Shown here one piece after another: positions 1-64,000 of a stretch of DNA of 64,000 nt. Under the pieces are notes generated by a model. The model was not told the origin of the DNA. It saw only the letters and a program-made list of their open reading frames with translations, and did not search any database. Location: the sequence record ON184125, one strand, 5' to 3'. Source of the stretch: Escherichia phage PC3. The position numbers and the translations under genes were made by a program. How positions within the stretch are numbered: the first letter of the stretch is position 1; every line of letters begins with the position of its first letter.

Positions 1-188
1 ACCGGACGATTACTGTTGCTGCCGAGAAGGTTGAGGTCACCGAAGAGATGGTGGCGACCGATGCGGTGGAAGTCCTGAAGAAGGATATCCGCGCCGGGAA
101 CAACATTCAGCGCCCCGACAACGTCTGTAAACTGGCAGAGCACTTCTATAATGCTGCCCAACAACGCCTGAACAAACTGGATGCATAA
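1..188 (+). CDS. 3' end of an upstream CDS (5' end outside window); possibly the Mre11/SbcD-like partner of the following gene
   Basis: Open frame from window edge to TAA at 186-188 (...AQQRLNKLDA*); function guessed only from its position directly upstream of the Rad50-like gene (T4 47-46 synteny). Confidence 0.35.
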   Translation, partial: RTITVAAEKVEVTEEMVATDAVEVLKKDIRAGNNIQRPDNVCKLAEHFYNAAQQRLNKLDA

Positions 189-2526
189 CATGACTCAGAG
201 CACAGATATCTTGACCAAATTTGGTAATCTTTTGAAGGAAGCCGACGCCCCGGTCGAGGTTGAAGTCCCATTTGAAGTGCGTAACGTTGTTACACACAAA
301 CTGACCTTCCGCAAAGGCCGCGCCAAGAACTTCCGCTCCATCGGCAATCAGTTCATGGAGATTGATTATCAGCGCAACCCGGCCACCCTTGTCACGTCTG
401 ATGACAACGGCGCGGGTAAATCCACGATGCTGGTATGGCTGCTGTTTTTCGTACTGTACAACGACACATACAGCAAGAAGGAGAAGAAGGCAGGCCTGGT
501 TAACTCACAGAGCCGCAAGGAATGTGTGGGTGAGGTGGAGTTTGCCTGCCGTGGTAGCGAATGGAAGGTTCGCCGGGGTATCAAGCCCGACTTTGTTGAA
601 GTCTACCAGATGGTGGACGGCAAGTGGTTGCAGATCGATAACGAAGCAGCCAAAGCCGACATGAACAAGTACATCGTGAACCTCATCGGTGTAGACCAGA
701 AGATGTTTGAGAACTCTCTGGTGTTAGGTAAAGAGAAGTTCATTCCGTTCACGGAGATGTACACAGCCGACCGCCGCGCCATGGTGGAGACTATCTGGGA
801 CTTGGGCTTCTTCAGCCTGATGAACGAAGATGTCAAGGCCGCCATCAAAAGGACAAATGCAACTCTGGACTCTATATCTAACGAATGCGCACTGAAGGTT
901 GTTGACCACACCAACAAGAAGACGCAGCTTCAGCAGATCGAGCAATCCAACGCCCTGATCCAACAGCAGTCGGCCGATATCCTTGTACAGCAACAGGAAG
1001 CCCTGAATTCCCTGGATGCTGACATTGCCGCGCAGAATGAGGAGCGCACCCGCCTCACGGCTGTGGAGTTTGAAGCCACCCAGGAAATGAAGACGGTGGA
1101 AAGCCGCCTGCATGATGAATCCATGGTAGAGATCGAGGCTGTCAAGAAAGACTTTGATGCCAAGATCCAGGCGGTGAAGGATGCCGCGCAGGACAAGGCT
1201 GACGATTATGAGCGCATCGAAGTGTCTACTGCGGAGCATGATCTTCAGGTCTTGCGTGACCGCGCCTTTACAGTGGCCGAACGCAAGAACACCCTGCTCA
1301 CCGAGCGCAACACAAACCTGGACACCCTGAACGCTGCTATTCAGCGCCGCCAGCAGGGTGAGAACTTCCGTATCAAGTTCCAGACTGAAATGGAGGGGCA
1401 TCAGTCGGCCATCAAGCGCTTCCACGACATGGGGACTTGCCCAACATGTACCCAACTGGTGTCCGACGATACCAAGGCGCGCATTGAAAGCGAGTACAAT
1501 CCTCGGATTCAGGATCTACAGGCGAAGCTGGACCAGCTGGATAAAGTCACCGCCGAAGTCACTGTGTTGATCGATGACCACAAAGCCCAGGACGACAAGC
1601 TGGTTGCTGACATTGCTGTGTTGGATGCTGAACTGGATGCAATGCGCAAGCAGGCCGACGAAATCGTTGACAACATCAAGCAGCTGCGCCGTGATATTCA
1701 AGGTTTTCATGATGCTGCCACGATTGAGTGTAATTCGCTGAACCGTGAATGCCAACAGAAGATCCTTGACATCCGTAAGGCACTGAACGTTCGTTTTGAA
1801 GACATCACTGCTTCGCTGCAACAGACGCGAGAGAACGCCGTCAGCGGGATTAAAGCCGTCGATGATAAGATCGCCGAGCTGAAAGCCCGTCGTGCTCCTC
1901 TCGTGGCGTCTATTGCCGATCTAGAGCGTAAACTGGCTGTACAGTCAACACCTACCACCGACCTAGAGAACTCTATCGCTGCGTTGGAGGGTGAACTGGA
2001 GGATCTATACCAGCGCCGCGAGGATGCCGACCAGGAACTCCAGGACTTACAACACCTGCTGTTCTTCTTGAAAGATGACCAGACCAAGGCGCGTATCATC
2101 GCCCTGTATCTGCCATTCCTCAATAGCAAGATCAACGAGTATCTTGAAGCCCTCAACATGTTCTTGGACATCGTTGTTGACGATACCTTTGAGATCACCA
2201 TGAGCGCAGCAGGCCGCAAAGGACAGAGTATCTTCTCCCTGTCTACTGGTCAGCGCAGTCGTCTGAACCTGGCTGTGACATTAGCTCTGCGCGATGTGGC
2301 TAACCTCAAGGCGTCTGTACAATGTAACCTGTTCGTGTTGGACGAGATCCTTGAGAACATGAGCGAGCGCGGGGTGCAGGAATCTGTTGAGATGTTGAAG
2401 CATAAGTTCGGTGGGAACAACCTGTTTGTCATCAGTCAGCGTGAGCAGGAGTTCCAGGAATACTTCCAACACAACATTCGCTACGGTCTGCGAAACGGCC
2501 TGACTGAAGTTATCAAGAAGGATTGA
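181..2526 (+). CDS. Rad50/SbcC-like recombination ATPase (T4 gp46-like)
   Basis: 781 aa; N-terminal Walker A (DDNGAGKST), long central coiled-coil-like region, C-terminal ABC signature/Walker B-like segment (LSTGQRSRLNLAV...FVLDEILE); start may be ATG 181 or ATG 190. Confidence 0.85.
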   Translation: MHNMTQSTDILTKFGNLLKEADAPVEVEVPFEVRNVVTHKLTFRKGRAKNFRSIGNQFMEIDYQRNPATLVTSDDNGAGKSTMLVWLLFFVLYNDTYSKKEKKAGLVNSQSRKECVGEVEFACRGSEWKVRRGIKPDFVEVYQMVDGKWLQIDNEAAKADMNKYIVNLIGVDQKMFENSLVLGKEKFIPFTEMYTADRRAMVETIWDLGFFSLMNEDVKAAIKRTNATLDSISNECALKVVDHTNKKTQLQQIEQSNALIQQQSADILVQQQEALNSLDADIAAQNEERTRLTAVEFEATQEMKTVESRLHDESMVEIEAVKKDFDAKIQAVKDAAQDKADDYERIEVSTAEHDLQVLRDRAFTVAERKNTLLTERNTNLDTLNAAIQRRQQGENFRIKFQTEMEGHQSAIKRFHDMGTCPTCTQLVSDDTKARIESEYNPRIQDLQAKLDQLDKVTAEVTVLIDDHKAQDDKLVADIAVLDAELDAMRKQADEIVDNIKQLRRDIQGFHDAATIECNSLNRECQQKILDIRKALNVRFEDITASLQQTRENAVSGIKAVDDKIAELKARRAPLVASIADLERKLAVQSTPTTDLENSIAALEGELEDLYQRREDADQELQDLQHLLFFLKDDQTKARIIALYLPFLNSKINEYLEALNMFLDIVVDDTFEITMSAAGRKGQSIFSLSTGQRSRLNLAVTLALRDVANLKASVQCNLFVLDEILENMSERGVQESVEMLKHKFGGNNLFVISQREQEFQEYFQHNIRYGLRNGLTEVIKKD

Positions 2527-2528
2527 TC

Positions 2529-2693
2529 ATGAACTACGAACAAATTAAACTCGCAATCCTGGTCTTTGCATGCATCATTGACATCGTTTCGTTTTCTCGT
2601 GAAGTCGAAAGGAAAAACTACCTGAAAGCACTGGGGTATCTCGGGTTCTCTGTCTGGTTCTGTTATCTACTTGCAGGTCAGATCCTGAAATGA
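2529..2693 (+). CDS. small hydrophobic protein (54 aa), below ORF-track cutoff
   Basis: ATG 2 nt after gp46 stop; MNYEQIKLAILVFACIIDIVSF...FSVWFCYLLAGQILK; stop overlaps ATG of next gene (ATGA), suggesting translational coupling. Confidence 0.4.
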   Translation: MNYEQIKLAILVFACIIDIVSFSREVERKNYLKALGYLGFSVWFCYLLAGQILK

Positions 2694-3019
2694 AAGTCGT
2701 CCACTTCAAGAAGGAGCCATATGACGTCTACATTGGTCGGCCTGGTAAATGGGGGAACCCGTTTGAGGTCAAAGACCATGGACGAAGCGTCTGTATCGAA
2801 CTGTTTGAGGACGACCTGTATGTGCGCCTGATTGAAGGGGATATCACTGAGGATGAACTCCTTGATCTTGACGGGAAGGTATTGGGGTGCTGGTGTAAGC
2901 CGCGCCCCTGCCACGGAGATGTTTACGTCAAAGTCGTCGGGCGTATTAAACTATTCCGCAAGCTGGGTAAATCCTTTACTGAACATCTGAGACAAACGTA
3001 TGTCAGAAAACAAAGATGA
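2690..3019 (+). CDS. DUF4326-like protein with conserved Cys/His motif
   Basis: 109 aa; YIGRPGKWGNPF ... GCWCKPRPCHGD motif that I recognise as characteristic of the DUF4326 family; function unknown. Confidence 0.6.
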   Translation: MKVVHFKKEPYDVYIGRPGKWGNPFEVKDHGRSVCIELFEDDLYVRLIEGDITEDELLDLDGKVLGCWCKPRPCHGDVYVKVVGRIKLFRKLGKSFTEHLRQTYVRKQR

Positions 3020-3284
3020 AATTCAGGAATCCTGTGACATTGCTGTGGAGATATGGAATCGCAGGAATCCTCATTACCAAGTGACCGTCACTCCGAATCG
3101 TTATCTTGAGCAGGGTGGTCTGATTGTGGTTGATGCTGTACTCGCTTTCAACAAGTACCAAGATATGCAGATCCTGGACGGCAACTTTACCGTCGCGACC
3201 AAGACGGCATGGGATGACCCTCTACAGTTTGTCTATGGCTGGCTGGAGTGTATCGAGGAATCCTACCACCTCATCTACGAATGA
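3000..3284 (+). CDS. hypothetical protein
   Basis: 94 aa ORF overlapping end of previous gene by 20 nt; no recognisable motif. Confidence 0.5.
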   Translation: MSENKDEIQESCDIAVEIWNRRNPHYQVTVTPNRYLEQGGLIVVDAVLAFNKYQDMQILDGNFTVATKTAWDDPLQFVYGWLECIEESYHLIYE

Positions 3285-3381
3285 GGCTGAAGGGCACTAA
3301 ATATCACGTGCCCTTTATCTTTTAACCCCTGTCAGGAGGCTCAAGCGAGCTGCAAGTCGACAAAACATAAGGAACGCCATC

Positions 3382-3996
3382 ATGACGATGACAACGTTGA
3401 AGGCCATGGCCTTGTCCGTGACCTTTACCATTGCCAGCGGGAATGTGCACGCTTCCCAAAGTACCACCCAATGTGATTATAATTTCTCCGAGCAACAACT
3501 TAATACGATGGCAACCGCCTATCACGTAGGCAAGACACAAGATCTTGGCTACACTCTGGCCGCCATATCTTGGCGTGAGAGCCGCGCTGGCGAAGATGTA
3601 GTGTCAATGCGATACGGCCTCAAGGCGGCCAACATGGGAGCCTTTCAGAACAAGGTGAAGACAGTTGGTGATCGCGAAGGTTGTAAGAATCGCAAGTGCT
3701 ATGCCAATGTCGCTATAAAGTTGCTGACCGACCAAGAATATGCCGCGCAAGCCGCCCTCGATGAGATGCAGTTCTGGCTGACCTATCACAATCAGAATAT
3801 CCGCAAATCCCTCTCCTCTTACAATGCTGGCTTCGCCCGTAATCCTGCATCGAACGCTTATGCTGCCGACGTCGTGAAGAAAGCTAAATATCTTCAGAAA
3901 TGTGTGTCCTTCGAAGGCCGGACCATCTCCGAGGTAGATCCTCAGGTGATCGCCATGAACAAGCACACAATAGAGAAACTGAAGAGGACAAGATAA
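3382..3996 (+). CDS. secreted lytic transglycosylase-like protein (SLT-domain-like) with signal peptide
   Basis: 204 aa; N-terminal signal-peptide-like segment (MTMTTLKAMALSVTFTIASGNVHA); SWRESRAG (catalytic Glu-Ser-like), MGAFQ, SYNAG motifs reminiscent of lytic transglycosylases; preceded by hairpin and AGGAAC...ATCATG initiation region. Confidence 0.55.
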   Translation: MTMTTLKAMALSVTFTIASGNVHASQSTTQCDYNFSEQQLNTMATAYHVGKTQDLGYTLAAISWRESRAGEDVVSMRYGLKAANMGAFQNKVKTVGDREGCKNRKCYANVAIKLLTDQEYAAQAALDEMQFWLTYHNQNIRKSLSSYNAGFARNPASNAYAADVVKKAKYLQKCVSFEGRTISEVDPQVIAMNKHTIEKLKRTR

Positions 3997-4634
3997 TGAA
4001 CATCACTCCATCTCAGGCCGGATATGAACATATCTTGGTCTTCATTGCTCTACAGGGTGCGAAGGAAGGCATCATCGTATCCGAGTACTCAGGTACGGTT
4101 CGCCTTGCTGATTATGTCGCACCGGAGGCATTTATCAAGAAGTGTATTGACGCATGGTGCCTCTATGCCCTCAGCACATACCCTGCTCCTCCTGAGGGTG
4201 AGCTGTTGTTTACTGTGCCGACTCCGGCTGTTGGCGATACAGACGCGATCTTTGCCGATATGCTGACCAAGGGGTATCTGGTGTATGACATCACCCACGA
4301 TGTCTACTCCTTTACATCACTGAACACCGTGTTTGGATTCACCATCACATCTGAAGCCAACATCCCTGACTGGGGTATCTTGGCATGGGGCGTTGACGGT
4401 CTGGGTGCAACCTACGCATCGTCTGACGTCGGTGCGGTTCTGATTGATGAGGGTGTCACCATGGAGCAGTACCTTGCCCAGTTCCCTCAGCACAATATCA
4501 CAGGCAGCGACATCATTTTGGTCCAGCCTGGCGCTATCGCTCTCCCCCGTTTGGTAAATGGCTGGAAACCGCAGCTGAAGGATATCATCGCAGGTATTCG
4601 ATCCCACATTCCGGTTGTGAATCCGACGCCGTAA
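3996..4634 (+). CDS. hypothetical protein
   Basis: 212 aa from ATG overlapping previous stop (TAATG); track ORF 3900..4634 trimmed to internal Met 33. Confidence 0.55.
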   Translation: MNITPSQAGYEHILVFIALQGAKEGIIVSEYSGTVRLADYVAPEAFIKKCIDAWCLYALSTYPAPPEGELLFTVPTPAVGDTDAIFADMLTKGYLVYDITHDVYSFTSLNTVFGFTITSEANIPDWGILAWGVDGLGATYASSDVGAVLIDEGVTMEQYLAQFPQHNITGSDIILVQPGAIALPRLVNGWKPQLKDIIAGIRSHIPVVNPTP

Positions 4635-4646
4635 AAATAATTCAAT

Positions 4647-4670
4647 AAAAGGGGCAAACGCCCCTTTACT
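4647..4670 (+). terminator. rho-independent terminator
   Basis: AAAAGGGGC-aaac-GCCCCTTT hairpin followed by T-rich tract, directly after the stop at 4634. Confidence 0.7.
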
Positions 4671-4741
4671 TCTTCAATATCCTTCCCTATACTTCATTCC
4701 ATAAGCAGTACGACACCAACTTGAATAGCAGGAACTATATC

Positions 4742-5077
4742 ATGACACAACTCAAGAACTTCACTGCCGATGACATGTTTGCCTTCCAGGGTGCTGAGCA
4801 CTTTGCTGACGGCTCTGTACCTCGCATCTACTACTTCTCCGACGAAGAAATGGAAGATTTCTTCTCCCTGATGGAAAAGGACTACGAACCAGACGACTTC
4901 GTTTATATCATCCATCACGCTGAAGGACTGACATTGGGTTGGACGGCCAACAACGAACCAGAAGAAGTAAACTTTCCTGAAGGTATCATGTCAGAGCGCG
5001 TCGAATATCTACTGGAAGCTCTGGACCCCCACACCCTCCCGCTCTGGGCGATGTCTGTAGCCCAAGTTCAAAAATAA
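4742..5077 (+). CDS. hypothetical acidic protein
   Basis: 112 aa (MTQLKNFTADDMFAFQ...); start set at ATG with AGGAAC 8 nt upstream; track ORF 4721 starts 7 codons earlier. Confidence 0.6.
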   Translation: MTQLKNFTADDMFAFQGAEHFADGSVPRIYYFSDEEMEDFFSLMEKDYEPDDFVYIIHHAEGLTLGWTANNEPEEVNFPEGIMSERVEYLLEALDPHTLPLWAMSVAQVQK

Positions 5078-5080
5078 GAT

Positions 5081-5107
5081 AAGGGGGCTGACGCTCCCTT
5101 TTGGTTT
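5081..5107 (+). terminator. rho-independent terminator
   Basis: GGGGGCTGACGCTCCC stem (one G-U pair) followed by TTTTGGTTT. Confidence 0.6.
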
Positions 5108-5152
5108 CGCTAATTAGAAGAAACCGCCATTAATTCAGTCAGGAGATATAAA

Positions 5153-7582
5153 ATGTCAAAGCTAAGTTTCCTCCAGTTCATGCAGGAAAGAGATCAGTTG
5201 GACGAAGCGTTCAACTCCGCTCCGTATGAGCTGACCATGGGTAAGAAGAACGCAGGCGATGTGTTCTTCACCTTCATCGACGAAGATGAAAAGGAATACC
5301 GTATTCAGTTCTATACCCCTCAGGGGCTGGGCAAGAGCGTTCGTCAGGTTTTCATCGGCCAGAAGCGCGGCTCCGTCTATCCTGACGCCATCGCTCGCTT
5401 CAAGAACCCAATGCGCGTTATCGCTTCCATGATCGAAGCGACCAAACAATTCATGGCGACTCCTCTGGGTAAGACCATCGATGGCTTTGCTGTCAACTTC
5501 TCTAAGAAAGCGCTGGATCGCGGTATGACCCTGATTCCTAAGATCATCCGCCAGTCCGGCCTGAAACAGAAGCTGAATGTCATGGACCTGACCTACGCGC
5601 CTGTCCCCGACCGTGGTTATGTGTGGTTGGTCCGCAAGGGTAAAGATCCGGCTCAGGTATTCGACGGTCCGAAGATGCAGGGCATCACCTGGGATGATCC
5701 AGACAAGGTCGGTGACGTTCCTGAGCAGCCAGTTGTACCAGCAGGTTCGGACAGAAATAACCCAGCCAACATTGTCGGTTCTGGAACTGCTGTTATTGAT
5801 GCCAAACGACTTGGTGCTCGGGAAGTAAACGTGGAACGATTCAAAAACGGTGTTCGCATGCGTTCTCAAAACGGTGACGTCGACATCAGTATTTCCGACC
5901 CAGACTTTTCAAATGCAGCAAGTGCGACTGATGCTGCCACAGCCTCTGTTGTGGTCAAGAACGGGCGTTACGAAGGTGCCATCAATTCAAAGCGCAAGAT
6001 TGCTCGCATCTCGAACGAGCAGGGTACTGAATGGGATATCATCGGTGTCAACGGGGAAACCCTTGTCTCTATCAAGTTGAACAAAGTGTCTAAATCCGCA
6101 TCGGATTCGACCGAGAGTACAACCAGTGTTGATCAATTACGTGACAGCGGTTTCATCGCTCGTGTTCTGGGTATCATTGATACCCACGTTGGGCTGGACA
6201 CTTCTATTCTTCCTGGTGAGAACATCCGTCGTGTGGGCGCTGGTCGTTACACGACGGCAGGCGGGTTGGTTATCGTTGTCAACTTCACAAACGTCCTCGC
6301 TGGTTTCGTTCAATACTCAGTTTTCAGCGAAATTGCTGAAGAGAAGAGCGTGGCCAAAGGTAGCGCCCGTGACGTCGCCAATGCGGTAATTGCGTCCATC
6401 TTTGAGGTTGCCAAGACCCAGTACACTGGCGAATGGGAAATCGGAGCAGTGCAAACAAGCGCTCCATACCCTATCAAGGCCATCCGTCATTCTCAGGGCT
6501 GGGGATATGTAGAAACCGCAAACTGGACTCTGAAAGTGTCCGACGCTGTCCTGAATCGTGTGAAGCCAGGGAACACTGCTCTGCTGGAACTCATCAAAGA
6601 GCCTCCGCGTGGCAAGCACCCGCTGGAAATCATCCCAGAGAAGGGCGACAAGACCCTGATGCTGAAAGATCGTATTACCGGGGCCATCTATGGTTCTATC
6701 GACCTGAATGCCCAAGGCGCTGATCTGGTCAACTCTGGAACCCTGAATATACCAAGCAACGCCATGGTGTTTGGTGAGACTGTCAACGGTATGTCCATCA
6801 CTTGGTCTGGCGTCAATTTCCCGAAAACTGGGAAGTATGATGGTGCTGTATTGACCACGAATGTGACCTATTACTACGACAAAGGCAAAGTGGCGATCAC
6901 GCCTATTGTATCCAATAAAGGTCGTACCCTGAACAATCCGAAGACATATGAACTTACTTTGAAGAAAGATATTGTTCAGGCCGTGATCGATGAAATTTCT
7001 TCTAAAATGGAAATGATATCTCGGAATATACAAACTCTGAAAAGCACGTCGTATAATCCGAAACAAGTATTTTTGGACGACATTTCTGTTGACAACAACG
7101 GTTCAGTCCTTTGGCGCGGGTACGACATGGCGGATCGCCGCACTAATGAATTTATGTTGGGTATCCTGTCCAAAGAAACCGAGAGACTGGAGAAAGAGTC
7201 GGGTACTGCGAAGAAGACTGGTGCCGACCTTGCGGCATACGCCGACTCCATCCGCGACAACGCACCAAAAGGCCGCGACCTGGATTGGCAGATCTATGCA
7301 AGCCGTGATGGTCAGACTCTGAACGTGGACTGGGATATCACCTTCCGCCGCAACACAACTGAAGGGGCATATCGCGAGTTCAAATCTCAGATTGACCGCG
7401 CCAACCAGTACCTGCAGACTCTGTACCGGGATGCGAAGTCCAAGGGTTACAACCCGACTGAACCAAACCTGATGACTCTGGATAGCGCCCAGCAGTCTGA
7501 CCAGTGGGCACGAGACTACGGGGAAGGCGCATACAGCGAGTACGAGCAGTCCCTGGGTGGCAACATGCAGATTAAGATCTGA
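5153..7582 (+). CDS. large hypothetical protein (809 aa)
   Basis: Long uninterrupted ORF with SD AGGAG 8 nt upstream of ATG; flanked by terminators on both sides; no family recognised. Confidence 0.8.
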   Translation: MSKLSFLQFMQERDQLDEAFNSAPYELTMGKKNAGDVFFTFIDEDEKEYRIQFYTPQGLGKSVRQVFIGQKRGSVYPDAIARFKNPMRVIASMIEATKQFMATPLGKTIDGFAVNFSKKALDRGMTLIPKIIRQSGLKQKLNVMDLTYAPVPDRGYVWLVRKGKDPAQVFDGPKMQGITWDDPDKVGDVPEQPVVPAGSDRNNPANIVGSGTAVIDAKRLGAREVNVERFKNGVRMRSQNGDVDISISDPDFSNAASATDAATASVVVKNGRYEGAINSKRKIARISNEQGTEWDIIGVNGETLVSIKLNKVSKSASDSTESTTSVDQLRDSGFIARVLGIIDTHVGLDTSILPGENIRRVGAGRYTTAGGLVIVVNFTNVLAGFVQYSVFSEIAEEKSVAKGSARDVANAVIASIFEVAKTQYTGEWEIGAVQTSAPYPIKAIRHSQGWGYVETANWTLKVSDAVLNRVKPGNTALLELIKEPPRGKHPLEIIPEKGDKTLMLKDRITGAIYGSIDLNAQGADLVNSGTLNIPSNAMVFGETVNGMSITWSGVNFPKTGKYDGAVLTTNVTYYYDKGKVAITPIVSNKGRTLNNPKTYELTLKKDIVQAVIDEISSKMEMISRNIQTLKSTSYNPKQVFLDDISVDNNGSVLWRGYDMADRRTNEFMLGILSKETERLEKESGTAKKTGADLAAYADSIRDNAPKGRDLDWQIYASRDGQTLNVDWDITFRRNTTEGAYREFKSQIDRANQYLQTLYRDAKSKGYNPTEPNLMTLDSAQQSDQWARDYGEGAYSEYEQSLGGNMQIKI

Positions 7583-7589
7583 TCATCGA

Positions 7590-7607
7590 AAGCCCCTTCG
7601 GGGGCTT
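7590..7607 (+). other. stable hairpin with UUCG tetraloop
   Basis: AAGCCCC-ttcg-GGGGCTT perfect 7 bp stem directly after stop of the 809 aa gene; 3' arm overlaps TATAAATA box. Confidence 0.6.
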
Positions 7608-7614
7608 ATAAATA
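7607..7614 (+). promoter_or_regulatory. T4-type late promoter box TATAAATA
   Basis: Exact TATAAATA 23 nt upstream of ATG 7638; consensus of T4 late (gp55-dependent) promoters from established knowledge. Confidence 0.5.
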
Positions 7615-7637
7615 ACTGAAATCCCGAGGAGATTAAG

Positions 7638-7943
7638 ATGAAACCGTTTATCGAATATTTTAAAGAACAAGCCGCTAAACCTCAGACCCATGCTGGTGTC
7701 CAGGGTAAGACCGTATCCATCACCAAGCAAGCTGACGGCACTCAGTGGTGCTCCGGTGCTACCGTGACCCAGATCACCCCTGACAATCAGGCGGATGTCT
7801 ACAACCTGGAGTTAACCAACGGCAACACTATCAAGGTGAAACTGACCCCAGACCAGACTCACGGTATCTCCCAAGGTCAGGAAGTCGTTGCTGTCCATGA
7901 CGGTTTCGAATTCTTCTTTGGCAAGTCTGCCGACAAAGACTAA
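7638..7943 (+). CDS. hypothetical small protein, probably late-expressed
   Basis: 101 aa; SD GAGGAG upstream; TATAAATA box upstream. Confidence 0.65.
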   Translation: MKPFIEYFKEQAAKPQTHAGVQGKTVSITKQADGTQWCSGATVTQITPDNQADVYNLELTNGNTIKVKLTPDQTHGISQGQEVVAVHDGFEFFFGKSADKD

Positions 7944-7983
7944 GTGAAACCATCAAGATGACTCTGGTCAAACAGTGATTACA

Positions 7984-8014
7984 ATCCCCCTAAATACAGG
8001 GGGATTTCTTTTTC
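7984..8014 (+). terminator. rho-independent terminator
   Basis: ATCCCCC-taaataca-GGGGGAT hairpin followed by TTCTTTTT. Confidence 0.7.
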
Positions 8015-8028
8015 TGAGGAAACAAATC

Positions 8029-8382
8029 ATGGTTAACGCGAGTATTTTCATCAACCGTGGACTGCTTGCTATAGCCCACTCTCATGCCTTGCACTTCGTT
8101 ACAACGTCCTATGCCAAGCACAAGGCACTCGGGGAGTTCTACGGGGAACTGGAGGGCTTGCTGGACACGTTTACCGAAGCATACATCGGTGCTGGTGGTC
8201 AGTATGTTCCATCATTCGAGAATATCAAATTGTACAACCCAGACCCTATCTCCTATATTAACAGTGTGGTGATAGACGTCGATGGCATCTACAAGCAGTG
8301 TGACTCCCACCTTCAGAGCACTCTTGACGATATCAAGACACTGTGTTATCAGACGATCTACAAACTGAAGCAGCTGTCGTAA
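8029..8382 (+). CDS. hypothetical protein
   Basis: 117 aa from ATG with SD GAGGAAAC upstream (track ORF 7975 would include the terminator). Confidence 0.55.
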   Translation: MVNASIFINRGLLAIAHSHALHFVTTSYAKHKALGEFYGELEGLLDTFTEAYIGAGGQYVPSFENIKLYNPDPISYINSVVIDVDGIYKQCDSHLQSTLDDIKTLCYQTIYKLKQLS

Positions 8383-8406
8383 GTCAATACGAAATAAAGG
8401 CATATA

Positions 8407-8450
8407 ATTTTGCTCATTATTCACCGAAAGGAAAGGACAATGAGCAAAAT
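8407..8450 (+). repeat. 11 bp perfect inverted repeat enclosing an SD-like sequence and start codon of a mini-ORF
   Basis: ATTTTGCTCAT ... ATGAGCAAAAT; loop contains AAAGGAAAGGA. Confidence 0.6.
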
Positions 8451-8526
8451 CTTTATCCCGTCACATGCGCAGCTACATGAATCTCTTGGACAACTTCGCC
8501 CACTTCGAGCACAACACGGCTGGTAA
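8440..8526 (+). CDS. possible mini-ORF (28 aa)
   Basis: ATG in 3' arm of the inverted repeat, MSKIFIPSHAQLHESLGQLRPLRAQHGW*; speculative. Confidence 0.2.
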   Translation: MSKIFIPSHAQLHESLGQLRPLRAQHGW

Positions 8527-8626
8527 ACAAATATTTTGTATAGAGGGCTTGTCGACCACTGTGTATAGCTCAAAGTCGTGATGTAGACTATACTGTGACC
8601 GAAGTGTTCCAGAGGCAGAAGATCTA

Positions 8627-9685
8627 ATGAAATTTCTTGATGAACAATTCATAAATTACGTTGCTCCCAGACTCGATAAATTCAAGTGGGAGCGCGTTGG
8701 TGCTGTCGCAAACTTCCGTTGTCCCCTGTGTGGAGATTCTCTCAAAAGTGCTAATAAGCGACGCGGTTATTTTTTCTTCGATCGAGATAATGACTGCTTC
8801 CGGTTTAAATGTCACAATTGCCATAACATGAATGGCTGGTCATTTGAGTTCTGGCTGAAGAAGTTCGACGAACGCCTCTCAACAGAGTACAACATGGAGA
8901 AGTTCCGTCTGCTGGGTGATACGTCGGGCAGACCACTTCCTTCCCTGAAGCCGTTGCCAAAGCTGACACAGACCGCCCGTATTGGCTCAGTGGCGGCGAA
9001 ACGCGACGAGAGCCTCCTCGGCAATATGCTACGGCTTGATCTGCTACCGCCTGACCATAAGGCTCGACAGTACGTACAGTGGCGTGGACTGCCGGAGAGC
9101 GCTTTGTCCCTCCTGTATTACACACAGCACTTCCGCCAGGATCTACTCCAGTTCGAAACGAACCCTGAGAAGCAGCTGAAAATTCCCGATGACGAGCGCC
9201 TGGTAATCCCATTCTGGACTCAGGATGGTCGCATGAAGATCGTTCAGGGGCGTGCATTCGACAAGAATGCGACACTGCGCTACGCAACAGTCAAGCCCAA
9301 GGATGAAGACACTAAGGTGTATGGTGAAGACCGGGTGAACATTCACAAGACCAAGCTGGTTGTGGAAGGTCCGATTGACAGCCTGTTCCTACCCAACTGT
9401 CTTGCATCGGCCGACGCTGATCTACTGAGCGTGAAGGGTGACATTTATATCCCTGATAATCAGTACCGGAACCCGCAGGTGTGTGACAGTATTCAGAAGA
9501 TGATAGATAAAGGTGTCAAAGTTGTACTGTTCCCACCAGACGTTCCTTGGAAGGATATCAACGACATGGTCATGCCATCAAAGGGCAACATGTCCATACA
9601 AGACCTCCTGAAACTGATCGCCAAGAACGTTTACCAAGGTATGGCTGCATCATTACAATTCGCTGAACTGAGGAAAGTGCGATGA
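8627..9685 (+). CDS. DNA primase (T4 gp61-like)
   Basis: 352 aa; zinc-ribbon CPLCGDS...CHNCHN near N-terminus, central RLVIPFW...QGRAFDK and VEGPIDSLF segments matching my recollection of T4 gp61. Confidence 0.8.
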   Translation: MKFLDEQFINYVAPRLDKFKWERVGAVANFRCPLCGDSLKSANKRRGYFFFDRDNDCFRFKCHNCHNMNGWSFEFWLKKFDERLSTEYNMEKFRLLGDTSGRPLPSLKPLPKLTQTARIGSVAAKRDESLLGNMLRLDLLPPDHKARQYVQWRGLPESALSLLYYTQHFRQDLLQFETNPEKQLKIPDDERLVIPFWTQDGRMKIVQGRAFDKNATLRYATVKPKDEDTKVYGEDRVNIHKTKLVVEGPIDSLFLPNCLASADADLLSVKGDIYIPDNQYRNPQVCDSIQKMIDKGVKVVLFPPDVPWKDINDMVMPSKGNMSIQDLLKLIAKNVYQGMAASLQFAELRKVR

Positions 9686-9888
9686 CGTTAGAAGAACTGA
9701 ACAAACTGGACGACGGAGAGATCGTGCGGGGGTACTTGAAATCTCGTGAGGGGTATGTCTTATCTGGGGAAGAATCTCCGAGTTTCATCCACGGCTGGAA
9801 GAATGGTCAGGCGGACTTCCATGGGGTTCCCATCAGTGATGAGCAAGCCGAATTGGCTCACGAGTTTGTAAGATTTCGCCCGAACTAA
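9682..9888 (+). CDS. hypothetical protein
   Basis: 68 aa, ATGA overlap with primase stop. Confidence 0.45.
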   Translation: MTLEELNKLDDGEIVRGYLKSREGYVLSGEESPSFIHGWKNGQADFHGVPISDEQAELAHEFVRFRPN

Positions 9889-9916
9889 AACTTTTTACTT
9901 CACATTACTTCCCTCC

Positions 9917-9941
9917 AGGCCTCATTCGACGAGGCCTTTTA
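9917..9941 (+). terminator. rho-independent terminator
   Basis: AGGCCTC-attcgac-GAGGCCT followed by TTTT. Confidence 0.7.
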
Positions 9942-9951
9942 AAATACTTCA

Positions 9952-9976
9952 AAAATAATTTTTTAAAAATTATTGA
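9952..9976 (+). repeat. AT-rich palindrome
   Basis: AATAATTTT tt AAAATTATT inverted repeat between terminator and promoter-like box. Confidence 0.5.
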
Positions 9977-9990
9977 AAAAGACTTTACTC

Positions 9991-10015
9991 TTCAATAATG
10001 ATGCACTATTATAGT
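9991..10015 (+). promoter_or_regulatory. promoter-like element (TTCAATAA box + TATTAT/TATAGT -10-like)
   Basis: TTCAATAA at 9991 followed 11-13 nt later by TATTATAGT; member of recurring motif class (see findings). Confidence 0.45.
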
Positions 10016-10085
10016 TCACATAGGGCGGCAACACACCGCCGAATGAAAAGTGAAACGCACCAACTACATTATGAGGAATTACATC

Positions 10086-10574
10086 ATGGCTACTACCAAA
10101 ACTCTGATCACCAACGGCACCATCTCTTTCGAACTGAACACCGAAGTTGCTAAAGTTGAAATGTTCCGCATCGCTCAGGCAGCTGGCTTCACTGGTGGTA
10201 AAACTTCCTTCATGAACCTGCTGAACGGTAAAGTGAAATCGACAAACGGCTTCACCCTGGTAGAGCAGGTTGTGGTTGATAAAGCTGTGGTTGCTAAGAC
10301 TGCCGACAAAGTTGGTATGCTGAAAAACCTGGGTCACGACATCCACATTGTCGAAGCAAACACCGAAACTTACGGCACCATCGTAGTCGGTAAAGGTCGC
10401 ATCCAGCTGAACCCGCTGAACAACGGTTCCTTCTCTGTGATGGTCTTCCCTAAGAAAGGCTACGCAAACGAAGACATCGTGAAAGCGGCTGGTGGTGAAG
10501 CAAAAGCTCAGTACGTCAAAATGGGTAAACTGAGCGCCGACGCAGTTGAAGCTCTGGTGAGCAAACTGGCCTAA
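10086..10574 (+). CDS. hypothetical protein (162 aa) with strongly biased codon usage suggesting high expression
   Basis: MATTKTLITNGT...; near-exclusive use of CTG, GGT, AAC, GAA, ATC, CGC-type codons; own promoter-like box and terminators on both sides. Confidence 0.75.
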   Translation: MATTKTLITNGTISFELNTEVAKVEMFRIAQAAGFTGGKTSFMNLLNGKVKSTNGFTLVEQVVVDKAVVAKTADKVGMLKNLGHDIHIVEANTETYGTIVVGKGRIQLNPLNNGSFSVMVFPKKGYANEDIVKAAGGEAKAQYVKMGKLSADAVEALVSKLA

Positions 10575-10588
10575 GCCAGACGCATAAC

Positions 10589-10621
10589 AGGGGAGGCAAC
10601 TCCCCTCCCATTCAGATTTTT
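10589..10621 (+). terminator. rho-independent terminator
   Basis: AGGGGAG-gcaa-CTCCCCT hairpin with downstream TTTTT. Confidence 0.6.
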
Positions 10622-10635
10622 GGTAGGAGATTACC

Positions 10636-10824
10636 ATGTCCCTCGCAGTCATCCAAGCCTCAGCAGGCACTCTCTGGGTTGCCGACCGCATTCCGAACAA
10701 AGTCTTCCCTCAGTTCCAAGAGGAACTCGAGCAGGTGATGTTGGCAGTCTTGGAAAAATACGGGTACGACGCCGAAGTTCGTACGTCCTTCAAAGAAGTT
10801 ATGCCAGTGGTGGTAGCAAGATGA
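10636..10824 (+). CDS. hypothetical protein
   Basis: 62 aa, SD GGAG upstream. Confidence 0.5.
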   Translation: MSLAVIQASAGTLWVADRIPNKVFPQFQEELEQVMLAVLEKYGYDAEVRTSFKEVMPVVVAR

Positions 10825-11162
10825 ACCAGATCGATATCAAGGTTGAATGGTTCGCGAACAAACGATCTTATTATGCGTTCATATACGCCATAGAATGTTG
10901 TCAGAAACTTCAGAATCTCGCGAATAAGGGATACACATTCATTGACCAATATTCTAATGTTCGGAAGAACTGGGAGATTGAGATCGACGGCTCAGAGTCA
11001 TGTGTACTCCTCGACAGAACATGTTTCGCTGGTGGGGAATGGGTTGAAACTCCAGAAGGGAATAAGATCTGGTGTACCAAGAAAGCCGTTGACAGCTTCT
11101 TGAGACACATCAGATGCATACCACCTTCTAATTTGAAGACTGCTTTGTCCCACGTTTCATAG
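10821..11162 (+). CDS. hypothetical protein
   Basis: 113 aa from ATG overlapping previous stop (ATGA); track ORF 10620 trimmed to Met 68. Confidence 0.5.
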   Translation: MNQIDIKVEWFANKRSYYAFIYAIECCQKLQNLANKGYTFIDQYSNVRKNWEIEIDGSESCVLLDRTCFAGGEWVETPEGNKIWCTKKAVDSFLRHIRCIPPSNLKTALSHVS

Positions 11163-11184
11163 TATAATTCTGTTCCTCGAGTAG

Positions 11185-11202
11185 TTCACTTTCACTTTCA
11201 CT
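11185..11202 (+). repeat. tandem hexamer (TTCACT)x3
   Basis: TTCACTTTCACTTTCACT directly upstream of an SD-sequestering hairpin AAATACCTC...GAGGTATTT (11205-11235). Confidence 0.6.
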
Positions 11203-11239
11203 TTAAATACCTCTGCATTCATTGTGGAGGTATTTTCTT

Positions 11240-12034
11240 ATGGCCATTCTAAAACTTGGCAACCGTGGCACTGAAGTGAAGGCACTCCAGGATAGCCTCA
11301 ACAAAATCGGCTTCACCCTCGTCGCTGATGGTATCTTTGGCAAGGCAACAGAGAACGCCGTCAAGACTGTTCAGGCGGGTGCGGGGCTTGTCATTGATGG
11401 TATCGTGGGTCCAAAGACCTCCTATGCTATTCGCAACGCCGGAGACGCCCATCAGGATCATCTAACTGAGTCAGACCTGATTGATGCTGCTAACGATCTG
11501 GGTGTTGACCTTGCCTCTGTCAAGGCGGTGAATCAGGTTGAGTCGCGCGGCACGGGCTTCACCAAGTCAGGTAAGATCAAGACATTATTTGAGCGCCACA
11601 TCATGTATAAGAAGCTGATGGCGAAGTTCGGACAGGCTCGGGCGAATGCCATGGGGCATATGTACCCGACGTTGGTCAACCCTTCTGCAGGCGGGTACAC
11701 GGGCGGCGACGCGGAGTTGGATCGACTTCATGCGGCCATCAACATCGATGAGGATTGTGCGTACGAGAGCGCCTCTTACGGTCTCTTCCAGATCATGGGA
11801 TTCAACTGCCAGGTCTGTGGATATGCCAACGCCAAGGAGATGTTCAACGACTTCCTGACAGGAGAACGTGCTCATTTGATGGCATTCGTGAAGTTCATCA
11901 AGGCCGACGCCAAGCTCTGGCAGGCTCTGAAGGACAAGAACTGGTCTGAATTTGCGCGGCGCTATAATGGTCCAGCGTATGCCAAGAACCAGTACGACAA
12001 GAAGCTCGCAGCAGCATACAAGAGTTTCAGTTAA
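11240..12034 (+). CDS. endolysin: N-terminal peptidoglycan-binding domain + DUF3380-type N-acetylmuramidase
   Basis: 264 aa from ATG (track ORF starts at TTG 11222); LKLGNRGTEVKALQDSLNKIGF...DGIFGKAT PG_binding_1-like repeat; C-terminal ESASYGLFQIMGFN motif typical of DUF3380 muramidases. Confidence 0.8.
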   Translation: MAILKLGNRGTEVKALQDSLNKIGFTLVADGIFGKATENAVKTVQAGAGLVIDGIVGPKTSYAIRNAGDAHQDHLTESDLIDAANDLGVDLASVKAVNQVESRGTGFTKSGKIKTLFERHIMYKKLMAKFGQARANAMGHMYPTLVNPSAGGYTGGDAELDRLHAAINIDEDCAYESASYGLFQIMGFNCQVCGYANAKEMFNDFLTGERAHLMAFVKFIKADAKLWQALKDKNWSEFARRYNGPAYAKNQYDKKLAAAYKSFS

Positions 12035-12037
12035 CTC

Positions 12038-12062
12038 AAAGGCCGGAAACGGCCTTTTCTTT
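12038..12062 (+). terminator. rho-independent terminator
   Basis: AGGCCG-gaaa-CGGCCT followed by TTTTCTTT. Confidence 0.7.
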
Positions 12063-12136
12063 ATCCAATCCTCAGGTATGCTGGGGTTGTCACCTTAATT
12101 AGAGGTGATGACACCCTGAGATATAGGAAGGTTCCC

Positions 12137-12979
12137 ATGCAATCTGCCACCAAAGTTGTAAGTAAGAAGCCAGCGGGCAAGACCAAGTCAGCACGTAAGA
12201 AAGAGACAATCCAGAAAGAAGATGACTGGATGAAGTTCTCTAAAGGTGACTTCAGAATCGCTCCGTTCAATGGCCTCTCAGAAAATCAGAACCTCGCGTA
12301 TCAATCTGCTCTTGAAGAAAACCTCACCATCGCAATCGGTCCGGCAGGCACAGGTAAATCGTATTGTGGTGCCTCAGCCGCCGCCAAGCTCCTGATCGAT
12401 AAAGTGGTCAGTAAGATCGTCATCACGCGCTCTCCGCTGCCAACAGGCCAGACTGCAGGCTTCCGCCCTGGCGACACATACGAAAAACTGATGCCATATC
12501 TGATGCCCCTGATTCAGACACTGAAGAAGGTGCTGAAGACTGACACAGGCAGCGACGGTTTCTTCAACTATCTGTGGGAGAAGCGGATCATTGAGATCCA
12601 GGATCTGGAGACCATCAAGGGGATGACCTTCGACGACACCTTCCTGATCATTGAAGAAGCGCAGGAATGTGATATGGAGCAGCTGAAGAACCTACTGACC
12701 CGCGCATCCGACTCGACTTACATCTTTGTCAACGGTGACATCAAACAGTCCAACAAGCGCCTGCGCGACAGCGCCCTTGAAAAGTACGTCAGTTCCTTCC
12801 GCGACTTCAACGCCAAGCTGGAGGCCGGAACCCTGAAGATCGATGGTGTTGGCGTCGGTGATGAGTACCCTGAATGGGTTCAGCCGTTCAGTATCATCGA
12901 GTTCGACAAGTCTGACCGCAACGGGCGCGGTGACTTCACCCGCCTGATGCTGGAAGTCAACGATCTGTACGACATTTAA
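12137..12979 (+). CDS. phoH: PhoH-like ATPase
   Basis: 280 aa; Walker A GPAGTGKS, typical PhoH-family organisation. Confidence 0.8.
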   Translation: MQSATKVVSKKPAGKTKSARKKETIQKEDDWMKFSKGDFRIAPFNGLSENQNLAYQSALEENLTIAIGPAGTGKSYCGASAAAKLLIDKVVSKIVITRSPLPTGQTAGFRPGDTYEKLMPYLMPLIQTLKKVLKTDTGSDGFFNYLWEKRIIEIQDLETIKGMTFDDTFLIIEEAQECDMEQLKNLLTRASDSTYIFVNGDIKQSNKRLRDSALEKYVSSFRDFNAKLEAGTLKIDGVGVGDEYPEWVQPFSIIEFDKSDRNGRGDFTRLMLEVNDLYDI

Positions 12980-13005
12980 GTAACTCGCCAACCCTCCCCG
13001 CCGCC

Positions 13006-13031
13006 TTCAATCTACGAGGGCGGCGTATAAT
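13006..13031 (+). promoter_or_regulatory. promoter-like element TTCAAT-N14-TATAAT overlapping a GC hairpin
   Basis: CGCCGCC-ttcaatctacgag-GGCGGCG then TATAAT; TTCAAT lies in the loop. Confidence 0.45.
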
Positions 13032-13062
13032 AAAACCTGCGTAAACAAACCCGAGGAACACC

Positions 13063-15345
13063 ATGATTAACGTTATAAAACGTGACGGATCTTCTGTCCC
13101 ATTTGATATTGAGAAACTACACGCAGTCGTAGACCGCGCCTGTGATGGCCTGTCTGGTGTGTCAATGTCAGAGGTGATCGCTGCATCGAAGATTCAGTTC
13201 ACCGACAACATGAGAACAGATCGCATTCAGGATATCCTCATCCAGGCTGCGGCTTCACTGATCTCTGTAGACAAACCCAATTACCAGTATGTGGCTGCTC
13301 GTCTGAAGTCGTATGATCTGCGCAAGGCTGTCTACGGTCAGTACAAGCCGCCTCACCTGCTGGACATCTTCGTCAAGAACATCAAACAGCGCGTGTATGA
13401 TCGTGAGTTCCTTGATCTCTACACGACCGAAGAGTTCAACGAGCTGAACGATGTCATCAATCACAAACGCGATAAGAACTTCACGTGGGCGGCCATGGGT
13501 CAGCTGACTGAGAAGTACCTGTTGCGCGACCGTTCCAAGAAAGACAGCAAGATCTTCTACGAAACCCCTCAGGTCATGTACATGGGCATCGCCATGGCGT
13601 TGTTCTCTAACTGGGACAAAGCCAGCCGCCTGGAGATGGTGAAAAAGTTCTATGAATATGCCAGCACAGGCAAGTTCAGTCTTCCCACCCCGATTATGGC
13701 AGGTGTTCGTACTCCTACCCGTCAGTTCAGTTCCTGTGTGTTAATCAAGACTAATGACACCCTGAACTCTATCAACGCAACAGCCAAGACCATCGTTGAC
13801 TATGTGTCCAAACGTGCGGGTATCGGCTTCGATGTCGGGGTAATCCGTGGGATTGGTAGTCCTATTCGCGGCGGAGAGATGGTTCACACAGGCCTGATCC
13901 CGTTCATCAAGTATCTCACTGGGGCACTCAAATCGTGCTCTCAGGGCGGCATTCGTGGTGGTGCAGCAACAGCGTACATCCCTCTGTGGCATTACCAGTT
14001 CGATGACGTCGTTGTTCTGAAGAACAACCGTGGTACTGAAGAAAACCGCGAACGCCGTATCGACTATGGCATTCAGATCAACCGCGTGATGTTTGAGCGC
14101 CTTGTTGCCAAGCAGCCTCTGTATCTGTTCGACCCGAAAGACAACCGCGAAATGTATGAAGCATACTTCGCTGACGTTGACAAGTTCCGTACTCTGTATG
14201 AGAACATGATCAAGGCCGCCGATGCCGGTTTGGTTCGTGCTAAAAAGTTGCAGGCAGAAGAGGTGTTCCAGATGCTGTTAGACCAGCGTTCAGACACAGG
14301 CCGCATCTACATCGCGTTTGTCGATCACATGAATGAATACAGTCCATTCAACCTAGACACGATTTATTCTTCAAATCTTTGTTTAGAAATCGCCCTGCCG
14401 ACCCGTGAGTTTGAGCAGTACAACGATGAAAACGGGCGCGTGGCTCTGTGCACCCTGGCTTCCTTCAACCTGACGGCGTTCGAAGATCCTACGGAAATGG
14501 AAGACGTGGCGTTCGTGTTGGTATCTGCGCTGGACATGCTGTTGGAATATCAGGACTATCCAGCGATTCAGGCTCGTAAAGCTGTTGAAGACTATCGTCC
14601 TCTGGGTGTTGGTATCGTGAACGTGGCTCACTTCTTGGCCAAGAACTTCACGGGCTATGGCTCACCAGCTGGTCTTGAAATGCTGGATGCGTGGATGGCA
14701 CACCTACACTTCTATCTGGTCAAGGCTTCCAACCGCCTGGCTATGAAGTTCGGGGCGTGTAAACGCGGAACCATCCACAATAATGGGCAGGTCACCGCCG
14801 ACCTTCAGCCGCTTCCACTTGATATCCTACCAAATGGCAAGAAGCCAGAAGGGATGGCATACGGGCTGGATTGGGATGGGTTGAAGGATAATCTGAAGAC
14901 CTATGGTATCCGCAACGCCACCCTGCTGGCCGTAGCCCCTACCGAAAGCTCCTCACAGGTCCTCAACGCAACGAACGGTATTGAGCCACCGAAGGGCTTG
15001 GTGAGCATCAAGGGTAGCAAGGACGGCACTTATAAGCAGGTCGTCCCGGACGTTGAGACCCTTGGACCGATGTATGACCTCAAGTGGGACCTGGACTGTA
15101 TTGAGTACCTGAAGACCGCTGCTGTCATCCAGCGCTGGGTTGACCAGTCCATCAGTACCAACACGTGGTATGACCCAGAGAAGTACCCTGACAGCAAGAT
15201 CCCTCGCGCCAAGATGATGCAGGATATCCTGTCGTTCTATATGTGGGGTGGCAAGACTCTGTATTACAACACAAACAAGGACGCCAAGGAAGACGAAGAG
15301 CTGAAACAGGCTGAGGAAACTCAGTGCGACAGCTGTGTTGTATAA
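13063..15345 (+). CDS. nrdA: ribonucleotide reductase large subunit (class Ia NrdA)
   Basis: 760 aa; ATP-cone-like N-terminus (VIKRDGSSVPFDIEKL), conserved NLCLEI active-site segment, C-terminal CDSCVV redox tail. Confidence 0.95.
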   Translation: MINVIKRDGSSVPFDIEKLHAVVDRACDGLSGVSMSEVIAASKIQFTDNMRTDRIQDILIQAAASLISVDKPNYQYVAARLKSYDLRKAVYGQYKPPHLLDIFVKNIKQRVYDREFLDLYTTEEFNELNDVINHKRDKNFTWAAMGQLTEKYLLRDRSKKDSKIFYETPQVMYMGIAMALFSNWDKASRLEMVKKFYEYASTGKFSLPTPIMAGVRTPTRQFSSCVLIKTNDTLNSINATAKTIVDYVSKRAGIGFDVGVIRGIGSPIRGGEMVHTGLIPFIKYLTGALKSCSQGGIRGGAATAYIPLWHYQFDDVVVLKNNRGTEENRERRIDYGIQINRVMFERLVAKQPLYLFDPKDNREMYEAYFADVDKFRTLYENMIKAADAGLVRAKKLQAEEVFQMLLDQRSDTGRIYIAFVDHMNEYSPFNLDTIYSSNLCLEIALPTREFEQYNDENGRVALCTLASFNLTAFEDPTEMEDVAFVLVSALDMLLEYQDYPAIQARKAVEDYRPLGVGIVNVAHFLAKNFTGYGSPAGLEMLDAWMAHLHFYLVKASNRLAMKFGACKRGTIHNNGQVTADLQPLPLDILPNGKKPEGMAYGLDWDGLKDNLKTYGIRNATLLAVAPTESSSQVLNATNGIEPPKGLVSIKGSKDGTYKQVVPDVETLGPMYDLKWDLDCIEYLKTAAVIQRWVDQSISTNTWYDPEKYPDSKIPRAKMMQDILSFYMWGGKTLYYNTNKDAKEDEELKQAEETQCDSCVV

Positions 15346-15376
15346 ATTGGTCTAAACCTACTACCGTTATATCATC

Positions 15377-15396
15377 AGGGGTGAGAGATCACCCCT
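15377..15396 (+). other. intergenic hairpin flanked by direct repeat ATCATCAGG
   Basis: AGGGGTGA-gaga-TCACCCCT perfect 8 bp stem between nrdA and the next ORF; no T-run. Confidence 0.6.
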
Positions 15397-15414
15397 ATTC
15401 ATCAGGAGTTCTAT

Positions 15415-15708
15415 ATGTTCCAAACGTTATTGTTAGTCCCTGGCCAACCAGGTATCTTGCTCGAACACAACAGCAAAATGGAAGCGGAGAATGTTCTCCG
15501 CAACGTGAAGGTGGCCACTGCTTGGCACAACGGCGGCGAAGTCACGGCTATCCCGTTGAATTACACGGATCCAATGGATACTGTGAACCGTACTCACATC
15601 CTTCTAGACCTTAGCAAATTACCTGCAGACAAACGCCAGGATTTTGTTGTTAACATCAAGAATTACATCACCACTGAACAGATCAAACTCCACGAAGGCA
15701 AGGCATAA
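15415..15708 (+). CDS. hypothetical protein
   Basis: 97 aa between nrdA and nrdB. Confidence 0.5.
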   Translation: MFQTLLLVPGQPGILLEHNSKMEAENVLRNVKVATAWHNGGEVTAIPLNYTDPMDTVNRTHILLDLSKLPADKRQDFVVNIKNYITTEQIKLHEGKA

Positions 15709-15709
15709 C

Positions 15710-16813
15710 ATGAGCGAACAGAAACAATTCTCCGTATTCGACCCAAGCTCGGACAACACTGGTCTACCGTTCTTCGGTGACCCAGTGAGCATCCAGCGTT
15801 ACGATGTCGTGGCCTGGCCATTCGTACAGAAGTGGTATGAGAAAGGTCTCAGCCAGTTCTGGCGCCCTGAAGAGGTGGACATCACCAAGGACAAGGCAGA
15901 CTTCGCTACTCTGAACGAAGCAGAGAAACATGTCTACTTCAGCAACCTGAAGCGCCAGACCATGCTGGACTCTATCCAGGGTGCGGCACCGTTCGAGGCG
16001 TTTGGTCCATGGGCGTCTACCCCTGAAATGCAGTTTGCTGTCCTTGAATGGACGCGCCAGGAAGCCATTCACTCTTTATCATACACCCACATTTTGCGCA
16101 ACACTGTGAACGATCCAGGTATCGTGTTTGACCACGTACTGGATGTTGTGGAGATCGTGGACTGTGCTCACCAGATCAGTGTGTACTACGATGACATGGT
16201 ACAGTACAGTGGCATGCGTATGGCCGGACGCATCTTCACCCGAGAAGATCTGATGAATGCCAAACGCGCATTCTGGCGTGCTCTGTTTGCTGCCAACACA
16301 CTGGAAGGTATCCGCTTCTACGTGTCCTTTGCATGCTCTTGGGCATTCACACAGTTCCAGAAGAAAATGGAAGGCAATGCCAAAATCATTCGACAGATCG
16401 CCCGTGATGAGCAGGATCACCTGATCCTGACCCAGACGCTGCTAAACCGCCTGCCTGGTATGGACCCCGACTTTGCAATCATCCGTGAGGAACTGCGTGG
16501 TGAGATGACCCAGATGTTCCTGGACGTGGTCCATCAGGAGAAGGAGTGGGCGAACTACCTATTCAAAGACGGTTCCATCCTGGGGCTGAACGCCAAGATC
16601 CTTCATCAGATGGTAGACTGGCTGGCAACCCACCGGATGGGCGCTATCGGGCACCCATATCCCGGTGAACCTCGCAAGGAGAACCCAGTCCCATGGATTA
16701 ATGACTGGCTAGATAATAAGGCAATGCAGTACGCGTTGCAGGAAGCGGAAGCTCCTGATTATCTGATGGGTGTACTGACTGGTTCGGTATCCGATGGCCT
16801 CAAATTCGCTTAA
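15710..16813 (+). CDS. nrdB: ribonucleotide reductase small subunit (NrdB)
   Basis: 367 aa from Met 23 of track ORF 15644; diiron-ligand-like EEAIHS and E...H motifs; directly downstream of nrdA. Confidence 0.9.
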   Translation: MSEQKQFSVFDPSSDNTGLPFFGDPVSIQRYDVVAWPFVQKWYEKGLSQFWRPEEVDITKDKADFATLNEAEKHVYFSNLKRQTMLDSIQGAAPFEAFGPWASTPEMQFAVLEWTRQEAIHSLSYTHILRNTVNDPGIVFDHVLDVVEIVDCAHQISVYYDDMVQYSGMRMAGRIFTREDLMNAKRAFWRALFAANTLEGIRFYVSFACSWAFTQFQKKMEGNAKIIRQIARDEQDHLILTQTLLNRLPGMDPDFAIIREELRGEMTQMFLDVVHQEKEWANYLFKDGSILGLNAKILHQMVDWLATHRMGAIGHPYPGEPRKENPVPWINDWLDNKAMQYALQEAEAPDYLMGVLTGSVSDGLKFA

Positions 16814-16822
16814 AGGTGAGAA

Positions 16823-17047
16823 ATGATTACGATCTATTCCAAACAAGGTTGCGCTCAGTGTGTAACAGCCGAAAATCTGTGCAAAATGAAAGGGCTGGAG
16901 CACAAGATCCTCAAGCTGGACAAAGATTACCGGCTGGAAGAACTTCAGCAGTTGACGGGTAAGCCGCGCGTGTCGATGCCTGTAATCGTCCTCGCTGACC
17001 AGACCGTGACCGACGTTAATGGACTCGCCGCCAGCCTTAAACGCTGA
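16823..17047 (+). CDS. glutaredoxin-like redoxin (NrdH/NrdC-type)
   Basis: 74 aa with CAQC active-site-like motif immediately after nrdB. Confidence 0.7.
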   Translation: MITIYSKQGCAQCVTAENLCKMKGLEHKILKLDKDYRLEELQQLTGKPRVSMPVIVLADQTVTDVNGLAASLKR

Positions 17048-17055
17048 CAAGCCAA

Positions 17056-17080
17056 AGCCCCTCAATGAGGGGCTTTACTT
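17056..17080 (+). terminator. rho-independent terminator
   Basis: AGCCCCTC-aat-GAGGGGCT followed by TTACTTTT. Confidence 0.7.
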
Positions 17081-17152
17081 TTGAAACACCCTCCACTATA
17101 CTTCCCAGTAATTCATTGGCATTCGCCACAAATTGAAAGCGGGAACTATATC

Positions 17153-17614
17153 ATGACAAACAAAGTACTCACCAACCCACTGCACAACTTCGGTTACATT
17201 CAACTCCCTCTGGTGATCGACACCCTGTACGCCGACGACAAAGAAGAGATCTGCTGGTCACCCACCGCACTGATTGAACGCGAAATCTTCAAGTCTGTTG
17301 TTGATGTCATGTTCCGTATCGGTCGCAATGGACCTCTGGTCTACCTCGGCAAGGTGACTGAGTTGAAGACAAGCCACAACGAACGCTTCCTTCGTATCGA
17401 TACAACGGGGTGCTCTCATCAGGACTTCAACACATTGCGCAATTATGTTCTGGTCAACCGCCCGGTCAGTCAACACCGCCCGTATCTGACTTCAATGCAC
17501 ATCGACAATTTCATCACCGACGTGCACCTCCGCGCCGAAACCCTCCATGAAGAGGAAACAGGCCGAGCTATCGACACAGTCTTAAATATGGTTGTGATCA
17601 CCCTGGCGGAGTAG
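17153..17614 (+). CDS. hypothetical protein
   Basis: 153 aa from ATG preceded by GGGAACTATATC (track ORF 17081 trimmed to Met 25). Confidence 0.6.
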   Translation: MTNKVLTNPLHNFGYIQLPLVIDTLYADDKEEICWSPTALIEREIFKSVVDVMFRIGRNGPLVYLGKVTELKTSHNERFLRIDTTGCSHQDFNTLRNYVLVNRPVSQHRPYLTSMHIDNFITDVHLRAETLHEEETGRAIDTVLNMVVITLAE

Positions 17615-17619
17615 TCCTC

Positions 17620-17970
17620 ATGCAAGATTACAAAGAGTTGAGAATGCAGCTGACAGTCCCCATACCAGACAAAGGTTTATACCAAAACCTGCATCATCTG
17701 ATGTCTGAAGGGCATATGCTGCCTTTGCGGTCTGAGGATGGATCTCAAATCGGTTATGCCACCAGTTGCGTGGTCTACGACAAACCAGGAGACGAAGAGC
17801 GCGGACAGGTCAGTGTGGGTTCCAGATTTGTGTTGAACAAGAAGCTGGAGGGATCAGTGGTTGACGTCAGGCCGATGATTATCCTCTACCAATTCAACGG
17901 TAAAGAGATGTTCAGGTTATTGAGCCACTTCATGTTAGTCGTGGCTCCGGCATTCAGGACGAAATTCTAA
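17620..17970 (+). CDS. hypothetical protein
   Basis: 116 aa, SD GGAG upstream. Confidence 0.5.
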   Translation: MQDYKELRMQLTVPIPDKGLYQNLHHLMSEGHMLPLRSEDGSQIGYATSCVVYDKPGDEERGQVSVGSRFVLNKKLEGSVVDVRPMIILYQFNGKEMFRLLSHFMLVVAPAFRTKF

Positions 17971-26975: not shown

Positions 26976-27725
26976 ATGTCACAAATTTATCGTATGTTCG
27001 GGTTAGAGTTTACCCCAGCTCGCCTTGATATGAAACTCCCAAATTTTGAAAAGAGTGGATTCGAAGTCGGTTGTGTTCTGGGTTTCGATCGAAACGGCAG
27101 ATCCGTTCGTGAACAAAATATTTTCGATGTTCTGGGTGTGAAACCGGACAGTGAAACAGCAATCCGCTTCGAAGAGGACATCCGTTTTGGTCATTCCGAC
27201 CTGTACGATTATGTCCGTGATGTGATCGCTGGTTATGAACACGCTAAAGCACACATGAAGATGGCCACCGATGCATGCCTGAAACTGGCGCATTGTCTAT
27301 ACTTCTTTGGTCGCAAGCGTCAGAATCTCGATATGGTATTCCCATCAGAACTGCTTGAACGCTTCTCTGAAACCGAATTTCTGCTGAAGCAAGCCGACGG
27401 AGTTGCTGTCAAATCTAGTGAAGTATTCAAATACCCGATAAATCTGGTTTCTGGACATCTGCTGGTAGGGCGTGATCAGGTCGACCTGGCGATTCATCCG
27501 GATATGGAGTATGATCAGAACTCCTGTCGTGCCATCCACAACTACGTAGGTGTCATTCTAGAAAACTTGTACTCAGCCATGGAAGAAGTGATGGCAGCAG
27601 AACAACAGGAAGAAGTGATTCGTCGTATCCGCGAAGATATCGAAGGGAAGGTGAAACAGGATGTTCTAGGGGAATATCCACCAGAGTATTTCCCTGAAGT
27701 TCCAAACTTCTACTTGTCCAAATAA
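26976..27725 (+). CDS. hypothetical protein
   Basis: 249 aa. Confidence 0.65.
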   Translation: MSQIYRMFGLEFTPARLDMKLPNFEKSGFEVGCVLGFDRNGRSVREQNIFDVLGVKPDSETAIRFEEDIRFGHSDLYDYVRDVIAGYEHAKAHMKMATDACLKLAHCLYFFGRKRQNLDMVFPSELLERFSETEFLLKQADGVAVKSSEVFKYPINLVSGHLLVGRDQVDLAIHPDMEYDQNSCRAIHNYVGVILENLYSAMEEVMAAEQQEEVIRRIREDIEGKVKQDVLGEYPPEYFPEVPNFYLSK

Positions 27726-27739
27726 CTCCACTGTGAGAG

Positions 27740-28021
27740 GTGTGTATGAAACGTTATCTGAAGCTGACGACTGTCCTTGAGTCGATCATAGAGTATTTCA
27801 TCATGCAACACCTCCGCGCCGACAACATGCATTTAGACGGTTGCCTGACGTATGACCACAAGATCATTGTCCATTCTGTTGAAGTGGTGGATGATGATCT
27901 GATGATTGCAAATGTAGAACACTGTCTGTTTGATGAGTCGGTTGATGCGTACTGCCAACCACGGTTCGCAAAAGTCGAGCTAACAAATTGTTGGCCGCCG
28001 GAAATGGTTTTTCTATATTGA
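27740..28021 (+). CDS. hypothetical protein
   Basis: 93 aa, SD GAGAGG. Confidence 0.5.
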   Translation: MCMKRYLKLTTVLESIIEYFIMQHLRADNMHLDGCLTYDHKIIVHSVEVVDDDLMIANVEHCLFDESVDAYCQPRFAKVELTNCWPPEMVFLY

Positions 28022-28025
28022 CGTA

Positions 28026-28096
28026 GAAAGTTAATATTCACGCAAGTTCGCGCTCCGCTTGGTCGCGCACCTTATAACACTAAGGTGTTAACTTTC
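28026..28096 (+). repeat. nested inverted repeats (structured intergenic element)
   Basis: Outer GAAAGTTAA ... TTAACTTTC; inner CACCTTA-taacac-TAAGGTG; GC-rich core between. Confidence 0.6.
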
Positions 28097-28210
28097 TTTT
28101 CAATAAAAAGTAGTTTACATCTATGAAAATGCAGTATATTATGTTCTCACTACACAGTCAGAACAACAATATGCCGCGGATACGGTCTTAATAACGAAAG
28201 GGTTTTTATT

Positions 28211-29047
28211 ATGTCATATATTCTTCATGTGGAATCTGGAACCAAAATTGAAATTGAAGGCAAAGACGTTGCTGCTATTCAGGCTGAAATCAAAGAAGCA
28301 GGTCTGATCATCGGAAACGTTACCCTGCGCCGTATGGTTGAAGGTGTTCTTCAGGCTGCCAACGGCTTCGAACTGATTGAAGGTCTGAGCGCCGAAGAGA
28401 AGGAAGAAACCCAGCAGGCTCTGGCGCAAGCCCAAGAGCAAGCCCAAGCTGAAGTATCCCTGAAAGTCGCTGAAACCGTCGATGCTGAAGCACCGATCTC
28501 TGCCGATGCATGTGAAGTCCCAGTGTCCGACGCCCCGGTAGACGCGGTTGAAGATGCCGTCAACGCGGCGCTGGAAGAAGGCAATCAGCCGTCCGACGCG
28601 AAAATCGGTTCCTTGGCGTCTTCGATGCTGAAAGAAGCATCGAAGGGTAAGACCCTGACCCCGCAGGCAGCGCTGGTAGAGCGTAAACGCCGTCACACCA
28701 AACGTGAGGAAATGGTTGACTTGGCTCGCGCTTCTAATCACGGTCCGGTCTTGGCGGCGATTGAAGCTGGTGTTGTCCCCGGCGTGTTCCTGAGCTACGT
28801 GAACCCAGACATGCGTTGGTTCCAGTTCCCGGTCACCGAACTGGCTAACCCTGAAAACCTTCACGCTCGCACCAATACGTATGTCGACGTTGCGCCTATC
28901 GTTTCCGGTGGCTGGGGCTTCAGTCTGTACGTGAACGGCAAGTCCTTCACCAAACGTCAGAAGATCAAAGAGTCTGATGCTGAGTCTCTGGTTAAGGCGA
29001 TCAATGAATGGCTTCCACAGGCTCTGGCTGAAGCGAAAGCTGTGTAA
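28211..29047 (+). CDS. hypothetical protein with acidic Ala/Glu/Gln-rich central region
   Basis: 278 aa. Confidence 0.65.
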   Translation: MSYILHVESGTKIEIEGKDVAAIQAEIKEAGLIIGNVTLRRMVEGVLQAANGFELIEGLSAEEKEETQQALAQAQEQAQAEVSLKVAETVDAEAPISADACEVPVSDAPVDAVEDAVNAALEEGNQPSDAKIGSLASSMLKEASKGKTLTPQAALVERKRRHTKREEMVDLARASNHGPVLAAIEAGVVPGVFLSYVNPDMRWFQFPVTELANPENLHARTNTYVDVAPIVSGGWGFSLYVNGKSFTKRQKIKESDAESLVKAINEWLPQALAEAKAV

Positions 29048-29065
29048 ATTTAAGTTCAGAAACTG

Positions 29066-29100
29066 TTCAATAGATGAAGGGGTTGCTATAATAGCAGCTC
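29066..29100 (+). promoter_or_regulatory. promoter-like element TTCAAT-N15-TATAAT within hairpin, upstream of nucleotide-modification operon
   Basis: TTCAATAG...GGGGTTGC-TATAATA-GCAGCTCC (stem with G-U pairs) then TTTTGTTT. Confidence 0.5.
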
Positions 29101-29122
29101 CTTTTGTTTATCGGAGCAGTTT

Positions 29123-29782
29123 ATGTCCTACTCCCTGAAGGGGCTGATGAAGCGCCCCGTCCACACATTCTTTAAACCACCCGTCGTAAAGGGGATCTAC
29201 CCAGCACGAGGGCAAATCTACTACGTCAAAGGCTCCAATGGTAGCGGTAAATCCACTGTGCCGTCTCAGCTGGCGGAGAGGGATCCTCAGGCGTATGTCG
29301 TGACCCATAACGGCAAGGTAATGCTGACTGTCTGTCCTTCGTTCAACGTGGTCTGTATCGGTAAATATGACAAGTCGAAGTCCAAGGGGGTTGATTCCCT
29401 GAAGGACACTGAGCAGATGTTGTTCGCGTTGTCTATTGCTGACCAACCAGAATACTTGAAATATGATGTGATTTTCGAAGGTATCATTCCATCCACATTA
29501 TTGAGTTCTTGGATCCCCCGCCTGACACGCCCACCACGTGAATTGGTTGTGCTCTTTATGGACACTCCCCTTGAAACGTGTATCTCCCGCGTTAAATCAC
29601 GTAACGGCGGTGTGGACTTCAATGAAAGTCTGGTGGTCGAGAAGTGGGAGAGAGTTCATGACCATCGTCAACGACATAAAGACTTGTTCCCTACGGTAGC
29701 TGCGGGTATGATGAAGTCTCACGGCCTAACGGTAGACCAGGCTGTGATGGCATTCCTCTGTCGTGATTTTGGGAGTATCTGA
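29123..29782 (+). CDS. P-loop kinase, candidate 5-hydroxymethyl-dU DNA kinase-like
   Basis: 219 aa; Walker A GSNGSGKST near N-terminus; sits directly upstream of and overlapping the ThyA homolog. Confidence 0.55.
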   Translation: MSYSLKGLMKRPVHTFFKPPVVKGIYPARGQIYYVKGSNGSGKSTVPSQLAERDPQAYVVTHNGKVMLTVCPSFNVVCIGKYDKSKSKGVDSLKDTEQMLFALSIADQPEYLKYDVIFEGIIPSTLLSSWIPRLTRPPRELVVLFMDTPLETCISRVKSRNGGVDFNESLVVEKWERVHDHRQRHKDLFPTVAAGMMKSHGLTVDQAVMAFLCRDFGSI

Positions 29783-30828
29783 TGGAAATCAAAGCAATTA
29801 ACAACAATGACATGCTGAAGCAGGCTGTCTTGGCTATCCGTGAATTCGGGATCGAATCTGATCCTGGTAATGCTGAAATAAATACTGATAGCACCCGCTT
29901 CCTTGATGGCGTGACCATAACCGTCGCCGACATCCGTGACCGCTGGCTATCCGTTGAAGGTCGTAACTCATCGGCTATCGCTGCCATCGGCGAGACCTTC
30001 TGGGTTCTGTCCGGGCGCGATGACGTTCGCTTCCTGTCCCGCGTATTACCTCGCGCTGCTAACTTTTCGGATGATGGGGTAACATGGCGAGCTGCTTATG
30101 GTCCGCGTCTGTACGCCCATGGCCAGCTGGATAGCGTTATCAACCGCCTGCGCAAGAACCCAAACACTCGCCAGGCGTACCTCACCATCTATGACCCGGC
30201 TCTAGATTCGGATGCTGGTCTGGCGAAGTTCAGCGAGAGCGGCGAAGCAAAGACTAAGGACATGGTGTGTAACCTGGCTCTGTTGTTCGCCATCGTTGAA
30301 GGTCGTCTGAACCTGACGGTCATCAACCGCTCACAGGATGTTCTGTGGGGGATGAGTTCAATCAACTTCATTGAGTTCTCTATTCTTCAGGAAGTGATTG
30401 CTCGGGTGCTGGACGTTGACGTCGGTCAGTACAAGCTATTCTCTAACAATCTTCATTACTACAACAATGAAGTCAGCCAGAAGCAGCTTGGCAAGATTAC
30501 CAAAGACACAAAAGTCACTGGTGGTTTCATCAACTCCATGATTCACTTCACGAACGTGACCAACCAGAACCATATCCGCAATCTGTTCACTGGTGTGCTT
30601 CATCACTGTGATATCGGCAGCCCGTGGGAAACTGTGGTCGCCCACCTGAAGGAATATGATGCTGATCGTGGCCTGATTGTACAGATGGCGTACTGTCTGC
30701 ACTGCAAACTGAACGAAAAGCTCATTAACCTGGACCTGATTCAGGATCATGGCTTGAACACCGCGCTCACCCATTCTCCGGTTGACCGCAAGATCGTTGA
30801 TCCTAAGTTCCTGGAAGGTGTAGTATGA
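29782..30828 (+). CDS. thymidylate synthase family protein (possible pyrimidine hydroxymethylase)
   Basis: 348 aa with ThyA-like segments (YGPRLYAHGQLDSVINRLRKNPNTRQAYLTIYDP); longer than canonical ThyA. Confidence 0.7.
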   Translation: MEIKAINNNDMLKQAVLAIREFGIESDPGNAEINTDSTRFLDGVTITVADIRDRWLSVEGRNSSAIAAIGETFWVLSGRDDVRFLSRVLPRAANFSDDGVTWRAAYGPRLYAHGQLDSVINRLRKNPNTRQAYLTIYDPALDSDAGLAKFSESGEAKTKDMVCNLALLFAIVEGRLNLTVINRSQDVLWGMSSINFIEFSILQEVIARVLDVDVGQYKLFSNNLHYYNNEVSQKQLGKITKDTKVTGGFINSMIHFTNVTNQNHIRNLFTGVLHHCDIGSPWETVVAHLKEYDADRGLIVQMAYCLHCKLNEKLINLDLIQDHGLNTALTHSPVDRKIVDPKFLEGVV

Positions 30829-31394
30829 TGTACCCAAATCTTGAATTCTTTACGGGGCGCAAACGCTCCGGCAAGGACTTCTGTTTGGAGTCCCTGATCA
30901 GTTACCACCACTTACAGGGTGATATGGACATACAGCGCCTTTCTTTCTCTGATGAACTGCGCCGTGTAGCCAACTACATCTACCCATGGCTCCCAGCGGA
31001 GGTAGAGGATGCCGTGAAGGACGTTCCTTACGTGCACCCTGATAACCCCAAGGGCTTAACTCCACGGCAGATCTGGCTTCATCTAGGCAGCGATACGGGC
31101 TTGCGTTATGTACAGCCTGATCTGTTCCTGGCATTCTTCAAGCGCTTCCAGCTTCCTCTGGTAGAGCAGAACCCCCACGTCCATTATATCGTGAGCGATC
31201 TGCGTACCCCTCAGGAATATGAATGGGCGCTGAGTACGAAATGTCCTATCACCCGTATTTCAAAGGCCGACCGTGCTGGTATCATAGAGGACGATATAGA
31301 GGCTTTCATTGACCAAATGAAAGTGGACTACGAATTCCTCAATCCATTTGATGGTTGGGAACCGTTCGTTAAATTCTACGGAGAACGTAAATGA
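30825..31394 (+). CDS. deoxynucleoside monophosphate kinase (T4 gp1-like)
   Basis: 189 aa; GRKRSGKDF resembles T4 dNMP kinase P-loop. Confidence 0.7.
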   Translation: MMYPNLEFFTGRKRSGKDFCLESLISYHHLQGDMDIQRLSFSDELRRVANYIYPWLPAEVEDAVKDVPYVHPDNPKGLTPRQIWLHLGSDTGLRYVQPDLFLAFFKRFQLPLVEQNPHVHYIVSDLRTPQEYEWALSTKCPITRISKADRAGIIEDDIEAFIDQMKVDYEFLNPFDGWEPFVKFYGERK

Positions 31395-31945
31395 TCACAG
31401 CAGGGCATATCAAAAGCCTGCTCGAACTCCAAAAGGCCACCAACGTGGCCTACTTTGGGGAAGAGTGGAAGAATGTATGGAGTCAGAACGCAGTCATCAA
31501 CTCTATCTATCGTGAGTGGGCAGAGTTCCTTGATGAAACCACCCGTGACTGGAAGGTCTATGGCAACGACATCGGGTTTGACCATACGAACGCAGTTTAT
31601 GAACTGGTGGACGTGGTACACTTCATGTTGTGCTTCATCCTTGTGGACCGCACCAAAGGTGAGATCGAAGAAGAATTTGAAGTCCTTAGTAATCGCGAAT
31701 TCACCCCATCTGCTTTGGGTGTTGTAGGGCATCACAATGTTACGTACCGCCTTGGGCAATTCATGAACGATCCTTGCGTTGAGACTCTCATGTTCTTCCT
31801 GTCGTCTGCGTGTTCTTATATGGAGATCGACATTGAGACTTACATACTGGCACACAAACGCAAGAACGATCGCAATCGCCTGCGTGCTGCTGGTGGCGCG
31901 GATTACGATAAGTCTGCAGAAACCCCTCTGACCCTGGAGTTCTAA
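31391..31945 (+). CDS. dCTPase/dUTPase-like nucleotide pyrophosphatase (T4 gp56-like)
   Basis: 184 aa; ELVDVVHFMLCFIL resembles recalled gp56 ELVDIFHFVLNMF. Confidence 0.6.
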   Translation: MITAGHIKSLLELQKATNVAYFGEEWKNVWSQNAVINSIYREWAEFLDETTRDWKVYGNDIGFDHTNAVYELVDVVHFMLCFILVDRTKGEIEEEFEVLSNREFTPSALGVVGHHNVTYRLGQFMNDPCVETLMFFLSSACSYMEIDIETYILAHKRKNDRNRLRAAGGADYDKSAETPLTLEF

Positions 31946-32487
31946 TGTTTACAGTCGTCGTTTCATATCATGCAGACAACGCGGCGAACGCATCCGCTAA
32001 TTTCGCCGAGCACATCATCGGCGGCGGTCATAATGTATTCCTTACTGAATACACCAGGCCTGTTAAACCGGGCGACGGTCTTTCGGCGACTGTTACGCAT
32101 AAGATCGCCAGCGAGCAACCAGAGTCTCTGTTCAGGATGATCGAAGAGTATGCCGGTGGTGGCATCAAGATACCAGATGAACTGGTAGACGTCTATTTTG
32201 AAGGCTCGATCTATTACATCCACGCTATGCCAAAGGATGTAACCATTGAACAGATGATGTATATCCTGAATATAGCACTGAACACTGCGTGCATCAACCG
32301 CACGAACTACAACAATCTGCGCAATATGTACCTAACCGACCGGCATAATGACGATGCGTCACTTGTTGAGACAATGTCCCTGAAGAGCATCCAAGAGGCG
32401 GTTAACATTTTGTCCCAGAAGGTTATGGGTGTAGACTTACTAACGACGATTAACAACAAAGAGGAAGTGAAATGGCCAGTTCATTAA
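31945..32487 (+). CDS. hypothetical protein
   Basis: 180 aa, TAATG overlap with preceding gene, inside the nucleotide operon. Confidence 0.55.
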   Translation: MFTVVVSYHADNAANASANFAEHIIGGGHNVFLTEYTRPVKPGDGLSATVTHKIASEQPESLFRMIEEYAGGGIKIPDELVDVYFEGSIYYIHAMPKDVTIEQMMYILNIALNTACINRTNYNNLRNMYLTDRHNDDASLVETMSLKSIQEAVNILSQKVMGVDLLTTINNKEEVKWPVH

Positions 32488-33557
32488 TGGACCGCATGCT
32501 GAAGGTTGCTAAGAAACACGATGACCAGGCTTCAGTGCTGTCCAAATCCGACGCTCTGGAACCGTCTATCATCTGTTCTACTGGTATTCCCCTGATCGAT
32601 ATCGCATGGTCTGGGCGTATTGACGGTGGTCTGATCTCCGGTATCAAGATGATGGTGGGTGATTCCCGTACCTTCAAAACGATGTTCGGTCTGGTGGACG
32701 TCAAGGCGTACATGGACAAGTTCCCTGATGCTATCTGCGTCTTTGCGGACTCAGAAAAGGGTGCCAACGCCGATTACTGGACCTCTATGGGCATTGACAT
32801 GGACCGCGTCCTGTACGTACCGATCGACAACGTTGAACAGACCAAGATCCGCTTGCTGCAGATCCTCCAGGAAGTCAAGAAAGGCGACCATGTTATAATC
32901 TTCATCGACTCTATCAGCCAACTACCCTCCACCAAGGAAGTTGAAGATGCGATCAAAGGGAACGACACTCAAGACATGACCCGCGCCCGTGCCCTTAACA
33001 GCTTCTGGCGTGTCATGACTCCCGAAATCAACAGCAAAAATCTCGTGTGTGTTTGGATCAACTCCTATTACGATGAGATCGGCAACCAATATGCCGAGCC
33101 TAACATCAAAGGCGGCAAACAGGGCTTCTTATCCTCCAACTTGATCTGGTTTATCACCCGTTCTCAGGTGAAGGAAGACAAAGATCTGCTGGGTTGGAAC
33201 TTCAACATAAGCATCATGAAAGGTCGCCATGTCAAAGAGAAAGCCAAGCTCCCTGTGACGGTACTGTACAACGGTGGTATTGATCGCTGGAGCGGCCTGC
33301 TTGAGATCGCTCGTGCTCTGGGTTATGTTGATATGCCGTCTTCCGGTTGGTATGTGCGTACAGCCAAGGGTGGTTTCGATCCTGAGAAGGAAAAGAAATA
33401 TCAGAAGCGTCAGATGGATGATGATTTCTGGTATCCGCTGCTGGAGAATGTCAACTTCGCCGATGACGTGAAGAAAATGTTCGGTGTTTCTAACGGTACT
33501 GTTATGCCTGCTAACATGCTGGAGCAAATGGACCATGTTATCAACACAAGCGAATAA
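32472..33557 (+). CDS. uvsX: RecA-like recombinase UvsX
   Basis: 361 aa; N-terminus and core (ISGIKMMVGDSRTFKTMFGL, VIIFIDSISQLPSTKEVEDA, TRARALNSFWRVMTP) align by eye with T4 UvsX. Confidence 0.9.
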   Translation: MASSLMDRMLKVAKKHDDQASVLSKSDALEPSIICSTGIPLIDIAWSGRIDGGLISGIKMMVGDSRTFKTMFGLVDVKAYMDKFPDAICVFADSEKGANADYWTSMGIDMDRVLYVPIDNVEQTKIRLLQILQEVKKGDHVIIFIDSISQLPSTKEVEDAIKGNDTQDMTRARALNSFWRVMTPEINSKNLVCVWINSYYDEIGNQYAEPNIKGGKQGFLSSNLIWFITRSQVKEDKDLLGWNFNISIMKGRHVKEKAKLPVTVLYNGGIDRWSGLLEIARALGYVDMPSSGWYVRTAKGGFDPEKEKKYQKRQMDDDFWYPLLENVNFADDVKKMFGVSNGTVMPANMLEQMDHVINTSE

Positions 33558-33864
33558 CAGTGGAGGGGGAGGAGACTCCCCCAATAACTACACAATCATC
33601 GACCCTGGTGCTGATCAGCTGGCGATCATCAAGATCACTTCTGGCAAATTCCGTGGTGTTCAATTCCGGTTCGGCAAGGTGGCCATCAACGAAGTGGACT
33701 GCGAACCCCGCCTGTCTTTCGTGACTGATATATTGAAGAAACCATTGCGTCTGATGTTTGTGAATTTGAAAGAAAATGACTTGTTCACTGAGGTGTCAGG
33801 GGATATCCTTGTAGACCTCATGCAGCGTAATGCTCAGGAATATAATAAATTTTTGGTGGGGTAA
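33535..33864 (+). CDS. possible small protein between uvsX and helicase (start uncertain)
   Basis: Open frame continuous to 33864; only upstream ATG (33535) overlaps uvsX and the hairpin would lie inside its 5' coding region. Confidence 0.3.
   Translation: MLSTQANNSGGGGDSPNNYTIIDPGADQLAIIKITSGKFRGVQFRFGKVAINEVDCEPRLSFVTDILKKPLRLMFVNLKENDLFTEVSGDILVDLMQRNAQEYNKFLVG
33565..33582 (+). other. hairpin immediately after uvsX stop
   Basis: GGGGGAG-gaga-CTCCCCC perfect 7 bp stem. Confidence 0.6.
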
Positions 33865-33871
33865 GTGGCCA

Positions 33872-35296
33872 ATGTTACTCGAATCTGTCGTGCTTTCACA
33901 GTTGATTTACAATGAAGATTACCAAAGAAAGATCCTGCCGTACCTGAAAGCCGATTATTTTGACAACGAAGGCGAAAAGGTCATCTTTGGTCTGATTGAC
34001 AGTTATACCTCAGAGTACAATGCCCGCCCGTCTGTCGAAGCACTATCTATAATTCTTGAACGGACAAAGCTGAACGAATATGTGTTTGACCAGGCGGTAT
34101 CTGCCCTGGAGAACATCAACGACAACACCTTCAATGAAGAGTGGCTGGCGAAGGAAACCGAGGCTTGGGCGCGACAAAAGGCCGTACACAACGCAATCAA
34201 GACCGCCGTTAACATCTACGGTGACGAGAAGCGCAAGGACGAGATGAACAACATCCCGACCATGTTGCAGGAAGCCCTGGCTATCCGGTTTGATTCATAT
34301 CTCGGTCACATCTATTGGGAGATGGCGGCAGAGCAGTATGACCACATGAACTCCAACGAGGCCAAGATCCCGTTCGCAGTTGAGATCTTCAATAAGGCGA
34401 CACGTGGTGGCGTTGGTAAGAAGACACTGAACATCGTAACAGGTGCGATCAACGCAGGTAAGACCACAACGCTGATTGACCTGACCGCAGGGTACTCGGA
34501 GCAGGGGCTGAACGTCTTTGTCTTCACCCTTGAAGTGGCCGAGAACGTCTGGCGACACCGTCTTGATGCCCGTATCATGCGTCGCGACTTTGAGTCTTTA
34601 GAGAAACTCACAAGGCACGAGTATATTGCAACGATAGAGAAGCTCCGCAGTCGCCAAGATGGTGCGCCCAAGGGTGATATCGTCATCAAGGAATATCCTT
34701 CCGGTACTGGACACACAGGTTTATTCCGCCGCGATATCCTTGAGTACATCCAGGCAACTGGTCGTGCTCCTGATGTTATCGTTATTGACTATCTTGGCGA
34801 AGCTGCTTCCTCGCGCCTGCCTGCCCACCTGATGCAGAACACGAACGTCTATTACACGTCTGTGGCTCGTGAGTTTCGTGCGCTGGGATTTGAGTTTGAT
34901 GTCCCTGTATGGACTGGTATGCAGTTCAATCGTGAGAATCAGAATAGCACTGATGGTGGAATCAGTGATTTGGCAGATGCTATCGGTATTCCGAAGGTGG
35001 CCGACTTCATCATGGCATTCTATGCTCCTGACGAACTGGCGGCGGTCAAGAAAGCCCGAGCCTCAATACTCAAGAACCGTTATGCCAACAAGCAGAAGCT
35101 GAAATCATTCCTGTTTGGTATGGACCAAGACAAACAGATCCTGTTTGACCTGGACTGGAATGAAGTTAAGAAGGACCTGACTGAGGCTGAGGCCAAATAT
35201 GTCGAAAACGTACACATCAAACATGACCTCAACAAGTCCGGAGCTGCTGCCAGCGATGAGCAGAAAGCCCAAACGGTCAATAATTGGAAATTCTAG
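33872..35296 (+). CDS. replicative DNA helicase (T4 gp41/DnaB-like)
   Basis: 474 aa from Met 15 of track ORF; Walker A GAINAGKTT, DnaB-like layout. Confidence 0.85.
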   Translation: MLLESVVLSQLIYNEDYQRKILPYLKADYFDNEGEKVIFGLIDSYTSEYNARPSVEALSIILERTKLNEYVFDQAVSALENINDNTFNEEWLAKETEAWARQKAVHNAIKTAVNIYGDEKRKDEMNNIPTMLQEALAIRFDSYLGHIYWEMAAEQYDHMNSNEAKIPFAVEIFNKATRGGVGKKTLNIVTGAINAGKTTTLIDLTAGYSEQGLNVFVFTLEVAENVWRHRLDARIMRRDFESLEKLTRHEYIATIEKLRSRQDGAPKGDIVIKEYPSGTGHTGLFRRDILEYIQATGRAPDVIVIDYLGEAASSRLPAHLMQNTNVYYTSVAREFRALGFEFDVPVWTGMQFNRENQNSTDGGISDLADAIGIPKVADFIMAFYAPDELAAVKKARASILKNRYANKQKLKSFLFGMDQDKQILFDLDWNEVKKDLTEAEAKYVENVHIKHDLNKSGAAASDEQKAQTVNNWKF

Positions 35297-35300
35297 GCAA

Positions 35301-35335
35301 TTCAATAAAGCGGGTCATAGGGTATAATTCTATGA
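35301..35335 (+). promoter_or_regulatory. promoter-like element TTCAAT-N16-TATAAT with TATAAT in palindrome TCATAG...CTATGA
   Basis: TTCAATAAAGCGGGTCATAGGGTATAATTCTATGA. Confidence 0.45.
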
Positions 35336-35360
35336 TCTGAATGTAAACCAGGAGCACATC

Positions 35361-35696
35361 ATGTCACACAATGATTTTATGGCTGGCCTGGTGCAGGCCG
35401 CCAAACAGGTGTGCCACACCAAACAAGCGATTGAGCTGAGTCCGGAGCAGACTCTGGAGTTCTTCAACAATCGTAAAATCTGGGAGGAATATGGAATTGG
35501 TATGATATGCCAAGAGGGTGAACTCGTACAGCTGGATCTACCGTCATTTCCCCTTCCAGTGCGCACCAACACAGTGGAATGGTATACGACGGAAGATGGT
35601 GTAGAGATCATCCCGAAGTTCCAGTATCACTCAATCGTAAACTTCTTTTTACGCCGTTGCGGGACTAATCTGATCCCACAAGGTATGAGATCTTAA
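35361..35696 (+). CDS. hypothetical protein
   Basis: 111 aa; AGGAGCACATCATG initiation region. Confidence 0.55.
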   Translation: MSHNDFMAGLVQAAKQVCHTKQAIELSPEQTLEFFNNRKIWEEYGIGMICQEGELVQLDLPSFPLPVRTNTVEWYTTEDGVEIIPKFQYHSIVNFFLRRCGTNLIPQGMRS

Positions 35697-35711
35697 CAAG
35701 AGGAACACCAA

Positions 35712-36026
35712 ATGTCTGTAGAACAAATCGGCTTTTATGTACTACCATCTGATCCTGAATCCCGTCGCAAGCTGATAGGTGCAATTGAAAACTGTCGTGC
35801 CGCCCAGGTCCGCATCAAGTCGGAACAGACTTTCATTACTGAGACTCTGGCCGAGCTGGCGAAAGACACGGGTATCAAGGCCAGCGACTTGCGCAAGGTT
35901 GTATCCGACCGCGCCAATGGAACTTACCATAAGACGATCGAAACGAGCGAGAAATATCAAGACTTATACGAGTCTCTATTCCCGAACGCCAAGCCCGATC
36001 GAGACCCGAATGTCAGTGGCGAATAA
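35712..36026 (+). CDS. hypothetical protein
   Basis: 104 aa, SD GAGGAA. Confidence 0.55.
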   Translation: MSVEQIGFYVLPSDPESRRKLIGAIENCRAAQVRIKSEQTFITETLAELAKDTGIKASDLRKVVSDRANGTYHKTIETSEKYQDLYESLFPNAKPDRDPNVSGE

Positions 36027-36044
36027 GTCAATCGAACACCAAGA

Positions 36045-36070
36045 AGCCCAGTCAAGTACTGGGCTTTTTA
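36045..36070 (+). terminator. rho-independent terminator
   Basis: AGCCCAGT-caagt-ACTGGGCT followed by TTTTTACTT. Confidence 0.7.
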
Positions 36071-36152
36071 CTTCAATAACTTTACTTTCAAGAAATAATC
36101 GCCTAATATTTAATCTGTATTGAAGAGTTACAACTACATCATGAGGCTGGAA

Positions 36153-37346
36153 ATGAACGTCAAAACATTCAATATTCCGATCGACAATGAAGGGTTGGTA
36201 GTTGAGCGACTGAAGAAGCTCGAGCGCACTGCCGAAAGGTTGGGTGTTCCGTTTCCGACTGTGACTTATGGTGAACCCTTCAAAACCCACACCCGCGACT
36301 TCACTGGTGAGATCATTACTCACTGGTGGAAACCTGTTACTCTTGAAGGCGAAGGCATTGACCGCCCCGTCTCTTATGGTGGCTGGAAGATCATCGGTCA
36401 GTTCAATCACGAATATCCAAAGGTTATTCTTAACCGCCTGTCCGACAACATCAATCCTGACTTCATCCGTCGCTTCGAGACAGAGAACGTCTCTTGGTGT
36501 CAGCATTGCAATCTAGCCATCCGTCGCAAGAACACGTATGTGATTGAAAATGAGGAAACGCATACCCAGATGCTGATTGGTAGCACCTGTATGCATCATT
36601 ATGTACCTCATCAGAAATCGCTTGACGCGATTATGTCTTACTATCTGGGGATCCAAGAGTTCTTCATGCCAGAAGAGGACGACCCAGAGGGTATATATCG
36701 CGTCCAAAATGAGCGCTTCACCGATACCCACAGTTACCTGCGCGCATGCTTCCAGGTGATGCTGGCAGGCGTGGATATCAAGTCTGAACTGTTTGACAAA
36801 GTACTGGGCTATGTCCGGTCTCACCAGAAACCAAAAGCAGGTTCCGATGAAGAGTATTTCGTAAACAAGGCACACGAATACCGTGAAGATGCCGAGTCGG
36901 AAATGTACCATATGAAGCTCTTCATCAGTGCGCTGTCCGAATCTAATGAGTTCAATGTTCGCCTGAAACGCATGTGTGAACCCGGCTATCACCTCATCAA
37001 GGATAACAACACAGTCCGCTGGGGTGCCAAGAAGTATTACGATTACATCCATCGTCCTCGTACTGACCGCAAGGCGGAGAACAAATGGGTGGGTGAAGTC
37101 GGTGAAATGCTGGAAGTGCAAGTCAGGTTCGACAAGCGCACCTTTCTCTTCTCCAATGAATATGGTGATAGTTACCTGTTTACTTTCAAAACAGCAGAAG
37201 GCAATACAATTACCTGGAAGACCTCTTATATGGATACAGAGTTCTTGCAGGGCGATATGATCATCCGTGGTCGTGTCAAAGAACTGACTGAGTACAACGG
37301 CGTTAAACAAACTCAGGTCACTAGAGCCAAATTGAGGAAATTATGA
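36153..37346 (+). CDS. hypothetical protein (about 398 aa)
   Basis: Start at ATG with GAGG 5 nt upstream (alternative ATG 36141); contains WCQHCN...STCMHH Cys/His cluster. Confidence 0.7.
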   Translation: MNVKTFNIPIDNEGLVVERLKKLERTAERLGVPFPTVTYGEPFKTHTRDFTGEIITHWWKPVTLEGEGIDRPVSYGGWKIIGQFNHEYPKVILNRLSDNINPDFIRRFETENVSWCQHCNLAIRRKNTYVIENEETHTQMLIGSTCMHHYVPHQKSLDAIMSYYLGIQEFFMPEEDDPEGIYRVQNERFTDTHSYLRACFQVMLAGVDIKSELFDKVLGYVRSHQKPKAGSDEEYFVNKAHEYREDAESEMYHMKLFISALSESNEFNVRLKRMCEPGYHLIKDNNTVRWGAKKYYDYIHRPRTDRKAENKWVGEVGEMLEVQVRFDKRTFLFSNEYGDSYLFTFKTAEGNTITWKTSYMDTEFLQGDMIIRGRVKELTEYNGVKQTQVTRAKLRKL

Positions 37347-37459
37347 ATTTGATTGAGTTTGTTCTGAAGTCGTTCGCCTTTGGTCTGATAGCATGTGGGA
37401 TGATTACAGCTATGCTTCTCATCATAGCCCTGGTCATCCCCTTTAAGAGGAAACGCTGA
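37343..37459 (+). CDS. possible small membrane peptide (38 aa)
   Basis: MNLIEFVLKSFAFGLIACGMITAMLLIIALVIPFKRKR*, ATGA overlap with upstream stop and TGATG overlap with downstream start. Confidence 0.35.
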   Translation: MNLIEFVLKSFAFGLIACGMITAMLLIIALVIPFKRKR

Positions 37460-37671
37460 TGGAATGTTCATGCGGAGGGCAGGGCACAAGTGCTTACCTG
37501 CCATTCACCACTGTGAAGGAAGCCGAAGCCGCCGGATTTGCCGTAAGCAAGGCTCCCTGTGTAATCGCCACGAAGGATTGCCCGTGCTGTAAGAGGCACT
37601 CTCAGGACGTCTTCTACGCCCCTGATGCGCGTCCGGCTACGGTCAACCTACTCTCACTGATGAGGAAGTGA
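37459..37671 (+). CDS. small Cys-rich protein
   Basis: 70 aa with CSCGG and CPCC clusters. Confidence 0.45.
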   Translation: MECSCGGQGTSAYLPFTTVKEAEAAGFAVSKAPCVIATKDCPCCKRHSQDVFYAPDARPATVNLLSLMRK

Positions 37672-37672
37672 C

Positions 37673-37894
37673 ATGCGCAAGTATTTCAATTGGCTGTTGG
37701 CAAGCCCCTGATGCGCTGAGATCCGTTGTCTAATCGATGCCATTGACGCCAAGGCTGTTTACAAAGCCCTCTCCCGACATCACAAGCGCTAGATTAATCG
37801 CACAGAGGCTCAGGCCGAAATTAAAAATCGTGAAGAAGTCCACAAGGCTCTGGGTTTCATAACAAATAATTCAATAAACTATTCACCCATATAA
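37673..37894 (+). pseudogene. possible decayed ORF: single reading frame interrupted by two in-frame stops
   Basis: Frame from ATG 37673 reads MRKYFNWLLASP-TGA-CAEIRCLIDAIDAKAVYKALSRHHKR-TAG-INRTEAQAEIKNREEVHKALGF... Confidence 0.25.
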
Positions 37895-37895
37895 T
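37870..37895 (+). promoter_or_regulatory. promoter-like element TTCAAT-N14-TATAAT
   Basis: TTCAATAAACTATTCACCCATATAAT about 28 nt upstream of ATG 37924. Confidence 0.5.
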
Positions 37896-37923
37896 ACATG
37901 GGAACTTACAGAAGGAACAGACC

Positions 37924-38265
37924 ATGACTACACTCGTAGAAACATTATTCCCAGGCTGCGTGCTTGGGCGCGGCGGATCCGAAGCCAACGGGCTACCGAT
38001 TGACGTCGAACCTCAGAACTGTGTTATTGTTGACAAGTTTCACGACAACCATTATGTCCTGAACAATCGTCGTGACCACTATCTTGTTTCCGTAGGAGAT
38101 TCTTTGGTCAGTCTGCGCATCTGCAAGGCTATGCCAGGATCCGGCTATGGAGCATTCGCCTATATTCACAGCGTGTCAAATGACGAGCTGGGTAAAGAAG
38201 CTCTGGTTGAAAAATTCAAGAGTTGGAAGGATTCTTTCACCTCAATTGAACCTCCGAAGAAATAA
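37924..38265 (+). CDS. hypothetical protein
   Basis: 113 aa, AAGGAAC SD-like sequence upstream. Confidence 0.6.
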   Translation: MTTLVETLFPGCVLGRGGSEANGLPIDVEPQNCVIVDKFHDNHYVLNNRRDHYLVSVGDSLVSLRICKAMPGSGYGAFAYIHSVSNDELGKEALVEKFKSWKDSFTSIEPPKK

Positions 38266-38336
38266 CTGAGGACTACACACTGACCTCATTATCGGTCAGG
38301 CAAAATCTCACACCCGCCAATAATCTATTGAAGTCC

Positions 38337-38369
38337 CCAGGGTTATAATAGCAGCACATATAACCCTGG
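38337..38369 (+). repeat. 11 bp perfect inverted repeat containing TATAAT
   Basis: CCAGGGTTATA-atagcagcaca-TATAACCCTGG ending 9 nt before ligase ATG. Confidence 0.8.
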
Positions 38370-38378
38370 AGACACCAC

Positions 38379-39803
38379 ATGATCCCTATCCTTGAAATAG
38401 TCCACCGACTTCGCGAAACCAAAGGCAGCAATGCGAAGAAAGCTGTGCTGACCGAAGCATTCAAGAACAACCCAGACTTGGCAGACTTCCTGCAATATGT
38501 CTATGACCCAATGACGTCGTTCTATCGGACTGAGTTGAAGCTCAGCGCGTACCCTCGCATGCTCGTCCGTGAGAAGACTGATGACATCAGCGAAGTCTAT
38601 GACGTCCTCGACCAGATGGCACAGCGCCTTGTCGGTGGCCAAAAGGCTGATGCCCTGTTGGCCTCTGTCGCCCTGAAGATGGATCCCCAATACCACGAAC
38701 TCATTCAGATGATCCTAGACCGTGATATCAAGGCGGGTATCGCAGAGAAGGGCATCAACGCTGCATTCAACGCCGCCGGAGGCACTGGACGCCTGATCAA
38801 CATTCTTCCGTATCATCGTTATGACAACATGACGATTGACCTGCTGAAGAAGATGGACTTCAAGCGCGGCGTCTACAGCCAGCTGAAGTCAGACGGTATG
38901 TTCGCCAACATCATATGTCGGTACAATAAAGAGCCTGAGATTCGCTCTCGCTCCGGTTCCCTTATCGCAGGTGGTTCGGTTGATAACCTTTCACTGGTGT
39001 TCAAAGACCTGATCTACGATGCGGGGATTGGTGAGAGTGTGTTCCATGGTGAACTTCTCGTTGTTGACCTCAAGTCTAATACCATCCTGCCTCGTGCTGT
39101 CGGTAACGGTAAACTCAACAGCGTGATTCAGACAGGAGAACCCCTAGAAGATCGTTATCGGGTGATCTACCGGGTGTGGGATGTTGTGCCGTATGAACAA
39201 TGGTTCAACGCCCAGCGCGTGGATACCCCGTATGAGCGCCGCTTCGATATTATCCAGCAACTGTTTGATGAAGACGACGGTCTGGTTCAGGTTCAAGAAA
39301 CCCGCGTTGTTCACTCATTTGCCGAAGCCGTCGACCACTTCAAAGACGCGCTGGCTCGCAAAGAAGAAGGCACGATATGTAAGGCCGCCGACATGCCTTG
39401 GGAAGATGGGACTTCTTCTGAAGGTCTGAAGCTGAAGATGGAGGTTGAGTGTGACCTTGAAATCGTGGGCTTCAACGAGGCCGACAAGAAGGGTAAACAC
39501 GCCAAGACTTTTGGCTCACTGATTTGTAAAACTTCCGATGGCTTGCTTGTTGTTGGTGTATCAGGGATCTCAGATGAGCTGAGACGCCATATGTGGGAGA
39601 ACCAGGGCGACTACATTGGCAAGATCGCCGCAGTGCTCTCCAATGGCGTACAGGATAAGACAGATGATGCGATGAAGTCTTTGTTCCTACCTCGCCTTGT
39701 AGAAGTCCGCATTGACAAGAAAGTGGCCAACACACTGGATGAAGTCTATGCGATACAGAAAGCGTACATTGAAAACATCGCATTCCTGTTGGAGTCTGCA
39801 TAA
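38379..39803 (+). CDS. ATP-dependent DNA ligase
   Basis: 474 aa; adenylation motif I KSDG in SQLKSDGMF. Confidence 0.85.
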   Translation: MIPILEIVHRLRETKGSNAKKAVLTEAFKNNPDLADFLQYVYDPMTSFYRTELKLSAYPRMLVREKTDDISEVYDVLDQMAQRLVGGQKADALLASVALKMDPQYHELIQMILDRDIKAGIAEKGINAAFNAAGGTGRLINILPYHRYDNMTIDLLKKMDFKRGVYSQLKSDGMFANIICRYNKEPEIRSRSGSLIAGGSVDNLSLVFKDLIYDAGIGESVFHGELLVVDLKSNTILPRAVGNGKLNSVIQTGEPLEDRYRVIYRVWDVVPYEQWFNAQRVDTPYERRFDIIQQLFDEDDGLVQVQETRVVHSFAEAVDHFKDALARKEEGTICKAADMPWEDGTSSEGLKLKMEVECDLEIVGFNEADKKGKHAKTFGSLICKTSDGLLVVGVSGISDELRRHMWENQGDYIGKIAAVLSNGVQDKTDDAMKSLFLPRLVEVRIDKKVANTLDEVYAIQKAYIENIAFLLESA

Positions 39804-40018
39804 TGAAAGTGTATTTGCTGCAGTATCATGATGGGTGTGACGGTCTACAGGTTCAATCCGTGTCCGGGACGCCAGAGGACGCCCAAAACTCCTTTCTTGA
39901 GAAAGCAGAGGCCTGGGGATTTACCCCAAAAGTGGCGACCCAGCATTTCAGTATTGAGATCTGGGACACAGAGACGGGTTGTTATGTTGATGACCTGAAA
40001 ATCGAACTGAAGGGGTGA
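39803..40018 (+). CDS. hypothetical protein
   Basis: 71 aa, TAATG overlap with ligase stop. Confidence 0.5.
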   Translation: MKVYLLQYHDGCDGLQVQSVSGTPEDAQNSFLEKAEAWGFTPKVATQHFSIEIWDTETGCYVDDLKIELKG

Positions 40019-40022
40019 TCTG

Positions 40023-40280
40023 ATGGACGAGCTATTCGCATTGGTGATTGCATTAACGTTCTTACTGTCCTTGATTATCAGCTCGCTTGTGTTGTTGCTG
40101 GTGTGGATAGCTATTCCCGAGATCAATAACCACAAGGCGCTCGTTGTCGTGATTATCCTAGGTCTGAGTGCTTCCCTTACTCTTCACTATTCCAAACAGG
40201 AGTATAATCCTAACAAATATTACAAGACATTAGCGGACAAGTATCATGAGTTTAAGAATGAAAGAACTTCCGGTAAATGA
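40023..40280 (+). CDS. small membrane protein
   Basis: 85 aa, two hydrophobic segments. Confidence 0.5.
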   Translation: MDELFALVIALTFLLSLIISSLVLLLVWIAIPEINNHKALVVVIILGLSASLTLHYSKQEYNPNKYYKTLADKYHEFKNERTSGK

Positions 40281-40497
40281 CAAGAAGTACATGTACAAGG
40301 TTCTGCTGAGCCTCGGGGTGTCACAATCTGGGCTGGCTCGTTTATTGGATTGTTCTAATGTTGTGAACTACTGGGCGAAGGGTTATCGTGTTGTCCCCCG
40401 CTCCTTCCGTCGCTTCATCCTGGTGTTACAGTTCATCAAGAAGAAAGGGCTGATGGAAGAGTTATTGCAATTTATTAAAGAAGAGGAACGCAAATGA
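40246..40497 (+). CDS. helix-turn-helix DNA-binding protein
   Basis: 83 aa; LSLGVSQSGLARLLDCSNVVNYWAKG resembles XRE-type HTH. Confidence 0.5.
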   Translation: MSLRMKELPVNDKKYMYKVLLSLGVSQSGLARLLDCSNVVNYWAKGYRVVPRSFRRFILVLQFIKKKGLMEELLQFIKEEERK

Positions 40498-41189
40498 ACT
40501 ATACCCGAGCGTTGGTTTCTATCCTTGAAAGGTCTTATTCTCGCAATCTGATTGGGTATTCAGAAAGACACCATAAAGAACCCAGGAGCTTGGGAGGGAC
40601 TGATACTGCGGAGAATATTGCTGTTCTAACTGCTCGGGAACATTTCATAGTTCACAAACTTTTGGCCAAGATATTCAGTATGTCTCCTGCATACGTGAAA
40701 ATCTTTTCTTTGATGAGAAATATATCAAAATCACAAACTTCACGCCAATACGAAGAGTTCGCTCTCAGAAAATGGGAAAGGGTGAAGACAGCTAACAGCA
40801 CTCCAGAGTTTAAACAAAAATGCAGTGAAAGATTCAAGGGGGTGGCGTTATCCCGTGAACACAGATCGAAAATTTCCGATTCGCTGATGGGCAGACCCAA
40901 ATCAGATTCACAACGTTCCAAATTAAAACAAATCCATTCAAAGCCTTGGGAAAGTCCAAATGCGACACATACCCGCAAATATTGGGCTTTGGCAGGAATA
41001 TTCTATGATTGGTGGGTAGCCGATGGTGCCAGGTTAGGCATATGTCGAAATGTAACGATGGTCAAGGAATTGGGGGTGGATCGCGCCGAAATGACCGCCA
41101 AAAGTTGCATACAAAGATTTCAAAAAGGATGGGTGCCGTACAATGATGAGAATTGGGTTAAGTTTTTCGAGGAAATGAAAAATGCGTGA
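40494..41189 (+). CDS. HNH homing endonuclease
   Basis: 231 aa; ERHHKEPRSLGGTDTAENIAVLTAREHFIVH HNH motif; region looks more AT-rich than surrounding genes. Confidence 0.7.
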   Translation: MNYTRALVSILERSYSRNLIGYSERHHKEPRSLGGTDTAENIAVLTAREHFIVHKLLAKIFSMSPAYVKIFSLMRNISKSQTSRQYEEFALRKWERVKTANSTPEFKQKCSERFKGVALSREHRSKISDSLMGRPKSDSQRSKLKQIHSKPWESPNATHTRKYWALAGIFYDWWVADGARLGICRNVTMVKELGVDRAEMTAKSCIQRFQKGWVPYNDENWVKFFEEMKNA

Positions 41190-41847
41190 GTATACCGATT
41201 GGGAAAAAATGCAGTTCGAGCGGGCGTTCAACGTTTACTGTGTCTTCATGGCGATCAAGCTGCACTTCACCACTAAGGACTTCGATTACAGCTTGTATGG
41301 ACCGATGAATTACAAGTTCGAGACGTTCTTGGCGAAGGAGGCTGTGTGCAAACAGTTTGCTCGCCTTGCCCGTCGGTTCGAGTCATCACAGGGTGAAGTG
41401 GTAGAGAACTACATCATCGCCAACTTCATCAAATCACCCAAGACCTGGGTGACGACATTGCTTACACGCCAGGCTCAGGCCAATTATGATGAATACCGTA
41501 AGCTGTACGAGAACTTCACATATAACTTCCTTGAGGAGTTCGAGCGGGAGATGATCCCTGCCATAAGGGAGCGCAACTGCACCTTCATTGAGTACATCAA
41601 GGGGACGGGTACAGGTCATCCACCGTTGCTGACAGACATCATCATCAAGAAGTTCCCGATTTGGTTCCTTGTCGGTCTGAACAAGATCGTTGGTTTCATT
41701 CATCTATACGATACGATTCTGCGTGATGACATCTACTGGAACTCAGAGGCGTTCTTGCTCAGGAAGACGAATGCTGTGGTTCCGGATGAGGATACCACAT
41801 ATTCAAAACAGAGACTCCGTGAGCTAATACAAGCCCACGGAATCTGA
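41182..41847 (+). CDS. hypothetical protein, possibly gp59-like helicase loader
   Basis: 221 aa; N-terminal region weakly resembles my recollection of T4 gp59; low confidence. Confidence 0.35.
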   Translation: MREYTDWEKMQFERAFNVYCVFMAIKLHFTTKDFDYSLYGPMNYKFETFLAKEAVCKQFARLARRFESSQGEVVENYIIANFIKSPKTWVTTLLTRQAQANYDEYRKLYENFTYNFLEEFEREMIPAIRERNCTFIEYIKGTGTGHPPLLTDIIIKKFPIWFLVGLNKIVGFIHLYDTILRDDIYWNSEAFLLRKTNAVVPDEDTTYSKQRLRELIQAHGI

Positions 41848-43794
41848 TTACCATTCCCACAGGATGCGGGAATTATCTGTTTTGTTCTCAGGCTCAAGAT
41901 ATGAGCTGTTGAAGTTATTGGTCGTGTTGATCCTCTTAGAAGCATCCACATTCTGCTGTACTGGCATCACGACGCTGGCCGGAGGCGGTGAATAGCCGCC
42001 TTGTACTTGCTCAATATTAGACAGCGCCCTCCCTTGTGATGGCATGGCCCCGCCCAGAGTACCACCCCCGATAGAACCATACGCAGCTTTCAGCTGAGAG
42101 GTGCGGTCATTAGTCATATTCTTGTAATCTGAAGACGCACCAGAAGGTATTGGAGTCAGCGTTTGTGGATCGATGTTCGGTTGTGCTGGCGTCTGTGGCT
42201 GCTGGGTCTCTGTCACATCAGGAGACGGATTCTCATCAGTGTCAATCAGCATAGACTGGCGAGCCTCATCCATCTTCTGCTTCGCAGCCTGTCCACCCAG
42301 AGCGTCAGGGATGATGCTGACGAACTTGTCAACGATATCGAACATCGCATTGGTGATTGTGTTCAGCATGTTGAAGAAAGGTTTCTTCACATTTTCGGCA
42401 AATCCCTTCTTGATTTCGTCAATAACCTTGTTGGCCACACCCATGCCCTCGTCGATCACACTACTGATACCCCCTGTGATCCAGTCTACCAGCTTCATCA
42501 ACTCGGACTGTAGGTTGTCTGCTAACTTGCCAGGGATATCCGTAAGAGACGTGTCTCTCCCGATCCCTGCAAACAAGTCGTTGCTAATCCAGTCGATAAT
42601 ACCATTCAGCCAACGAGCGGGAGCCTCAGTGATCATGAGGGTGTATTTGCGCAGGGTTTCACCCGCCTCGGTATCAAAGCCAAAGATCTTGGACACCCAG
42701 TCAAATAGATCACCAAATCCACCAACCAGTTCTGATATCCCCGCCCGTACTCGGTCAACTATCGTGACAGCACCTTTACCCAGGATCTCCTTCGCATCAA
42801 TGAAGCCTTTACCGAAGTCCCAGATCATAGACAGGAGAGCCAGTGGGCCGACTTTCAGGAACTTGAACACCTTCCCAAATGGGCCCAGAAGTTTGGTGAT
42901 ACCTTCTCCCAGCTTGGAGAACATGCCGAGGAAAGTCCCGACAACACCACCGATGATCTTGAACGGCTTGAGCAAGAAGCCCTTCAGTGCATTCAGGCCA
43001 AGCATGGCCGCCACCGCCGCCCCGATACCGGAGGAATCGTCTTTCTGGTCATCGTCTTTGGGTATAACAGAACCCGCCTGAGGATGACCACCCGTTTCTT
43101 TGTCGGTTTCCCCACGGCGCATCTCGTCCTTCTCACGCCACTTCTGGTCTTCATCAAAGATGCGTGTCAACACTCCAACGATATGACCGCCCGTGCGCCC
43201 AATCTTGTTTTCAATGCTATACAAGCGAGTAAGGGTGTCATCGGAGTTCTTTTTCAGTTCAGCAACATCGTCACGAACCTCGATCATCACTCCGTCGATC
43301 ATGTTCAAGAATGATCCCACGCGGACCAGAGACACACTCTGCTCGTCCATGCGCTTGAGGGTGTCATCATTGGCAGACTTCAGCTGGTCTGAGATCAGGT
43401 TAAGATACTCCAGGGACGTGTCATCTGTTGGCATGCGGGTGATCTCACCGAGGCGGTCAATCTTGCCTGCGATATTCTCCAGTTCCCGATTGCCTTCGTT
43501 ACCCACATCGACAGTATCCTTCATCCATACGCTGAAGTCGCGGGTGAAGATCGGAGACATGCGAGCGAATCCCATGACGATCTCATTGACTGTCGGGATA
43601 CGGATTTCAAATGGCTTGGACTCGGCCTTGGTGCCCTGTTTAGTGGCAGATTCCAGCTTGGCCAGATTCTTGTTCATCCGGTCAAGCTGTCTGTTGGTTT
43701 CATTCTGAGCGCGGAGTTGTTTGCGCTGCATCATCTCCGCCTTGATCTTGTCTAGAACTTTGACAACATCATTGTTCGTTGCTTCCTGTGCCAT
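41848..43794 (-). CDS. tail tape measure / baseplate hub protein (gp29-like)
   Basis: 648 aa; N-terminal coiled-coil-like region, central Gly-rich hydrophobic repeats (GIGAAVAAMLGLNALKGFLLKPFKIIGGVVG), typical of tape measure proteins. Confidence 0.7.
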   Translation of the reverse strand: MAQEATNNDVVKVLDKIKAEMMQRKQLRAQNETNRQLDRMNKNLAKLESATKQGTKAESKPFEIRIPTVNEIVMGFARMSPIFTRDFSVWMKDTVDVGNEGNRELENIAGKIDRLGEITRMPTDDTSLEYLNLISDQLKSANDDTLKRMDEQSVSLVRVGSFLNMIDGVMIEVRDDVAELKKNSDDTLTRLYSIENKIGRTGGHIVGVLTRIFDEDQKWREKDEMRRGETDKETGGHPQAGSVIPKDDDQKDDSSGIGAAVAAMLGLNALKGFLLKPFKIIGGVVGTFLGMFSKLGEGITKLLGPFGKVFKFLKVGPLALLSMIWDFGKGFIDAKEILGKGAVTIVDRVRAGISELVGGFGDLFDWVSKIFGFDTEAGETLRKYTLMITEAPARWLNGIIDWISNDLFAGIGRDTSLTDIPGKLADNLQSELMKLVDWITGGISSVIDEGMGVANKVIDEIKKGFAENVKKPFFNMLNTITNAMFDIVDKFVSIIPDALGGQAAKQKMDEARQSMLIDTDENPSPDVTETQQPQTPAQPNIDPQTLTPIPSGASSDYKNMTNDRTSQLKAAYGSIGGGTLGGAMPSQGRALSNIEQVQGGYSPPPASVVMPVQQNVDASKRINTTNNFNSSYLEPENKTDNSRILWEW

Positions 43795-43805
43795 GGGTCA
43801 CCTCG

Positions 43806-45194
43806 TTAAACCTTCTGTGCTTGGCCTTTCTCAATCGCCTGAGGAGTAGTGGTGGAAGCAGTTGTCTGATTGGTCTGAGGTGGAAGCACCTGCTCCAGCA
43901 AACTGTCCTTGGCAATCTCAGCGATGCACTGATAATCTTTGGTCAGGCGGGAAATCTTGTGACGCACTTTGGTCACGATATAGTGGCCTGTCGATAGCTT
44001 ACTTAACTCTGCCAGCTTTTCGTTCTTCTTAGGACGGTTGGACTGGTCTTCGACGTAGAACACCTGACCGACGTTCAGGCGGTTATCACCAACGAGCAAC
44101 ACGCGCATCACAGTGCTGGCAAGACTGAAGTTGATAACACGACGAGCATAATCAATCTGCTCTGCTCCATCCGGCTGGGCTTCAATGTAACGGACGTTCT
44201 GACGATTGAATTCATCTGAGAACATCGGGAACGGATCAAGGTGAGCCGTCTCTGCAAACCACTCAGTATAGATGCGCTGTGTTGGGGTGACTGTCTTGGT
44301 CTCAAAGTCGTAGACGCGCTCGTTCACCGCCAGGACATCGCGGTAGTTTGCCATGAACTGGTCACGCGCCAGCTTCTTCTCTGCCTTGATGATCGTGCGC
44401 ATAAAGCGCTCAGAGTTGAAGTTGTTATCCTGCATGAGCGGCGCGTCCTGAGGATCACGGAACAACTTGTTCTGCTGAGCTAGTTCCTGCTTCTCTTCTG
44501 CTGTCAATGACTGGCTACCCTGGTTGAACAACGTCGTCAGGCTCTTGAAGTGATAGCCATTGAAGTCTTCATAGAAAACGAATGGCATGAACAATTCGTC
44601 ATAAGAACGGCTCGCCATATAATCAATAGATCGCAGCACAGGCCAGAGCGGGGTGGCGAACCGCTCTTGAATTCCATATGACGGGTCGATGTCTTCGAAC
44701 TTGGTGCGCGACTCCAGCTGATTGAAGATTGTCTTCGCCATGTCAGAATACGAACCGTCAAGACCGAGGGAGCATCGGATCATGCTGTCCTTATAGGCAT
44801 CGGTGGTCACCATGTGCAACCAGAATGCTTTCTTGGACGAGCTGTTGGACTCATCAGCTACGCGCCCAACACGCGCTACGCGCAGGGAGAGAGTGGTGTA
44901 TTCCGAGGCCGCCGGACTCTTGAATGACACCACAACTTCTTCACCACCCAAGATAGGCATTGTGTCAAGAATGTCCCACCCTTCTTTTATCAAGACATTG
45001 GCTGTAAGTGATGGAGATGACTTCCCTTCAAGACCCAGATCCTGGAAGACGTTGAACTCCTCAAACAACGCCGTCAGGTCATATGGCGTTGGTGATCCAC
45101 CCTGGGGTGTATGAGGGAGGATCGCCATATACTTCAGGTCAAATGTTGTTGACGGTGTTACAATACCGTCTTGGGTCTCTCTGTTTTCGATCAT
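43806..45194 (-). CDS. baseplate structural protein (family uncertain)
   Basis: 462 aa, translationally coupled within the baseplate/tape-measure cluster. Confidence 0.45.
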   Translation of the reverse strand: MIENRETQDGIVTPSTTFDLKYMAILPHTPQGGSPTPYDLTALFEEFNVFQDLGLEGKSSPSLTANVLIKEGWDILDTMPILGGEEVVVSFKSPAASEYTTLSLRVARVGRVADESNSSSKKAFWLHMVTTDAYKDSMIRCSLGLDGSYSDMAKTIFNQLESRTKFEDIDPSYGIQERFATPLWPVLRSIDYMASRSYDELFMPFVFYEDFNGYHFKSLTTLFNQGSQSLTAEEKQELAQQNKLFRDPQDAPLMQDNNFNSERFMRTIIKAEKKLARDQFMANYRDVLAVNERVYDFETKTVTPTQRIYTEWFAETAHLDPFPMFSDEFNRQNVRYIEAQPDGAEQIDYARRVINFSLASTVMRVLLVGDNRLNVGQVFYVEDQSNRPKKNEKLAELSKLSTGHYIVTKVRHKISRLTKDYQCIAEIAKDSLLEQVLPPQTNQTTASTTTPQAIEKGQAQKV

Positions 45195-45745
45195 TTCGCC
45201 AACTCCTGCTCCAGCTGATTGACAAACGAAGACACATAATCTGGGTCGAGTACTTGGATGTTCCGTTTGGCTTCATTCTTACTGATTGCATCATCATGGT
45301 ATGAAACTGCCGTCAGACCATAGTTAGCAATTATGGACGGCTCATCTAGGTCTAGGTTATATGCAAATTTGATAGCACGGGCGTCGGTCACATTGTTGAA
45401 CTGGTCGACATAATAGGCTGTATCCCACATACCATCGATGCCGTAATCTGCAGTCAGTTCTTCAATAATACGGCGTTCCGGTTTCGGCCAGTCCTTATTG
45501 ATGTCCATGATGCCGTTTATCAGACAAGGTATCCAAAACAACTCGAAGGATCCGTAAACGCGTTCTGCGAAAGACCTTGGGGTTTCCCCCTCTTGGATCG
45601 TATACGGCAGGAGAAGCCCTTCGATGTCCTTAATTTTCTGTAAGATCATCACCCGGCGCGTTAAGTTCTGTAACAACACCTGATCATTCTCTTGGACATC
45701 TTGCAATTGATGCCAAACAAGTGGAAACTTCTCAAAATATTTCAT
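45191..45745 (-). CDS. baseplate wedge protein (gp53-like, tentative)
   Basis: 184 aa; ERVYGSFELFWIPCLINGIMD resembles recalled T4 gp53 segment AIYGNPQLYWVLLMCND. Confidence 0.45.
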   Translation of the reverse strand: MKYFEKFPLVWHQLQDVQENDQVLLQNLTRRVMILQKIKDIEGLLLPYTIQEGETPRSFAERVYGSFELFWIPCLINGIMDINKDWPKPERRIIEELTADYGIDGMWDTAYYVDQFNNVTDARAIKFAYNLDLDEPSIIANYGLTAVSYHDDAISKNEAKRNIQVLDPDYVSSFVNQLEQELAK

Positions 45746-45756
45746 GGCATCCTCTC

Positions 45757-46725
45757 TTAGAAGCTATCGCCTTCGGTTTCAAAGCGCCCTTTGTGTAGAG
45801 GCTCCAGTTCGATGAAGGTCATGTCAACCTGCGTGGACACGATACCATCATCTTTGTGAACCGCGTATGAACTGTCCGGCGTCTCGTTGACGAACATGTT
45901 GGAAAGTACACAAGTGGAGATGCGGTGCAGCCACTGGTTACGCTCCCCATTGACCATGAACGTAATGTCGAATGTTGAAGGATGCAAGTAAAACGCGCTG
46001 GAATTCTTGTTGTACTTGTACTCTGGGTACATGTGCATCTTGAACATGCGGATGATCTCACGGACCATCTTGGCTTCCTTCTGAGATCGCGGCGTGAATT
46101 TGAATGTAAATGGAATCTCACGGTTGCGAACACCCTGGAAGATCATCTCCACATATGGGTTGGTCATGGTGCCTGTGAACAACTCAAGGGTGTCATGGGC
46201 GTTAATGCTCGGCAGGAATGGAATAGCCTCCGACGCAGATTGGATAGCCTTGGTGGCAGCGAATCGCCCCATCTCCTTCCCGACGTTGAGCGCATCACCC
46301 AGTTTAAACTGAGTCATGTCTTGGGCGGCGCGGGAAAGGAACTGTGCTCCCATACCAGCCAACCCCAGCTCGCTACCGTTCCAGCCAACACCATAGTTGG
46401 TTGTAATGTACTCGGGCATACAAAGTACGATAGACTCGTTTGAACGAACGTGACGCGCCCATGCATATTTGGTGATGGAACCAGACTTGGACCCATAGAC
46501 CACAGGAGTATTCCCCAGAGGGTTCTGTATTGGGTTCTCGATAGTCTGAGTAGCCGTGTTGCCATAAGATGAACCGGAGATACGGTTGATGTTGAATAGG
46601 ACATAGTGTCCTAAAGTCTTACCCCCAGTAACGTCTAGGGGATAAGACAATTGCTTCTGAGCCTGGGACAATCCCTTCGTGTTCAGAACCTTGATCTTAT
46701 CGATTGTCTTCTTGAAGTCGGCCAT
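45757..46725 (-). CDS. baseplate/tail-tube associated protein (gp48/gp54-like, tentative)
   Basis: 322 aa, first gene of the minus-strand structural operon. Confidence 0.45.
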   Translation of the reverse strand: MADFKKTIDKIKVLNTKGLSQAQKQLSYPLDVTGGKTLGHYVLFNINRISGSSYGNTATQTIENPIQNPLGNTPVVYGSKSGSITKYAWARHVRSNESIVLCMPEYITTNYGVGWNGSELGLAGMGAQFLSRAAQDMTQFKLGDALNVGKEMGRFAATKAIQSASEAIPFLPSINAHDTLELFTGTMTNPYVEMIFQGVRNREIPFTFKFTPRSQKEAKMVREIIRMFKMHMYPEYKYNKNSSAFYLHPSTFDITFMVNGERNQWLHRISTCVLSNMFVNETPDSSYAVHKDDGIVSTQVDMTFIELEPLHKGRFETEGDSF

Positions 46726-46775
46726 GGTCTCAGCCCTTAAATAGATAGAGTGTTATGGCTATTTAGGACTAGATT

Positions 46776-47390
46776 ATGAGCAACTATCTTCAGGGGAAGT
46801 ACACCCCAGTTAATCCCAAGAAGTATCAGGGGAATGTGAATAACATCATCTTCCGCTCTTCGCTGGAGTTGGTGGCTTTCAAGTTCTGTGATATGAACTC
46901 CGCGATAGTGAAGTGGTCTAGTGAGGAGACCGTAATCCCTTACATTTCCCCAGTCGACGGGCGCACCCATCGTTACTTCATGGACCTCAAAGTCTGGACG
47001 CGCCGTGAAGGGCAAGAGGAACTACAGGTCACCCTCATTGAGATCAAGCCCAAAGACCAGATCAAGCAGCCGAAGAAGACTCCGAACATGAAGGAGTCGA
47101 CATTCAACAATGCGATGCGAACCTGGTTGGTCAATTCTGCCAAGTGGGAGGCCACCCGCGAACTGTGTGCCAAGAAGAACTGGAAGTTCATTATATGGAC
47201 TGAAGAGCATCTTGTTCCGGGTGAAGATCCGGATGTTCGTAAACAGTTTGAGCTGAAGTCGAAAAAGAAACGGGATATGGAGATGCAAGATCGCCGACAT
47301 GCCGAACGTGTCAGGGTGCTGAAGGAACAGATGCGGAAGGAGATTAAACCCGCCCCAACGGAGCGGGATGATGGACTGCTCTTACCTTAA
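46776..47390 (+). CDS. hypothetical protein with highly charged C-terminus
   Basis: 204 aa, divergent from the baseplate operon; upstream imperfect palindrome related to the one at 22400. Confidence 0.6.
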   Translation: MSNYLQGKYTPVNPKKYQGNVNNIIFRSSLELVAFKFCDMNSAIVKWSSEETVIPYISPVDGRTHRYFMDLKVWTRREGQEELQVTLIEIKPKDQIKQPKKTPNMKESTFNNAMRTWLVNSAKWEATRELCAKKNWKFIIWTEEHLVPGEDPDVRKQFELKSKKKRDMEMQDRRHAERVRVLKEQMRKEIKPAPTERDDGLLLP

Positions 47391-47599
47391 CTTCTCTTGT
47401 GGCCAGGGGCGTAACAGGTATGCCTGTCGCGCCCAATTTGCCAGCCGTCTGATCGCGCCTGTTTGACACACTCACCCCAAGTCTCACCAGTGTATTGTTT
47501 GAACCCGCACTTGGGGTGATGCTCTTCCCAAGCCCAACTGCATGCCTTGCAATCTGAGCATTCACAATAAAGATCGATGGTGTAACCTGAAATGATCAT
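47387..47599 (-). CDS. small Cys-rich protein
   Basis: 70 aa; CECSDCKAC ... HPKCG ... HTCYAPGH. Confidence 0.5.
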   Translation of the reverse strand: MIISGYTIDLYCECSDCKACSWAWEEHHPKCGFKQYTGETWGECVKQARSDGWQIGRDRHTCYAPGHKRS

Positions 47600-47601
47600 G
47601 A

Positions 47602-48009
47602 TCAGTCTTCTAGGTGATCGTAGATCTTCTGGCGGAACGCATTACCACCAGCACAACCCTTGGCCAGCAGGTGGGTGCCGCCCGTACCGATCACGCTGAT
47701 TGTTGAGAAGCCCAGGATGCGACCTGTGATGGACTGATCAACCTTCACTGTCTCCACCTTACCGATGCGCAACTCATCAGCATCACGACGGATGAAACCA
47801 CGTTTGACGATGACGCGCTTGTTAGTCACAGCGAATTCAGTTGTCAATACATTTAAAATTGTTGGTATCAGAAATAACAAGCTGAATCCAAATGTTGGGA
47901 TAAACGTTAAAATAACCAGAACGTAAATCCAAAAACCGCTCCACCAAGTCGGGCGGGTGAAGGCAATAACGTGCTCGTCTTTGCCGAGCATACGATCTAC
48001 ATAACGCAT
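47602..48009 (-). CDS. membrane protein with bacterial PH-like (YdbT/DUF304-like) fold
   Basis: 135 aa; two N-terminal TM segments followed by a segment resembling bPH_2 domains. Confidence 0.5.
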   Translation of the reverse strand: MRYVDRMLGKDEHVIAFTRPTWWSGFWIYVLVILTFIPTFGFSLLFLIPTILNVLTTEFAVTNKRVIVKRGFIRRDADELRIGKVETVKVDQSITGRILGFSTISVIGTGGTHLLAKGCAGGNAFRQKIYDHLED

Positions 48010-48019
48010 GATAAATTCC

Positions 48020-48529
48020 TTATTTGTCAGGGTTCACTAAAACAGGGGTGGATACCAGTTCGCCGCTCTTCACAGAATGCTGGACTACAACAATCTGATC
48101 GACCATGCGATATACTTCAATCCCAGCAGCCAGCATTTCAATAATGCCGTCTATGATACGATATGGTCGGTCATAGAACACTTTAGCGATCTTGCCACTG
48201 TCGATAATACGACGGGTGCACTCTGGGCATGGACTATGAGTGACAAACATCACCAGGCCACAACAGTCTTCAGTGTGCTGGGGGAGTTTGCTCAGAGCAT
48301 TCTCCTCGGCGTGGATAACACCCACCGATACCAGTTGACCGTCTACTTCCTTCTCACAGACATTAGGAGCGCCAGGAGCAGTCCCGTTCCAACCGATAGA
48401 CAGGGGCTGGTCAACACGCGGGTCAACGATAACACAGCCGACCTTCAGGCGCTGGGCATAGCTGGACAGAGCGTATGCATGAGCCGATCGCATATGCGCA
48501 AACAACATACGGGGTTTGATAGTCATCAC
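48020..48529 (-). CDS. dCMP deaminase
   Basis: 169 aa; zinc-binding HAEENAL and PCPEC motifs of cytidine/dCMP deaminases. Confidence 0.8.
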   Translation of the reverse strand: MMTIKPRMLFAHMRSAHAYALSSYAQRLKVGCVIVDPRVDQPLSIGWNGTAPGAPNVCEKEVDGQLVSVGVIHAEENALSKLPQHTEDCCGLVMFVTHSPCPECTRRIIDSGKIAKVFYDRPYRIIDGIIEMLAAGIEVYRMVDQIVVVQHSVKSGELVSTPVLVNPDK

Positions 48530-48840
48530 ATCACCAGTTTCTTTTCAAGGAGGAAGATCATGTCGTCTTGGTCTGCACGACCAAAGATCTGACCCATGGC
48601 GACCATCTGGTGGACTTCCCTGACAATGATTTCTTTGCCAGGAGTAACTTCATCCAGGTCCATGATAGTGCTGACGCGGTCTACCATGCGCGGCGGGTGA
48701 TTAATGTAGCGCTGCAGGTACTTCTCGCGAGTGGCAATCAGGTTGTTCAGCTCGGCGATTTCAGACTCTTCTTCTGAGAAGCGCTTTTCCTTCGCCTGTA
48801 GTTCAGCCAGACGCTCATACATTTCTTTTAATGGGGTCAT
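48526..48840 (-). CDS. hypothetical protein
   Basis: 104 aa. Confidence 0.5.
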   Translation of the reverse strand: MTPLKEMYERLAELQAKEKRFSEEESEIAELNNLIATREKYLQRYINHPPRMVDRVSTIMDLDEVTPGKEIIVREVHQMVAMGQIFGRADQDDMIFLLEKKLVM

Positions 48841-48909
48841 TTCCGGTTCCTCTTAATAAACGAAGGGAAGTATATACTCCCCCTTCTTCAATAACCGCTG
48901 AATCTTTAT

Positions 48910-49248
48910 TCAGAGATAAGATTTACCGAGTTCGGTCAGGCGATAGAACGTCACCTCAGTGTTCGGCCAGTTCACGTAAGAACCGTCATGAACCATTGAG
49001 CCAGCTGGTTCGATCAACCCCTTGGCGAGCAGGGAAGCCCCTGTGCGGGTGTCCCATGGGTCGCCTTTGACGGAGGTGAAACCACCAGTGTTCGGGCATA
49101 CCTGGAACGTCCAGGCGGTGTTGCCCTTGTCATTGGTCCAGGATTTGGGATGCAAGTACCATTCACCATAACGGCAATGACCTTTCTCAAAGTTCTCCAT
49201 CCCGTAGAGAACCAAGAGTTGGTGTCCTGTAATACGCGGCTTTTTCAT
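48910..49248 (-). CDS. hypothetical protein
   Basis: 112 aa from internal Met 18 (ATGA overlap with upstream stop). Confidence 0.5.
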   Translation of the reverse strand: MKKPRITGHQLLVLYGMENFEKGHCRYGEWYLHPKSWTNDKGNTAWTFQVCPNTGGFTSVKGDPWDTRTGASLLAKGLIEPAGSMVHDGSYVNWPNTEVTFYRLTELGKSYL

Positions 49249-49562
49249 GACAATACTCCTTTCAGAGCTAAAACGGAAAGCACACCAATAATCAACCATG
49301 TCGGGATAATCGGCTTGCAGTTCATGTGGGTTTCTCCACCTTCGATGTTTGGACTTCCTTGTATAAGAACGTGTTCACAGGAAGCTCTGAACGTCATTAC
49401 ACAGCCCATCAACACAATCGGCCTGATATAATAACCCGTTTTAGTTTGCTTCACGATACATGGAGAGGAGAAGCGCAGATATGGATCCCCTTTCCGGTAG
49501 CCTGTGATTGTGACCTTCTGCACTTCAGAAGGCACCTTTTGGCCAGGAAAATAAATTTTCAT
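49245..49562 (-). CDS. hypothetical protein
   Basis: 105 aa, ATGA-coupled. Confidence 0.5.
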
Positions 49563-50119
49563 ATTTCAATCCCCAGATTGGTGTATAACAACTCAGACAG
49601 GGTTACAGGACGCTTGAATTGTTCCCAACTACAGTTCAGGTATTCACGTTCTTCACGCATTTCACTGTGAAGATGACCATGGATATTATACGCCCAGCGG
49701 TCCAATTGATAAGGAACGTGAGTGGTCAGCACACGACCAACCGGAGTATCACGCTCATACATCGCACCAAAGGAGCTAATCCATCCCTCTTGATACAGCT
49801 GCATCAACATCTTGAATCTGTCATGGTTGCCTTGCGCCACCCTGATGATAAAGTTCGGTCGCCAGTCATCGGGAACCGGGCGGCGCTTGAACTCATCAAT
49901 ATTCCTCTTGGCACCCTCGCGCATCAGGCGAATGAACCCCTCAGCCCCGATGAAGCAGATGTCCCCAGCCAGTTCAAGGACGTCTCGGGACTTCAGCCCC
50001 TGAAAGATACTGTCGATAACTGCAGCATCATGCGCCTCTTGGGTATCGAACCCACGGGGCTTGAAGACCTTCTTGTGTCCGAGGTGGGTGTCGCCCAGAT
50101 ATTTTACAATTCCTGCCAT
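49559..50119 (-). CDS. calcineurin-like metallophosphoesterase
   Basis: About 186 aa; GDTHLG, GNHD and HGHLH metal-binding motifs; start at Met 7 (TAATG coupling) or 50137. Confidence 0.7.
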
Positions 50120-50547
50120 TATGGTCTCCTCAACCATTCTAAAATCGATACGTTCACAAACCCCTTATGCCAGCGATGGGGTTTATGGCCTCTGTTGTGT
50201 TCGAGCAAACACGTGTCCGGTGGGACACTGAAGTGGATGCCGTCGATGTCGTAGTAATGCCCATCAATCAGAGTATACACATGACCTTCGGTCTGACTGT
50301 AATGGATCTCTGCTTGGGGATACACGTGCTTCAGAAGTAGAGCAACCTGGTAACACTTCCCGTTCTTCCCCACGTACTCGACATCCACCTGTTGTGGAAA
50401 CACATCTTTGACAAGGTTTATCAATCTCGTGATGTCATTTACAACAACCGAACGTTTCATATCGCCTCTCCCGAGGATTCGTTGGTGAACCAATGATACT
50501 CTATCCCGGATATAGAAAAGCCCCTCACGGGGCTTGATCGTCTTCAT
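50119..50547 (-). CDS. hypothetical protein
   Basis: 142 aa. Confidence 0.5.
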
Positions 50548-50827
50548 CAGGGAATATACGCCATCGACTTATTCCATACCACTCACCGATAGAGTTCCAT
50601 GTCCTTTCCCCAGGCCAGCCACCGACCGTGTAGTAATGCGCTACCAGCCGCCAGTAAGGAAGAGAGGCCATGTTCACGCCGCCGTCGGCCTTTAGGCAGG
50701 CCAAGTACCAATTCGTGAGACTGAACGCCTGAAATAACGGATGAAGGAACATGAAGTATAGGTAGCCCAATATGGCTGCGAACACCCCAGCTATTACGAT
50801 AGCGCCAATAACTGTGAAGAATATCAT
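50525..50827 (-). CDS. small membrane protein
   Basis: 100 aa with N-terminal TM segments. Confidence 0.5.
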   Translation of the reverse strand: MIFFTVIGAIVIAGVFAAILGYLYFMFLHPLFQAFSLTNWYLACLKADGGVNMASLPYWRLVAHYYTVGGWPGERTWNSIGEWYGISRWRIFPDEDDQAP

Positions 50828-51456
50828 TCTTTCACCTCCAGCCCCATCAGATCTTCCATGGTCTTCTGAATACGCAGCCAGTCAAGCGCAGCGTCATAAC
50901 GAGGGTCATGATAGACCATACCTTCCAGTTCCCAAGCCTTGATGCCAGCGTAGCGATCCTGTTGACCAACACCCTTCAGCCAGCTCACGATGTCGAAGGT
51001 GTGGTGGTAGTCCCAAGGTTCGTTGGAGTCCTGCTTACATGTCACCTCAATGATGTGCTGAGCCTTGCGCAGATCGAACAAGTTACGGTCACACCAGTCA
51101 ACCGAGCGCGGGTCTACCCCAAGACGATGACAACCCTTGCGGATTTCATCGGCCAGCTGGAAGATAGAGATGTCCTGCTCAGTCGGGTACAGACTGACGG
51201 CGCGAGCCGCATCACACGGGTTGCGCTTGCCCGTGCCCAGCCACCATTCAACTGTCCCAGCGTCCTTCACGCGACCAAGTTCGAGCTGCTCTTTGACATT
51301 CAGCTTAATGAACGTCGTGCGCTCCTCAACCAGCTGCTGAAGAGTATAACGCTTGGTCAGGTCAGCGATGGTGTGCGCCCAGGACAACATGACTGCATCA
51401 TCCCAGCGCCCCAGGGTTTCGCTGTCGGCAACTGCAAGGAAATTAGACTTGTACAT
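50824..51456 (-). CDS. 3'-5' exonuclease (DexA-like, tentative)
   Basis: 210 aa; N-terminal AVADSETLG resembles DEDD exonuclease motif I. Confidence 0.45.
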   Translation of the reverse strand: MYKSNFLAVADSETLGRWDDAVMLSWAHTIADLTKRYTLQQLVEERTTFIKLNVKEQLELGRVKDAGTVEWWLGTGKRNPCDAARAVSLYPTEQDISIFQLADEIRKGCHRLGVDPRSVDWCDRNLFDLRKAQHIIEVTCKQDSNEPWDYHHTFDIVSWLKGVGQQDRYAGIKAWELEGMVYHDPRYDAALDWLRIQKTMEDLMGLEVKE

Positions 51457-52056
51457 TTACGCCTCCTCGTCGATGATTTCTTGCTCATCTTCGACAATCA
51501 TGATACCTTCTGTGTCCAGATGAGAAAGTTCCATCAGATCATCATCGAATCCGTCTCCTTCCCTGATATAGAAGACTGGGACGACACGACGGCGGGTCTC
51601 TTCATACACGCTTTCAGAGATTCGATTGATATGGCGCACTACACTGTAGAGGTTCAGGCCACCAATGCCACAGCCGATAGCAGGCAGGCCGACATAGACA
51701 GTTTCGTCTTTAGTTGCTTCCACAATTTCATGCACCTGCTCAAACAGGGTCTGAACAGAACTGATGACTGACGGCATTCGAGCGTTCGGACCTGGATAAA
51801 ACTGAGTGTAGAGGTTCGCGCCCCAAACGCCCTTGCTGTGGTCAAATGCATAGGACATACCACCCAGGCGTTGCTCTGGACCACGAGGGTCGTTAGCATC
51901 GACTTCACGCAGGGCTGGGAAGTTGTTACCGATGTGCAGGGCAATACCCGCGCCCATGGTAGACCAACAGTTGGCACCGTGGGCAAAGATGTCGATCAGA
52001 TTGAAGCTACAGGCGGCTTTCAGTAGATCGCCACCATTGATTACATATGTGGTCAT
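51457..52056 (-). CDS. macro domain protein (ADP-ribose binding/hydrolase fold)
   Basis: About 199 aa from Met 6 (ATGA coupling); YVINGGDLLKAA...IDIFAHGANCWSTMGAGIA matches the macro-domain N-terminal signature. Confidence 0.65.
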   Translation of the reverse strand: MTTYVINGGDLLKAACSFNLIDIFAHGANCWSTMGAGIALHIGNNFPALREVDANDPRGPEQRLGGMSYAFDHSKGVWGANLYTQFYPGPNARMPSVISSVQTLFEQVHEIVEATKDETVYVGLPAIGCGIGGLNLYSVVRHINRISESVYEETRRRVVPVFYIREGDGFDDDLMELSHLDTEGIMIVEDEQEIIDEEA

Positions 52057-52295
52057 GCGTACTGTCTCCATTCAATAATGCTGTTGTCAACACATGACAC
52101 CTGGATGATGCCTGTGCGGTGGTGATAATCAGTCATCTGCATGATAAAGTTGTTCCCATTGCGGATAATGGTGTTGACAACGATACCCTTGGCAGCAAGG
52201 CGTATTACAATGGCAGTGCAAAGGCGGTCCATGTAACCGGACACAGAACCTGGTTCGAAGCATCGCTCGAACAGATTTTCAAATTCTGGGCTCAT
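52053..52295 (-). CDS. hypothetical protein
   Basis: 80 aa. Confidence 0.45.
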   Translation of the reverse strand: MSPEFENLFERCFEPGSVSGYMDRLCTAIVIRLAAKGIVVNTIIRNGNNFIMQMTDYHHRTGIIQVSCVDNSIIEWRQYA

Positions 52296-52320
52296 TTGAT
52301 GTTACCAAACAAGAGGTCGA

Positions 52321-52343
52321 GGCGGTAATAATACCGCCTTTTT
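52321..52343. other. hairpin followed by T-run on plus strand inside a minus-strand operon
   Basis: GGCGGTA-ataa-TACCGCC then TTTTTCTTC. Confidence 0.5.
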
Positions 52344-52345
52344 CT

Positions 52346-52756
52346 TCAATAGAGGTCTTCGGAAAAGAGTTCGCGGAAAGGGGTTGTCTTCAGGCGCACC
52401 TGATTGATCTGTCCAGCTTCACGGGCTACGATGCACGCCTCTTCACGAGTGAGGAAGTTGCCCTGGTTGTCGATGAATCCCTGTTCGCGGGTATGGGTGG
52501 ATTTAATGACGCCTGCTTCTTTCAGGATCTTGAGCTGGCTGTTCATGAATCGGCTGTGGTGACGGTCAGCAACGACGATTACATCACCATATTTGTTGGC
52601 GGCAGCGACCACACGGCGCTCCCAGGCACCTTCGACAGGAAGGTCACGGGTGTACAATGGAATCATCGTATCACCGATGTCATCCCCCTTCACCTGTGAG
52701 AACAACTTGCCTTCAGTGCCCGTTGGGAGTTCACGAAAATATCCCAGTAATTTCAT
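52346..52756 (-). CDS. hypothetical protein
   Basis: 136 aa, first complete gene of the minus-strand accessory operon. Confidence 0.6.
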   Translation of the reverse strand: MKLLGYFRELPTGTEGKLFSQVKGDDIGDTMIPLYTRDLPVEGAWERRVVAAANKYGDVIVVADRHHSRFMNSQLKILKEAGVIKSTHTREQGFIDNQGNFLTREEACIVAREAGQINQVRLKTTPFRELFSEDLY

Positions 52757-53072
52757 AATCTATTCAATCCAAATTTCAGGTTCAGAGATGTCGACCATAT
52801 CCACTGTCTGGTTCTTCAGATCACGGAAACAGTCGCCGAGGAATTGTATTTTGCCGTCGGTCAGGAACAGATGGCAAATGATGCTGGATCAGTTTCATTC
52901 ACCAGCAGGCTCGGTGTGAACGTAGGCTCAATAACATTGTTGTTCCACGACCACATCGGACCTTGGGCATCACCCTTTACGCGATATGGGTGAAGTATAT
53001 CACACCCAGGACAATGAAAATACAAGGAATCATCCGTAGACAGAAGTTTAGGGCTCAGAAGCTATGTTATGA
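52757..53072 (-). pseudogene. possible frameshifted coding remnant
   Basis: Three consecutive coding-like segments in three frames on the minus strand; last segment ends with TAG 3 nt upstream of ATG 52756. Confidence 0.25.
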
Positions 53073-53360
53073 TCAACCATCTACAGTGGCTTCAGGAACG
53101 TAGGGGCGCAGTTCACCAACCAGTTTCGGAAAGAGTGCAAGCCCAAACAGATTGAAAGAACGCATGGTGCCTACCATTGCAACATCTTCCCCTTCCTCGA
53201 TATCTTTCAGGGCGCACATTGGGTAATATTCATCGACCTCTGGGTCTTCCGTCTCACCATAGAGACCAAACGCTACCTCTTCTTTGATAAAGCGAGGAAC
53301 CAGGAAATCAAATAGGAAAATGATGAATACCACAGGTGCTGCAGAACGGAGATAGAACAT
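53073..53360 (-). CDS. hypothetical protein
   Basis: 95 aa. Confidence 0.45.
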   Translation of the reverse strand: MFYLRSAAPVVFIIFLFDFLVPRFIKEEVAFGLYGETEDPEVDEYYPMCALKDIEEGEDVAMVGTMRSFNLFGLALFPKLVGELRPYVPEATVDG

Positions 53361-53380
53361 AGCACAACCCTCGCAGGTGA

Positions 53381-53398
53381 GGAGGGGCGAACCCCTCC
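53381..53398. other. GC hairpin between topoisomerase medium subunit and downstream gene
   Basis: GGAGGGG-cgaa-CCCCTCC perfect 7 bp stem, no T-run. Confidence 0.55.
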
Positions 53399-53402
53399 GA
53401 TG

Positions 53403-54734
53403 TTATAGGCCAAGAGCCTTTTCAAGGTCATCAAGGTCTTCAGTGTAAAGATCGATGTCCTCTTTCTTACTTAATTCCTTATATTGTGCTTCAAGGTTCT
53501 CAATCTGCTTGAGTAGGCGCTCACGGGCGTCCAGAGTAATAGACGACAGAGGCATCTTGAACAACTCGTCAAGATCACCACCAAAGTCCGGGTAGTCCTG
53601 CATGAACAGAGACTTCAGCACGTCAATCTTTTGGCGGAGATCAACACGCGTCGCCCATTCAATGAACACCGCCCGGTCACCCAGCTTGCGGATCCTGTCT
53701 GCCATGTCCTTCAACAGATACTGGCGACGGTCTTCGTACCGTGACAGGCGATAATTGAAGAACGGCAGCAACATGTCCCGCCAACCAGAATAACGATGAA
53801 TAACACCGTCTTCATCCCAGGCTGTCCAAACAGGCTTGGTGGCTGAATACAGTTTGAACATCTGCTCAACCTGCTCGTCACTCAGCTTAGAGAGTTCGCC
53901 GCGCTTAAACACAACCGTGATATCCCAGCCATCTTCGGTCGTGTCGTTGGCGTACTCGGTGAGGATACCTGCCTTGTACAGAGGCAGCAACACCTTGGTC
54001 TCATAGGTTTTGGCAAACCAGCCCACTGGGACTTCGGTGATATGCAGGGTCGTGGCATTGACCCGACGGAAGATACCACGACTGTATGCTCTTCCTTCCT
54101 CAGTATAGCCTGTCTCTCCTTTGAAGCCGTTCCAGTACGGTTTTAAGTCTTTCGGGTCTTCGCCACGGAGAAGCGCTCTCAGGGCATTCAGCACGGACTT
54201 AACGCAATGACACGGGGTGTCGGTGGAATATCCGGTGCCGATACCATTGATCCCATTCACCAGGAACATGGGTAGGATGGGCAGAAAGAACTTCGGCTCC
54301 AGCCTTTCTTCACCAAGGTAGTTGTATTCCAAGATACCCTCATCCTCCTTGCGGAAGATCTTGCGGATAACGTCAGATACAGCGACGGATATGTATCGGG
54401 CAGATGAAGCATCACGCCCCATGATAGAACCAAACTGGCCATCGCGGTCAAAGTACGGGATGTTGTTCGTGCCTGGGAACCCCTGAGCCATGTTCACGAT
54501 AGTGCCGCTCATGTTCTCACCACCAGACTTGTAGTTGGTGCGAGCGGCGGCGAACATACCAAGGCGGTCAACAATCTCCTCCTTGTTGTACTCAAGAGCA
54601 GCGAAAAGGATCTTGCGCTGGCTTGGCTTGAGGCTGTCAATCAGCTGAGGGATTTGACGGATGCTGTTGACCACAGAAAACTGTTTATGGTCAGTGTTGA
54701 CAAAGTCCGTTACAGTAATGCTCTTAGCAACCAT
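53403..54734 (-). CDS. DNA topoisomerase II medium subunit (T4 gp52-like, GyrA-type)
   Basis: About 443 aa from internal Met 28 placed just after the large-subunit stop; GyrA-like breakage-reunion features. Confidence 0.8.
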   Translation of the reverse strand: MVAKSITVTDFVNTDHKQFSVVNSIRQIPQLIDSLKPSQRKILFAALEYNKEEIVDRLGMFAAARTNYKSGGENMSGTIVNMAQGFPGTNNIPYFDRDGQFGSIMGRDASSARYISVAVSDVIRKIFRKEDEGILEYNYLGEERLEPKFFLPILPMFLVNGINGIGTGYSTDTPCHCVKSVLNALRALLRGEDPKDLKPYWNGFKGETGYTEEGRAYSRGIFRRVNATTLHITEVPVGWFAKTYETKVLLPLYKAGILTEYANDTTEDGWDITVVFKRGELSKLSDEQVEQMFKLYSATKPVWTAWDEDGVIHRYSGWRDMLLPFFNYRLSRYEDRRQYLLKDMADRIRKLGDRAVFIEWATRVDLRQKIDVLKSLFMQDYPDFGGDLDELFKMPLSSITLDARERLLKQIENLEAQYKELSKKEDIDLYTEDLDDLEKALGL

Positions 54735-54735
54735 C

Positions 54736-56634
54736 TTATTCATCCTCAGTTTCAAATAGGCAAACATCGCTAAACCAGGTTTTGCGGTAATCGGCGGCCT
54801 CGTCACCGAAGCCATTCTTCAGTGACTGTTGATAGCCATCGTCCAGCGTGACCGTCGTAGTATACGCATCCAGGTTGTTTAGAATACGTTTGAAGTCTTC
54901 AGTGCTGTTACCACCCAGACCTTTCAGATATTTCTTCTTCGTGATCTTCTTGGCATCAGGCGTCTTCAGGAACTCCTCATACTCTGCGTTGTTCATGAAC
55001 TCATGCATCACCTTGCCACACCACACACGCATGTAAGGGGTGCGCAGGAGCTTCAGCCTGCCCTGACGGACGTACTCCGGCCAGTAGGTGCAATACAGGG
55101 TGATCAACAACCCACGGATGTGAATGCCGTCATCGTCCGCATCGGTAGCCACAACAGTCTGTGGGTAACGGGTGATGTCAAGGGGCTGGCCTGGTACTGC
55201 ACCGCCGTGGATCGTACACAGGTTCTTGAACTCTTCATTGTTCATCACCTTTGAGCGCGGGGCGTTCAGGCAGTTGATGAACTTACCACGAAGCGGGAAC
55301 AACCCGATCTTCTTGGTGTCGCGGGCGTTCAGGATAGGATTGGAGGCACTATCACCCTCTGTCAGCAACAGGGAGCATCCGCTGCGGTCACCACGGGCGG
55401 TCGCCGGGTAATACTTCTCAATCTCACGATAATCCCGCTTGCTGATGTCCTTCTTGGCCTTTTCAAACTCAGCATCATCCTGCTCATTGCGCAGGGAAGC
55501 CAGTTCTTTGCTCAGACCAGCCGTAACGAACTCAAGCGCCTTGCGGATCAGTTTATCGCTGGGCTTGTACGACGTACCGAACTGGCTTACAGGAGTGGTC
55601 ATGCGCTCCTTGGTCTGGCTGTCAAAGCGCGGGTTGTTGATGTCGGCGGCGATGAACAAGGACATGTGGTTCTTGATCATTGCTGGCTTCAGTTCGGTCT
55701 TGAACTTCTTCACCAGCTGGGGACGAATCGCTGCCACGATCTGGTCAGCAACATAATCAACGTGAGGACCACCGATGTGGGTGGCAATAGAGTTCACGTA
55801 TGATGCGTGCATGAACGTACCGGATGAAGGGGCTACAGCAACAGACCAATCCCCGGTTTCGTCAACAGCCGAACCAGCATGGAAGTAATCAACGAAGTGG
55901 CCAAAGCGGTCAATCCGGATTTGCTTCCCATTGAGAACAATCTTCAGGCGCGGGTTACACGCAGCCACTTCAAACGCGCGGCGATAGATCATCAGCAGGT
56001 TGTTCTGGTCAAGTCCTTTGACGCCCAGACGAGCATAGTCAGGGATCCAGGCGATGGATGTGCCGGGACTGTTCACGTTGCTGATGACTGGGTTAGATTT
56101 CTTGCTCATGTTGTCTTCAAACGTCTGAGTATAAGACTTCTTGCCGTCATTAGTCGTGACGCGGAACCATTTGGAGAACACGTTGACGAGGGACGCCCCT
56201 TCGCCATTCTGACCACCGGACTTCTGGTTGTTGTACTCTTCGTCTTCGTCGTTGAAGTTCGATCCTGCAAACAATTCTGAAAATAACATTTCTGGCAACC
56301 ACATACCAGATTCATGCTTGACCACAGGGATACCCCCGTTGTCAGCAACGATGATTTGACCGTTCATCGGGGAAACTGTGACGGTGATTTCCGTCAGGGA
56401 TTTACCCTCAGGGGTCTTGCTGTGGTCAACACAGTTGGTGATGATTTCATCAAACTGTTTGATAAGAGCGGGGTTATATTCAAAATTGTCTTTAAACACA
56501 ACTTTGTCTTTGCTGAGATCATATACCCAAGCCATCCCGACAGAAGAACGGATACTCCCTAGATGGCGCTCTGGGCGAAGGAGTATATGCTCGATGTGTG
56601 AGAGCTTTTTGTATTTTCTGTTTACATCAACCAT
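54736..56634 (-). CDS. DNA topoisomerase II large subunit (fused T4 gp39+gp60-like, GyrB-type ATPase)
   Basis: 632 aa; GHKL ATPase N-terminus, TOPRIM region, longer than T4 gp39 alone. Confidence 0.85.
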   Translation of the reverse strand: MVDVNRKYKKLSHIEHILLRPERHLGSIRSSVGMAWVYDLSKDKVVFKDNFEYNPALIKQFDEIITNCVDHSKTPEGKSLTEITVTVSPMNGQIIVADNGGIPVVKHESGMWLPEMLFSELFAGSNFNDEDEEYNNQKSGGQNGEGASLVNVFSKWFRVTTNDGKKSYTQTFEDNMSKKSNPVISNVNSPGTSIAWIPDYARLGVKGLDQNNLLMIYRRAFEVAACNPRLKIVLNGKQIRIDRFGHFVDYFHAGSAVDETGDWSVAVAPSSGTFMHASYVNSIATHIGGPHVDYVADQIVAAIRPQLVKKFKTELKPAMIKNHMSLFIAADINNPRFDSQTKERMTTPVSQFGTSYKPSDKLIRKALEFVTAGLSKELASLRNEQDDAEFEKAKKDISKRDYREIEKYYPATARGDRSGCSLLLTEGDSASNPILNARDTKKIGLFPLRGKFINCLNAPRSKVMNNEEFKNLCTIHGGAVPGQPLDITRYPQTVVATDADDDGIHIRGLLITLYCTYWPEYVRQGRLKLLRTPYMRVWCGKVMHEFMNNAEYEEFLKTPDAKKITKKKYLKGLGGNSTEDFKRILNNLDAYTTTVTLDDGYQQSLKNGFGDEAADYRKTWFSDVCLFETEDE

Positions 56635-57457
56635 TATTATCTCCGTAAAATTTCAACCAGGCGGGATCTTCTTTTGGTATCCAACCTTTCTGAAATTTAG
56701 ATATACAAGTTTGAGCTGTGGCCTTAGAACAAACAGAGCTTAACCCGGTTTCTTTCAACATTAAACAATAACGGTTCTTCACTTTGTCTTCACCGTTACT
56801 ATACCACCATTCAAAGAATTCACCAGCCAAGAGCCATTGTCGGGATTTACCCGTCTTTACGACAGTCGGGTGTTCCCAAGGTTGTATGTTATTCATGGGA
56901 TTGTTCTGGCGCCACATAGCAGAATACCTCTCCCTTTCTTCTGGTCGCCTCATCCGTTCGGTGACTGATTTGGTAAGATTGGCTTTGTGTGCTTCGGAGT
57001 GTGGTATCCCTTTCCTGGATTTTGACAACCTGCGCCTTGATTCGTCATTCCAAGTGTAACCTCTCAAACTATCCGCACGTTTCTTCTGTACTTCTGGGTT
57101 CAATGAGTTTTTCTTGGATTGCTTACGACAACGTTCCTTTTGTTCATCAGATGACATCACTTCTTTCATTCTGGTGGAATTATTTCTCCTCAATTCCCCA
57201 AACTCTTTGTTGTTCCTAGACATGTTGTTCATCCCAGTCCATGCCTTCCTGATACCGGGGTTGAGTGGTTTTGTTCTCCAAAGTAAGTGATGTACGACAT
57301 AATGTTCTTCTGGTGTCAACCATACAAGATTAGAGAAGTGGTTAGTGCCACCCAAGCACACAGGGATTATATGGTGGCGTTCTTGATAAACGCCATCCAT
57401 TTTACCTCTCTGTATTGCTCTCTGTATGAGAGCGTCTAAGATGATTTCGTATTTCAT
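56627..57457 (-). CDS. HNH homing endonuclease
   Basis: 276 aa; ERHHIIPVCLGGTNHFSNLVWLTPEEHYVVH HNH motif; basic C-terminal half; abuts the topoisomerase start. Confidence 0.75.
   Translation of the reverse strand: MKYEIILDALIQRAIQRGKMDGVYQERHHIIPVCLGGTNHFSNLVWLTPEEHYVVHHLLWRTKPLNPGIRKAWTGMNNMSRNNKEFGELRRNNSTRMKEVMSSDEQKERCRKQSKKNSLNPEVQKKRADSLRGYTWNDESRRRLSKSRKGIPHSEAHKANLTKSVTERMRRPEERERYSAMWRQNNPMNNIQPWEHPTVVKTGKSRQWLLAGEFFEWWYSNGEDKVKNRYCLMLKETGLSSVCSKATAQTCISKFQKGWIPKEDPAWLKFYGDNNG
56627..57457 (-). mobile_element. putative homing endonuclease insertion upstream of topoisomerase II
   Basis: Free-standing HNH gene overlapping the 5' end of the topoisomerase large-subunit gene. Confidence 0.35.
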
Positions 57458-58035
57458 AAGCCAAATTTGCTACGCCACTTTTCAACCTTGTGTTCAATAG
57501 CGTGCTCCACTTTAATGCGAGTGGCCATCAAAGAGGATCCACGGATCGCCCCTTCCCCACACCCCATGCGCGCAACATGCTTGATTAGGTCATTGACGAG
57601 TTGATCCAATCTGTCTTGACTGCGATAAGGCTGGTTACACAATCGGATAATCCGGCCATGATAATGATGGATAAGATTCAGATGCTTTTGAGGATCACGA
57701 TCAATCAGACGGAACCAGTCTTCTTCCAACAGATTAGAAGAAATATCGTTCACTATCGCCATGTGGTTGATGACAGAGTCGATCATTTCGGCCTTGTTCA
57801 TAGAGCCGCGCATTTGGACGTCGTCATAATCCATGACGTACAGAAGGTCAATAGCAGAGATAATGACATCAGCAACTTCGCCATTCAACGGCTCGGAAGA
57901 TACTATGCCATGAAACACATCAGACAGTTCACAGATCTCTTCACCTAGTTTGTTCAGAACAAACACAGGCGAACGGTCTGGGGTATGAGCAGTGCAGTCA
58001 TAAGAAGTGTCGACGATAGTGTGTAGAAATTTCAT
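57454..58035 (-). CDS. MazG-like nucleotide pyrophosphohydrolase (tentative)
   Basis: 193 aa; LGEEICELSDVF ... EVADVIISAIDL resembles the EExxE...D pattern of all-alpha NTP pyrophosphatases. Confidence 0.4.
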   Translation of the reverse strand: MKFLHTIVDTSYDCTAHTPDRSPVFVLNKLGEEICELSDVFHGIVSSEPLNGEVADVIISAIDLLYVMDYDDVQMRGSMNKAEMIDSVINHMAIVNDISSNLLEEDWFRLIDRDPQKHLNLIHHYHGRIIRLCNQPYRSQDRLDQLVNDLIKHVARMGCGEGAIRGSSLMATRIKVEHAIEHKVEKWRSKFGL

Positions 58036-58520
58036 TTCAAAGTTCCTTGTATGCGGAGACGATTAATGTGGGCAATGATATAGTCCATAGAGTTTTGAAA
58101 ACTGTATTTCCCGTTCTGAACATATGCATGGATCAGGGGTAGGCGACTGTACGCCAATCTGATTTTCAGACGTTCAGGCATTGTCTGGAGTTTCATACTA
58201 GTTGCAAATAGGATATCGCGCTTGAATTCTTCGGTGGACGGGTCCAGGACAATGACGCGAGAAGCCGCCAATCCCTGTCCATATTGCTTGGCCTCATAAC
58301 CGTCGAGCAGGCGCAGGTTGTCATCCCTATACTTCAGCCAATACCAGTACCCCTCCATGGAGTTGAACACACCATGTTCATGGGTAGTCATTGGATGATG
58401 GGTAAAATGCGAGAGGAAGCGCCCGAGTTCCGTCTGGCTCCGGCTATAGATGTTGAAGTGATTCTTACCCTCTGTTGCAGGGGTCATCTTGTTCTGTGGA
58501 ACGTTCATTAACAGCATCAT
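58032..58520 (-). CDS. hypothetical protein
   Basis: About 162 aa; start region ACTACATCATGATGCTGTTAATGAACGT parallels the start of 36153. Confidence 0.5.
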   Translation of the reverse strand: MMLLMNVPQNKMTPATEGKNHFNIYSRSQTELGRFLSHFTHHPMTTHEHGVFNSMEGYWYWLKYRDDNLRLLDGYEAKQYGQGLAASRVIVLDPSTEEFKRDILFATSMKLQTMPERLKIRLAYSRLPLIHAYVQNGKYSFQNSMDYIIAHINRLRIQGTLK

Positions 58521-58562
58521 GATGTAGTTTCTCAAATCAAAGTATTGCTGTGTGTAGTGAAA

Positions 58563-58760
58563 TTACTTCTTCATGCAGCCCATATAACTACAGGCCAAGC
58601 CGATAGCGGCGAATACGATAGCCAGGACAAATCGGGTTATCTGCATTTGTGGTATTGTGAGCAGCCCGATCACGTTTTCGATCGTCAGGAAGAAACACAC
58701 CCCAGCGACGACACCGAATTTGAACGAGTTTCGTTCTTTGTAGATCTTGAACCTGAACAT
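58563..58760 (-). CDS. small membrane protein
   Basis: 65 aa, AGGAGG SD, two hydrophobic segments. Confidence 0.45.
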   Translation of the reverse strand: MFRFKIYKERNSFKFGVVAGVCFFLTIENVIGLLTIPQMQITRFVLAIVFAAIGLACSYMGCMKK

Positions 58761-58805
58761 ATGCGCCTCCTGATTGAAGCGGGGAGTTTCCTCCCCTGTA
58801 ACTAT

Positions 58806-59306
58806 CTAGCCCAGAAACACTACTAAAGTCAAATTAGTGAGGGCGCTGCGACCTTCCCGCAGCATTTCATGCGCAGATGCAAGGCGCTTGGGGTCATGCA
58901 ACGTATCAGAGAACACGATGATGTTTGCTTTATCGATGTCCGTGCCCATGTAATGGGAGATGGTTGTCGTGTGCTGTTTCTTGTCTACATCGGGCAATGA
59001 TACATCCGCGCCTGCTCGGGAGCGGAAGAAAGAATCGCGTTCACTAACGCTATGGAAGACACCCATGATGTTGAGGTTGTTCTCTGTCTGGAAATCATAG
59101 GACAGAATCTTCTTCAGCGCGGCGGTGTGCCCAGTCTGGCGCAGCATGCGATAGTACAGTATGTTTCCAGGACAGGTGGGGTCCGTCACACCTCCCCTCG
59201 ATTGGCGATCTTTCTGGATTTCATACGCATCCAGGATAAGTTGTTGGACCATTTCAATATGGGCAGTCAGGGAGATTTCGACTTTACGTTTGACCATGGA
59301 TTTCAT
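58806..59306 (-). CDS. hypothetical protein
   Basis: 166 aa. Confidence 0.55.
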   Translation of the reverse strand: MKSMVKRKVEISLTAHIEMVQQLILDAYEIQKDRQSRGGVTDPTCPGNILYYRMLRQTGHTAALKKILSYDFQTENNLNIMGVFHSVSERDSFFRSRAGADVSLPDVDKKQHTTTISHYMGTDIDKANIIVFSDTLHDPKRLASAHEMLREGRSALTNLTLVVFLG

Positions 59307-59371
59307 TTGGTGTATCCTCAGTTAGGTTCCGCTCATGGGGAACGGGTCCATTATACACCAAATGCTGGAAA

Positions 59372-59396
59372 TGAAAAAGAGGCCGGAGCCTCTTTT
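59372..59396 (-). terminator. rho-independent terminator (minus strand)
   Basis: AGAGGC-cgga-GCCTCT hairpin flanked by A-run and T-run; nearly identical hairpin at 61456. Confidence 0.65.
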
Positions 59397-59625
59397 AGTC
59401 TTCATATTTGCCTGTCCTGAAGTTCCACTTTCGCGCATTCTTCAGGTCCAGGTCTTTGAAGATGTTTCCAAAGATCTTTTGGAAGGAGGTCTGCTCTTGT
59501 TCTTCCTCAAGATCCTTGGGCTTCTTGACAGGCTCTTTCACCATACCGCCTTCGGGTTTCCCCACATCGGCGGTCGTGGTTCCAGGGGCTGTCGAGTCTT
59601 CAAGGAAGTCCTGGAAGCCTTTCAT
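59395..59625 (-). CDS. hypothetical acidic/lysine-rich protein
   Basis: About 76 aa from Met 9 of track ORF. Confidence 0.45.
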   Translation of the reverse strand: MKGFQDFLEDSTAPGTTTADVGKPEGGMVKEPVKKPKDLEEEQEQTSFQKIFGNIFKDLDLKNARKWNFRTGKYED

Positions 59626-59627
59626 GA

Positions 59628-60449
59628 TTAGATCGCAGCCATTTCGCAACGAGTAGAGGTCACAGAGTGGCCGTCAGCGTCTTCAACAACACACCAGTAC
59701 TCACCCTCGTTTTCGGCAGCAACTGCAGTGATAACCAGGCTCGCAGTTGCAGCAGTGGGGTTAGTGCCAGCATCGATCACCTCACCTTCACCACCAGGGA
59801 CATCAGAGAAGTACCAAGTATGTGTGTATGGGGTAGTGCCGCCTGTAGCAGCGATGGTGAAGGTTGCGGATTCACCTGTTGTTACATCCTGAGAAGCGGC
59901 CAGATCGGTAGATAGAGACAGAGCGCCAGCCACTGTGATGACGGTAGAGTCGGTGTGGTCACCTTCGATGGTTACACCGTAAACAGTCACTGAACCCGGC
60001 GCCAGCAGCTTGAATTTACCACCACCGATGTGCACAGCTTTGGTCAGATCGCCAGAGTACCAGTTGACACCCTGGTAGGTCGCGTTCTCCGGAGCGACGA
60101 CCGCCTTCAGTTCAACAACCTGACCGACTTCACCATTAGCAGTTTCAGGGGTGATGGTCAGGCCAGTGGTCAGCACAGCGCTTGGGTCGTGGATTTCATA
60201 AGACAGCTGGAAGCCAACGGGCTTGGTTGGATCCACTTTGGTGACGCCATCGGCCTGCAAATTGCTCTTGGTCAGCAGTGCATCCAGACCTTTACACTCA
60301 GTCAGGATCTCGTCTGGGTCTTGGTTAAGACTGGTCTTTTCCCAACCCCGAGCAGTACCTGTTACAGTGTGAAGACGCTCAGTTTCCGGTTTGTTGCGAA
60401 CAACTTCCGGTGCTACTAATACAGTGATCGTTGGCATGGTTTCCTCCAC
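59628..60449 (-). CDS. Ig-like domain protein, possibly Hoc-like capsid decoration
   Basis: 273 aa; Big_2-like segment (YQGVNWYSGDLTKAV...GSVTVYGV) and Ig-like segment (GESATFTIAATGG...EYWCVVEDADGHSVTS). Confidence 0.55.
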   Translation of the reverse strand: MEETMPTITVLVAPEVVRNKPETERLHTVTGTARGWEKTSLNQDPDEILTECKGLDALLTKSNLQADGVTKVDPTKPVGFQLSYEIHDPSAVLTTGLTITPETANGEVGQVVELKAVVAPENATYQGVNWYSGDLTKAVHIGGGKFKLLAPGSVTVYGVTIEGDHTDSTVITVAGALSLSTDLAASQDVTTGESATFTIAATGGTTPYTHTWYFSDVPGGEGEVIDAGTNPTAATASLVITAVAAENEGEYWCVVEDADGHSVTSTRCEMAAI

Positions 60450-60808
60450 TCATCCAAATCGTTGTTCAGAGCCATCATCAGCTCATTATCTGGTTCGTAT
60501 GAACCGGAACATAAATCATCGCGCCATACGCCTAATGTCAACAAAGCAGCCTTGAGGCGTGGCAACTGGGGCTTATCCACCTTCAAAACGAGCATGTGGC
60601 AAGCGGCCTCTGTTTCGAACGTATTGAAGACAGTAATCAATTGATTGAGAATCAACCGAGGACTCTTACCAGGGACAAATCTCTTCAATGATTGATTAAT
60701 TAGCGAAATCCGCTGAATGTCTACCAGCAGTTCATCCCACGAGACAGAATCTACAATATAATGCCTCAGTGCATAATCCATCAAGTTGCTTTCGTCAACG
60801 ATAGGCAT
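60416..60808 (-). CDS. hypothetical protein
   Basis: 130 aa. Confidence 0.5.
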   Translation of the reverse strand: MPIVDESNLMDYALRHYIVDSVSWDELLVDIQRISLINQSLKRFVPGKSPRLILNQLITVFNTFETEAACHMLVLKVDKPQLPRLKAALLTLGVWRDDLCSGSYEPDNELMMALNNDLDEWRKPCQRSLY

Positions 60809-60838
60809 ATTGAATAAGTTCAGCTGTTGTACACCGGC

Positions 60839-61264
60839 TTATTTAATCTGCAATTTTTCGATCAGCTTCGCAATCAGCTGAATGCGATCTTCTTCTGTGA
60901 TACCCAGCGGCGCAGCCAACAACTTGAGATCGTCAACCCCCAACAGGTTCAGAGTCTCGACTGTGATGTTGGTTTCAATCACAGCCCCGGTTTCAAACGG
61001 CTTGCCGAACTTGTCGCGACCATAACGCTTGAGGGTCGCAGCCAGCCCTGGAAGCTCCTGGAGGAGTTCCTTCGTGCCGTCTTGGTATTCGCACACCCAA
61101 CCGTACCCGCCAGCGTAGACGACGCCTCCGTCTCCCCCTGGAGGGATGTTATCGATGGCGCGTTGTAGGTAGGTAGGCAACACACCTTCCTCCTTCGCCT
61201 GGATGTCATCGACTGGGGCTTCAGTTTTAATTTCAACTTTCTTGACTTCAGGTTTCTTCGCCAT
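60839..61264 (-). CDS. hypothetical protein
   Basis: 141 aa. Confidence 0.55.
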   Translation of the reverse strand: MAKKPEVKKVEIKTEAPVDDIQAKEEGVLPTYLQRAIDNIPPGGDGGVVYAGGYGWVCEYQDGTKELLQELPGLAATLKRYGRDKFGKPFETGAVIETNITVETLNLLGVDDLKLLAAPLGITEEDRIQLIAKLIEKLQIK

Positions 61265-61449
61265 GTTTGGTTCTCCTATAGACTGTTACGTATTTACCAC
61301 AGCAATTGCAGCAGTATACGTGCATCGCGTATCCTTCGTCTGTGAAGTCGCAACCACCACAGCGACAGAACAATTTCACGAACTGTTGGTCATGAACTTC
61401 ACGGGGAGGAAAGTTCTTGTGGGAGTATTCCCTGGTCTCGCCTTCGAAC

Positions 61450-61472
61450 TGAAAAGGAGGCCGGAGCCTCCT
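61450..61472 (-). terminator. rho-independent terminator (minus strand)
   Basis: GGAGGC-cgga-GCCTCC hairpin with A-run on plus (T-run on minus) downstream of gene ending at 61489. Confidence 0.65.
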
Positions 61473-61488
61473 TGGTGGATGGGTTTGG

Positions 61489-63051
61489 TTACTTGTACAG
61501 ACCTGTCACGTCAATAGACTTGTGCTGGCGGTTGTACTCAGCAGTGTAGTCATCCAACACCAGGTATTCACAGCAGCGGATCTTGCTGGAGCCATAGTCG
61601 TTGGTAATAGACACGATGTCTTTCGGGTTCAGCTTACAGCGAACAACGCGCTGGCCAACAGAACCGAAGCACTGTTTCAGATAGGCCAGGGAGCAAACGT
61701 GCAAACCGTATGAACACAGGTCAGAGTTGTTGTCGTTCACGAATGAGCGAGCCATCCGCACGATAGTGCCTGGGGCGTTGCTGATCGTGTTGCTGTGCTT
61801 GTCCATGTAGTTGCCGCGCACCGATTTGTAGAGGATGATGTCACCATCGTCGTCAATTTCGATGTCAGAGTACGCCATGAACTCATAGATGCGCCCAGAC
61901 TGAACCAGAGAAGCTGACGGGTTCTGGAACATTTTGTCCATAAACTTCGCCATGCGGTCCAGGTTGTGGAAGTCACCCTTCAGCATCAGCGCCAGTACAC
62001 GCTTGGCGATGGATGTGCCTGTGATGTCATGACCGGACCAGCGGACACGGTTGTCAGACACGTCTACCAGACCAGCAGCGTACTTCGCGATGGCTTCACG
62101 AGGGCGCATCAGCGAGTATGCCAGCTTCACGTCTTTGTCTTTGATCGCCTGTACGATGCGGTCATAGGCCGGGTGTGAAGTGGTGATCGTTTCCGGCTTG
62201 CCGTCAATCGCGATAACAACGCTGTCAGGCAGAATCAGGATCTGGTGTTCGTTCAGGAACACGTCCAGGTCTTTCGCTCCGAAGTCCTGCTTGGTCTTCT
62301 TGTCATCAGCCACTTCTTCAACATCTTTGATGGCGACGGTGAATTCTACAGAAGACAGAGCCAGACGCAGGGTGCGACCGAGGATGCCATCAAAGTAACC
62401 AACACGGCGACGGGCATCCAAGGATCCACGAATAGGATAGGTTTCCCCGTCAACCACAACGCTGATTTCAACGTTGCTCGGAACTTTGTCCGCACCTTCT
62501 GACAACGCCACAGAAATTTCTGCCATCTTGCCGATATCTTCAACATCGAAAGCGCGACTATCACCTTCCACAGGAGTCAATTCAGACTTTTCAAAGAAAG
62601 CCCCTTTGAAATTGTCGTCGTTAGTGAGACACAGATACTTGTTGTGGTTCGGCAGATATGCCCCAACATACCATTCTGTGCCATCTTTGTCTTTGGCCGT
62701 GCCGCCCGGTTGGACCTCGAACACTTCTTGTTCTTCCGGCTTGATAGGAGAGATCACAGTTACCTTGTTTTTCTCCTCGGTAATCCGGACCAACAGGGCA
62801 CGGGCGATCGTCTTGGCGCTTACAGCAAAGAACTCAGCCAGGGCACGGTTGCTTTCACCAGCCTTGCTCTTCATCTGAATCTGCTGAATCTCTTCAGTGG
62901 TAAGAGATTTCAGCGATAACGGGTTGACACCGAGTTCCGTGTCTGCAACACGTTGTACAGTCGAGCGGGGTATGCCCAACAGAGTAGCAATTGCGCTCTG
63001 GCTTTTGCCTTCCTTCAAATGCTTCAGGATCTTTTCTTCAATCTTGTTCAT
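61489..63051 (-). CDS. HTH-containing protein, possibly rIIB-like
   Basis: About 520 aa from Met 30; two N-terminal HTH-like segments; C-terminal segment resembles my recollection of T4 rIIB; near topoisomerase genes as in T4. Confidence 0.45.
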   Translation of the reverse strand: MNKIEEKILKHLKEGKSQSAIATLLGIPRSTVQRVADTELGVNPLSLKSLTTEEIQQIQMKSKAGESNRALAEFFAVSAKTIARALLVRITEEKNKVTVISPIKPEEQEVFEVQPGGTAKDKDGTEWYVGAYLPNHNKYLCLTNDDNFKGAFFEKSELTPVEGDSRAFDVEDIGKMAEISVALSEGADKVPSNVEISVVVDGETYPIRGSLDARRRVGYFDGILGRTLRLALSSVEFTVAIKDVEEVADDKKTKQDFGAKDLDVFLNEHQILILPDSVVIAIDGKPETITTSHPAYDRIVQAIKDKDVKLAYSLMRPREAIAKYAAGLVDVSDNRVRWSGHDITGTSIAKRVLALMLKGDFHNLDRMAKFMDKMFQNPSASLVQSGRIYEFMAYSDIEIDDDGDIILYKSVRGNYMDKHSNTISNAPGTIVRMARSFVNDNNSDLCSYGLHVCSLAYLKQCFGSVGQRVVRCKLNPKDIVSITNDYGSSKIRCCEYLVLDDYTAEYNRQHKSIDVTGLYK

Positions 63052-63082
63052 CTTGTAGTTCCCACGTTGGTTAACAGGACTA

Positions 63083-64000
63083 TTATGCCCTGATAATGGA
63101 ATTTGAAATAACGTCCAAGTAATCCGAAGAATTTTCAATCGGGTTCAGGGCGCTTGGTTTGTAATTCTCTTTCAAGAACCGGACAACACGATGACGTTCT
63201 ACGGTCATGCGGTTCGCCTTTTTCGCGTTCCGTGTTGGCGTCTTCAGTAAATCAAACGGCACGAATCCATGAATCCTCAGAACTTCCGATGCGTGACTGA
63301 AGATTTGCAACATGCGTTGTTCAGCGCGGAACACCCTTTCATCCCGCTCATTGGTGTACAGATTCAGATTCAGAGTGCTGATCGTATCCTGGAAATGTTT
63401 GAAGCGGCGAACCTCATGAAGGGAAACACTACGCTTCGACATCGCCTGATAATGGCGGATAGTTTGTTCGTCCAAGATATCGTCAACATAATCCAGCATT
63501 TGGTTATACCGATTAACCAGCTGATTATAACGCCCGTCTTCCCCTTCACCGAACGCCTGTTTTACCAGATGACACCCGTATTTCAGGCGATTAGAACCAA
63601 GGTGAAGTCTCTGATGAGATTTCAGCAACCGTATCGCGTTGTGGCGTTCCAGCATCGGCCTGGCATTCTCCAACATAATCTTCAGAATCTCATCAATCGG
63701 TATGAAGACCTCTGGGAACTTCTTCATCATTGGCACGGATTTACGGCGAGCCAGGAAGATCCTCTTGTGAACGTTCAGCATGTCGCTGATATACACTGGC
63801 TTGCCATCTTCATCCGCGTGAACGGCATGTTTGTAGAGAGACTCGCGAATACCCCGCGCCGCATCTGTGGTCAACGTTCTGCCCATCACCTGGTGGATAC
63901 ACTCATAGCCAGACACCTCAATATAGACGATGCGCTCGCCCTTGTTGATGATATCTGAGATCTGGTCGCCCGTCAGTTCTTCTTGCAGGCAGATATCGAA
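63083..64000 (-). CDS. 3' part of a larger CDS continuing beyond the window (possibly rIIA-like)
   Basis: Minus-strand frame is open from the window edge (64000) down to the stop at 63083; track ORF starts at an internal GTG; rIIA guess from synteny only. Confidence 0.4.
   Translation of the reverse strand, partial: FDICLQEELTGDQISDIINKGERIVYIEVSGYECIHQVMGRTLTTDAARGIRESLYKHAVHADEDGKPVYISDMLNVHKRIFLARRKSVPMMKKFPEVFIPIDEILKIMLENARPMLERHNAIRLLKSHQRLHLGSNRLKYGCHLVKQAFGEGEDGRYNQLVNRYNQMLDYVDDILDEQTIRHYQAMSKRSVSLHEVRRFKHFQDTISTLNLNLYTNERDERVFRAEQRMLQIFSHASEVLRIHGFVPFDLLKTPTRNAKKANRMTVERHRVVRFLKENYKPSALNPIENSSDYLDVISNSIIRA

Follow-up and report, generated by a model that had tools for sequence, protein, structure and literature searches.

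Introduction

Gp32 of bacteriophage T4 and TF1 of bacteriophage SPO1 bind nucleic acids stoichiometrically and are abundant in the replication phase; TF1 is the HU-type protein of a phage whose DNA contains hydroxymethyluracil. T4 Alc terminates transcription on unmodified cytosine DNA. Phages of the family Ackermannviridae, such as ViI, CBA120, and LIMEstone, are widely used in biocontrol and typing, and no function has been assigned to half of their genes. These phages are devoid of MotA, AsiA, and Alt.

A 2024 review of the Ackermannviridae contains no mention of "transcription" or "promoter", and our literature search found no transcriptome or infected-cell proteome for the family. A regulatory motif of this phage group, TTCAAT[N14]TATAAT, was named in the EspM4VN paper (PMC7283392). 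With respect to virion composition, gel-slice mass spectrometry of LIMEstone1 identified 39 proteins, among them PhoH, ligase, and gp44 in traces, and the hypothetical proteins reported in the Sajous1 virion are gp29, 120, 153, and 215–217.

Here, we analyzed a short gene located at positions 10086..10574 of a 64,000-nucleotide stretch of DNA, the whole of which is referred to as the window. The initial annotation, made from the sequence, had singled out this gene for an extreme high-expression codon bias and had placed it on a transcription unit of its own.

Materials and Methods

Over bases 9600–11200, the window shows 100% identity with Escherichia phage PH4 (ON184126.1; Ackermannviridae, Aglimvirinae), and it corresponds to positions 64001–128000 of the PH4 record. 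The 155,895-bp PH4 genome, with its 190 genes, was used as the genome-wide reference. The codon adaptation index (CAI) was calculated for all annotated genes with E. coli weights only, those of Sharp and Li (1987). The motA and alc genes of T4 were retrieved, an alignment of the Alc family was built, and profile–profile comparisons were carried out with hhalign.

Results

The Gene Is Found in Every Ackermannviridae Genus Examined

The gene corresponds to PH4_000083, annotated as a "hypothetical protein", and lies directly downstream of the primase gene, within the replication module; its orthologue in LIMEstone1 is ORF073. A tblastn search retrieved it from 354 phage records, all of them annotating it as hypothetical, from phages infecting Salmonella, Vibrio, Klebsiella, Escherichia, Dickeya, Serratia, Shigella, Erwinia, and Aeromonas. 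It was present in every genus of the family that was examined (Agtrevirus, Limestonevirus, Kuttervirus, Taipeivirus, and Nezavisimistyvirus) and in Vibrio phages. An exhaustive profile search over 1.84 billion cluster representatives returned just 37 matches to the family; no cellular homologue was found among these proteins, and all the genomic contexts examined were those of phages. One distant member is encoded in a T4-like replication module, beside a 5-hydroxymethyluracil DNA kinase, the clamp loader, and RegA. The protein matches phrog_3764 (2e-91) and its paralogue, described below, phrog_3905. As both are listed as being of "unknown function", PHROG membership is uninformative on mechanism.

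In the neighboring primase region (window 8624..9685), the PH4 annotation seems to be truncated. The GenBank coding sequence starts at 8828 and an antisense coding sequence (8624..8824, − strand) is annotated over the missing N-terminus; the ORF 8627..9685 (352 aa, starting with MKFLDEQFINYV) matches the full-length primases of LIMEstone1 and Klebsiella phage 0507-KN2-1.

The features of the locus are listed in Table 1. When the coding sequence was compared with that of SFP10, the substitutions were distributed over the three sense codon positions as 8/3/39, position 3 thus being favored, and the same locus showed 39 amino-acid changes if read in the antisense frame, against nine in the sense frame. 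The comparative evidence shows a genuine protein-coding gene under purifying selection.

A longer frame starting at 10050 and a 245-aa antisense ORF had both been suspected to be artefacts, and the orthologous sequences bear this out. In the orthologues of Klebsiella phage 0507-KN2-1 and Vibrio phage 207E48.1, in-frame stop codons precede the ATG by 12–15 nt, which fixes the start codon of the gene, and the GAGG of the ribosome-binding site falls within the upstream extension. The antisense ORF is interrupted by two stop codons in the Erwinia phage orthologue and by seven in the Vibrio phage orthologue. It is in exact codon register with the sense gene and is open because the latter contains no TTA, CTA, or TCA codon. 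In Vibrio phage D509 (1387–1500 of the retrieved locus), the orthologue is annotated with a start that falls on the TATAAT of its promoter-like site, and similarity begins about 38 codons into the annotated protein; this start was probably mis-annotated, giving an apparent N-terminal extension.

Table 1. Coordinates (window positions) of the features of the locus and of the paralogous gene.
Feature	Coordinates	Strand	Description	Basis
Intrinsic terminator ending the primase operon	9917..9941	+	AGGCCTC-N7-GAGGCCT followed by TTTT	Fold, conserved stem, LIMEstone1 annotation
AT-rich tract	9954..9974	+	AATAATTTTT/AAAAATTATT	Perfect 10+10 palindrome in PH4, 100% complementary
Promoter-like site	9991..10015	+	TTCAAT-N13-TATAGT, with the TTCAATAA box (9991..9998) as upstream half	Motif enrichment, conservation
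Hairpin at or near the mRNA 5' end	10019..10045	+	Core GGCGG-N7-CCGCC at 10024..10040	Fold, conservation
Upstream in-frame extension	10050..10085	+	GTG 10050, ATG 10071; not translated with the protein	In-frame stops in orthologues
Shine-Dalgarno sequence	10073..10078	+	GAGGAA, 9 nt upstream of the ATG	Read from the sequence
Coding sequence	10086..10574	+	162 aa, 17.2 kDa, pI 9.4, phrog_3764	CAI/ENC, PHROG, AlphaFold2, position-3 substitutions
Antisense "shadow" ORF	9963..10700	−	245 aa; not a gene	Codon register with the sense gene, stops in orthologues
GC-rich tetraloop hairpin	10589..10606	+	AGGGGAG-GCAA-CTCCCCT	Fold, conserved position
Paralogue	28211..29047	+	278 aa, phrog_3905 (1e-134), CAI 0.49	N-domain profile match

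The Codon Usage Is More Biased than That of the Capsid Gene

The codon usage is as expected of a highly expressed enterobacterial gene: CTG is used for all 12 leucines, AAC for all 11 asparagines, TTC for all seven phenylalanines, TAC for all three tyrosines, GGT or GGC for all 16 glycines, and AAA for 15 of the 17 lysines. With a CAI of 0.710, the gene stands apart from the other genes of the window (rank 1 of 90; mean 0.337, sd 0.088, z = 4.7), and it is also ranked first among the 190 genes of PH4 (mean 0.348, sd 0.092). Behind it in the genome came gp23, the major head protein (0.662), followed by a hypothetical protein of 123 aa (0.644), an HU-like protein (0.603), and the core protein gp22 (0.565). 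The effective number of codons (ENC), for which no reference set is needed, was 30.8, the lowest in the window. Orthologues displayed similarly low ENC values down to about 43% protein identity (30.9 in LIMEstone1, 31.4 in Klebsiella phage 0507-KN2-1, 33.3 in Erwinia phage Bue1, and 30.2 in Vibrio phage 207E48.1), compared with 42–61 for the genes neighboring these orthologues. The extreme bias noted in the initial annotation is thus confirmed, exceeds that of the capsid gene, and is conserved across genera.

Other genes with particular codon usage were observed. The second-highest CAI of the window (0.56) belongs to a gene encoding a 101-aa protein (7638..7943, + strand) with a weak match to TOBE, a molybdate-binding domain (E 0.004); this protein is probably the Sajous1 virion protein gp215, called BiMOP-like by the Sajous1 authors. 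The 123-aa hypothetical protein ranked third in the genome (phrog_2018, CAI 0.644) is encoded outside the window, at positions 49432–49803 of the PH4 record, and is probably another abundant protein without an assigned function. At the other end of the scale, a homing endonuclease gene (window 40494..41189, + strand) has the lowest CAI of the window (0.18) and a low GC content (0.42), both as expected for a recently acquired mobile element.

The Gene Is Flanked by Conserved Regulatory Elements

The hairpin of the upstream terminator was predicted to fold with −12.2 kcal/mol (z = −4.4), and none of 200 shuffled sequences was as stable. Over four genera, its stem is invariant and its loop variable, as seen in LIMEstone1, SFP10, and Klebsiella phage 0507-KN2-1. 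In the LIMEstone1 record, ORF073 is preceded by an annotated terminator and by a "putative middle promoter", at matching positions. The AT-rich palindrome described earlier is present as well and is perfect in PH4. In relatives of PH4, the AT-richness is kept and the palindrome is not, so that the tract is probably an UP-element-like region upstream of the promoter rather than an operator.

The TTCAATAA box was likewise found, within a promoter-like site located 71 nt upstream of the ATG. This site departs from the class TTCAAT[N14]TATAAT by one base in the spacing and one base in the −10 element, and is invariant over four genera. An alternative, overlapping sigma-70-like site (TTTACT-17-TATTAT) is located at 9984..10012.

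Transcription would start near 10020, and the leader would fold at once into the GGCGG/CCGCC hairpin, which probably acts as a stabilizer. The fold of 10018..10090 has a predicted energy of −14.8 kcal/mol (z = −2.1), and the GGGCGG...CCGCC of the leader hairpin is retained even in Erwinia phage Bue1, with a different loop. No RNA family was detected by Rfam over 9700..10900. The ATGAGG sequence at the ribosome-binding site is conserved in five of five aligned phages, and PH4 and the Klebsiella phage share 87% identity over the block extending from TTGAAAAAG to the ATG, compared with 74% for the coding sequence.

The situation is less clear-cut downstream of the gene, where a second terminator had been proposed. 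A stable hairpin is indeed conserved in this position, its sequence differing among six phages (for example, GCGGGG-TTCG-CCCCGC in the Erwinia phage and GAGGGGG-TTCG-CCCCCTC in the Vibrio phage), but there is no adjacent U-tract, as the U-run (10617..10621) begins 10 nt past the stem, and a scan for consensus terminators made no call at 10589..10606. The hairpin thus departs from the textbook form of a terminator, and transcripts may run on into the small genes that follow; it is likely a 3' stabilizer or a leaky terminator.

Together, these predicted elements (terminator, AT-rich tract, promoter-like site, 5' hairpin, strong ribosome-binding site, ORF, and 3' hairpin) support the assignment of the gene to its own short unit, the upstream end of which is marked by a canonical terminator and the regulatory block of which is better conserved than the coding sequence. 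From the codon usage and these signals, we infer that the gene is highly expressed. As its codon usage is stronger than that of the capsid gene and as it appears to have its own promoter, its product is probably among the most abundant proteins of the infected cell.

The Promoter-Like Site Belongs to a Class Found Upstream of Replication Genes

A relaxed form of the motif, TTCAAT-N12-15-TATANT, matched the window six times, always on the + strand, for 0.1 matches expected. In the whole genome, 10 matches were found, of which nine are intergenic, 29–115 nt from a start codon. Sites of this type precede nrdA (13006), gp32 (24064), the thymidylate synthase/dUTPase operon (29066), and a few other non-structural genes. 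Further sites were observed at 22892 and 37870 (+) of the window and at 47275, 51167, 139104 (−), and 151101 (−) of the PH4 record. The TTCAAT box lies 3–4 nt nearer to the −10 element than expected of a −35 hexamer for sigma-70, a spacing that may point to an unknown activator.

A second motif of the family, CTAAATAYC, is found in front of the tailspike, sheath, and baseplate genes. Neither this late-type motif nor that of T4, TATAAATA, was found within 9886–10085. The gene shares the promoter-like class of gp32, nrdA, and the thymidylate synthase operon, and not CTAAATAYC, and was therefore grouped with the replication and nucleotide-metabolism genes.

The Protein Is Predicted to Comprise Two Domains and Has a Paralogue

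Structure prediction had been suggested as a check on the initial annotation. AlphaFold2 (mean pLDDT 84) resolved the 162-aa protein into two confidently predicted domains, an N-domain (residues 1–64, beta-beta-alpha-alpha-beta) and a C-domain (residues 75–162, alpha-beta4-alpha-beta-alpha). They are joined by a flexible linker (residues 65–74); residues 64–71 have pLDDT values below 50 and are predicted to be disordered. In distant homologues, the linker is 40–83 residues long and rich in Ala, Pro, and Glu. The protein has a net charge of +5 and contains no cysteine. Among 38 family members, the pI of the C-domain is at least 8.9 in 31 and its net charge positive in 36, and that of the N-domain ranges from 4.4 to 10.2. 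Three residues of the C-domain, Arg105, Lys124, and Tyr143, are near-invariant.

When an N-domain profile was compared with the 190 PH4 proteins, the product of 28211..29047 was found at E 2.8e-4 (hhalign E 3.7e-4). This 278-aa protein shares the N-domain, followed by a long acidic linker rich in Glu, Ala, and Gln and by a C-terminal part in which a "P..GG.FSLYV" strand recurs in similar form; the C-terminal likeness was seen by eye and was not detected by hhalign. The distant family members P0084, P0085, and P0091 resemble this longer type. By gene order, the paralogue would correspond to Sajous1 gp29, for which 10 spectra were obtained from purified virions.

Comparisons with Known Families Gave Leads at Most

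No significant match to the 162-aa protein was found in Pfam, NCBIfam, PADLOC, PDB sequences, or fold searches. The only matches in the family libraries, divDNAB (E 0.09) and GlcV (19 bits for a cut-off of 450), were treated as noise. A likeness to ribosomal P0/uL10 in PDB sequences (E 0.05–0.7 with the full-length profile) faded to E >= 1 with the N-domain profile. Designer pentatricopeptide proteins reached E 2e-8 with the N-domain profile as the sum of nine repeats of about 3 bits each, reflecting a helix-loop-helix pattern. This artefact also explains proteins of about 1800 aa retrieved in the exhaustive profile search, and the same summing of repeats, and not homology, accounts for the match of the C-domain profile to staphylococcal Atl repeats (SH3b/GW-type).

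The sequence AGFTGGKT fits the P-loop pattern of PROSITE ([AG]x4GK[ST]), but a P-loop was rejected: homologues have Arg or Gln in place of its Lys, and the motif follows a helix and precedes another, instead of following a strand. A role in a lysis cassette, considered because two small ORFs separate the gene from that of the endolysin downstream, was discarded, the protein and both small ORFs being devoid of hydrophobic segments.

Among viral models, Foldseek found family members in the Vibrio phages Kuja and YC, and the sole functionally named match in BFVD was an "ALC protein" (E 0.16, probability 0.75, TM 0.39), a weak resemblance. The hhalign comparison with Alc gave a non-significant alignment (E 0.09–0.15, probability 0.4–0.6%), co-linear over 87–89 columns, and Pfam Alc (PF17527) was not matched at E <= 1. 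With T4 MotA, the family profile aligned over 13 columns at a probability of 1.1%, and Pfam gave no match. The exhaustive search of 1.84 billion proteins retrieved no relative of Alc or MotA. The profile and fold resemblances to Alc and MotA are thus weak and were taken as leads, not as evidence of membership in these families.

The Protein Is Absent from the LIMEstone1 Virion Proteome

ORF073 is not among the 39 proteins detected by mass spectrometry in LIMEstone1 virions, although contaminants such as PhoH were detected. Similarly, no gene at the position of 10086..10574, as mapped by gene order, is represented in the list of hypothetical proteins of the Sajous1 virion.

Discussion

Taken together, these data suggest that the 162-aa protein is probably an abundant non-virion protein of the replication phase. 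Our best overall explanation, which we put forward tentatively, is that such a protein would be a stoichiometric binder of nucleic acid or of a partner. The gene is probably switched on with the replication and nucleotide-metabolism genes, early to mid-infection, its product being made in capsid-like amounts and not built into virions. It would work by stoichiometric binding and not by catalysis. The basic alpha+beta C-domain, with Arg105, Lys124, and Tyr143, may bind a polyanion, for which phage DNA or RNA would be the most plausible candidate; the N-domain may serve to dock the protein, either to itself or to some partner common with the 278-aa paralogue; and the linker of variable length would tether the two domains.

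A nucleic-acid-binding accessory role is the mechanism that we consider most likely, but it is, as a separate claim, somewhat doubtful. No nucleic-acid-binding family was matched in Pfam, NCBIfam, or PDB sequences, and the net charge of only +5 also counts against binding. Moreover, PH4 itself encodes gp32 (24163..25179) and an HU/TF1-like protein, so that there is no obvious need for a further DNA binder in large amounts.

An unlikely, but still appreciable, alternative is that the protein binds, again stoichiometrically, an abundant host protein or a small molecule and serves to take over the host or to counter its defences. In this case, the UEV/RWD-like C-domain would be a protein-interaction module, and large amounts would be needed because the target to be titrated is itself plentiful, as are RNA polymerase, nucleoid proteins, RecA, and the ribosome.

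It is distinctly unlikely that the protein is a take-over factor of the MotA or Alc kind, that is, either the missing activator acting at the TTCAAT box or a blocker of transcription from unmodified host DNA, the thymidine of the phage being hypermodified. All the profile signals pointing in this direction were non-significant, with no match to Pfam Alc and no relative among 1.84 billion proteins, and codon optimization to the level of a capsid gene is not needed by a transcription factor. The activator version meets a further difficulty: the gene is itself located behind a TTCAAT-type site and could not start its own promoter class. A more specific proposal, slightly less probable again, is that the take-over factor missing from the Ackermannviridae is this protein, perhaps acting with its 278-aa paralogue, and that it is very distantly Alc/MotA-like. 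Its basic C-domain would read the thymidine hypermodification, and the protein would either silence host DNA, which is unmodified, at the level of transcription or guide RNA polymerase to those TTCAAT-box promoters that serve replication genes.

Capsid-like amounts could also be explained by an assembly protein that leaves before maturation, such as a scaffold or a chaperone, or by a loosely bound decoration protein lost during purification. This is improbable, considering that no late-type promoter motif precedes the gene, that the gene is part of the replication module and distant from the head genes, that the protein is absent from the LIMEstone1 virion, and that the phage has its own core protein, gp22. 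Finally, codon bias unrelated to expression, arising by chance in a short gene or by recent transfer from a highly expressed host gene, is very improbable: CAI is noisier in short genes and our weights were those of E. coli only, but the reference-free ENC agrees, the bias recurs in orthologues of 43–70% identity from phages of Klebsiella, Erwinia, and Vibrio, and the family has no cellular homologues, its 37 cluster representatives among 1.84 billion coming, in all contexts examined, from phages.

Our literature search found no publication on the codon optimization of this gene, the link of its promoter class to replication genes, its domain architecture, or its paralogue. A gene present across the family and codon-optimized beyond the capsid gene marks a protein probably needed in very large amounts for an undescribed step. 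Its role, once known, could explain host takeover or the organization of hypermodified DNA in phages without MotA, AsiA, and Alt. In addition, the compact cassette formed by the promoter, leader, and hairpin may be suitable as a strong expression module in phage engineering. The gene is a worthwhile experimental target.

Several known proteins can be compared with the 162-aa protein. Its resemblance to UBC/RWD/UEV-like folds, alpha+beta sandwich domains made of a helix, a four-stranded antiparallel meander, and C-terminal helices, is weak, and E2 enzymes of the UBC type carry a catalytic cysteine after strand 4, in contrast to the present protein, which has no cysteine. It does not match the Bac_DNA_binding domain of the HU/IHF type II (TF1-like) proteins. 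An HU-family protein is encoded elsewhere in PH4 (record positions 58821..59099, outside the window), where it is annotated as "transcription factor" (Bac_DNA_binding 6e-30, CAI 0.60, fourth in the genome); it is reminiscent of TF1 of SPO1, another phage with modified thymidine.

T4 MotA, the activator of middle promoters, has a DNA-binding C-domain of the "double wing" fold and an N-domain that binds sigma-70. This N-domain is all-helical, unlike the beta-beta-alpha-alpha-beta N-domain predicted here, and a regulator would not be expected to show so extreme a codon bias. T4 Alc has a similar length, the non-significant alignment with it is co-linear across the whole C-domain and both C-termini, and both phages have modified DNA; however, the conserved Alc motifs NxTQPNV, RLGI, and DDI are absent from the family described here.

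The comparison with T4 gp32 and SPO1 TF1 is one of type and not of descent. The 162-aa protein, a putative nucleic-acid binder, has no OB fold, zinc site, or HU fold and no sequence relationship with either of them. The likeness lies in the small size, the high expression suggested here by codon usage and signals, and the dedicated strong promoter predicted here together with a structured leader. It also extends to expression alongside replication genes, as deduced here, to absence from the virion, and to the setting of a phage with modified thymidine.

Follow-up and report, generated by a model that had tools for sequence, protein, structure and literature searches.

The window analysed here, a 64,000-nucleotide (nt) stretch of Escherichia phage PC3 (sequence record ON184125), contains a block of four overlapping genes that very probably constitutes the 5-hydroxymethyl-dU (5-hmdU)/thymidine-hypermodification module of the Ackermannviridae, a gene-for-gene ortholog of orf67-66-65-63 of phage ViI. 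An earlier, sequence-only reading of this DNA had matched the block to the published logic of 5-hydroxymethyl-pyrimidine synthesis and thymidine hypermodification, and the families of the kinase and the hydroxymethylase, together with the synteny with ViI, bear this out. The locus is already published (Kutter 2011; Lee 2018/2021), and nothing scientific is added to it here.

A conserved block of coupled genes

Position 56266 is the only base at which the window and nucleotides 64001–128000 of the phage PH4 genome (ON184126.1) disagree. The phage is placed in the Aglimvirinae, within the Ackermannviridae. The features discussed below are as follows.

29060–29122, + strand: conserved leader hairpin (terminator scan, RNA fold, ViI alignment)
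29123–29782, + strand: predicted 5-hmdU DNA kinase (5-HMUDK), ViI gp67 ortholog, 219 aa (PF18748, identity to gp67)
29782–30828, + strand: predicted ThyA-superfamily dUMP hydroxymethylase, 348 aa (PF00303, 2e-15)
30825–31394, + strand: dNMP kinase, remote T4 gp1 type, 189 aa (phrog_139, P-loop, 1DEK fold)
31391–31945, + strand: all-alpha NTP pyrophosphohydrolase (NTPase) of the dimeric dUTPase/T4 gp56 family, 184 aa (PF08761, phrog_173)
31945–32487, + strand: ACT-like protein (PF24021 ACT_phage, 3.5e-79; TAATG coupling on both sides)
32487–33557: uvsX (TAATG overlap with the ACT-like gene)
48020–48529, − strand: dCMP deaminase (phrog_174, 7e-53; PF00383, 4e-16)

The four plus-strand open reading frames overlap at TGATG, ATGA and ATGA junctions (kinase/ThyA homolog/dNMP kinase/NTPase), exactly as first described. 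These are genuine genes: 267 phage records share the block, and its order and overlaps recur in ViI, a phage of another subfamily. The coupling had been taken to comprise these four genes, but the chain runs on, from the NTPase gene through the ACT-like gene to uvsX, by way of two TAATG overlaps. In a terminator scan, no plus-strand terminator-like site was found in the block until past the gp41-type helicase gene.

A conserved leader hairpin directly upstream of the kinase gene marks where the coupled block begins at its 5′ end. Its terminator-like core (29076–29104) consists of a 13-bp stem followed by a T-run, and in the predicted fold its outer stem pairs with the Shine–Dalgarno sequence of the kinase gene (GGAG, 29113–29116). 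The leader RNA folds at −31.2 kcal/mol (z = −7.1; 0 of 200 shuffles as good) and matches the ViI sequence upstream of gp67 at about 90% identity in a 104-column alignment, in which the hairpin core is nearly invariant. At the other end of the block, the ACT-like gene is restricted to the Ackermannviridae and, among the matches listed, always lies between the NTPase gene and uvsX; a PDB sequence search found no relative of its product. The ACT-like protein is part of the transcription/translation unit, and any role for it in the pathway is putative.

Gene 1: a predicted 5-hmdU DNA kinase

Judged by its sequence, gene 1 is a clade 1 5-hmdU DNA kinase, which would convert 5-hmdU in DNA to 5-PmdU. 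It matches PF18748 (HMUDK_HMUD1) at E = 3.6e-109 (363.2 bits, cut-off 27) over the full length of the family, with residues 14–208 covering model positions 1–195 of 196. It is 88% identical over 219 aa to ViI gp67, with which it shares the Walker A motif GSNGSGKST (residues 37–45), and scores 53 bits against M6 gp54. Kinase activity on 5-hmdU DNA has been demonstrated for both gp67 and gp54 (PMC8989533), and comparison of 29123–29782 with these characterised enzymes sustains the initial proposal that the P-loop kinase belongs among them.

PHROG matches in the window include phrog_800 ('terminase small subunit') and phrog_761 ('thymidylate kinase'). We rejected 'terminase small subunit' as a description of gene 1: ViI gp67 and M6 gp54, whose kinase activity is proven by biochemistry, receive the same label, and the small terminase of ViI is a separate gene that adjoins the large terminase gene.

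Gene 2 groups with hydroxymethylases

Sequence, curated family cut-offs and predicted structure all place the ThyA homolog among hydroxymethylases and not among thymidylate synthases (TSs). It scores 103 bits against the M6 protein and 95 bits against that of SP8, compared with 29–32 bits against E. coli ThyA and 11–12 bits against T4 gp42, and the phage relatives listed at E ≤ 1e-8 outside the Ackermannviridae include the 5-hmdU-containing or hypermodifying phages M6 and SP8. In the NCBIfam thymidylate synthase test, in which scores of 35–55 bits faced cut-offs of 108–427, none of the TS equivalogs was reached (best scores 55.4, 52.8, 51.9, 38.9 and 38.0 bits against 327, 174.55, 327, 108.35 and 405, respectively). 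The best PDB match, both by sequence and by fold, is MilA, the predicted structure (pLDDT 93.8) matching TS folds.

The protein retains E71, Y106, R130, C163, R183, S184, D186, N195, H225 and Y227; the equivalents of E. coli Glu58, Tyr94, His207 and Tyr209, the nucleophilic Cys and the phosphate-binding Arg are all present, and the catalytic set is invariant in its relatives. Because the catalytic residues of a true TS are all there, single residues do not distinguish a hydroxymethylase from a methylase. N195, which is invariant in 54 relatives, aligns with the uracil-specifying N177 of E. coli and with D179 of T4 gp42. The Trp80/Trp83 pair of E. coli TS is missing from the alignment, where the region reads A-NFSDD, and S96, D97 and G99 are invariant, and D98 nearly so, across the clade. 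Nor does the protein have the TS C-terminus: in its place is a helical extension, roughly 100 aa long (about residues 245–348). In TSs, Trp80 and Trp83 (E. coli numbering) form the folate site and the C-terminal tail closes the enzyme.

A tblastn search of the PH4 genome found the ThyA homolog as the sole ThyA-type gene, and an actinobacterial relative adjoins a gene for a MilB/BcmB-type N-glycosidase, a hydroxymethylase context. The comparison of 29782–30828 with both enzyme classes falls on the hydroxymethylase side, and the M6 and SP8 scores, the missed TS cut-offs, Asn195 and the MilA fold together support the suggested dUMP hydroxymethylase. Consistent with this assignment, the CBA120 TS, like those of ViI and AG3, clusters with dUMP hydroxymethylases, and CBA120 does not incorporate 3H-thymidine (PMC3184105).

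Enzymes of nucleotide supply

The dNMP kinase falls in phrog_139 (1.2e-47), as does T4 gp1 (1.8e-65). The P-loops of the two proteins, GRKRSGKD and GVKRSGKD, are of the same G-x-K-R-S-G-K-D type, and the top PDB fold match is T4 gp1 itself (1DEK; E = 1.5e-6, TMq 0.56). Pfam DNMK (PF21448), in which gp1 scores 358 bits, was not matched at E ≤ 0.01, and a PDB sequence search gave no match. The protein is 91% identical to ViI 'dnk'. We infer a substrate range that includes 5-hmdUMP, with 5-hmdUMP → 5-hmdUDP as the predicted reaction.

The NTPase matches PF08761 (dUTPase_2; 6e-9, 36.8 bits, cut-off 22.9) and phrog_173 (4.5e-40), both of which also hold T4 gp56; it has a weak PDB match to the Campylobacter dimeric dUTPase 1w2y and contains the motif E42-x-x-E45 ... 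E71-x-x-D74. Its putative substrate range is most likely that of a dUTPase, possibly with dTTPase activity as proposed by Kutter 2011, rather than that of a dCTPase, given that these phages do not replace cytosine (PMC3184105). The original description of these two enzymes as T4 gp1- and gp56-like holds at the level of shared remote-homology families (phrog_139 and phrog_173), but the resemblance is remote, with direct pairwise scores of just 4.9 bits (phmmer) against gp1 and 5.8 bits against gp56.

The dCMP deaminase that the sequence-only reading had added to the set is present and 63% identical to that of ViI; it lies on the minus strand, is annotated one codon shorter (48020–48526) and, at a distance of 16 kb and on the other strand, is unlinked to the block.

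Predicted pathway and product

In the proposed pathway, dUMP would be supplied by the dCMP deaminase and the NTPase, and the latter, as its family suggests, would bar dUTP, and perhaps dTTP, from DNA. Cys163 of the ThyA homolog would attack C6 of dUMP, with the methylene group coming from CH2-THF; by homology with the SP8 and M6 enzymes and the MilA-like architecture, water rather than hydride would resolve the exocyclic methylene to give 5-hmdUMP. The gp1-type dNMP kinase would then form 5-hmdUDP and host NDP kinase presumably the triphosphate, from which the phage polymerase would put in 5-hmdU for T. On the DNA polymer, 5-HMUDK would phosphorylate the hydroxymethyl group with ATP, as shown for the 88%-identical ViI gp67. 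The next two enzymes, both encoded outside the window, would act as shown for ViI: the gp247-ortholog amino-acid:DNA transferase would attach L-serine by the oxygen of its side chain, and the gp226-ortholog PLP decarboxylase would yield 5-(2-aminoethoxy)methyl-dU. Remaining 5-hmdU would finally become thymidine.

The window holds only one post-replicative enzyme, 5-HMUDK. In the PH4 genome outside it, tblastn revealed orthologs of ViI gp160 (aGPT-Pplase1, 81% identity), gp226 (PLP decarboxylase, 90%), gp243 (kinase 2, 48%) and gp247 (serine:DNA transferase, 88%), which carry the diagnostic Pfam domains HMUDK_hel, PALP, HMUD2 and ADDT. Lys92 of gp226 and 10 of the 11 cysteines of gp247 are kept, and a homing-endonuclease domain precedes kinase 2 in the same frame. 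All five genes of the ViI reconstitution set (gp67, gp160, gp226, gp243 and gp247) are represented in the PH4 genome, the gp67 ortholog alone falling in the window, and on this basis the predicted product is 5-(2-aminoethoxy)methyl-dU (5-NeOmdU), a nucleoside of 301 Da. The initial statement that the completeness of the pathway and its product are unreadable from sequence stands for the window alone, but not for the whole genome. Measurements of 5-NeOmdU exist for ViI, CBA120, CBA6 and Vibrio phage 1.255.O, and also for a Taipeivirus (bioRxiv 10.64898/2026.05.19.726188). Our literature search found no virion-DNA base measurement for PH4, Agtrevirus, Limestonevirus or any Aglimvirinae phage.

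Alternative readings

It is unlikely that the Aglimvirinae hypermodify their DNA with an end product, T fraction or sequence context unlike that of ViI. Kinase 2, at just 48% identity to gp243 and fused to an endonuclease domain, would fit such a difference, as would the NTPase and the ACT-like protein (just 56–61% identical to their ViI counterparts), the literature search that found no Aglimvirinae measurement, and an extent of modification that already varies in the family, from about 40% in ViI to about 16% in a Taipeivirus (PMC5889632; bioRxiv 10.64898/2026.05.19.726188). However, the serine transferase and the decarboxylase, the two enzymes that determine the chemistry, are 88–90% identical to those of ViI, and the genes examined included no additional tailoring enzyme of the radical SAM, FAD-dependent or acetyltransferase kind. 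In extent, the modification may well depart from that of ViI; in the identity of the base, it is unlikely to.

We consider it quite improbable that the ACT-like protein, or the leader hairpin over the kinase ribosome-binding site, takes part in dTTP exclusion, in the conversion of most 5-hmdU back to thymidine or in setting the hypermodified fraction of T, or that the Aglimvirinae, with their diverged, endonuclease-fused kinase 2, modify another fraction or context than ViI.

A plain 5-hmdU endpoint as in SPO1/SP8, with no hypermodification, was the original 2011 idea for CBA120, preferred by Kutter 2011 from restriction patterns (PMC3184105), and the window by itself, with just precursor enzymes and one kinase, is compatible with it. 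This endpoint is nevertheless highly improbable: a DNA-level 5-hmdU kinase would be purposeless without downstream transfer, PH4 has the ADDT transferase and PLP decarboxylase with their catalytic residues, and the virion DNA of ViI, CBA120 and CBA6 contains 5-NeOmdU and no 5-hmdU (PMC5889632, PMC8989533).

An ordinary thymidylate-supply operon, in which a TS, a thymidylate or other kinase and a dUTPase lead to dTTP and gene 1 is a hypothetical protein, thymidylate kinase or terminase, agrees with the GenBank/RefSeq labels in PH4 and relatives, the PF00303, phrog_800 and phrog_761 matches and the intact TS catalytic residues, but it is largely refuted, and scarcely credible, in the face of the PF18748 membership and gp67 orthology of gene 1 (PMC8989533), the misplaced terminase label, the low TS-family scores and hydroxymethylase grouping of gene 2, and the absence of 3H-thymidine uptake into CBA120 DNA (PMC3184105).

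Annotation

Most database annotations follow the thymidylate-supply reading. In PH4 and many relatives, the kinase appears as 'hypothetical protein', 'thymidylate kinase' or 'terminase small subunit' (PHROG 800, RefSeq); in PH4, the hydroxymethylase is labelled 'thymidylate synthase' and the NTPase 'dUTP diphosphatase'. The practical value of the present analysis lies in annotation for users of therapeutic and biocontrol phages: the right labels signal DNA that is probably hypermodified, that many restriction enzymes will probably fail to cut, and that may act oddly in sequencing and cloning. The locus also highlights the Aglimvirinae, in which, according to the literature search, there is apparently no phage with a measured base composition.

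Comparison with known systems

ViI has the identical gene order (kinase, ThyA homolog, dnk, NTPase, ACT-like, uvsX) with identical overlaps, and the proteins from the kinase to the ACT-like protein are 88%, 77%, 91%, 61% and 56% identical, respectively. ViI belongs to the Cvivirinae, whereas PH4 belongs to the Aglimvirinae, has the diverged kinase 2 behind a homing-endonuclease domain, and its base is a prediction from sequence. Within the Aglimvirinae, Shigella phage Ag3, Salmonella phage SKML-39 and Dickeya phage LIMEstone carry the same genes, with block DNA that is 89–92% identical; nothing of substance differs, PH4 being a later isolate with poorer annotation. AG3, SKML-39 and LIMEstone were listed among the 5-HMUDK phages in Table 1/Fig. 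2 of Lee 2018, which also reported that the kinase co-associates with a dU hydroxymethyltransferase (PMC5889632).

In the gp51–gp58 cluster of Pseudomonas phage M6 (5-NedU), the homologous kinase (gp54) and hydroxymethylase (gp58) are encoded near each other, but the amino acid that M6 attaches is glycine, and its pathway includes a radical-SAM isomerase. The dUMP hydroxymethylase of the Bacillus phages SP8/SPO1 is also homologous; SP8 lacks the kinase and ends at 5-hmdU. Outside the Ackermannviridae, tblastn similarity to the PH4 hydroxymethylase ends near residue 245, so neither M6 gp58 nor the SP8 enzyme has a C-terminal extension detectably like that of PH4.

MilA, a CMP 5-hydroxymethylase of the mildiomycin pathway (PDB 5b6d/5jnh), is the closest solved relative by sequence (E = 5e-18). 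Its full-length fold, including the C-terminal helical domain, matches the model of the ThyA homolog (TM 0.70–0.81), and both proteins lack the Trp80/Trp83 pair and the C-terminus of E. coli TS. By contrast, MilA acts on CMP, has Asp at the specificity position, serves antibiotic biosynthesis and is only about 21% identical.

T4 shares the overall logic of an NTPase, a ThyA-fold hydroxymethylase, a dNMP kinase, incorporation and modification of the polymer, using the gp56 dCTPase/dUTPase, the gp42 dCMP hydroxymethylase, the gp1 dNMP kinase and beta-glucosyltransferase, and in both T4 and PH4 the hydroxymethylase gene lies just upstream of uvsX-x-gene 41. Pairwise sequence similarity is marginal (5–12 bits). 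The base is cytosine in T4 and uracil here, gp42 having Asp where Asn195 stands, and the polymer step is glucosylation in T4, whereas here it would be phosphorylation followed by amino-acid transfer.

Architecture of the gene block

The overlapping four-gene block described in the sequence-only reading is confirmed. All four open reading frames (ORFs) are present, and their junctions read TGATG, ATGA and ATGA in the window sequence, as that reading had it. The genes of the block and those that follow it are:

29123–29782, 5-hmdU DNA kinase (5-HMUDK; gene 1)
29782–30828, ThyA homologue (gene 2)
30825–31394, putative dNMP kinase (gene 3)
31391–31945, NTPase (gene 4)
31945–32487, ACT-like protein
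32487 (annotated start), uvsX

The chain of overlaps runs past gene 4: one TAATG joins the NTPase gene to the ACT-like gene, and a second joins the ACT-like gene to uvsX. A terminator scan found no plus-strand terminator-like site from position 29104 to 35296, where the gp41-type helicase gene ends. The block is kept in 267 phage records, and Salmonella phage ViI, which belongs to another subfamily, has the same gene order with the same 1-, 4-, 4- and 1-nt overlaps. The ACT-like protein (PF24021) is translationally coupled on both sides and, among the matches listed, its gene always lies between the NTPase gene and uvsX; no homologue was found outside Ackermannviridae, and no relative in the PDB.

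The window corresponds to nt 64001–128000 of Escherichia phage PH4 (ON184126.1; Ackermannviridae, Aglimvirinae), from which it departs at a single base in 64,000 nt, position 56266. Two annotated homing-endonuclease genes lie elsewhere in the window, at 40494–41189, adjoining the gp59-type helicase-loader gene, and at 56627–57457, adjoining the topoisomerase II large-subunit gene; several more occur elsewhere in PH4.

The kinase gene has a 5′ leader (29060–29122) predicted to form a highly stable hairpin (−31.2 kcal/mol, z = −7.1), whose core resembles an intrinsic terminator and whose outer stem would pair with the kinase Shine–Dalgarno sequence. The intergenic region is ~90% identical between PH4 and ViI, with a nearly invariant hairpin core, and the element is not repeated beyond chance elsewhere in the window. 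The hairpin may act in termination, in RNA stability or as a gate on translation. An extended −10 promoter at TATAAT (29088–29093), which follows a TG, is not supported: the motif sits in the loop and stem of this strong, conserved hairpin and is not called by a sigma-70 scan.

Identity of the 5-hmdU DNA kinase

The product of gene 1 matches the Pfam family PF18748 (5-hmdU DNA kinase) over its full length (E = 3.6e-109; 363 bits, cut-off 27), is 88% identical to ViI orf00067 (gp67, YP_004327432) and scores 53 bits against gp54 of Pseudomonas phage M6. ViI gp67 and gp243 and M6 gp54 move the γ-phosphate of ATP onto 5-hmdU in DNA (Lee et al. 2021, PMC8989533). Given these matches and the demonstrated activity of gp67 and gp54, the protein does not group with unrelated P-loop kinases, and its earlier assignment as a 5-hmdU DNA kinase holds.

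Both PHROG 800 and RefSeq label this kinase family 'terminase small subunit', including ViI gp67 (38203–38865 of the ViI stretch L006) and M6 gp54 (3707–4270 of the M6 stretch L013). We reject this function for gene 1, as the two ViI and M6 proteins bearing the label are proven kinases and ViI has a separate small terminase gene adjoining that of the large terminase; the label is a systematic, propagated annotation error. Other records call members of the family 'thymidylate kinase' or 'hypothetical protein'.

The ThyA homologue as a probable dUMP hydroxymethylase

The product of gene 2 is a member of the ThyA superfamily (PF00303) with the complete catalytic set in place (E71, Y106, R130, C163, R183, S184, D186, H225 and Y227). 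Five lines of evidence, from sequence and predicted structure, place it with the hydroxymethylases rather than the methyl-transferring synthases. In phmmer comparisons, it scores 103 bits against the M6 enzyme and 95 bits against that of Bacillus phage SP8, versus 29–32 bits against Escherichia coli ThyA, and its relatives outside Ackermannviridae among the phage matches listed at E ≤ 1e-8 include M6 and SP8, known for 5-hmdU or hypermodified DNA, together with Vibrio, Bordetella and other phages. Against the NCBIfam thymidylate synthase (TS) equivalogues it reaches 35–55 bits, versus cut-offs of 108–427 bits. The closest solved relative by sequence is the CMP 5-hydroxymethylase MilA (E = 5e-18; E. 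coli TS, ~3e-6), and the predicted model (pLDDT 93.8) fits MilA from end to end, C-terminal helical extension included (TM 0.70–0.81), whereas canonical TS structures fit in the core only (TMq 0.50–0.57). The proposal that gene 2 encodes a hydroxymethylase is supported by the phmmer scores, the NCBIfam cut-offs and the match to MilA in both sequence and fold.

Asn195 aligns with E. coli Asn177, a position taken by Asp in T4 dCMP hydroxymethylase; this points to a uracil substrate. Where E. coli TS has the Trp80/Trp83 region, the gene 2 product has an NFSDD stretch, with S96, D97 and G99 there invariant throughout the clade, and the C-terminal tail of TS is absent. Since these tryptophans and the tail protect the exocyclic methylene intermediate in TS and also close off the folate site, losing them would fit resolution of the intermediate by water. 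No second ThyA-type gene turned up in PH4 when E. coli ThyA, T4 gp42 and the SP8 and M6 enzymes served as tblastn queries. According to Kutter et al. 2011 (PMC3184105), the 'TS' of phages CBA120, ViI and AG3 falls in a cluster with dUMP hydroxymethylases, and CBA120 shows no 3H-thymidine incorporation.

An actinobacterial relative of gene 2, in Paenarthrobacter, overlaps a Nuc_deoxyrib_tr gene (MilB/BcmB-like N-glycosidase), followed by genes for an MFS transporter and two ATP-grasp proteins (7582–9086 of stretches L015/L016). The MilB/BcmB-type neighbour is a hydroxymethylase context, and the MilA/MilB-like neighbourhood looks like a hydroxymethyl-pyrimidine nucleoside-antibiotic cluster rather than a DNA-modification one. 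Further relatives are listed in Klebsiella, Rhizobium and Herbiconiux genomes.

Predicted nucleotide-pool enzymes

The product of gene 3 (189 residues) had been described as a T4 gp1-like dNMP kinase, a description that holds as remote homology because it shares phrog_139 and an unusual P-loop (GRKRSGKD versus GVKRSGKD) with gp1, and because the best PDB match of its model (pLDDT 87.3) is T4 gp1 (1DEK; E = 1.5e-6, TMq 0.56). Membership of Pfam DNMK was not found; the protein has no Pfam match above a family cut-off and no NCBIfam or PDB sequence match, and its direct score against gp1 is 4.9 bits. The tie to gp1 surfaced only through PHROG and the predicted structure, not through direct PDB and Pfam searches.

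The product of gene 4 (184 residues), previously read as a gp56-like dCTP/dUTP pyrophosphatase, does belong with T4 gp56: it passes PF08761 (all-alpha dUTPase/dCTPase), shares that family and phrog_173 with gp56, and carries E42-x-x-E45 and E71-x-x-D74. As these phages do not replace cytosine, the protein is likely to be a dUTPase and a dCTPase role is unlikely. A dTTPase role has also been proposed for it (Kutter 2011, PMC3184105). The predicted dCMP deaminase at 48020–48529 (minus strand) is borne out by phrog_174 (7e-53) and PF00383 (4e-16).

At 57454–58035 (minus strand) lies an orthologue of ViI orf11 (51% identity), annotated 'MazG-like pyrophosphatase', with no Pfam match at E ≤ 0.01; its product is a further candidate for cleansing the nucleotide pool, as a dTTPase or dUTPase. 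The PH4 genome also encodes a 5′(3′)-deoxyribonucleotidase of the NT5C family, a candidate dTMPase.

Completion of the pathway in the PH4 genome

In the proposed pathway, the deaminase and the NTPase would supply dUMP, which the hydroxymethylase would convert to 5-hmdUMP; the dNMP kinase and then a host NDP kinase would yield 5-hmdUTP for incorporation by the phage polymerase. Within DNA, following the steps shown for ViI, 5-HMUDK would convert 5-hmdU to 5-PmdU, serine transfer would give O-SerT, and decarboxylation would give 5-NeOmdU (5-(2-aminoethoxy)methyl-dU). This base replaces ~40% of T in ViI, the rest of the 5-hmdU becoming T (PMC5889632); the replacement is ~16% in a Taipeivirus (bioRxiv 10.64898/2026.05.19.726188).

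The sequence-only reading considered that completeness could not be judged from this stretch. That is so for the window, which holds only the gp67 orthologue, but not for the full PH4 genome, where orthologues of every other ViI gene that reconstitutes 5-NeOmdU are present, all outside the window.

Orthologues of the ViI pathway genes (PH4 coordinates; identity to ViI)
46034–47254, gp160 orthologue, aGPT-Pplase1 (PF18723), 81%
134253–135461, gp247 orthologue, serine:DNA transferase (PF18724, ADDT), 88%
145491–146765, gp226 orthologue, PLP decarboxylase (PALP, weak), 90%
136037–137533, minus strand (8037–9533 of the PH4 stretch L005), gp243 orthologue, kinase 2 (PF18747), 48%

Ten of the 11 gp247 cysteines and Lys92 of gp226 are kept in PH4. 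Kinase 2 (HMUD2, PF18747) forms residues 202–497 of a 498-residue ORF that opens with a homing-endonuclease domain (residues 1–195) and carries the annotation 'homing endonuclease F-LimXI'. Because Met194 and Met196 lie just ahead of its P-loop, kinase 2 might also be translated separately from the endonuclease domain. A full-length PHROG (15209) suggests that the fusion recurs in other phages. The PH4 DNA polymerase is annotated as two coding sequences (139130–140758 and 141161–142594) ~400 bp apart, versus a single 2,997-bp gene in ViI; the split may reflect an intron or inserted element, or else arise from the assembly or the annotation.

Comparison with known systems

The block is a known system, correctly rediscovered, and is not new. 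The 5-HMUDK phages of Lee 2018 (PMC5889632), in which the kinase co-associates with a dU hydroxymethyltransferase, include AG3, SKML-39 and LIMEstone, whose DNA is 89–92% identical to the window block, and a 2024 review describes the modification genes as conserved across Ackermannviridae (PMC11721090). Our literature search found no direct chemical measurement of DNA for any Aglimvirinae phage. The arrangement is also akin to that of T4: in both phages, a ThyA-fold hydroxymethylase gene is followed downstream by uvsX, a small gene and the gene-41 helicase (29782–35296 in the window; nt 20612–26219 of T4, stretch L010). Comparably, a polymer-level modifier adjoins the hydroxymethylase gene in each, the β-glucosyltransferase beside gene 42 in T4 and the DNA kinase in the window.

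Follow-up and report, generated by a model that had tools for sequence, protein, structure and literature searches.

Recurrent start-codon motif of Escherichia phage PH4 as the probable 3′ end of PeSL-like expression cassettes in Ackermannviridae

Introduction

Why should two distant genes of one phage carry nearly the same letters around their start codons? In Escherichia phage PH4 (Ackermannviridae, ViI-like), the window analysed here, a stretch of 64,000 nt corresponding to record positions 64001-128000, reads ACTACATCATGAGGCTGGAAATGAACGTC at 36133-36161 on the plus strand (gene 121) and ACTACATCATGATGCTGTTAATGAACGTT on the minus strand from 58528 (gene 152). A sequence-only reading took the two as a duplicated translation-start module, saw a third variant before position 10086, and proposed either a mobile, recombination-prone leader or a conserved regulatory site. 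The strings themselves are all in place, the third variant being AACTACATTATGAGGAATTACATCATG at 10062-10088, whose last three bases are the ATG of the gene at 10086 (gene 83). What they stand for is addressed below.

Results

A start motif recurring at unrelated genes

Within the window, TAYATCATG occurs five times against 1.15 expected; four copies coincide with annotated start codons, and the remaining one precedes such a codon by 12 nt. The whole PH4 genome (155.9 kb) holds 19 copies, 14 exactly on annotated starts (control 9-mers, 0-7). Seen from the genes, TAYATC directly precedes 14 of 191 annotated starts, and ATC occupies that place in 28/191. Among the 4096 hexamers before ATG, TATATC ranks first (z = 7.8) and TACATC second (z = 6.1), and in Kuttervirus phage 38 TACATC is the top-ranked hexamer before ATG. 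The shared 12-mer is hence not a special duplication private to two genes; what is special is its core, the most over-represented hexamer before ATG in this genome. BLASTP comparison of the proteins of motif genes returned no non-self matches, ruling out paralogy as the source of the recurrence, and the core recurs at about 15 unrelated (non-paralogous) PH4 genes.

The 12-mer, AC-TAYATC-ATG-A, forms the core of a composite of ~27 nt: TTGAA - N3-5 - Shine-Dalgarno (SD) - AC - TAYATC - ATG. TTGAR was found at -34..-14, mostly at -20/-21, in 11 of 15 motif genes, a count that takes in gene 121 as measured from its first ATG, against 17 of 176 other genes (p = 8.8e-8). RNA folding found no stable structure over the motif, and Rfam covariance models run over the whole window gave no match at gathering score. 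Start regions with the motif are a little more open (0.55 vs 0.49 unpaired, p = 0.04), a marginal difference, and generic unstructuredness does not explain the selection of two specific hexamers with a TTGAA at fixed distance.

Other roles were discarded by inspection. A second promoter built from TTGAA and TAYATC would have a spacing of ~9 nt and give a transcript without a start codon, and neither extended pairing with the 16S 3′ end (mRNA complement UAAGGAGGUGAUC) nor an extended codon-anticodon pairing with initiator tRNA, for which U would be expected at -1, fits the motif. T4 (100 kb) has TATATC-ATG three times and TACATC-ATG twice, counts without enrichment, and was rejected as a carrier. 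Our literature search for a start motif or a transcriptome of Ackermannviridae found none.

Association with T4-early-type promoters

Promoters were sought as TTTAC-N17-19-TAnnnT in upstream gaps only; this replaced a first, strict regex requiring TTCAATAA, which was too narrow and returned only 6 sites. Six of the nine genes behind such a promoter have the motif at their start, versus 8/182 of the others (p = 3.6e-6), and gene 121 is a seventh promoter-linked carrier in which the motif stands 12 nt upstream of the start. None of 16 late-promoter genes has it. A few carriers, gene 152 among them, do not stand next to a promoter, and the start element thus need not be part of a cassette. Table 1 lists the features.

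Table 1. Features of motif-bearing start regions, in window coordinates
Feature	Position	Strand	Basis
Gene 76 cassette: hairpin 4648-4667, putative promoter 4665-4693, TTGAA 4721-4725, core TATATCATG 4736-4744, start 4742	4648..4744	+	sequence, fold
Gene 83 cassette, 5′ part: terminator hairpin 9917-9937, AT-rich stretch, putative promoter TTTACT-N17-TATTAT 9984-10012	9917..10012	+	fold, scanner match
Gene 83 leader, two tandem cores: upstream AAC-TACATT-ATG 10062-10073, downstream T-TACATC-ATG 10079-10088	10062..10088	+	sequence, relatives
Gene 92 cassette: hairpin 17054-17076, putative promoter 17074-17102, TTGAA 17133-17137, core TATATCATG 17147-17155, start 17153	17054..17155	+	regex, fold
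Gene 121 terminator-type hairpin, AAGCCCAGT-loop-ACTGGGCTT, then T-run	36041..36069	+	RNA fold; scanner (9-pair stem 36044-36066)
Gene 121 putative T4-early-type promoter, TTTACT-N17-TAATAT	36081..36109	+	regex match
Gene 121 5′ leader, full-length composite copy (TTGAA, AC-TACATC-ATG; ATG 36141-36143)	36120..36143	+	sequence, spacing
Gene 121 SD GAGG (36143-36146), 6-nt spacer, true start ATG (36153-36155)	36143..36155	+	annotation, profile, relatives
Gene 152 codons 2-6 (ATG CTG TTA ATG AAC, then GTT)	58503..58517	-	alignment; ordinary coding sequence
Gene 152 composite start module: TTGAT/TTGAG 58540-58531 (GAG a weak SD), AAC-TACATC 58529-58521, start ATG 58520-58518	58518..58540	-	alignment of 12 sequences, annotated start 58520

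One motif, two positions: genes 152 and 121

IMG/VR scans with the two proteins gave 4 and 11 loci, thin but enough for alignments. Gene 152 is the simple case: its start ATG is invariant in 12/12 sequences. PH4 and 10 of 11 relatives keep the preceding CTAYATC, with changes only at Y, and the distant L022 lacks it. Here the motif is the real start context and ATG 58520 the conserved start. The neighbourhood has no promoter; the nearest promoter-like site on the minus strand lies at 59377-59350, upstream of gene 154.

Gene 121 begins with a cassette. Its hairpin, conserved in relatives and matched by an annotated terminator at the orthologous position of LIMEstone1, closes the upstream unit and opens the cassette. 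The putative promoter that follows scores 8/12 against TTGACA/TATAAT, just under the 9/12 cutoff of a generic scanner; its TTTAC and -10 region are invariant in alignments of relatives, and LIMEstone1 labels such sites, this one included, as a 'putative middle promoter'. In the leader, TTGAA stands at -21 from the first ATG, a spacing equal to that in genes 15, 28, 55 and 76. The SD slot is occupied by TTACAAC, so that this copy has no SD of its own, and ACTACATCATGAG is preserved in phage 38. The module's ATG overlaps the gene's SD as ATGAGG.

The first ATG is nevertheless not the start, because relatives (L010, L011 and LIMEstone1) place it out of frame. The second, at 36153, is the sole ATG conserved in frame across all relatives aligned; position 1 of the PHROG 2319 profile aligns to its MNV, and it is the start annotated in the records of PH4, LIMEstone1 and phage 38. 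Gene 121 therefore starts at its second ATG, and the M-x-L-x-M-N-V N-terminus that had been read into both proteins is not real. The duplicated start module does not yield equal N-termini either: the motif ATG is the start in gene 152 and part of the SD region of the 5′ UTR in gene 121.

Gene 83 repeats this arrangement with two tandem cores. The ATG of the upstream core overlaps the SD GAGG (10073-10076), and the downstream core ends on the true start at 10086. In Klebsiella phage May the upstream ATG is out of frame (13 nt rather than 15 to the start) with ATGAGG kept, the phage 38 leader is identical to PH4 over both cores, and CCAACTACATWATGAGGA is preserved in Taipeivirus. The 5′ part of the cassette is nearly invariant out to phage May, and the LIMEstone1 ortholog has both a terminator and a promoter annotated.

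Conservation and exchange between lineages

Phage 38, a single and poorly assembled genome, is the only complete genome of another subfamily that was analysed in full; its annotation is heavily fragmented, so the analysis there was made independently of it. AC-TAYATC-ATG is conserved at orthologous sites in three Ackermannviridae lineages, changes falling mostly at the two Y positions. Identity between PH4 and phage 38 is 94% in the core, 88% at -25..-9, 82% in the leader and 60% in the first 30 coding nt; between subfamilies, homology ends at ATG+4 to +9. In three of eight comparisons a gene swap or insertion begins at the ATG: an insertion at gene 55, a replacement at gene 182 and an extra ORF at gene 92, whose cassette is kept in phage 38 with ~230 nt extra between it and the gene 92 homolog. 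Within PH4, genes 76 and 15 (the latter outside the window) have ~85 nt of promoter and leader in common and encode unrelated proteins.

A conserved regulatory site, as had been proposed, is thus supported by sequence for the core. The idea of a mobile leader appears to hold at the family level, where conservation is stronger in the cassettes than in the genes behind them and gene swaps or insertions begin at the ATG in three of eight comparisons. It does not hold for the pair that prompted it: outside the consensus the leaders of genes 121 and 152 have nothing in common, no promoter cassette precedes gene 152, and the extra likeness of the two downstream of the ATG built up in the PH4 lineage by separate point substitutions.

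Resemblance to PeSLs of T4-type phages

The promoter-early stem-loop (PeSL) is a mobile regulatory cassette of T4-type phages (Arbiol et al. 2010, PMC2839356; Comeau et al. 2014, PMC4122927), described in Straboviridae (PMC2839356, PMC4122927). It consists of a repeated stem-loop or terminator, an AT-rich stretch and a sigma70-like early promoter, followed by the SD and start codon of the next gene, and the PH4 cassettes share this order. Further hallmarks of PeSLs are a high copy number per genome beside variable ORFan genes, placement in hyperplastic regions, and recombination between copies through mini-circles by which ORFs are excised or inserted. The T4/PST promoter consensus is TTTACW-N17-TAYWAT, with SD and ATG at the 3′ end of the PeSL and crossovers between -10 and ATG (PMC4122927, PMC2839356).

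In PH4, the hairpins of genes 121, 83, 76 and 92 lie directly 5′ of the -35 or overlap it, and at 58380 of phage 38 the stem arms flank the -35; gene 152, where no cassette exists, has none. TTTACT-N16/17-TATAAT, TATACT and TATTAT of PH4 all fit the T4/PST consensus: the predicted promoters read TTTACT-17-TATTAT at gene 83 and TTTACT-17-TATACT at genes 76 and 92, and the -10 of the putative gene 121 promoter, TTTACT-17-TAATAT, matches 5/6. SD-AC-TAYATC-ATG sits at the 3′ extremity of the repeat, which is present in nine promoter-type and about 15 start-module copies. The ORFs behind the cassettes are mostly small hypothetical proteins, lineage-specific as beside PeSLs, and differ from phage 38 at 3/8 sites; exchange junctions likewise fall between -10 and ATG. 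These ATG junctions and the ~85 nt common to genes 15 and 76 would match PeSL-type modular shuffling. Differences exist as well, however, since the 3′ part in PH4 has a sharply conserved TTGAA...AC-TAYATC-ATG of its own and the module is found promoterless at gene 152 and, in the leaders of genes 121 and 83, as copies lacking an SD. No report of PeSLs in Ackermannviridae was found in the searchable literature.

Discussion

A probable translation-initiation consensus of portable cassettes

We consider it likely that the 12-mer belongs, as its core, to a ~27-nt consensus for translation initiation in portable expression cassettes of the PeSL kind in Ackermannviridae. In this model a cassette would comprise a terminator hairpin, TTTACT-N17-TAnnnT and a leader of 30-70 nt, and the composite would be placed at the first gene behind a T4-early-type promoter and at a few operon-internal genes. 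The upstream copies of genes 121 and 83 sit in the 5′ UTR; ATGAGG joins their ATG to the gene's own SD, and the genuine start codon follows 12-15 nt further on. From their sequence we infer the promoter activity, timing class and translational effect of these cassettes. The element itself may be a cis-acting, G-poor and weakly structured ribosome-loading region serving efficient initiation on early mRNAs, and the same conserved module may supply microhomology where cassettes swap downstream ORFs.

As a lead on mechanism, and nothing on homology, the spacer between SD and ATG may be likened to the T7 gene 10 site GGAGATATACATATG. The T7 gene 10 RBS, known from pET vectors (GAAGGAGATATACATATG), joins a strong SD to a G-free ATACAT-type spacer right before ATG, as do the PH4 sites compared with it, AAGGATATACATCATG of gene 169 and GGAGATACATCATG of gene 32. 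The register is off by one base (ATACAT-ATG vs TACATC-ATG), and the upstream enhancer of gene 10 is TTAACTTTA rather than TTGAA.

A possible operator for a RegA-like repressor

The gene 121 copy is conserved though it has no SD, which a trans-acting factor would explain more easily than ribosome loading alone. There is a small but real chance that UUGAA - SD slot - AC-UAYAUC-AUG works, by analogy, as an RNA operator. Its ligand would be a repressor of translation made by the phage itself, the best candidate being the divergent RegA homolog of PH4 (gene 44), which would then control some 15 early mRNAs post-transcriptionally. By covering the spacer and AUG, or the SD at genes 121 and 83, the repressor would silence these messages at a later stage of infection, and the conserved SD-less copies over the SD of these two genes would be dedicated repressor sites.

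PH4 and phage 38 do encode homologs with 43-45% identity to T4 RegA (E = 9e-27 and 5e-28). T18, R21 and W81 of the RNA groove are conserved in the PH4 homolog, K14 and F106 are substituted, and 3/5 key RNA-binding residues are kept. T4 RegA binds sites that overlap the AUG or immediately precede it, RB69 RegA protects the spacer between SD and AUG, and neither kind of site is structured (PMC3014915). The PH4 motif has exactly this position and character: its core occupies -8..+3, extra copies cover the SD in genes 121 and 83, and, as with RegA operators, single-stranded sites over the AUG or SD-AUG spacer of many early or middle mRNAs coincide with a phage-borne RegA homolog. A RegA operator would also account for why the sequence is so specific, why only non-late genes have it and why SD-less copies over a real SD have been kept.

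Other features speak against it. In T4 and RB69 the RegA operators are rich in A+U, carry poly(A) or UAA repeats and share no sharp consensus (PMC3014915). The PH4 motif, weakly structured as it is, has a defined sequence with Cs conserved at -7, often at -4, and at -1, shows no poly(A)/UAA pattern, and is not enriched in T4. Most PH4 genes that carry it are small and of unknown function, unlike the replication genes of the T4 RegA regulon, and the start of the PH4 regA gene has no motif. Were it true, the motif would be the first clearly defined recognition sequence for the RegA family; T4 and RB69 RegA gave none, and no structure of a RegA-RNA complex was available as of a 2010 review (PMC3014915).

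A RegB/S1-type site was also considered. The T4 site GG*AGRAYARAA, as quoted from Durand et al. 2006 in PMC3014915, lies in early-gene start regions, and like the PH4 composite it is an early-gene-specific consensus spanning the SD and the following spacer. Most PH4 copies have GGAA or AGGA rather than GGAG, however, with another spacer pattern, and by inspection the consensus GGAG(R)AYARAA does not fit. A tblastn search with T4 RegB in PH4 and phage 38 found no homolog (E > 2), and the candidate was rejected.

The additional likeness of genes 121 and 152

Genes 121 and 152 resemble each other beyond the motif. They form the best 12-mer-seeded 29-mer pair of the window (26/29), and at +4..+20 they are identical at 14/17 positions, the best of 18,145 start-region pairs, among which ~0.1 such matches would be expected by our binomial estimate. 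A recent copy of ~29 nt, moved by gene conversion or duplication between the two start regions, would account for so statistically unusual a match, and cassette copies do exchange sequence elsewhere in these genomes. We nonetheless judge it improbable. The match is broken at three internal positions, and nothing is common upstream of the ATG beyond the consensus (11/20). In our own comparison the phage of L008/L012 still matches at 13/17 positions and that of L009/L015 at 12/17; the likeness is gone in L010/L014, LIMEstone1 and phage 38. Given this stepwise decay, the similarity grew by separate point substitutions, the changes in gene 121 being CTCAAA to CTGGAA, GAC to AAC and GCC to GTC. On the gene 152 side, the stretch resembling the SD-to-start region of gene 121 is codons 2-6 of a vertically inherited coding sequence, M-[F/M]-L-L-[I/M/L]-N-V-P family-wide, in which close relatives have AGC or AGT in place of the Asn codon.

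BLASTP (E = 2.6) ruled out homology of the two proteins, which are unrelated; Pfam returned nothing for either, and PHROGs only families of unknown function. The added 14/17 match appears to be a coincidence of the PH4 lineage without conserved function. Searching relatives thus recovered the core and confined the downstream likeness to that lineage, so that the original finding is real but mostly explained.

That each gene uses two in-frame starts, giving long (MxLxMNV...) and short (MNV...) isoforms, is highly unlikely. Both ATGs are in frame in genes 121 and 152 of PH4, and those of gene 121 also in phage 38. But besides losing frame in the three relatives above, the first ATG of gene 121 lacks an SD close enough to use (GAAGAG ends 13 nt before it), while the second of gene 152 (58508) has no SD and is not ATG in five relatives, reading ATC or CTC in relatives at 67% protein identity.

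Least credible of all is pure coincidence, two unrelated start regions happening to share a 12-mer: an exact repeated 12-mer is by itself ordinary in the window (559 identical pairs, 223-289 in shuffled sequence), but an 8-fold (TATATC) and 6-fold (TACATC) enrichment before ATG, ranks 1 and 2 of 4096, and a core on 14 start codons and conserved across subfamilies refute it for the core; chance is kept as the better reading solely for the added bases that follow the ATG.

Implications

Many ViI-like phages are studied for phage therapy and biocontrol, and for annotation of Ackermannviridae genomes the motif can serve as a reliable start-codon marker. It backs the called start of gene 152 and marks those of genes 119 and 183, perhaps also that of gene 97, as probably mis-called; the predicted starts are 35361 for gene 119 and record position 143952 for gene 183. 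Gene 121 shows at the same time that translation need not begin at an in-frame ATG further upstream, even where the start context there is perfect. PeSL-type portable cassettes, likely as we consider them here, would extend from T4-type phages to the ViI-like family, and the exchange junctions suggest that new early genes are plugged in at a fixed point, the ATG plus 2-3 codons. If the specificity of the motif reflects a trans-acting factor such as RegA, these phages would offer a well-defined system for studying translational repression.

A repeated core at translation starts

The sequence-only reading had proposed a translation-start module shared by distant genes, and the three strings it quoted are present in the window as described. 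The sequence is that of Escherichia phage PH4 (ON184126.1; Ackermannviridae, Aglimvirinae): window 35000-38000, used as a 3-kb query, matches record 99000-102000 with 100% identity, and apart from one base the window equals record 64001-128000. Taken alone, the exact repeat of a 12-mer is not remarkable (559 identical 12-mer pairs in the window versus 223-289 in shuffled sequence). When all 191 annotated start codons of PH4 were lined up, 28 were immediately preceded by ATC and 14 by TATATC or TACATC. Counting both strands, the 155.9-kb genome has 19 copies of the core TAYATCATG, 14 of them exactly on annotated start codons, versus 0-7 occurrences for each control 9-mer of the same composition. 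TATATC and TACATC rank first and second of the 4096 hexamers preceding ATG in PH4 (10 observed versus 1.25 expected and 9 versus 1.49, respectively). The window alone holds five copies (1.15 expected), four on the annotated starts of genes 76, 83, 92 and 152 and the remaining one at the gene 121 site. The motif-carrying genes are not paralogous to one another, and protein 121 is unrelated to protein 152.

The repeated unit exceeds the 12-mer and extends upstream. TTGAR lies at −34 to −14, mostly at −20/−21, in 11 of 15 motif genes versus 17 of 176 others (p = 8.8e-8), which gives the composite TTGAA - N3-5 - SD - AC - TAYATC - ATG (SD, Shine-Dalgarno sequence). This composite is tied to a single predicted promoter class: nine genes have TTTAC-N17-19-TAnnnT within the upstream gap, and TAYATC stands at the start of six of them versus 8 of 182 other genes (p = 3.6e-6). 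Gene 121 is a seventh of the nine, carrying TAYATC 12 nt upstream of its start, and the motif is missing from all 16 genes with a late-type TAAATA promoter. Terminator-type hairpins precede these predicted promoters, and in the LIMEstone1 record the orthologous gene 121 and gene 83 sites are each annotated, by likeness to T4 consensus sequences (PMC3296691), with a terminator and a 'putative middle promoter'. Start regions with the motif are slightly less structured than the remaining ones, and no Rfam family matched anywhere in the window. Two near-identical terminator-type hairpins, which rank third among the repeated 29-mer pairs of the window, may be stem-loop parts of minus-strand cassettes.

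Different use of the core at genes 121, 152 and 83

The gene 121 and gene 152 sites are not equivalent. Gene 121 is annotated from the second ATG in the PH4, LIMEstone1 and Kuttervirus phage 38 records alike, and PHROG 2319 starts at the MNV methionine. In LIMEstone1 and the IMG/VR relatives L010 and L011, one nucleotide is inserted between the ATGs, so that the first is no longer in frame, and TAAATC replaces TACATC. TTGAA lies at exactly −21 from the first ATG but the SD slot reads TTACAAC, so the leader holds a full module copy without an SD; this copy is a 5′ UTR element, its ATG fused to the real SD as ATGAGG. Despite being SD-less, ACTACATCATGAG of the leader is conserved as far as Kuttervirus.

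The first ATG of gene 152, from which it is annotated, is invariant across 12 sequences and the second is ATC or CTC in five relatives, so translation starts at the first, and 'ATGAACGT' belongs to the ordinary coding sequence of this gene. The idea that a duplicated module gives both proteins the same N-terminus is therefore wrong, gene 121 starting at the second ATG and gene 152 at the first. CTAYATC before the gene 152 ATG is kept in PH4 and 10 closer relatives, down to 67% protein identity, with variation confined to the two Y positions, and is absent from the most distant relative, L022 (38%). No promoter belonging to gene 152 itself was found. Across PH4 and the same 10 relatives its short intergenic leader is near-invariant, while the preceding gene has diverged completely at its end. 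ACACACAGC of this leader also lies 5′ of gene 32, likewise a motif carrier. In the 296-position PHROG 652 profile the gene 152 protein (162 aa) aligns to positions 107-273; members of this family thus usually carry about 100 further N-terminal residues, and gene 152 may be a truncated or split member.

Past the ATG, 14 of 17 bases agree between genes 121 and 152, the highest value among 18,145 start-region pairs (mean match 4.8, standard deviation 1.9); extended from the common 12-mer, 26 of 29 agree, the best pair in the window. Since only about 0.1 pairs as good are expected genome-wide by our binomial estimate, the match is unusual, and a short conversion patch between the two genes might be invoked. 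This is unlikely, however, because the similarity beyond the 12-mer, though present in PH4, is not conserved: in our own sequence comparison the two closest phages score 13/17 and 12/17, it is gone in relatives L010/L014, LIMEstone1 and phage 38, and the gene 121 side was built up by several separate substitutions. The gene 152 side is vertically inherited coding sequence. We read the match as a coincidence particular to the PH4 lineage.

Gene 83 has two tandem cores, the upstream one overlapping the SD (ACATTATGAGG) and conserved as far as Taipeivirus, in which its ATG and the gene are in different frames. The product (162 aa, phrog_3764) has no assigned function; judged by eye, the codon usage resembles that of genes expressed at a very high level. 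Gene 83 with its entire promoter/leader shows 93-98% DNA identity to the Kuttervirus and Limestonevirus counterparts, a much higher level than the genome-wide DNA homology of 59-69% reported between family members (PMC3296691).

Conservation and gene exchange at the ATG

Phage 38, from a different subfamily, has 17 copies of TAYATCATG, with the core at the orthologs of genes 54, 83, 92, 152, 182 and 183 and in the gene 121 leader; 100 kb of T4 showed no enrichment. The flagged repeat is real: enriched before ATG and kept at orthologous sites in related phages, the core reflects a conserved regulatory sequence, as had been suspected. Between PH4 and phage 38 the cassette (terminator hairpin, promoter and leader ending in the module) is better conserved than the genes it drives, and in three of eight orthologous cassettes gene content switches right at the ATG. 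An insertion in PH4, gene 55, separates the module from the gene 56 homolog; gene 182 is swapped for an unrelated 185-aa ORF, 93% upstream identity stopping at ATG+9; and about 230 nt of additional sequence separates the module from the gene 92 homolog in phage 38. PH4 genes 15 and 76 have a promoter and leader of about 85 nt in common and encode unrelated proteins, and the gene 76 slot of phage 38 is occupied by a gene resembling gene 15, preceded by a leader of the gene 15 type.

Positions of the features discussed (window coordinates unless stated; identities are PH4 versus phage 38)
Feature	Position	Detail
Gene 121 leader	36131-36161 (+)	annotated start 36153
Gene 152	58032-58520 (−)	annotated start 58520
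Gene 152 leader	58541-58562 (−)	CTACACACAGCAATAC...TTGATTTGAG
Gene 83	10086-10574 (+)	annotated start 10086
Hairpin pair	61442-61470 and 59364-59392 (−)	GAGGCTCCGGCCTC then T-run; 24/29 identical
Core	−8..+3 relative to ATG	94% identity
Region 5′ of core	−25..−9 relative to ATG	88% identity
Leader	−75..−26 relative to ATG	82% identity
First 30 coding nt		60% identity
Gene 119	annotated from 35379	in-frame ATG at 35361
Gene 97 ORF	20544-21464 (−)	annotated start 21200; GGAGA-TACATT-ATG at 21350
DNA primase ORF	8627-9685	annotated start 8828
Gene 80	8624-8824	strand opposite to primase
Gene 183	PH4 record 143898-143952, outside window	TTG start annotated
Gene 42 start region	PH4 record 43153-43168, outside window	AAACTATATCATGGAAATACATAATG
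Late promoter + SD-bearing complement	11200-11239	upstream of gene 86
Late promoter + SD-bearing complement	7989-8028	gene 79
Late promoter + SD-bearing complement	outside window	upstream of PH4 genes 1, 2, 33, 38, 185
Gap of genes 133 (−)/134 (+)	46726-46775	CTTAAATAGATAGAGTGTTATGGCTATTTAGG
Gene 149 (GHKL ATPase/topoisomerase II subunit, −)	56266	T vs C in ON184126.1, sole difference over 64 kb

Start calls and late promoters

The start of gene 119 is probably mis-called, the alternative ATG having much better context (CAGGAGCACATC-ATG, 111-aa ORF). The annotation of gene 97, which encodes a gp26-like baseplate hub protein, may be too short, with an in-frame candidate start 50 codons 5′. A 352-aa ORF lengthens the DNA primase gene by 67 codons 5′, an extension that coincides exactly with gene 80; the primase start may have been called wrongly, and gene 80 may not be a real gene. 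In gene 183, TATATCATG and a good SD lie in frame 54 nt downstream of the TTG, and the phage 38 ortholog begins at the equivalent site (phage 38 13233); the true start is probably record 143952.

About 15-20 nt downstream of late-type promoters (CTAAATACCCC or TAAATACCTC) lies their complement (GGGGTATTT or GAGGTATTT), which contains the SD, an arrangement that looks systematic in PH4. A putative hairpin could thereby hide the SD in read-through transcripts and not in late-promoter transcripts, as is known for T4 genes e, soc, 49 and I-TevI. In the 50-nt gap of divergent genes 133 and 134, two late-type TAAATAG boxes stand back to back as an inverted repeat, which looks like a shared bidirectional late promoter region.

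Possible RegA operators or probable PeSL-like cassettes

Two T4 post-transcriptional systems, RegB/S1 and RegA, target early-gene start regions (PMC3014915). PH4 has a RegA homolog (43% identity to T4 RegA, E = 9e-27; T18, R21 and W81 conserved, K14 replaced by G and F106 by H), and RegA operators of the T4 system take the same place on the mRNA as the motif, so a putative RegA-operator role stays a live alternative. It draws some support from the conservation, in genes 121 and 83, of copies that lack an SD, but the motif is unlike the known A+U-rich RegA operators. A RegB/S1 site is rejected, its consensus GGAGRAYARAA (PMC3014915) being unlike the motif and a RegB homolog being absent from PH4 and phage 38. 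The SD-spacer-ATG part of the motif resembles the T7 gene 10 site GGAGATATACATATG. At gene 42, the clamp-loader homolog of T4 gp44 (a classical RegA target in T4), the core lies 13 nt 5′ of the annotated start, out of frame, in the same core-over-SD-region layout as in genes 121 and 83.

In T4-type phages, the mobile regulatory cassettes called PeSLs (promoter-early stem-loops) are repeated units that join a stem-loop and an AT-rich stretch to an early promoter, for which the T4/PST consensus is TTTACW-N17-TAYWAT, and that finish with the SD and ATG of the gene that follows. ORFans are flanked by these units, which recombine between −10 and ATG (PMC4122927, PMC2839356). The predicted PH4 cassettes agree with this concept, and our literature search returned no account of such cassettes or of the start motif for Ackermannviridae. 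The repeated core is best explained by a translation-initiation consensus common to these genes, with which PeSL-like early-gene cassettes of Ackermannviridae would terminate at their 3′ end.

Follow-up and report, generated by a model that had tools for sequence, protein, structure and literature searches.

The closest described relatives of the locus studied here are the PHROG 8918 proteins of Ackermannviridae phages, exemplified by WKM80399.1 of Salmonella phage SW16-7, orf00051 of Shigella phage Ag3, SFP_0042 of SFP10 and orf057 of E. coli phage CBA120, whose genes occupy the same position as the remnant that we describe. Genes and remnant alike lie between a gene for a 70-aa Cys-rich protein and a TTCAAT...TATAAT element, with the same start context. 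Tblastn matches to the protein were found in 111 phage records, 106 of which cover at least 80% of it, from phages with Salmonella, Klebsiella, Escherichia, Shigella, Enterobacter and Serratia as hosts. An intact orthologue matches PHROG 8918 with E = 1.9e-66; the family comprises only 14 clusters in a large protein collection, its long contigs there measuring about 155–160 kb. The pN/pS ratios among seven intact alleles (0.07–0.29) indicate that the gene is real and under purifying selection. The protein itself has no match in Pfam, NCBIfam, PADLOC or PDB sequences; its AlphaFold2 model (pLDDT 85.7) predicts two short helices, a four-stranded sheet and a long Arg/Lys-rich helix at residues 74–110. 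Two N-terminal allele types occur, one beginning MRKYFNWLLGKPLS... and the other M(I/F)KFINWLFCIPPLS....

The window, by which we mean the whole 64,000-nt stretch of Escherichia phage PC3 (ON184125) that was analyzed, is 100% identical to Escherichia phage PH4 (ON184126, Ackermannviridae, Aglimvirinae) over the 1.1 kb around the gap of interest (1,101 bases compared), and an Agtrevirus-like group of phages shows 92–98% identity to the same 1.1 kb. The PH4 record presents 37672–37923 as an unannotated gap flanked by two hypothetical genes, both on the + strand and both free of indels among the seven phages compared below. The upstream gene (37459–37671, PHROG 4789) encodes the 70-aa Cys-rich protein and holds in its last codons the Shine-Dalgarno sequence GAGGAAG (37662–37668) that served the dead gene; the downstream gene (37924–38265, 113 aa, PHROG 5022) has its own Shine-Dalgarno sequence, AAGGA, at 37912–37916. 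From the ATG at 37673–37675, the frame in the gap reads MRKYFNWLLASP, a TGA stop (37709–37711), CAEIRCLIDAIDAKAVYKALSRHHKR, a TAG stop (37790–37792) and INRTEAQAEIKNREEVHKALGFITNNSINYSPI up to a terminal TAA (37892–37894) inside a TATAAT box (37890–37895), all on the + strand. This translation is identical to the one that led the initial annotation to describe a single frame broken by two in-frame stops. The same annotation had put the ATG 2 nt after the previous stop; the two do adjoin, with one base between them, as the upstream ORF ends at 37671.

The scarcity of stops is by itself within chance and does not discriminate between readings. In first-order Markov simulations, two or fewer stops in 73 codons arose with P = 0.34 in a given frame and P = 0.75 in any forward frame, and forward frame 2 of the gap has as many stops as the reported frame. 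Homology to relatives must therefore decide whether the frame has a coding origin, and it is homology, not frame statistics, that identifies it as a real ancestral coding sequence. The comparison with related phages that had been proposed as a check returned an intact gene of 115–116 codons at the gap position in SW16-7, Ag3, EspM4VN, the Kuttervirus SFP10 and about 100 further records, which bears out the earlier preference for an inactivated gene. SW16-7 carries it as an annotated 116-aa CDS (WKM80399.1) with the same ATG, 1 base past the upstream stop, and the same gene is annotated in Ag3 (orf00051), ChubbyThor, SKML-39, Enterobacter phage EspM4VN (BBD52192.1), pSal-SNUABM-02 and SFP10, in each at the corresponding place. 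We put at roughly 95% the probability that window positions 37673–37869 are a pseudogene of this small accessory PHROG 8918 gene of the Ackermannviridae. Its body measures 197 nt on the + strand, from the ancestral ATG to the ancestral TAA, and is what remains of a 115-codon gene of the MRKYFNWLLGKPLSAEIR... allele type, the first of the two N-terminal types; the retained parts share 85–90% nucleotide identity with Agtrevirus alleles.

The lesions of the window copy, all on the + strand, were determined base by base from nucleotide alignments with intact MRKYF-type alleles. A −1 change from GGG to GG at 37699–37700 (lesion 1) occurs in PH4 and the window only, and an inserted T at 37712 (+1; lesion 2) is common to all seven decayed alleles. 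Jointly these two bring the TGA into frame and then restore the ancestral frame; the other six decayed phages, with the +T alone, read MRKYFNWLLGKPLMR before a stop. Lesion 3, with its junction at 37747–37751, is a 150-nt (50-codon) deletion that removed ancestral residues ~28–77, and with them each of the four predicted beta-strands and 13 of the family's 29 invariant residues; in intact alleles, its ends are flanked by a GA(C/A)GCC microhomology. The TAG at 37790–37792 (lesion 4) is a derived two-base change from CGG (Arg), shared with LHE287, vB_CECAV_050 and fGh-Ecl02, and the CGG is kept at this site in intact alleles and in the AV101, YX22 and ZQ1 remnants. Finally, a −1 in the TTTC(C) run, from TTTCCAT to TTTCAT at about 37858 (37855–37859; lesion 5), leaves the ancestral TAA (37867–37869) out of frame, so that this native stop is bypassed and the frame continues to the TAA at 37892–37894. 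The frame thus overlaps the promoter box because lesion 5 carries it past the native stop; the ancestral gene itself ended before the box.

PH4 has the 150-nt deletion and the +T in common with LHE287, vB_CECAV_050, fGh-Ecl02, AV101, YX22 and ZQ1. The records of these seven phages name five different countries (Ghana, Spain, Denmark and others), and none of the seven annotates a CDS in the gap. A search of IMG/VR viral contigs for the deletion junction gave 0 matches; the deleted allele is therefore known only from the seven GenBank phages. Since both lesions are shared by all seven, inactivation is older than the divergence of these alleles. The earlier description of a recently inactivated gene is accordingly kept as to the inactivation and qualified as to its recency, the remnants differing from one another by up to ~7%. 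At least six further indel polymorphisms distinguish the six other decayed alleles. An extra T (GGCTTG) is present in three of the six and an A5 to A4 change in four; the AV101 remnant has a −1 of its own, YX22 and ZQ1 have lost an additional 24–25 nt, and the C run in TTTC(C) varies in length from 1 to 5 among the remnants. On these alignments, no reading frame is conserved among the deleted alleles, and the near-continuous frame in the window is an accident of the PH4-specific −1.

Substitution rates among the seven phages agree with this picture. The remnant body shows 0.040 substitutions per site with 57 pairwise gap events, and the flanking genes show 0.051 and 0.045 at third codon positions with 0 gap events; over all sites, the flanking genes stand at 0.026 and 0.021, with 0 gap events in 555 nt of CDS, and the 54 nt before the next ATG at 0.028, again with 0 gap events. 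Variable sites in the remnant fall 6/7/7 at ancestral codon positions 1/2/3, which are small counts. Every measure, within such small counts, points to a remnant that diverges at about the synonymous rate, shows no codon-position bias and tolerates indels. The parent gene is under purifying selection elsewhere, the disabling lesions are multiple and lineage-specific, and constraint is relaxed. The lesions and the gap are ordinary gene decay, and the pseudogene had previously gone unannotated.

In the window taken by itself, the remnant keeps to the ancestral frame over almost its whole length and has intact start signals, as would be expected of programmed recoding, in which ribosomes would read past the TGA and the TAG, or bypass the shifts, and make a shortened protein of ~70 aa; the initial annotation had listed stop-codon readthrough as its less likely option. 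The relatives speak against it, however. In the six other alleles that carry this deletion, the frame is broken at various sites, the frame-restoring −1 that makes a single frame occurs only in PH4, and the conserved core is deleted. Past the first stop, there is no third-position excess and indels are frequent; the stretch folds no better than shuffled sequence (MFE z-score +0.95) and has no Rfam match at E ≤ 1, results on which a structured RNA was rejected as well. Readthrough or recoding was rejected on the grounds that the frame is not conserved in relatives and that coding-type constraint is lacking past the stop, and we regard it as extremely improbable. The same phages bear on whether sequencing or assembly errors in one record conceal a gene that is really intact. 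Single-base differences in homopolymers (GGG/GG, A5/A4, the C run) are typical error sites, and PH4 alone has the −1 G, the one lesion that leaves some room for doubt. On the other hand, seven phages sequenced independently carry the +T and the 150-nt deletion, four of them also the TAG, and homopolymer correction cannot bring back 50 missing codons. Error was rejected on the strength of this recurrence of the large deletion and the +T, and its chance is in our judgment negligible.

Two further alternatives accept the loss of the protein and assign a role to what is left. The remnant persists in seven genomes instead of having been deleted outright, and the adjoining 54 nt are strongly conserved, which would suit retention for a noncoding role, be it at the downstream promoter (as a UP-like element or a spacer), as a site of processing or as a small RNA. 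Yet the remnant body evolves at the synonymous rate with many indels, and constraint begins only at the ancestral stop codon; YX22 and ZQ1 could lose another 24–25 nt, and RPN242 and CAU_YEP3 lost everything past the first codons. With no terminator predicted either, such a role is very unlikely. The other alternative is that a residual ORF of 12–15 codons (MRKYFNWLL...) has been kept because it encodes a functional leader peptide or couples translation. Its ATG and Shine-Dalgarno sequence are intact in 7/7 alleles, its first codons are also kept in CAU_YEP3 and RPN242, and over the initial 40 nt of the remnant, third positions account for four of five variable sites. That excess, at P about 0.045 from five sites only and with some of the variation shared with intact alleles, could reflect residual constraint or ancestral polymorphism. 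The Shine-Dalgarno sequence, moreover, lies within the upstream gene and would be conserved anyway, the peptide ends differently in PH4 (..LLASP) than in the others (..LLGKPLMR), and 210 nt separate the ORF from the next gene, which has a promoter-like element and a Shine-Dalgarno sequence of its own. We consider retention of this short ORF highly doubtful, and a pseudogene in decay is the reading that we carry forward.

These comparisons show that the gene once stood at this position, its translation coupled to that of the upstream 70-aa gene and its stop codon adjoining the next gene's promoter-like element. In the lineage that contains PH4, a deletion of 150 nt between the GA(C/A)GCC microhomologies removed the conserved core of the gene, and the +T broke its frame. 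Further lesions then accrued independently in each descendant, in the window the −1, the CGG to TAG change and the C-terminal −1. The ATG and the Shine-Dalgarno sequence presumably survive because they lie in or beside the upstream gene; ribosomes probably still start at ATG 37673 and release a 12-residue peptide at TGA 37709. We infer from the sequence that no functional protein is produced, and the rest of the remnant would be neutral transcribed spacer that is yet to be deleted.

The promoter-like element of the next gene, TTCAAT-N14-TATAAT (37870–37895, + strand), follows immediately on the ancestral stop codon, and its conservation extends from Agtrevirus to Kuttervirus. The initial annotation had been right to note that the 3′ part of the frame overlaps a promoter-like box. 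A short inverted repeat, CCCAT-ATAATAC-ATGGG (37886–37902, + strand), surrounds the −10-like box and is kept in nearly all relatives, with one mismatch in A221. A standard sigma-70 promoter scan and a terminator scan made no + strand call near the remnant. By direct pattern search of the window, TTCAAT-N13-16-TATAAT(A) was found in 5 copies, at 13006–13031, 22892–22917, 29066–29092, 35301–35328 and 37870–37895, where chance would give 0.02; every copy is on the + strand, and four of the five sit 20–45 nt upstream of a Shine-Dalgarno sequence and ATG. The last 54 nt before the next ATG, which hold the TTCAAT...TATAAT element, the hairpin and the Shine-Dalgarno sequence, are, as judged from their conservation, a constrained regulatory element of the next gene, separate from the dead gene, and TTCAAT-N13-16-TATAAT is a candidate early/middle promoter consensus for the Ackermannviridae. 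Early promoters of CBA120 were not identifiable informatically (Kutter et al. 2011, PMC3184105), the LIMEstone paper predicted promoters by the T4 consensus only, and the words promoter, pseudogene and transcription were not found in the text of a 2024 review. Separating the neutral remnant from the constrained element may help define the poorly known early/middle promoters of these phages. TATAAT boxes in the window often lie within a short inverted repeat, namely TCATAG..CTATGA at 35317–35335, CCCAT..ATGGG at 37886–37902 and, before the DNA ligase gene, an 11-bp stem, CCAGGGTTATA..TATAACCCTGG, at 38338–38370. The stems of these inverted repeats differ in sequence and therefore would not represent a common protein-binding site.

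Several observations concern the annotation of the neighboring genes. A 38-aa ORF, MNLIEFVLKSFAFGLIACGMITAMLLIIALVIPFKRKR, at window positions 37343–37459 is annotated as a membrane protein in relatives and is absent from the PH4 annotation. An extra 66-aa gene of the SFP_0044 type lies directly upstream of the 70-aa gene in fGh-Ecl02 (660–860 of locus L002), SFP10 (1118–1318 of L016) and EspM4VN (1120–1320 of L014), following the small membrane-protein gene in fGh-Ecl02 and SFP10; the window does not have it. The 70-aa Cys-rich protein itself (PHROG 4789, window 37459–37671) is named "putative DNA ligase" in ChubbyThor. The sole support found for this label is a weak match to the N terminus of phrog_114 (E = 0.006) together with a sub-threshold "sunset domain" match, and it looks like an over-annotation.

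Damage to the PHROG 8918 gene extends beyond the seven deleted alleles. In vB_EcoM-RPN242, which has the Ag3-type N terminus, and in Yersinia phage CAU_YEP3, only the first 10–25 codons remain, and the next gene is also gone, up to the element before the ligase; the CAU_YEP3 junction falls at a GGCAA repeat that is present at both ends in the window. Escherichia phage A221 (1534–1908 of L009) has a full-length Ag3-type copy with an A5 to A4 frameshift near its end; the final 14 residues are exchanged, and the shifted frame also closes at the TAA within the TATAAT box. Salmonella phage PLL1 (Kuttervirus; 601–1054 of L018) is frameshifted by a tandem duplication of ~109 nt inside the gene. The damage in A221 or PLL1 could be a sequencing or assembly artifact. 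A tree of the flanking genes places the seven decayed alleles and A221 together, apart from Ag3, ChubbyThor and SW16-7, although such short trees are poorly resolved. The presence of a different allele type in A221 within the same flank clade indicates probable recombination at the locus; because the locus recombines and homopolymer indels are homoplastic, the order of the lesions is not recoverable from the flank tree.

Window positions 37924–39803, immediately downstream, are an indel hot spot, as seen in loci L008, L010–L012, L014 and L017. The 113-aa gene (PHROG 5022) is missing from RPN242, CAU_YEP3, EspM4VN and SKML-39, and a 474-aa ATP-dependent DNA ligase gene is absent here from Ag3, ZQ1, pSal-SNUABM-02, SFP10, EspM4VN and SKML-39, in which an e.6-like gene comes next. 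The locus between a 408-aa gene (RecT-like in one record) and the DNA ligase gene is a hot spot of microhomology-mediated deletion, and nine or more sequenced Ackermannviridae can dispense with the PHROG 8918 gene. Among Agtrevirus-like phages, one group that infects mostly E. coli accounts for the allele with the 150-nt deletion, the deletion in RPN242 (where the allele background is different), the A221 frameshift and perhaps the CAU_YEP3 deletion, and relatives from Salmonella, Shigella and Klebsiella as well as Kuttervirus relatives keep the gene under purifying selection. It is possible, if unlikely, that the repeated loss in this group was selected and not due to drift alone, for example as escape from a host defense that senses the product; if so, the product would be a liability in some hosts and its loss an escape event. 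Outside annotation the remnant has little significance: in PH4 and the six related genomes, the gap of 250 nt should be entered as a PHROG 8918 pseudogene, instead of being left blank or made the target of a search for a new gene.

Compared with intact members of PHROG 8918, the remnant agrees in homology and in its position beside the 70-aa gene. It departs from them in having, in place of an uninterrupted ORF of 113–117 codons, two stops, three single-base indels and the 150-nt deletion, and in lacking the conserved core (invariant D28...E76, with the four strands), a segment that was deleted whole and whose invariant residues include Y45, N46, G47, A52, Y53, V55, N56, Y61, D64, C71, L72 and P73. 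A221, PLL1, RPN242 and CAU_YEP3 resemble the window in that the same gene is disrupted, independently or further, and differ from it in their lesions and allele backgrounds, A221 and RPN242 having the Ag3-type N terminus. With the pseudogenes described in phages and bacteria, which are decaying accessory genes subject to deletional bias, the window copy shares disabling lesions, a neutral rate with indels, a homologue under purifying selection, deletion that has gone further by steps in relatives, and microhomology flanking the deletion; it is unusual among them only in that the wreck is still recognizable in seven phage genomes.
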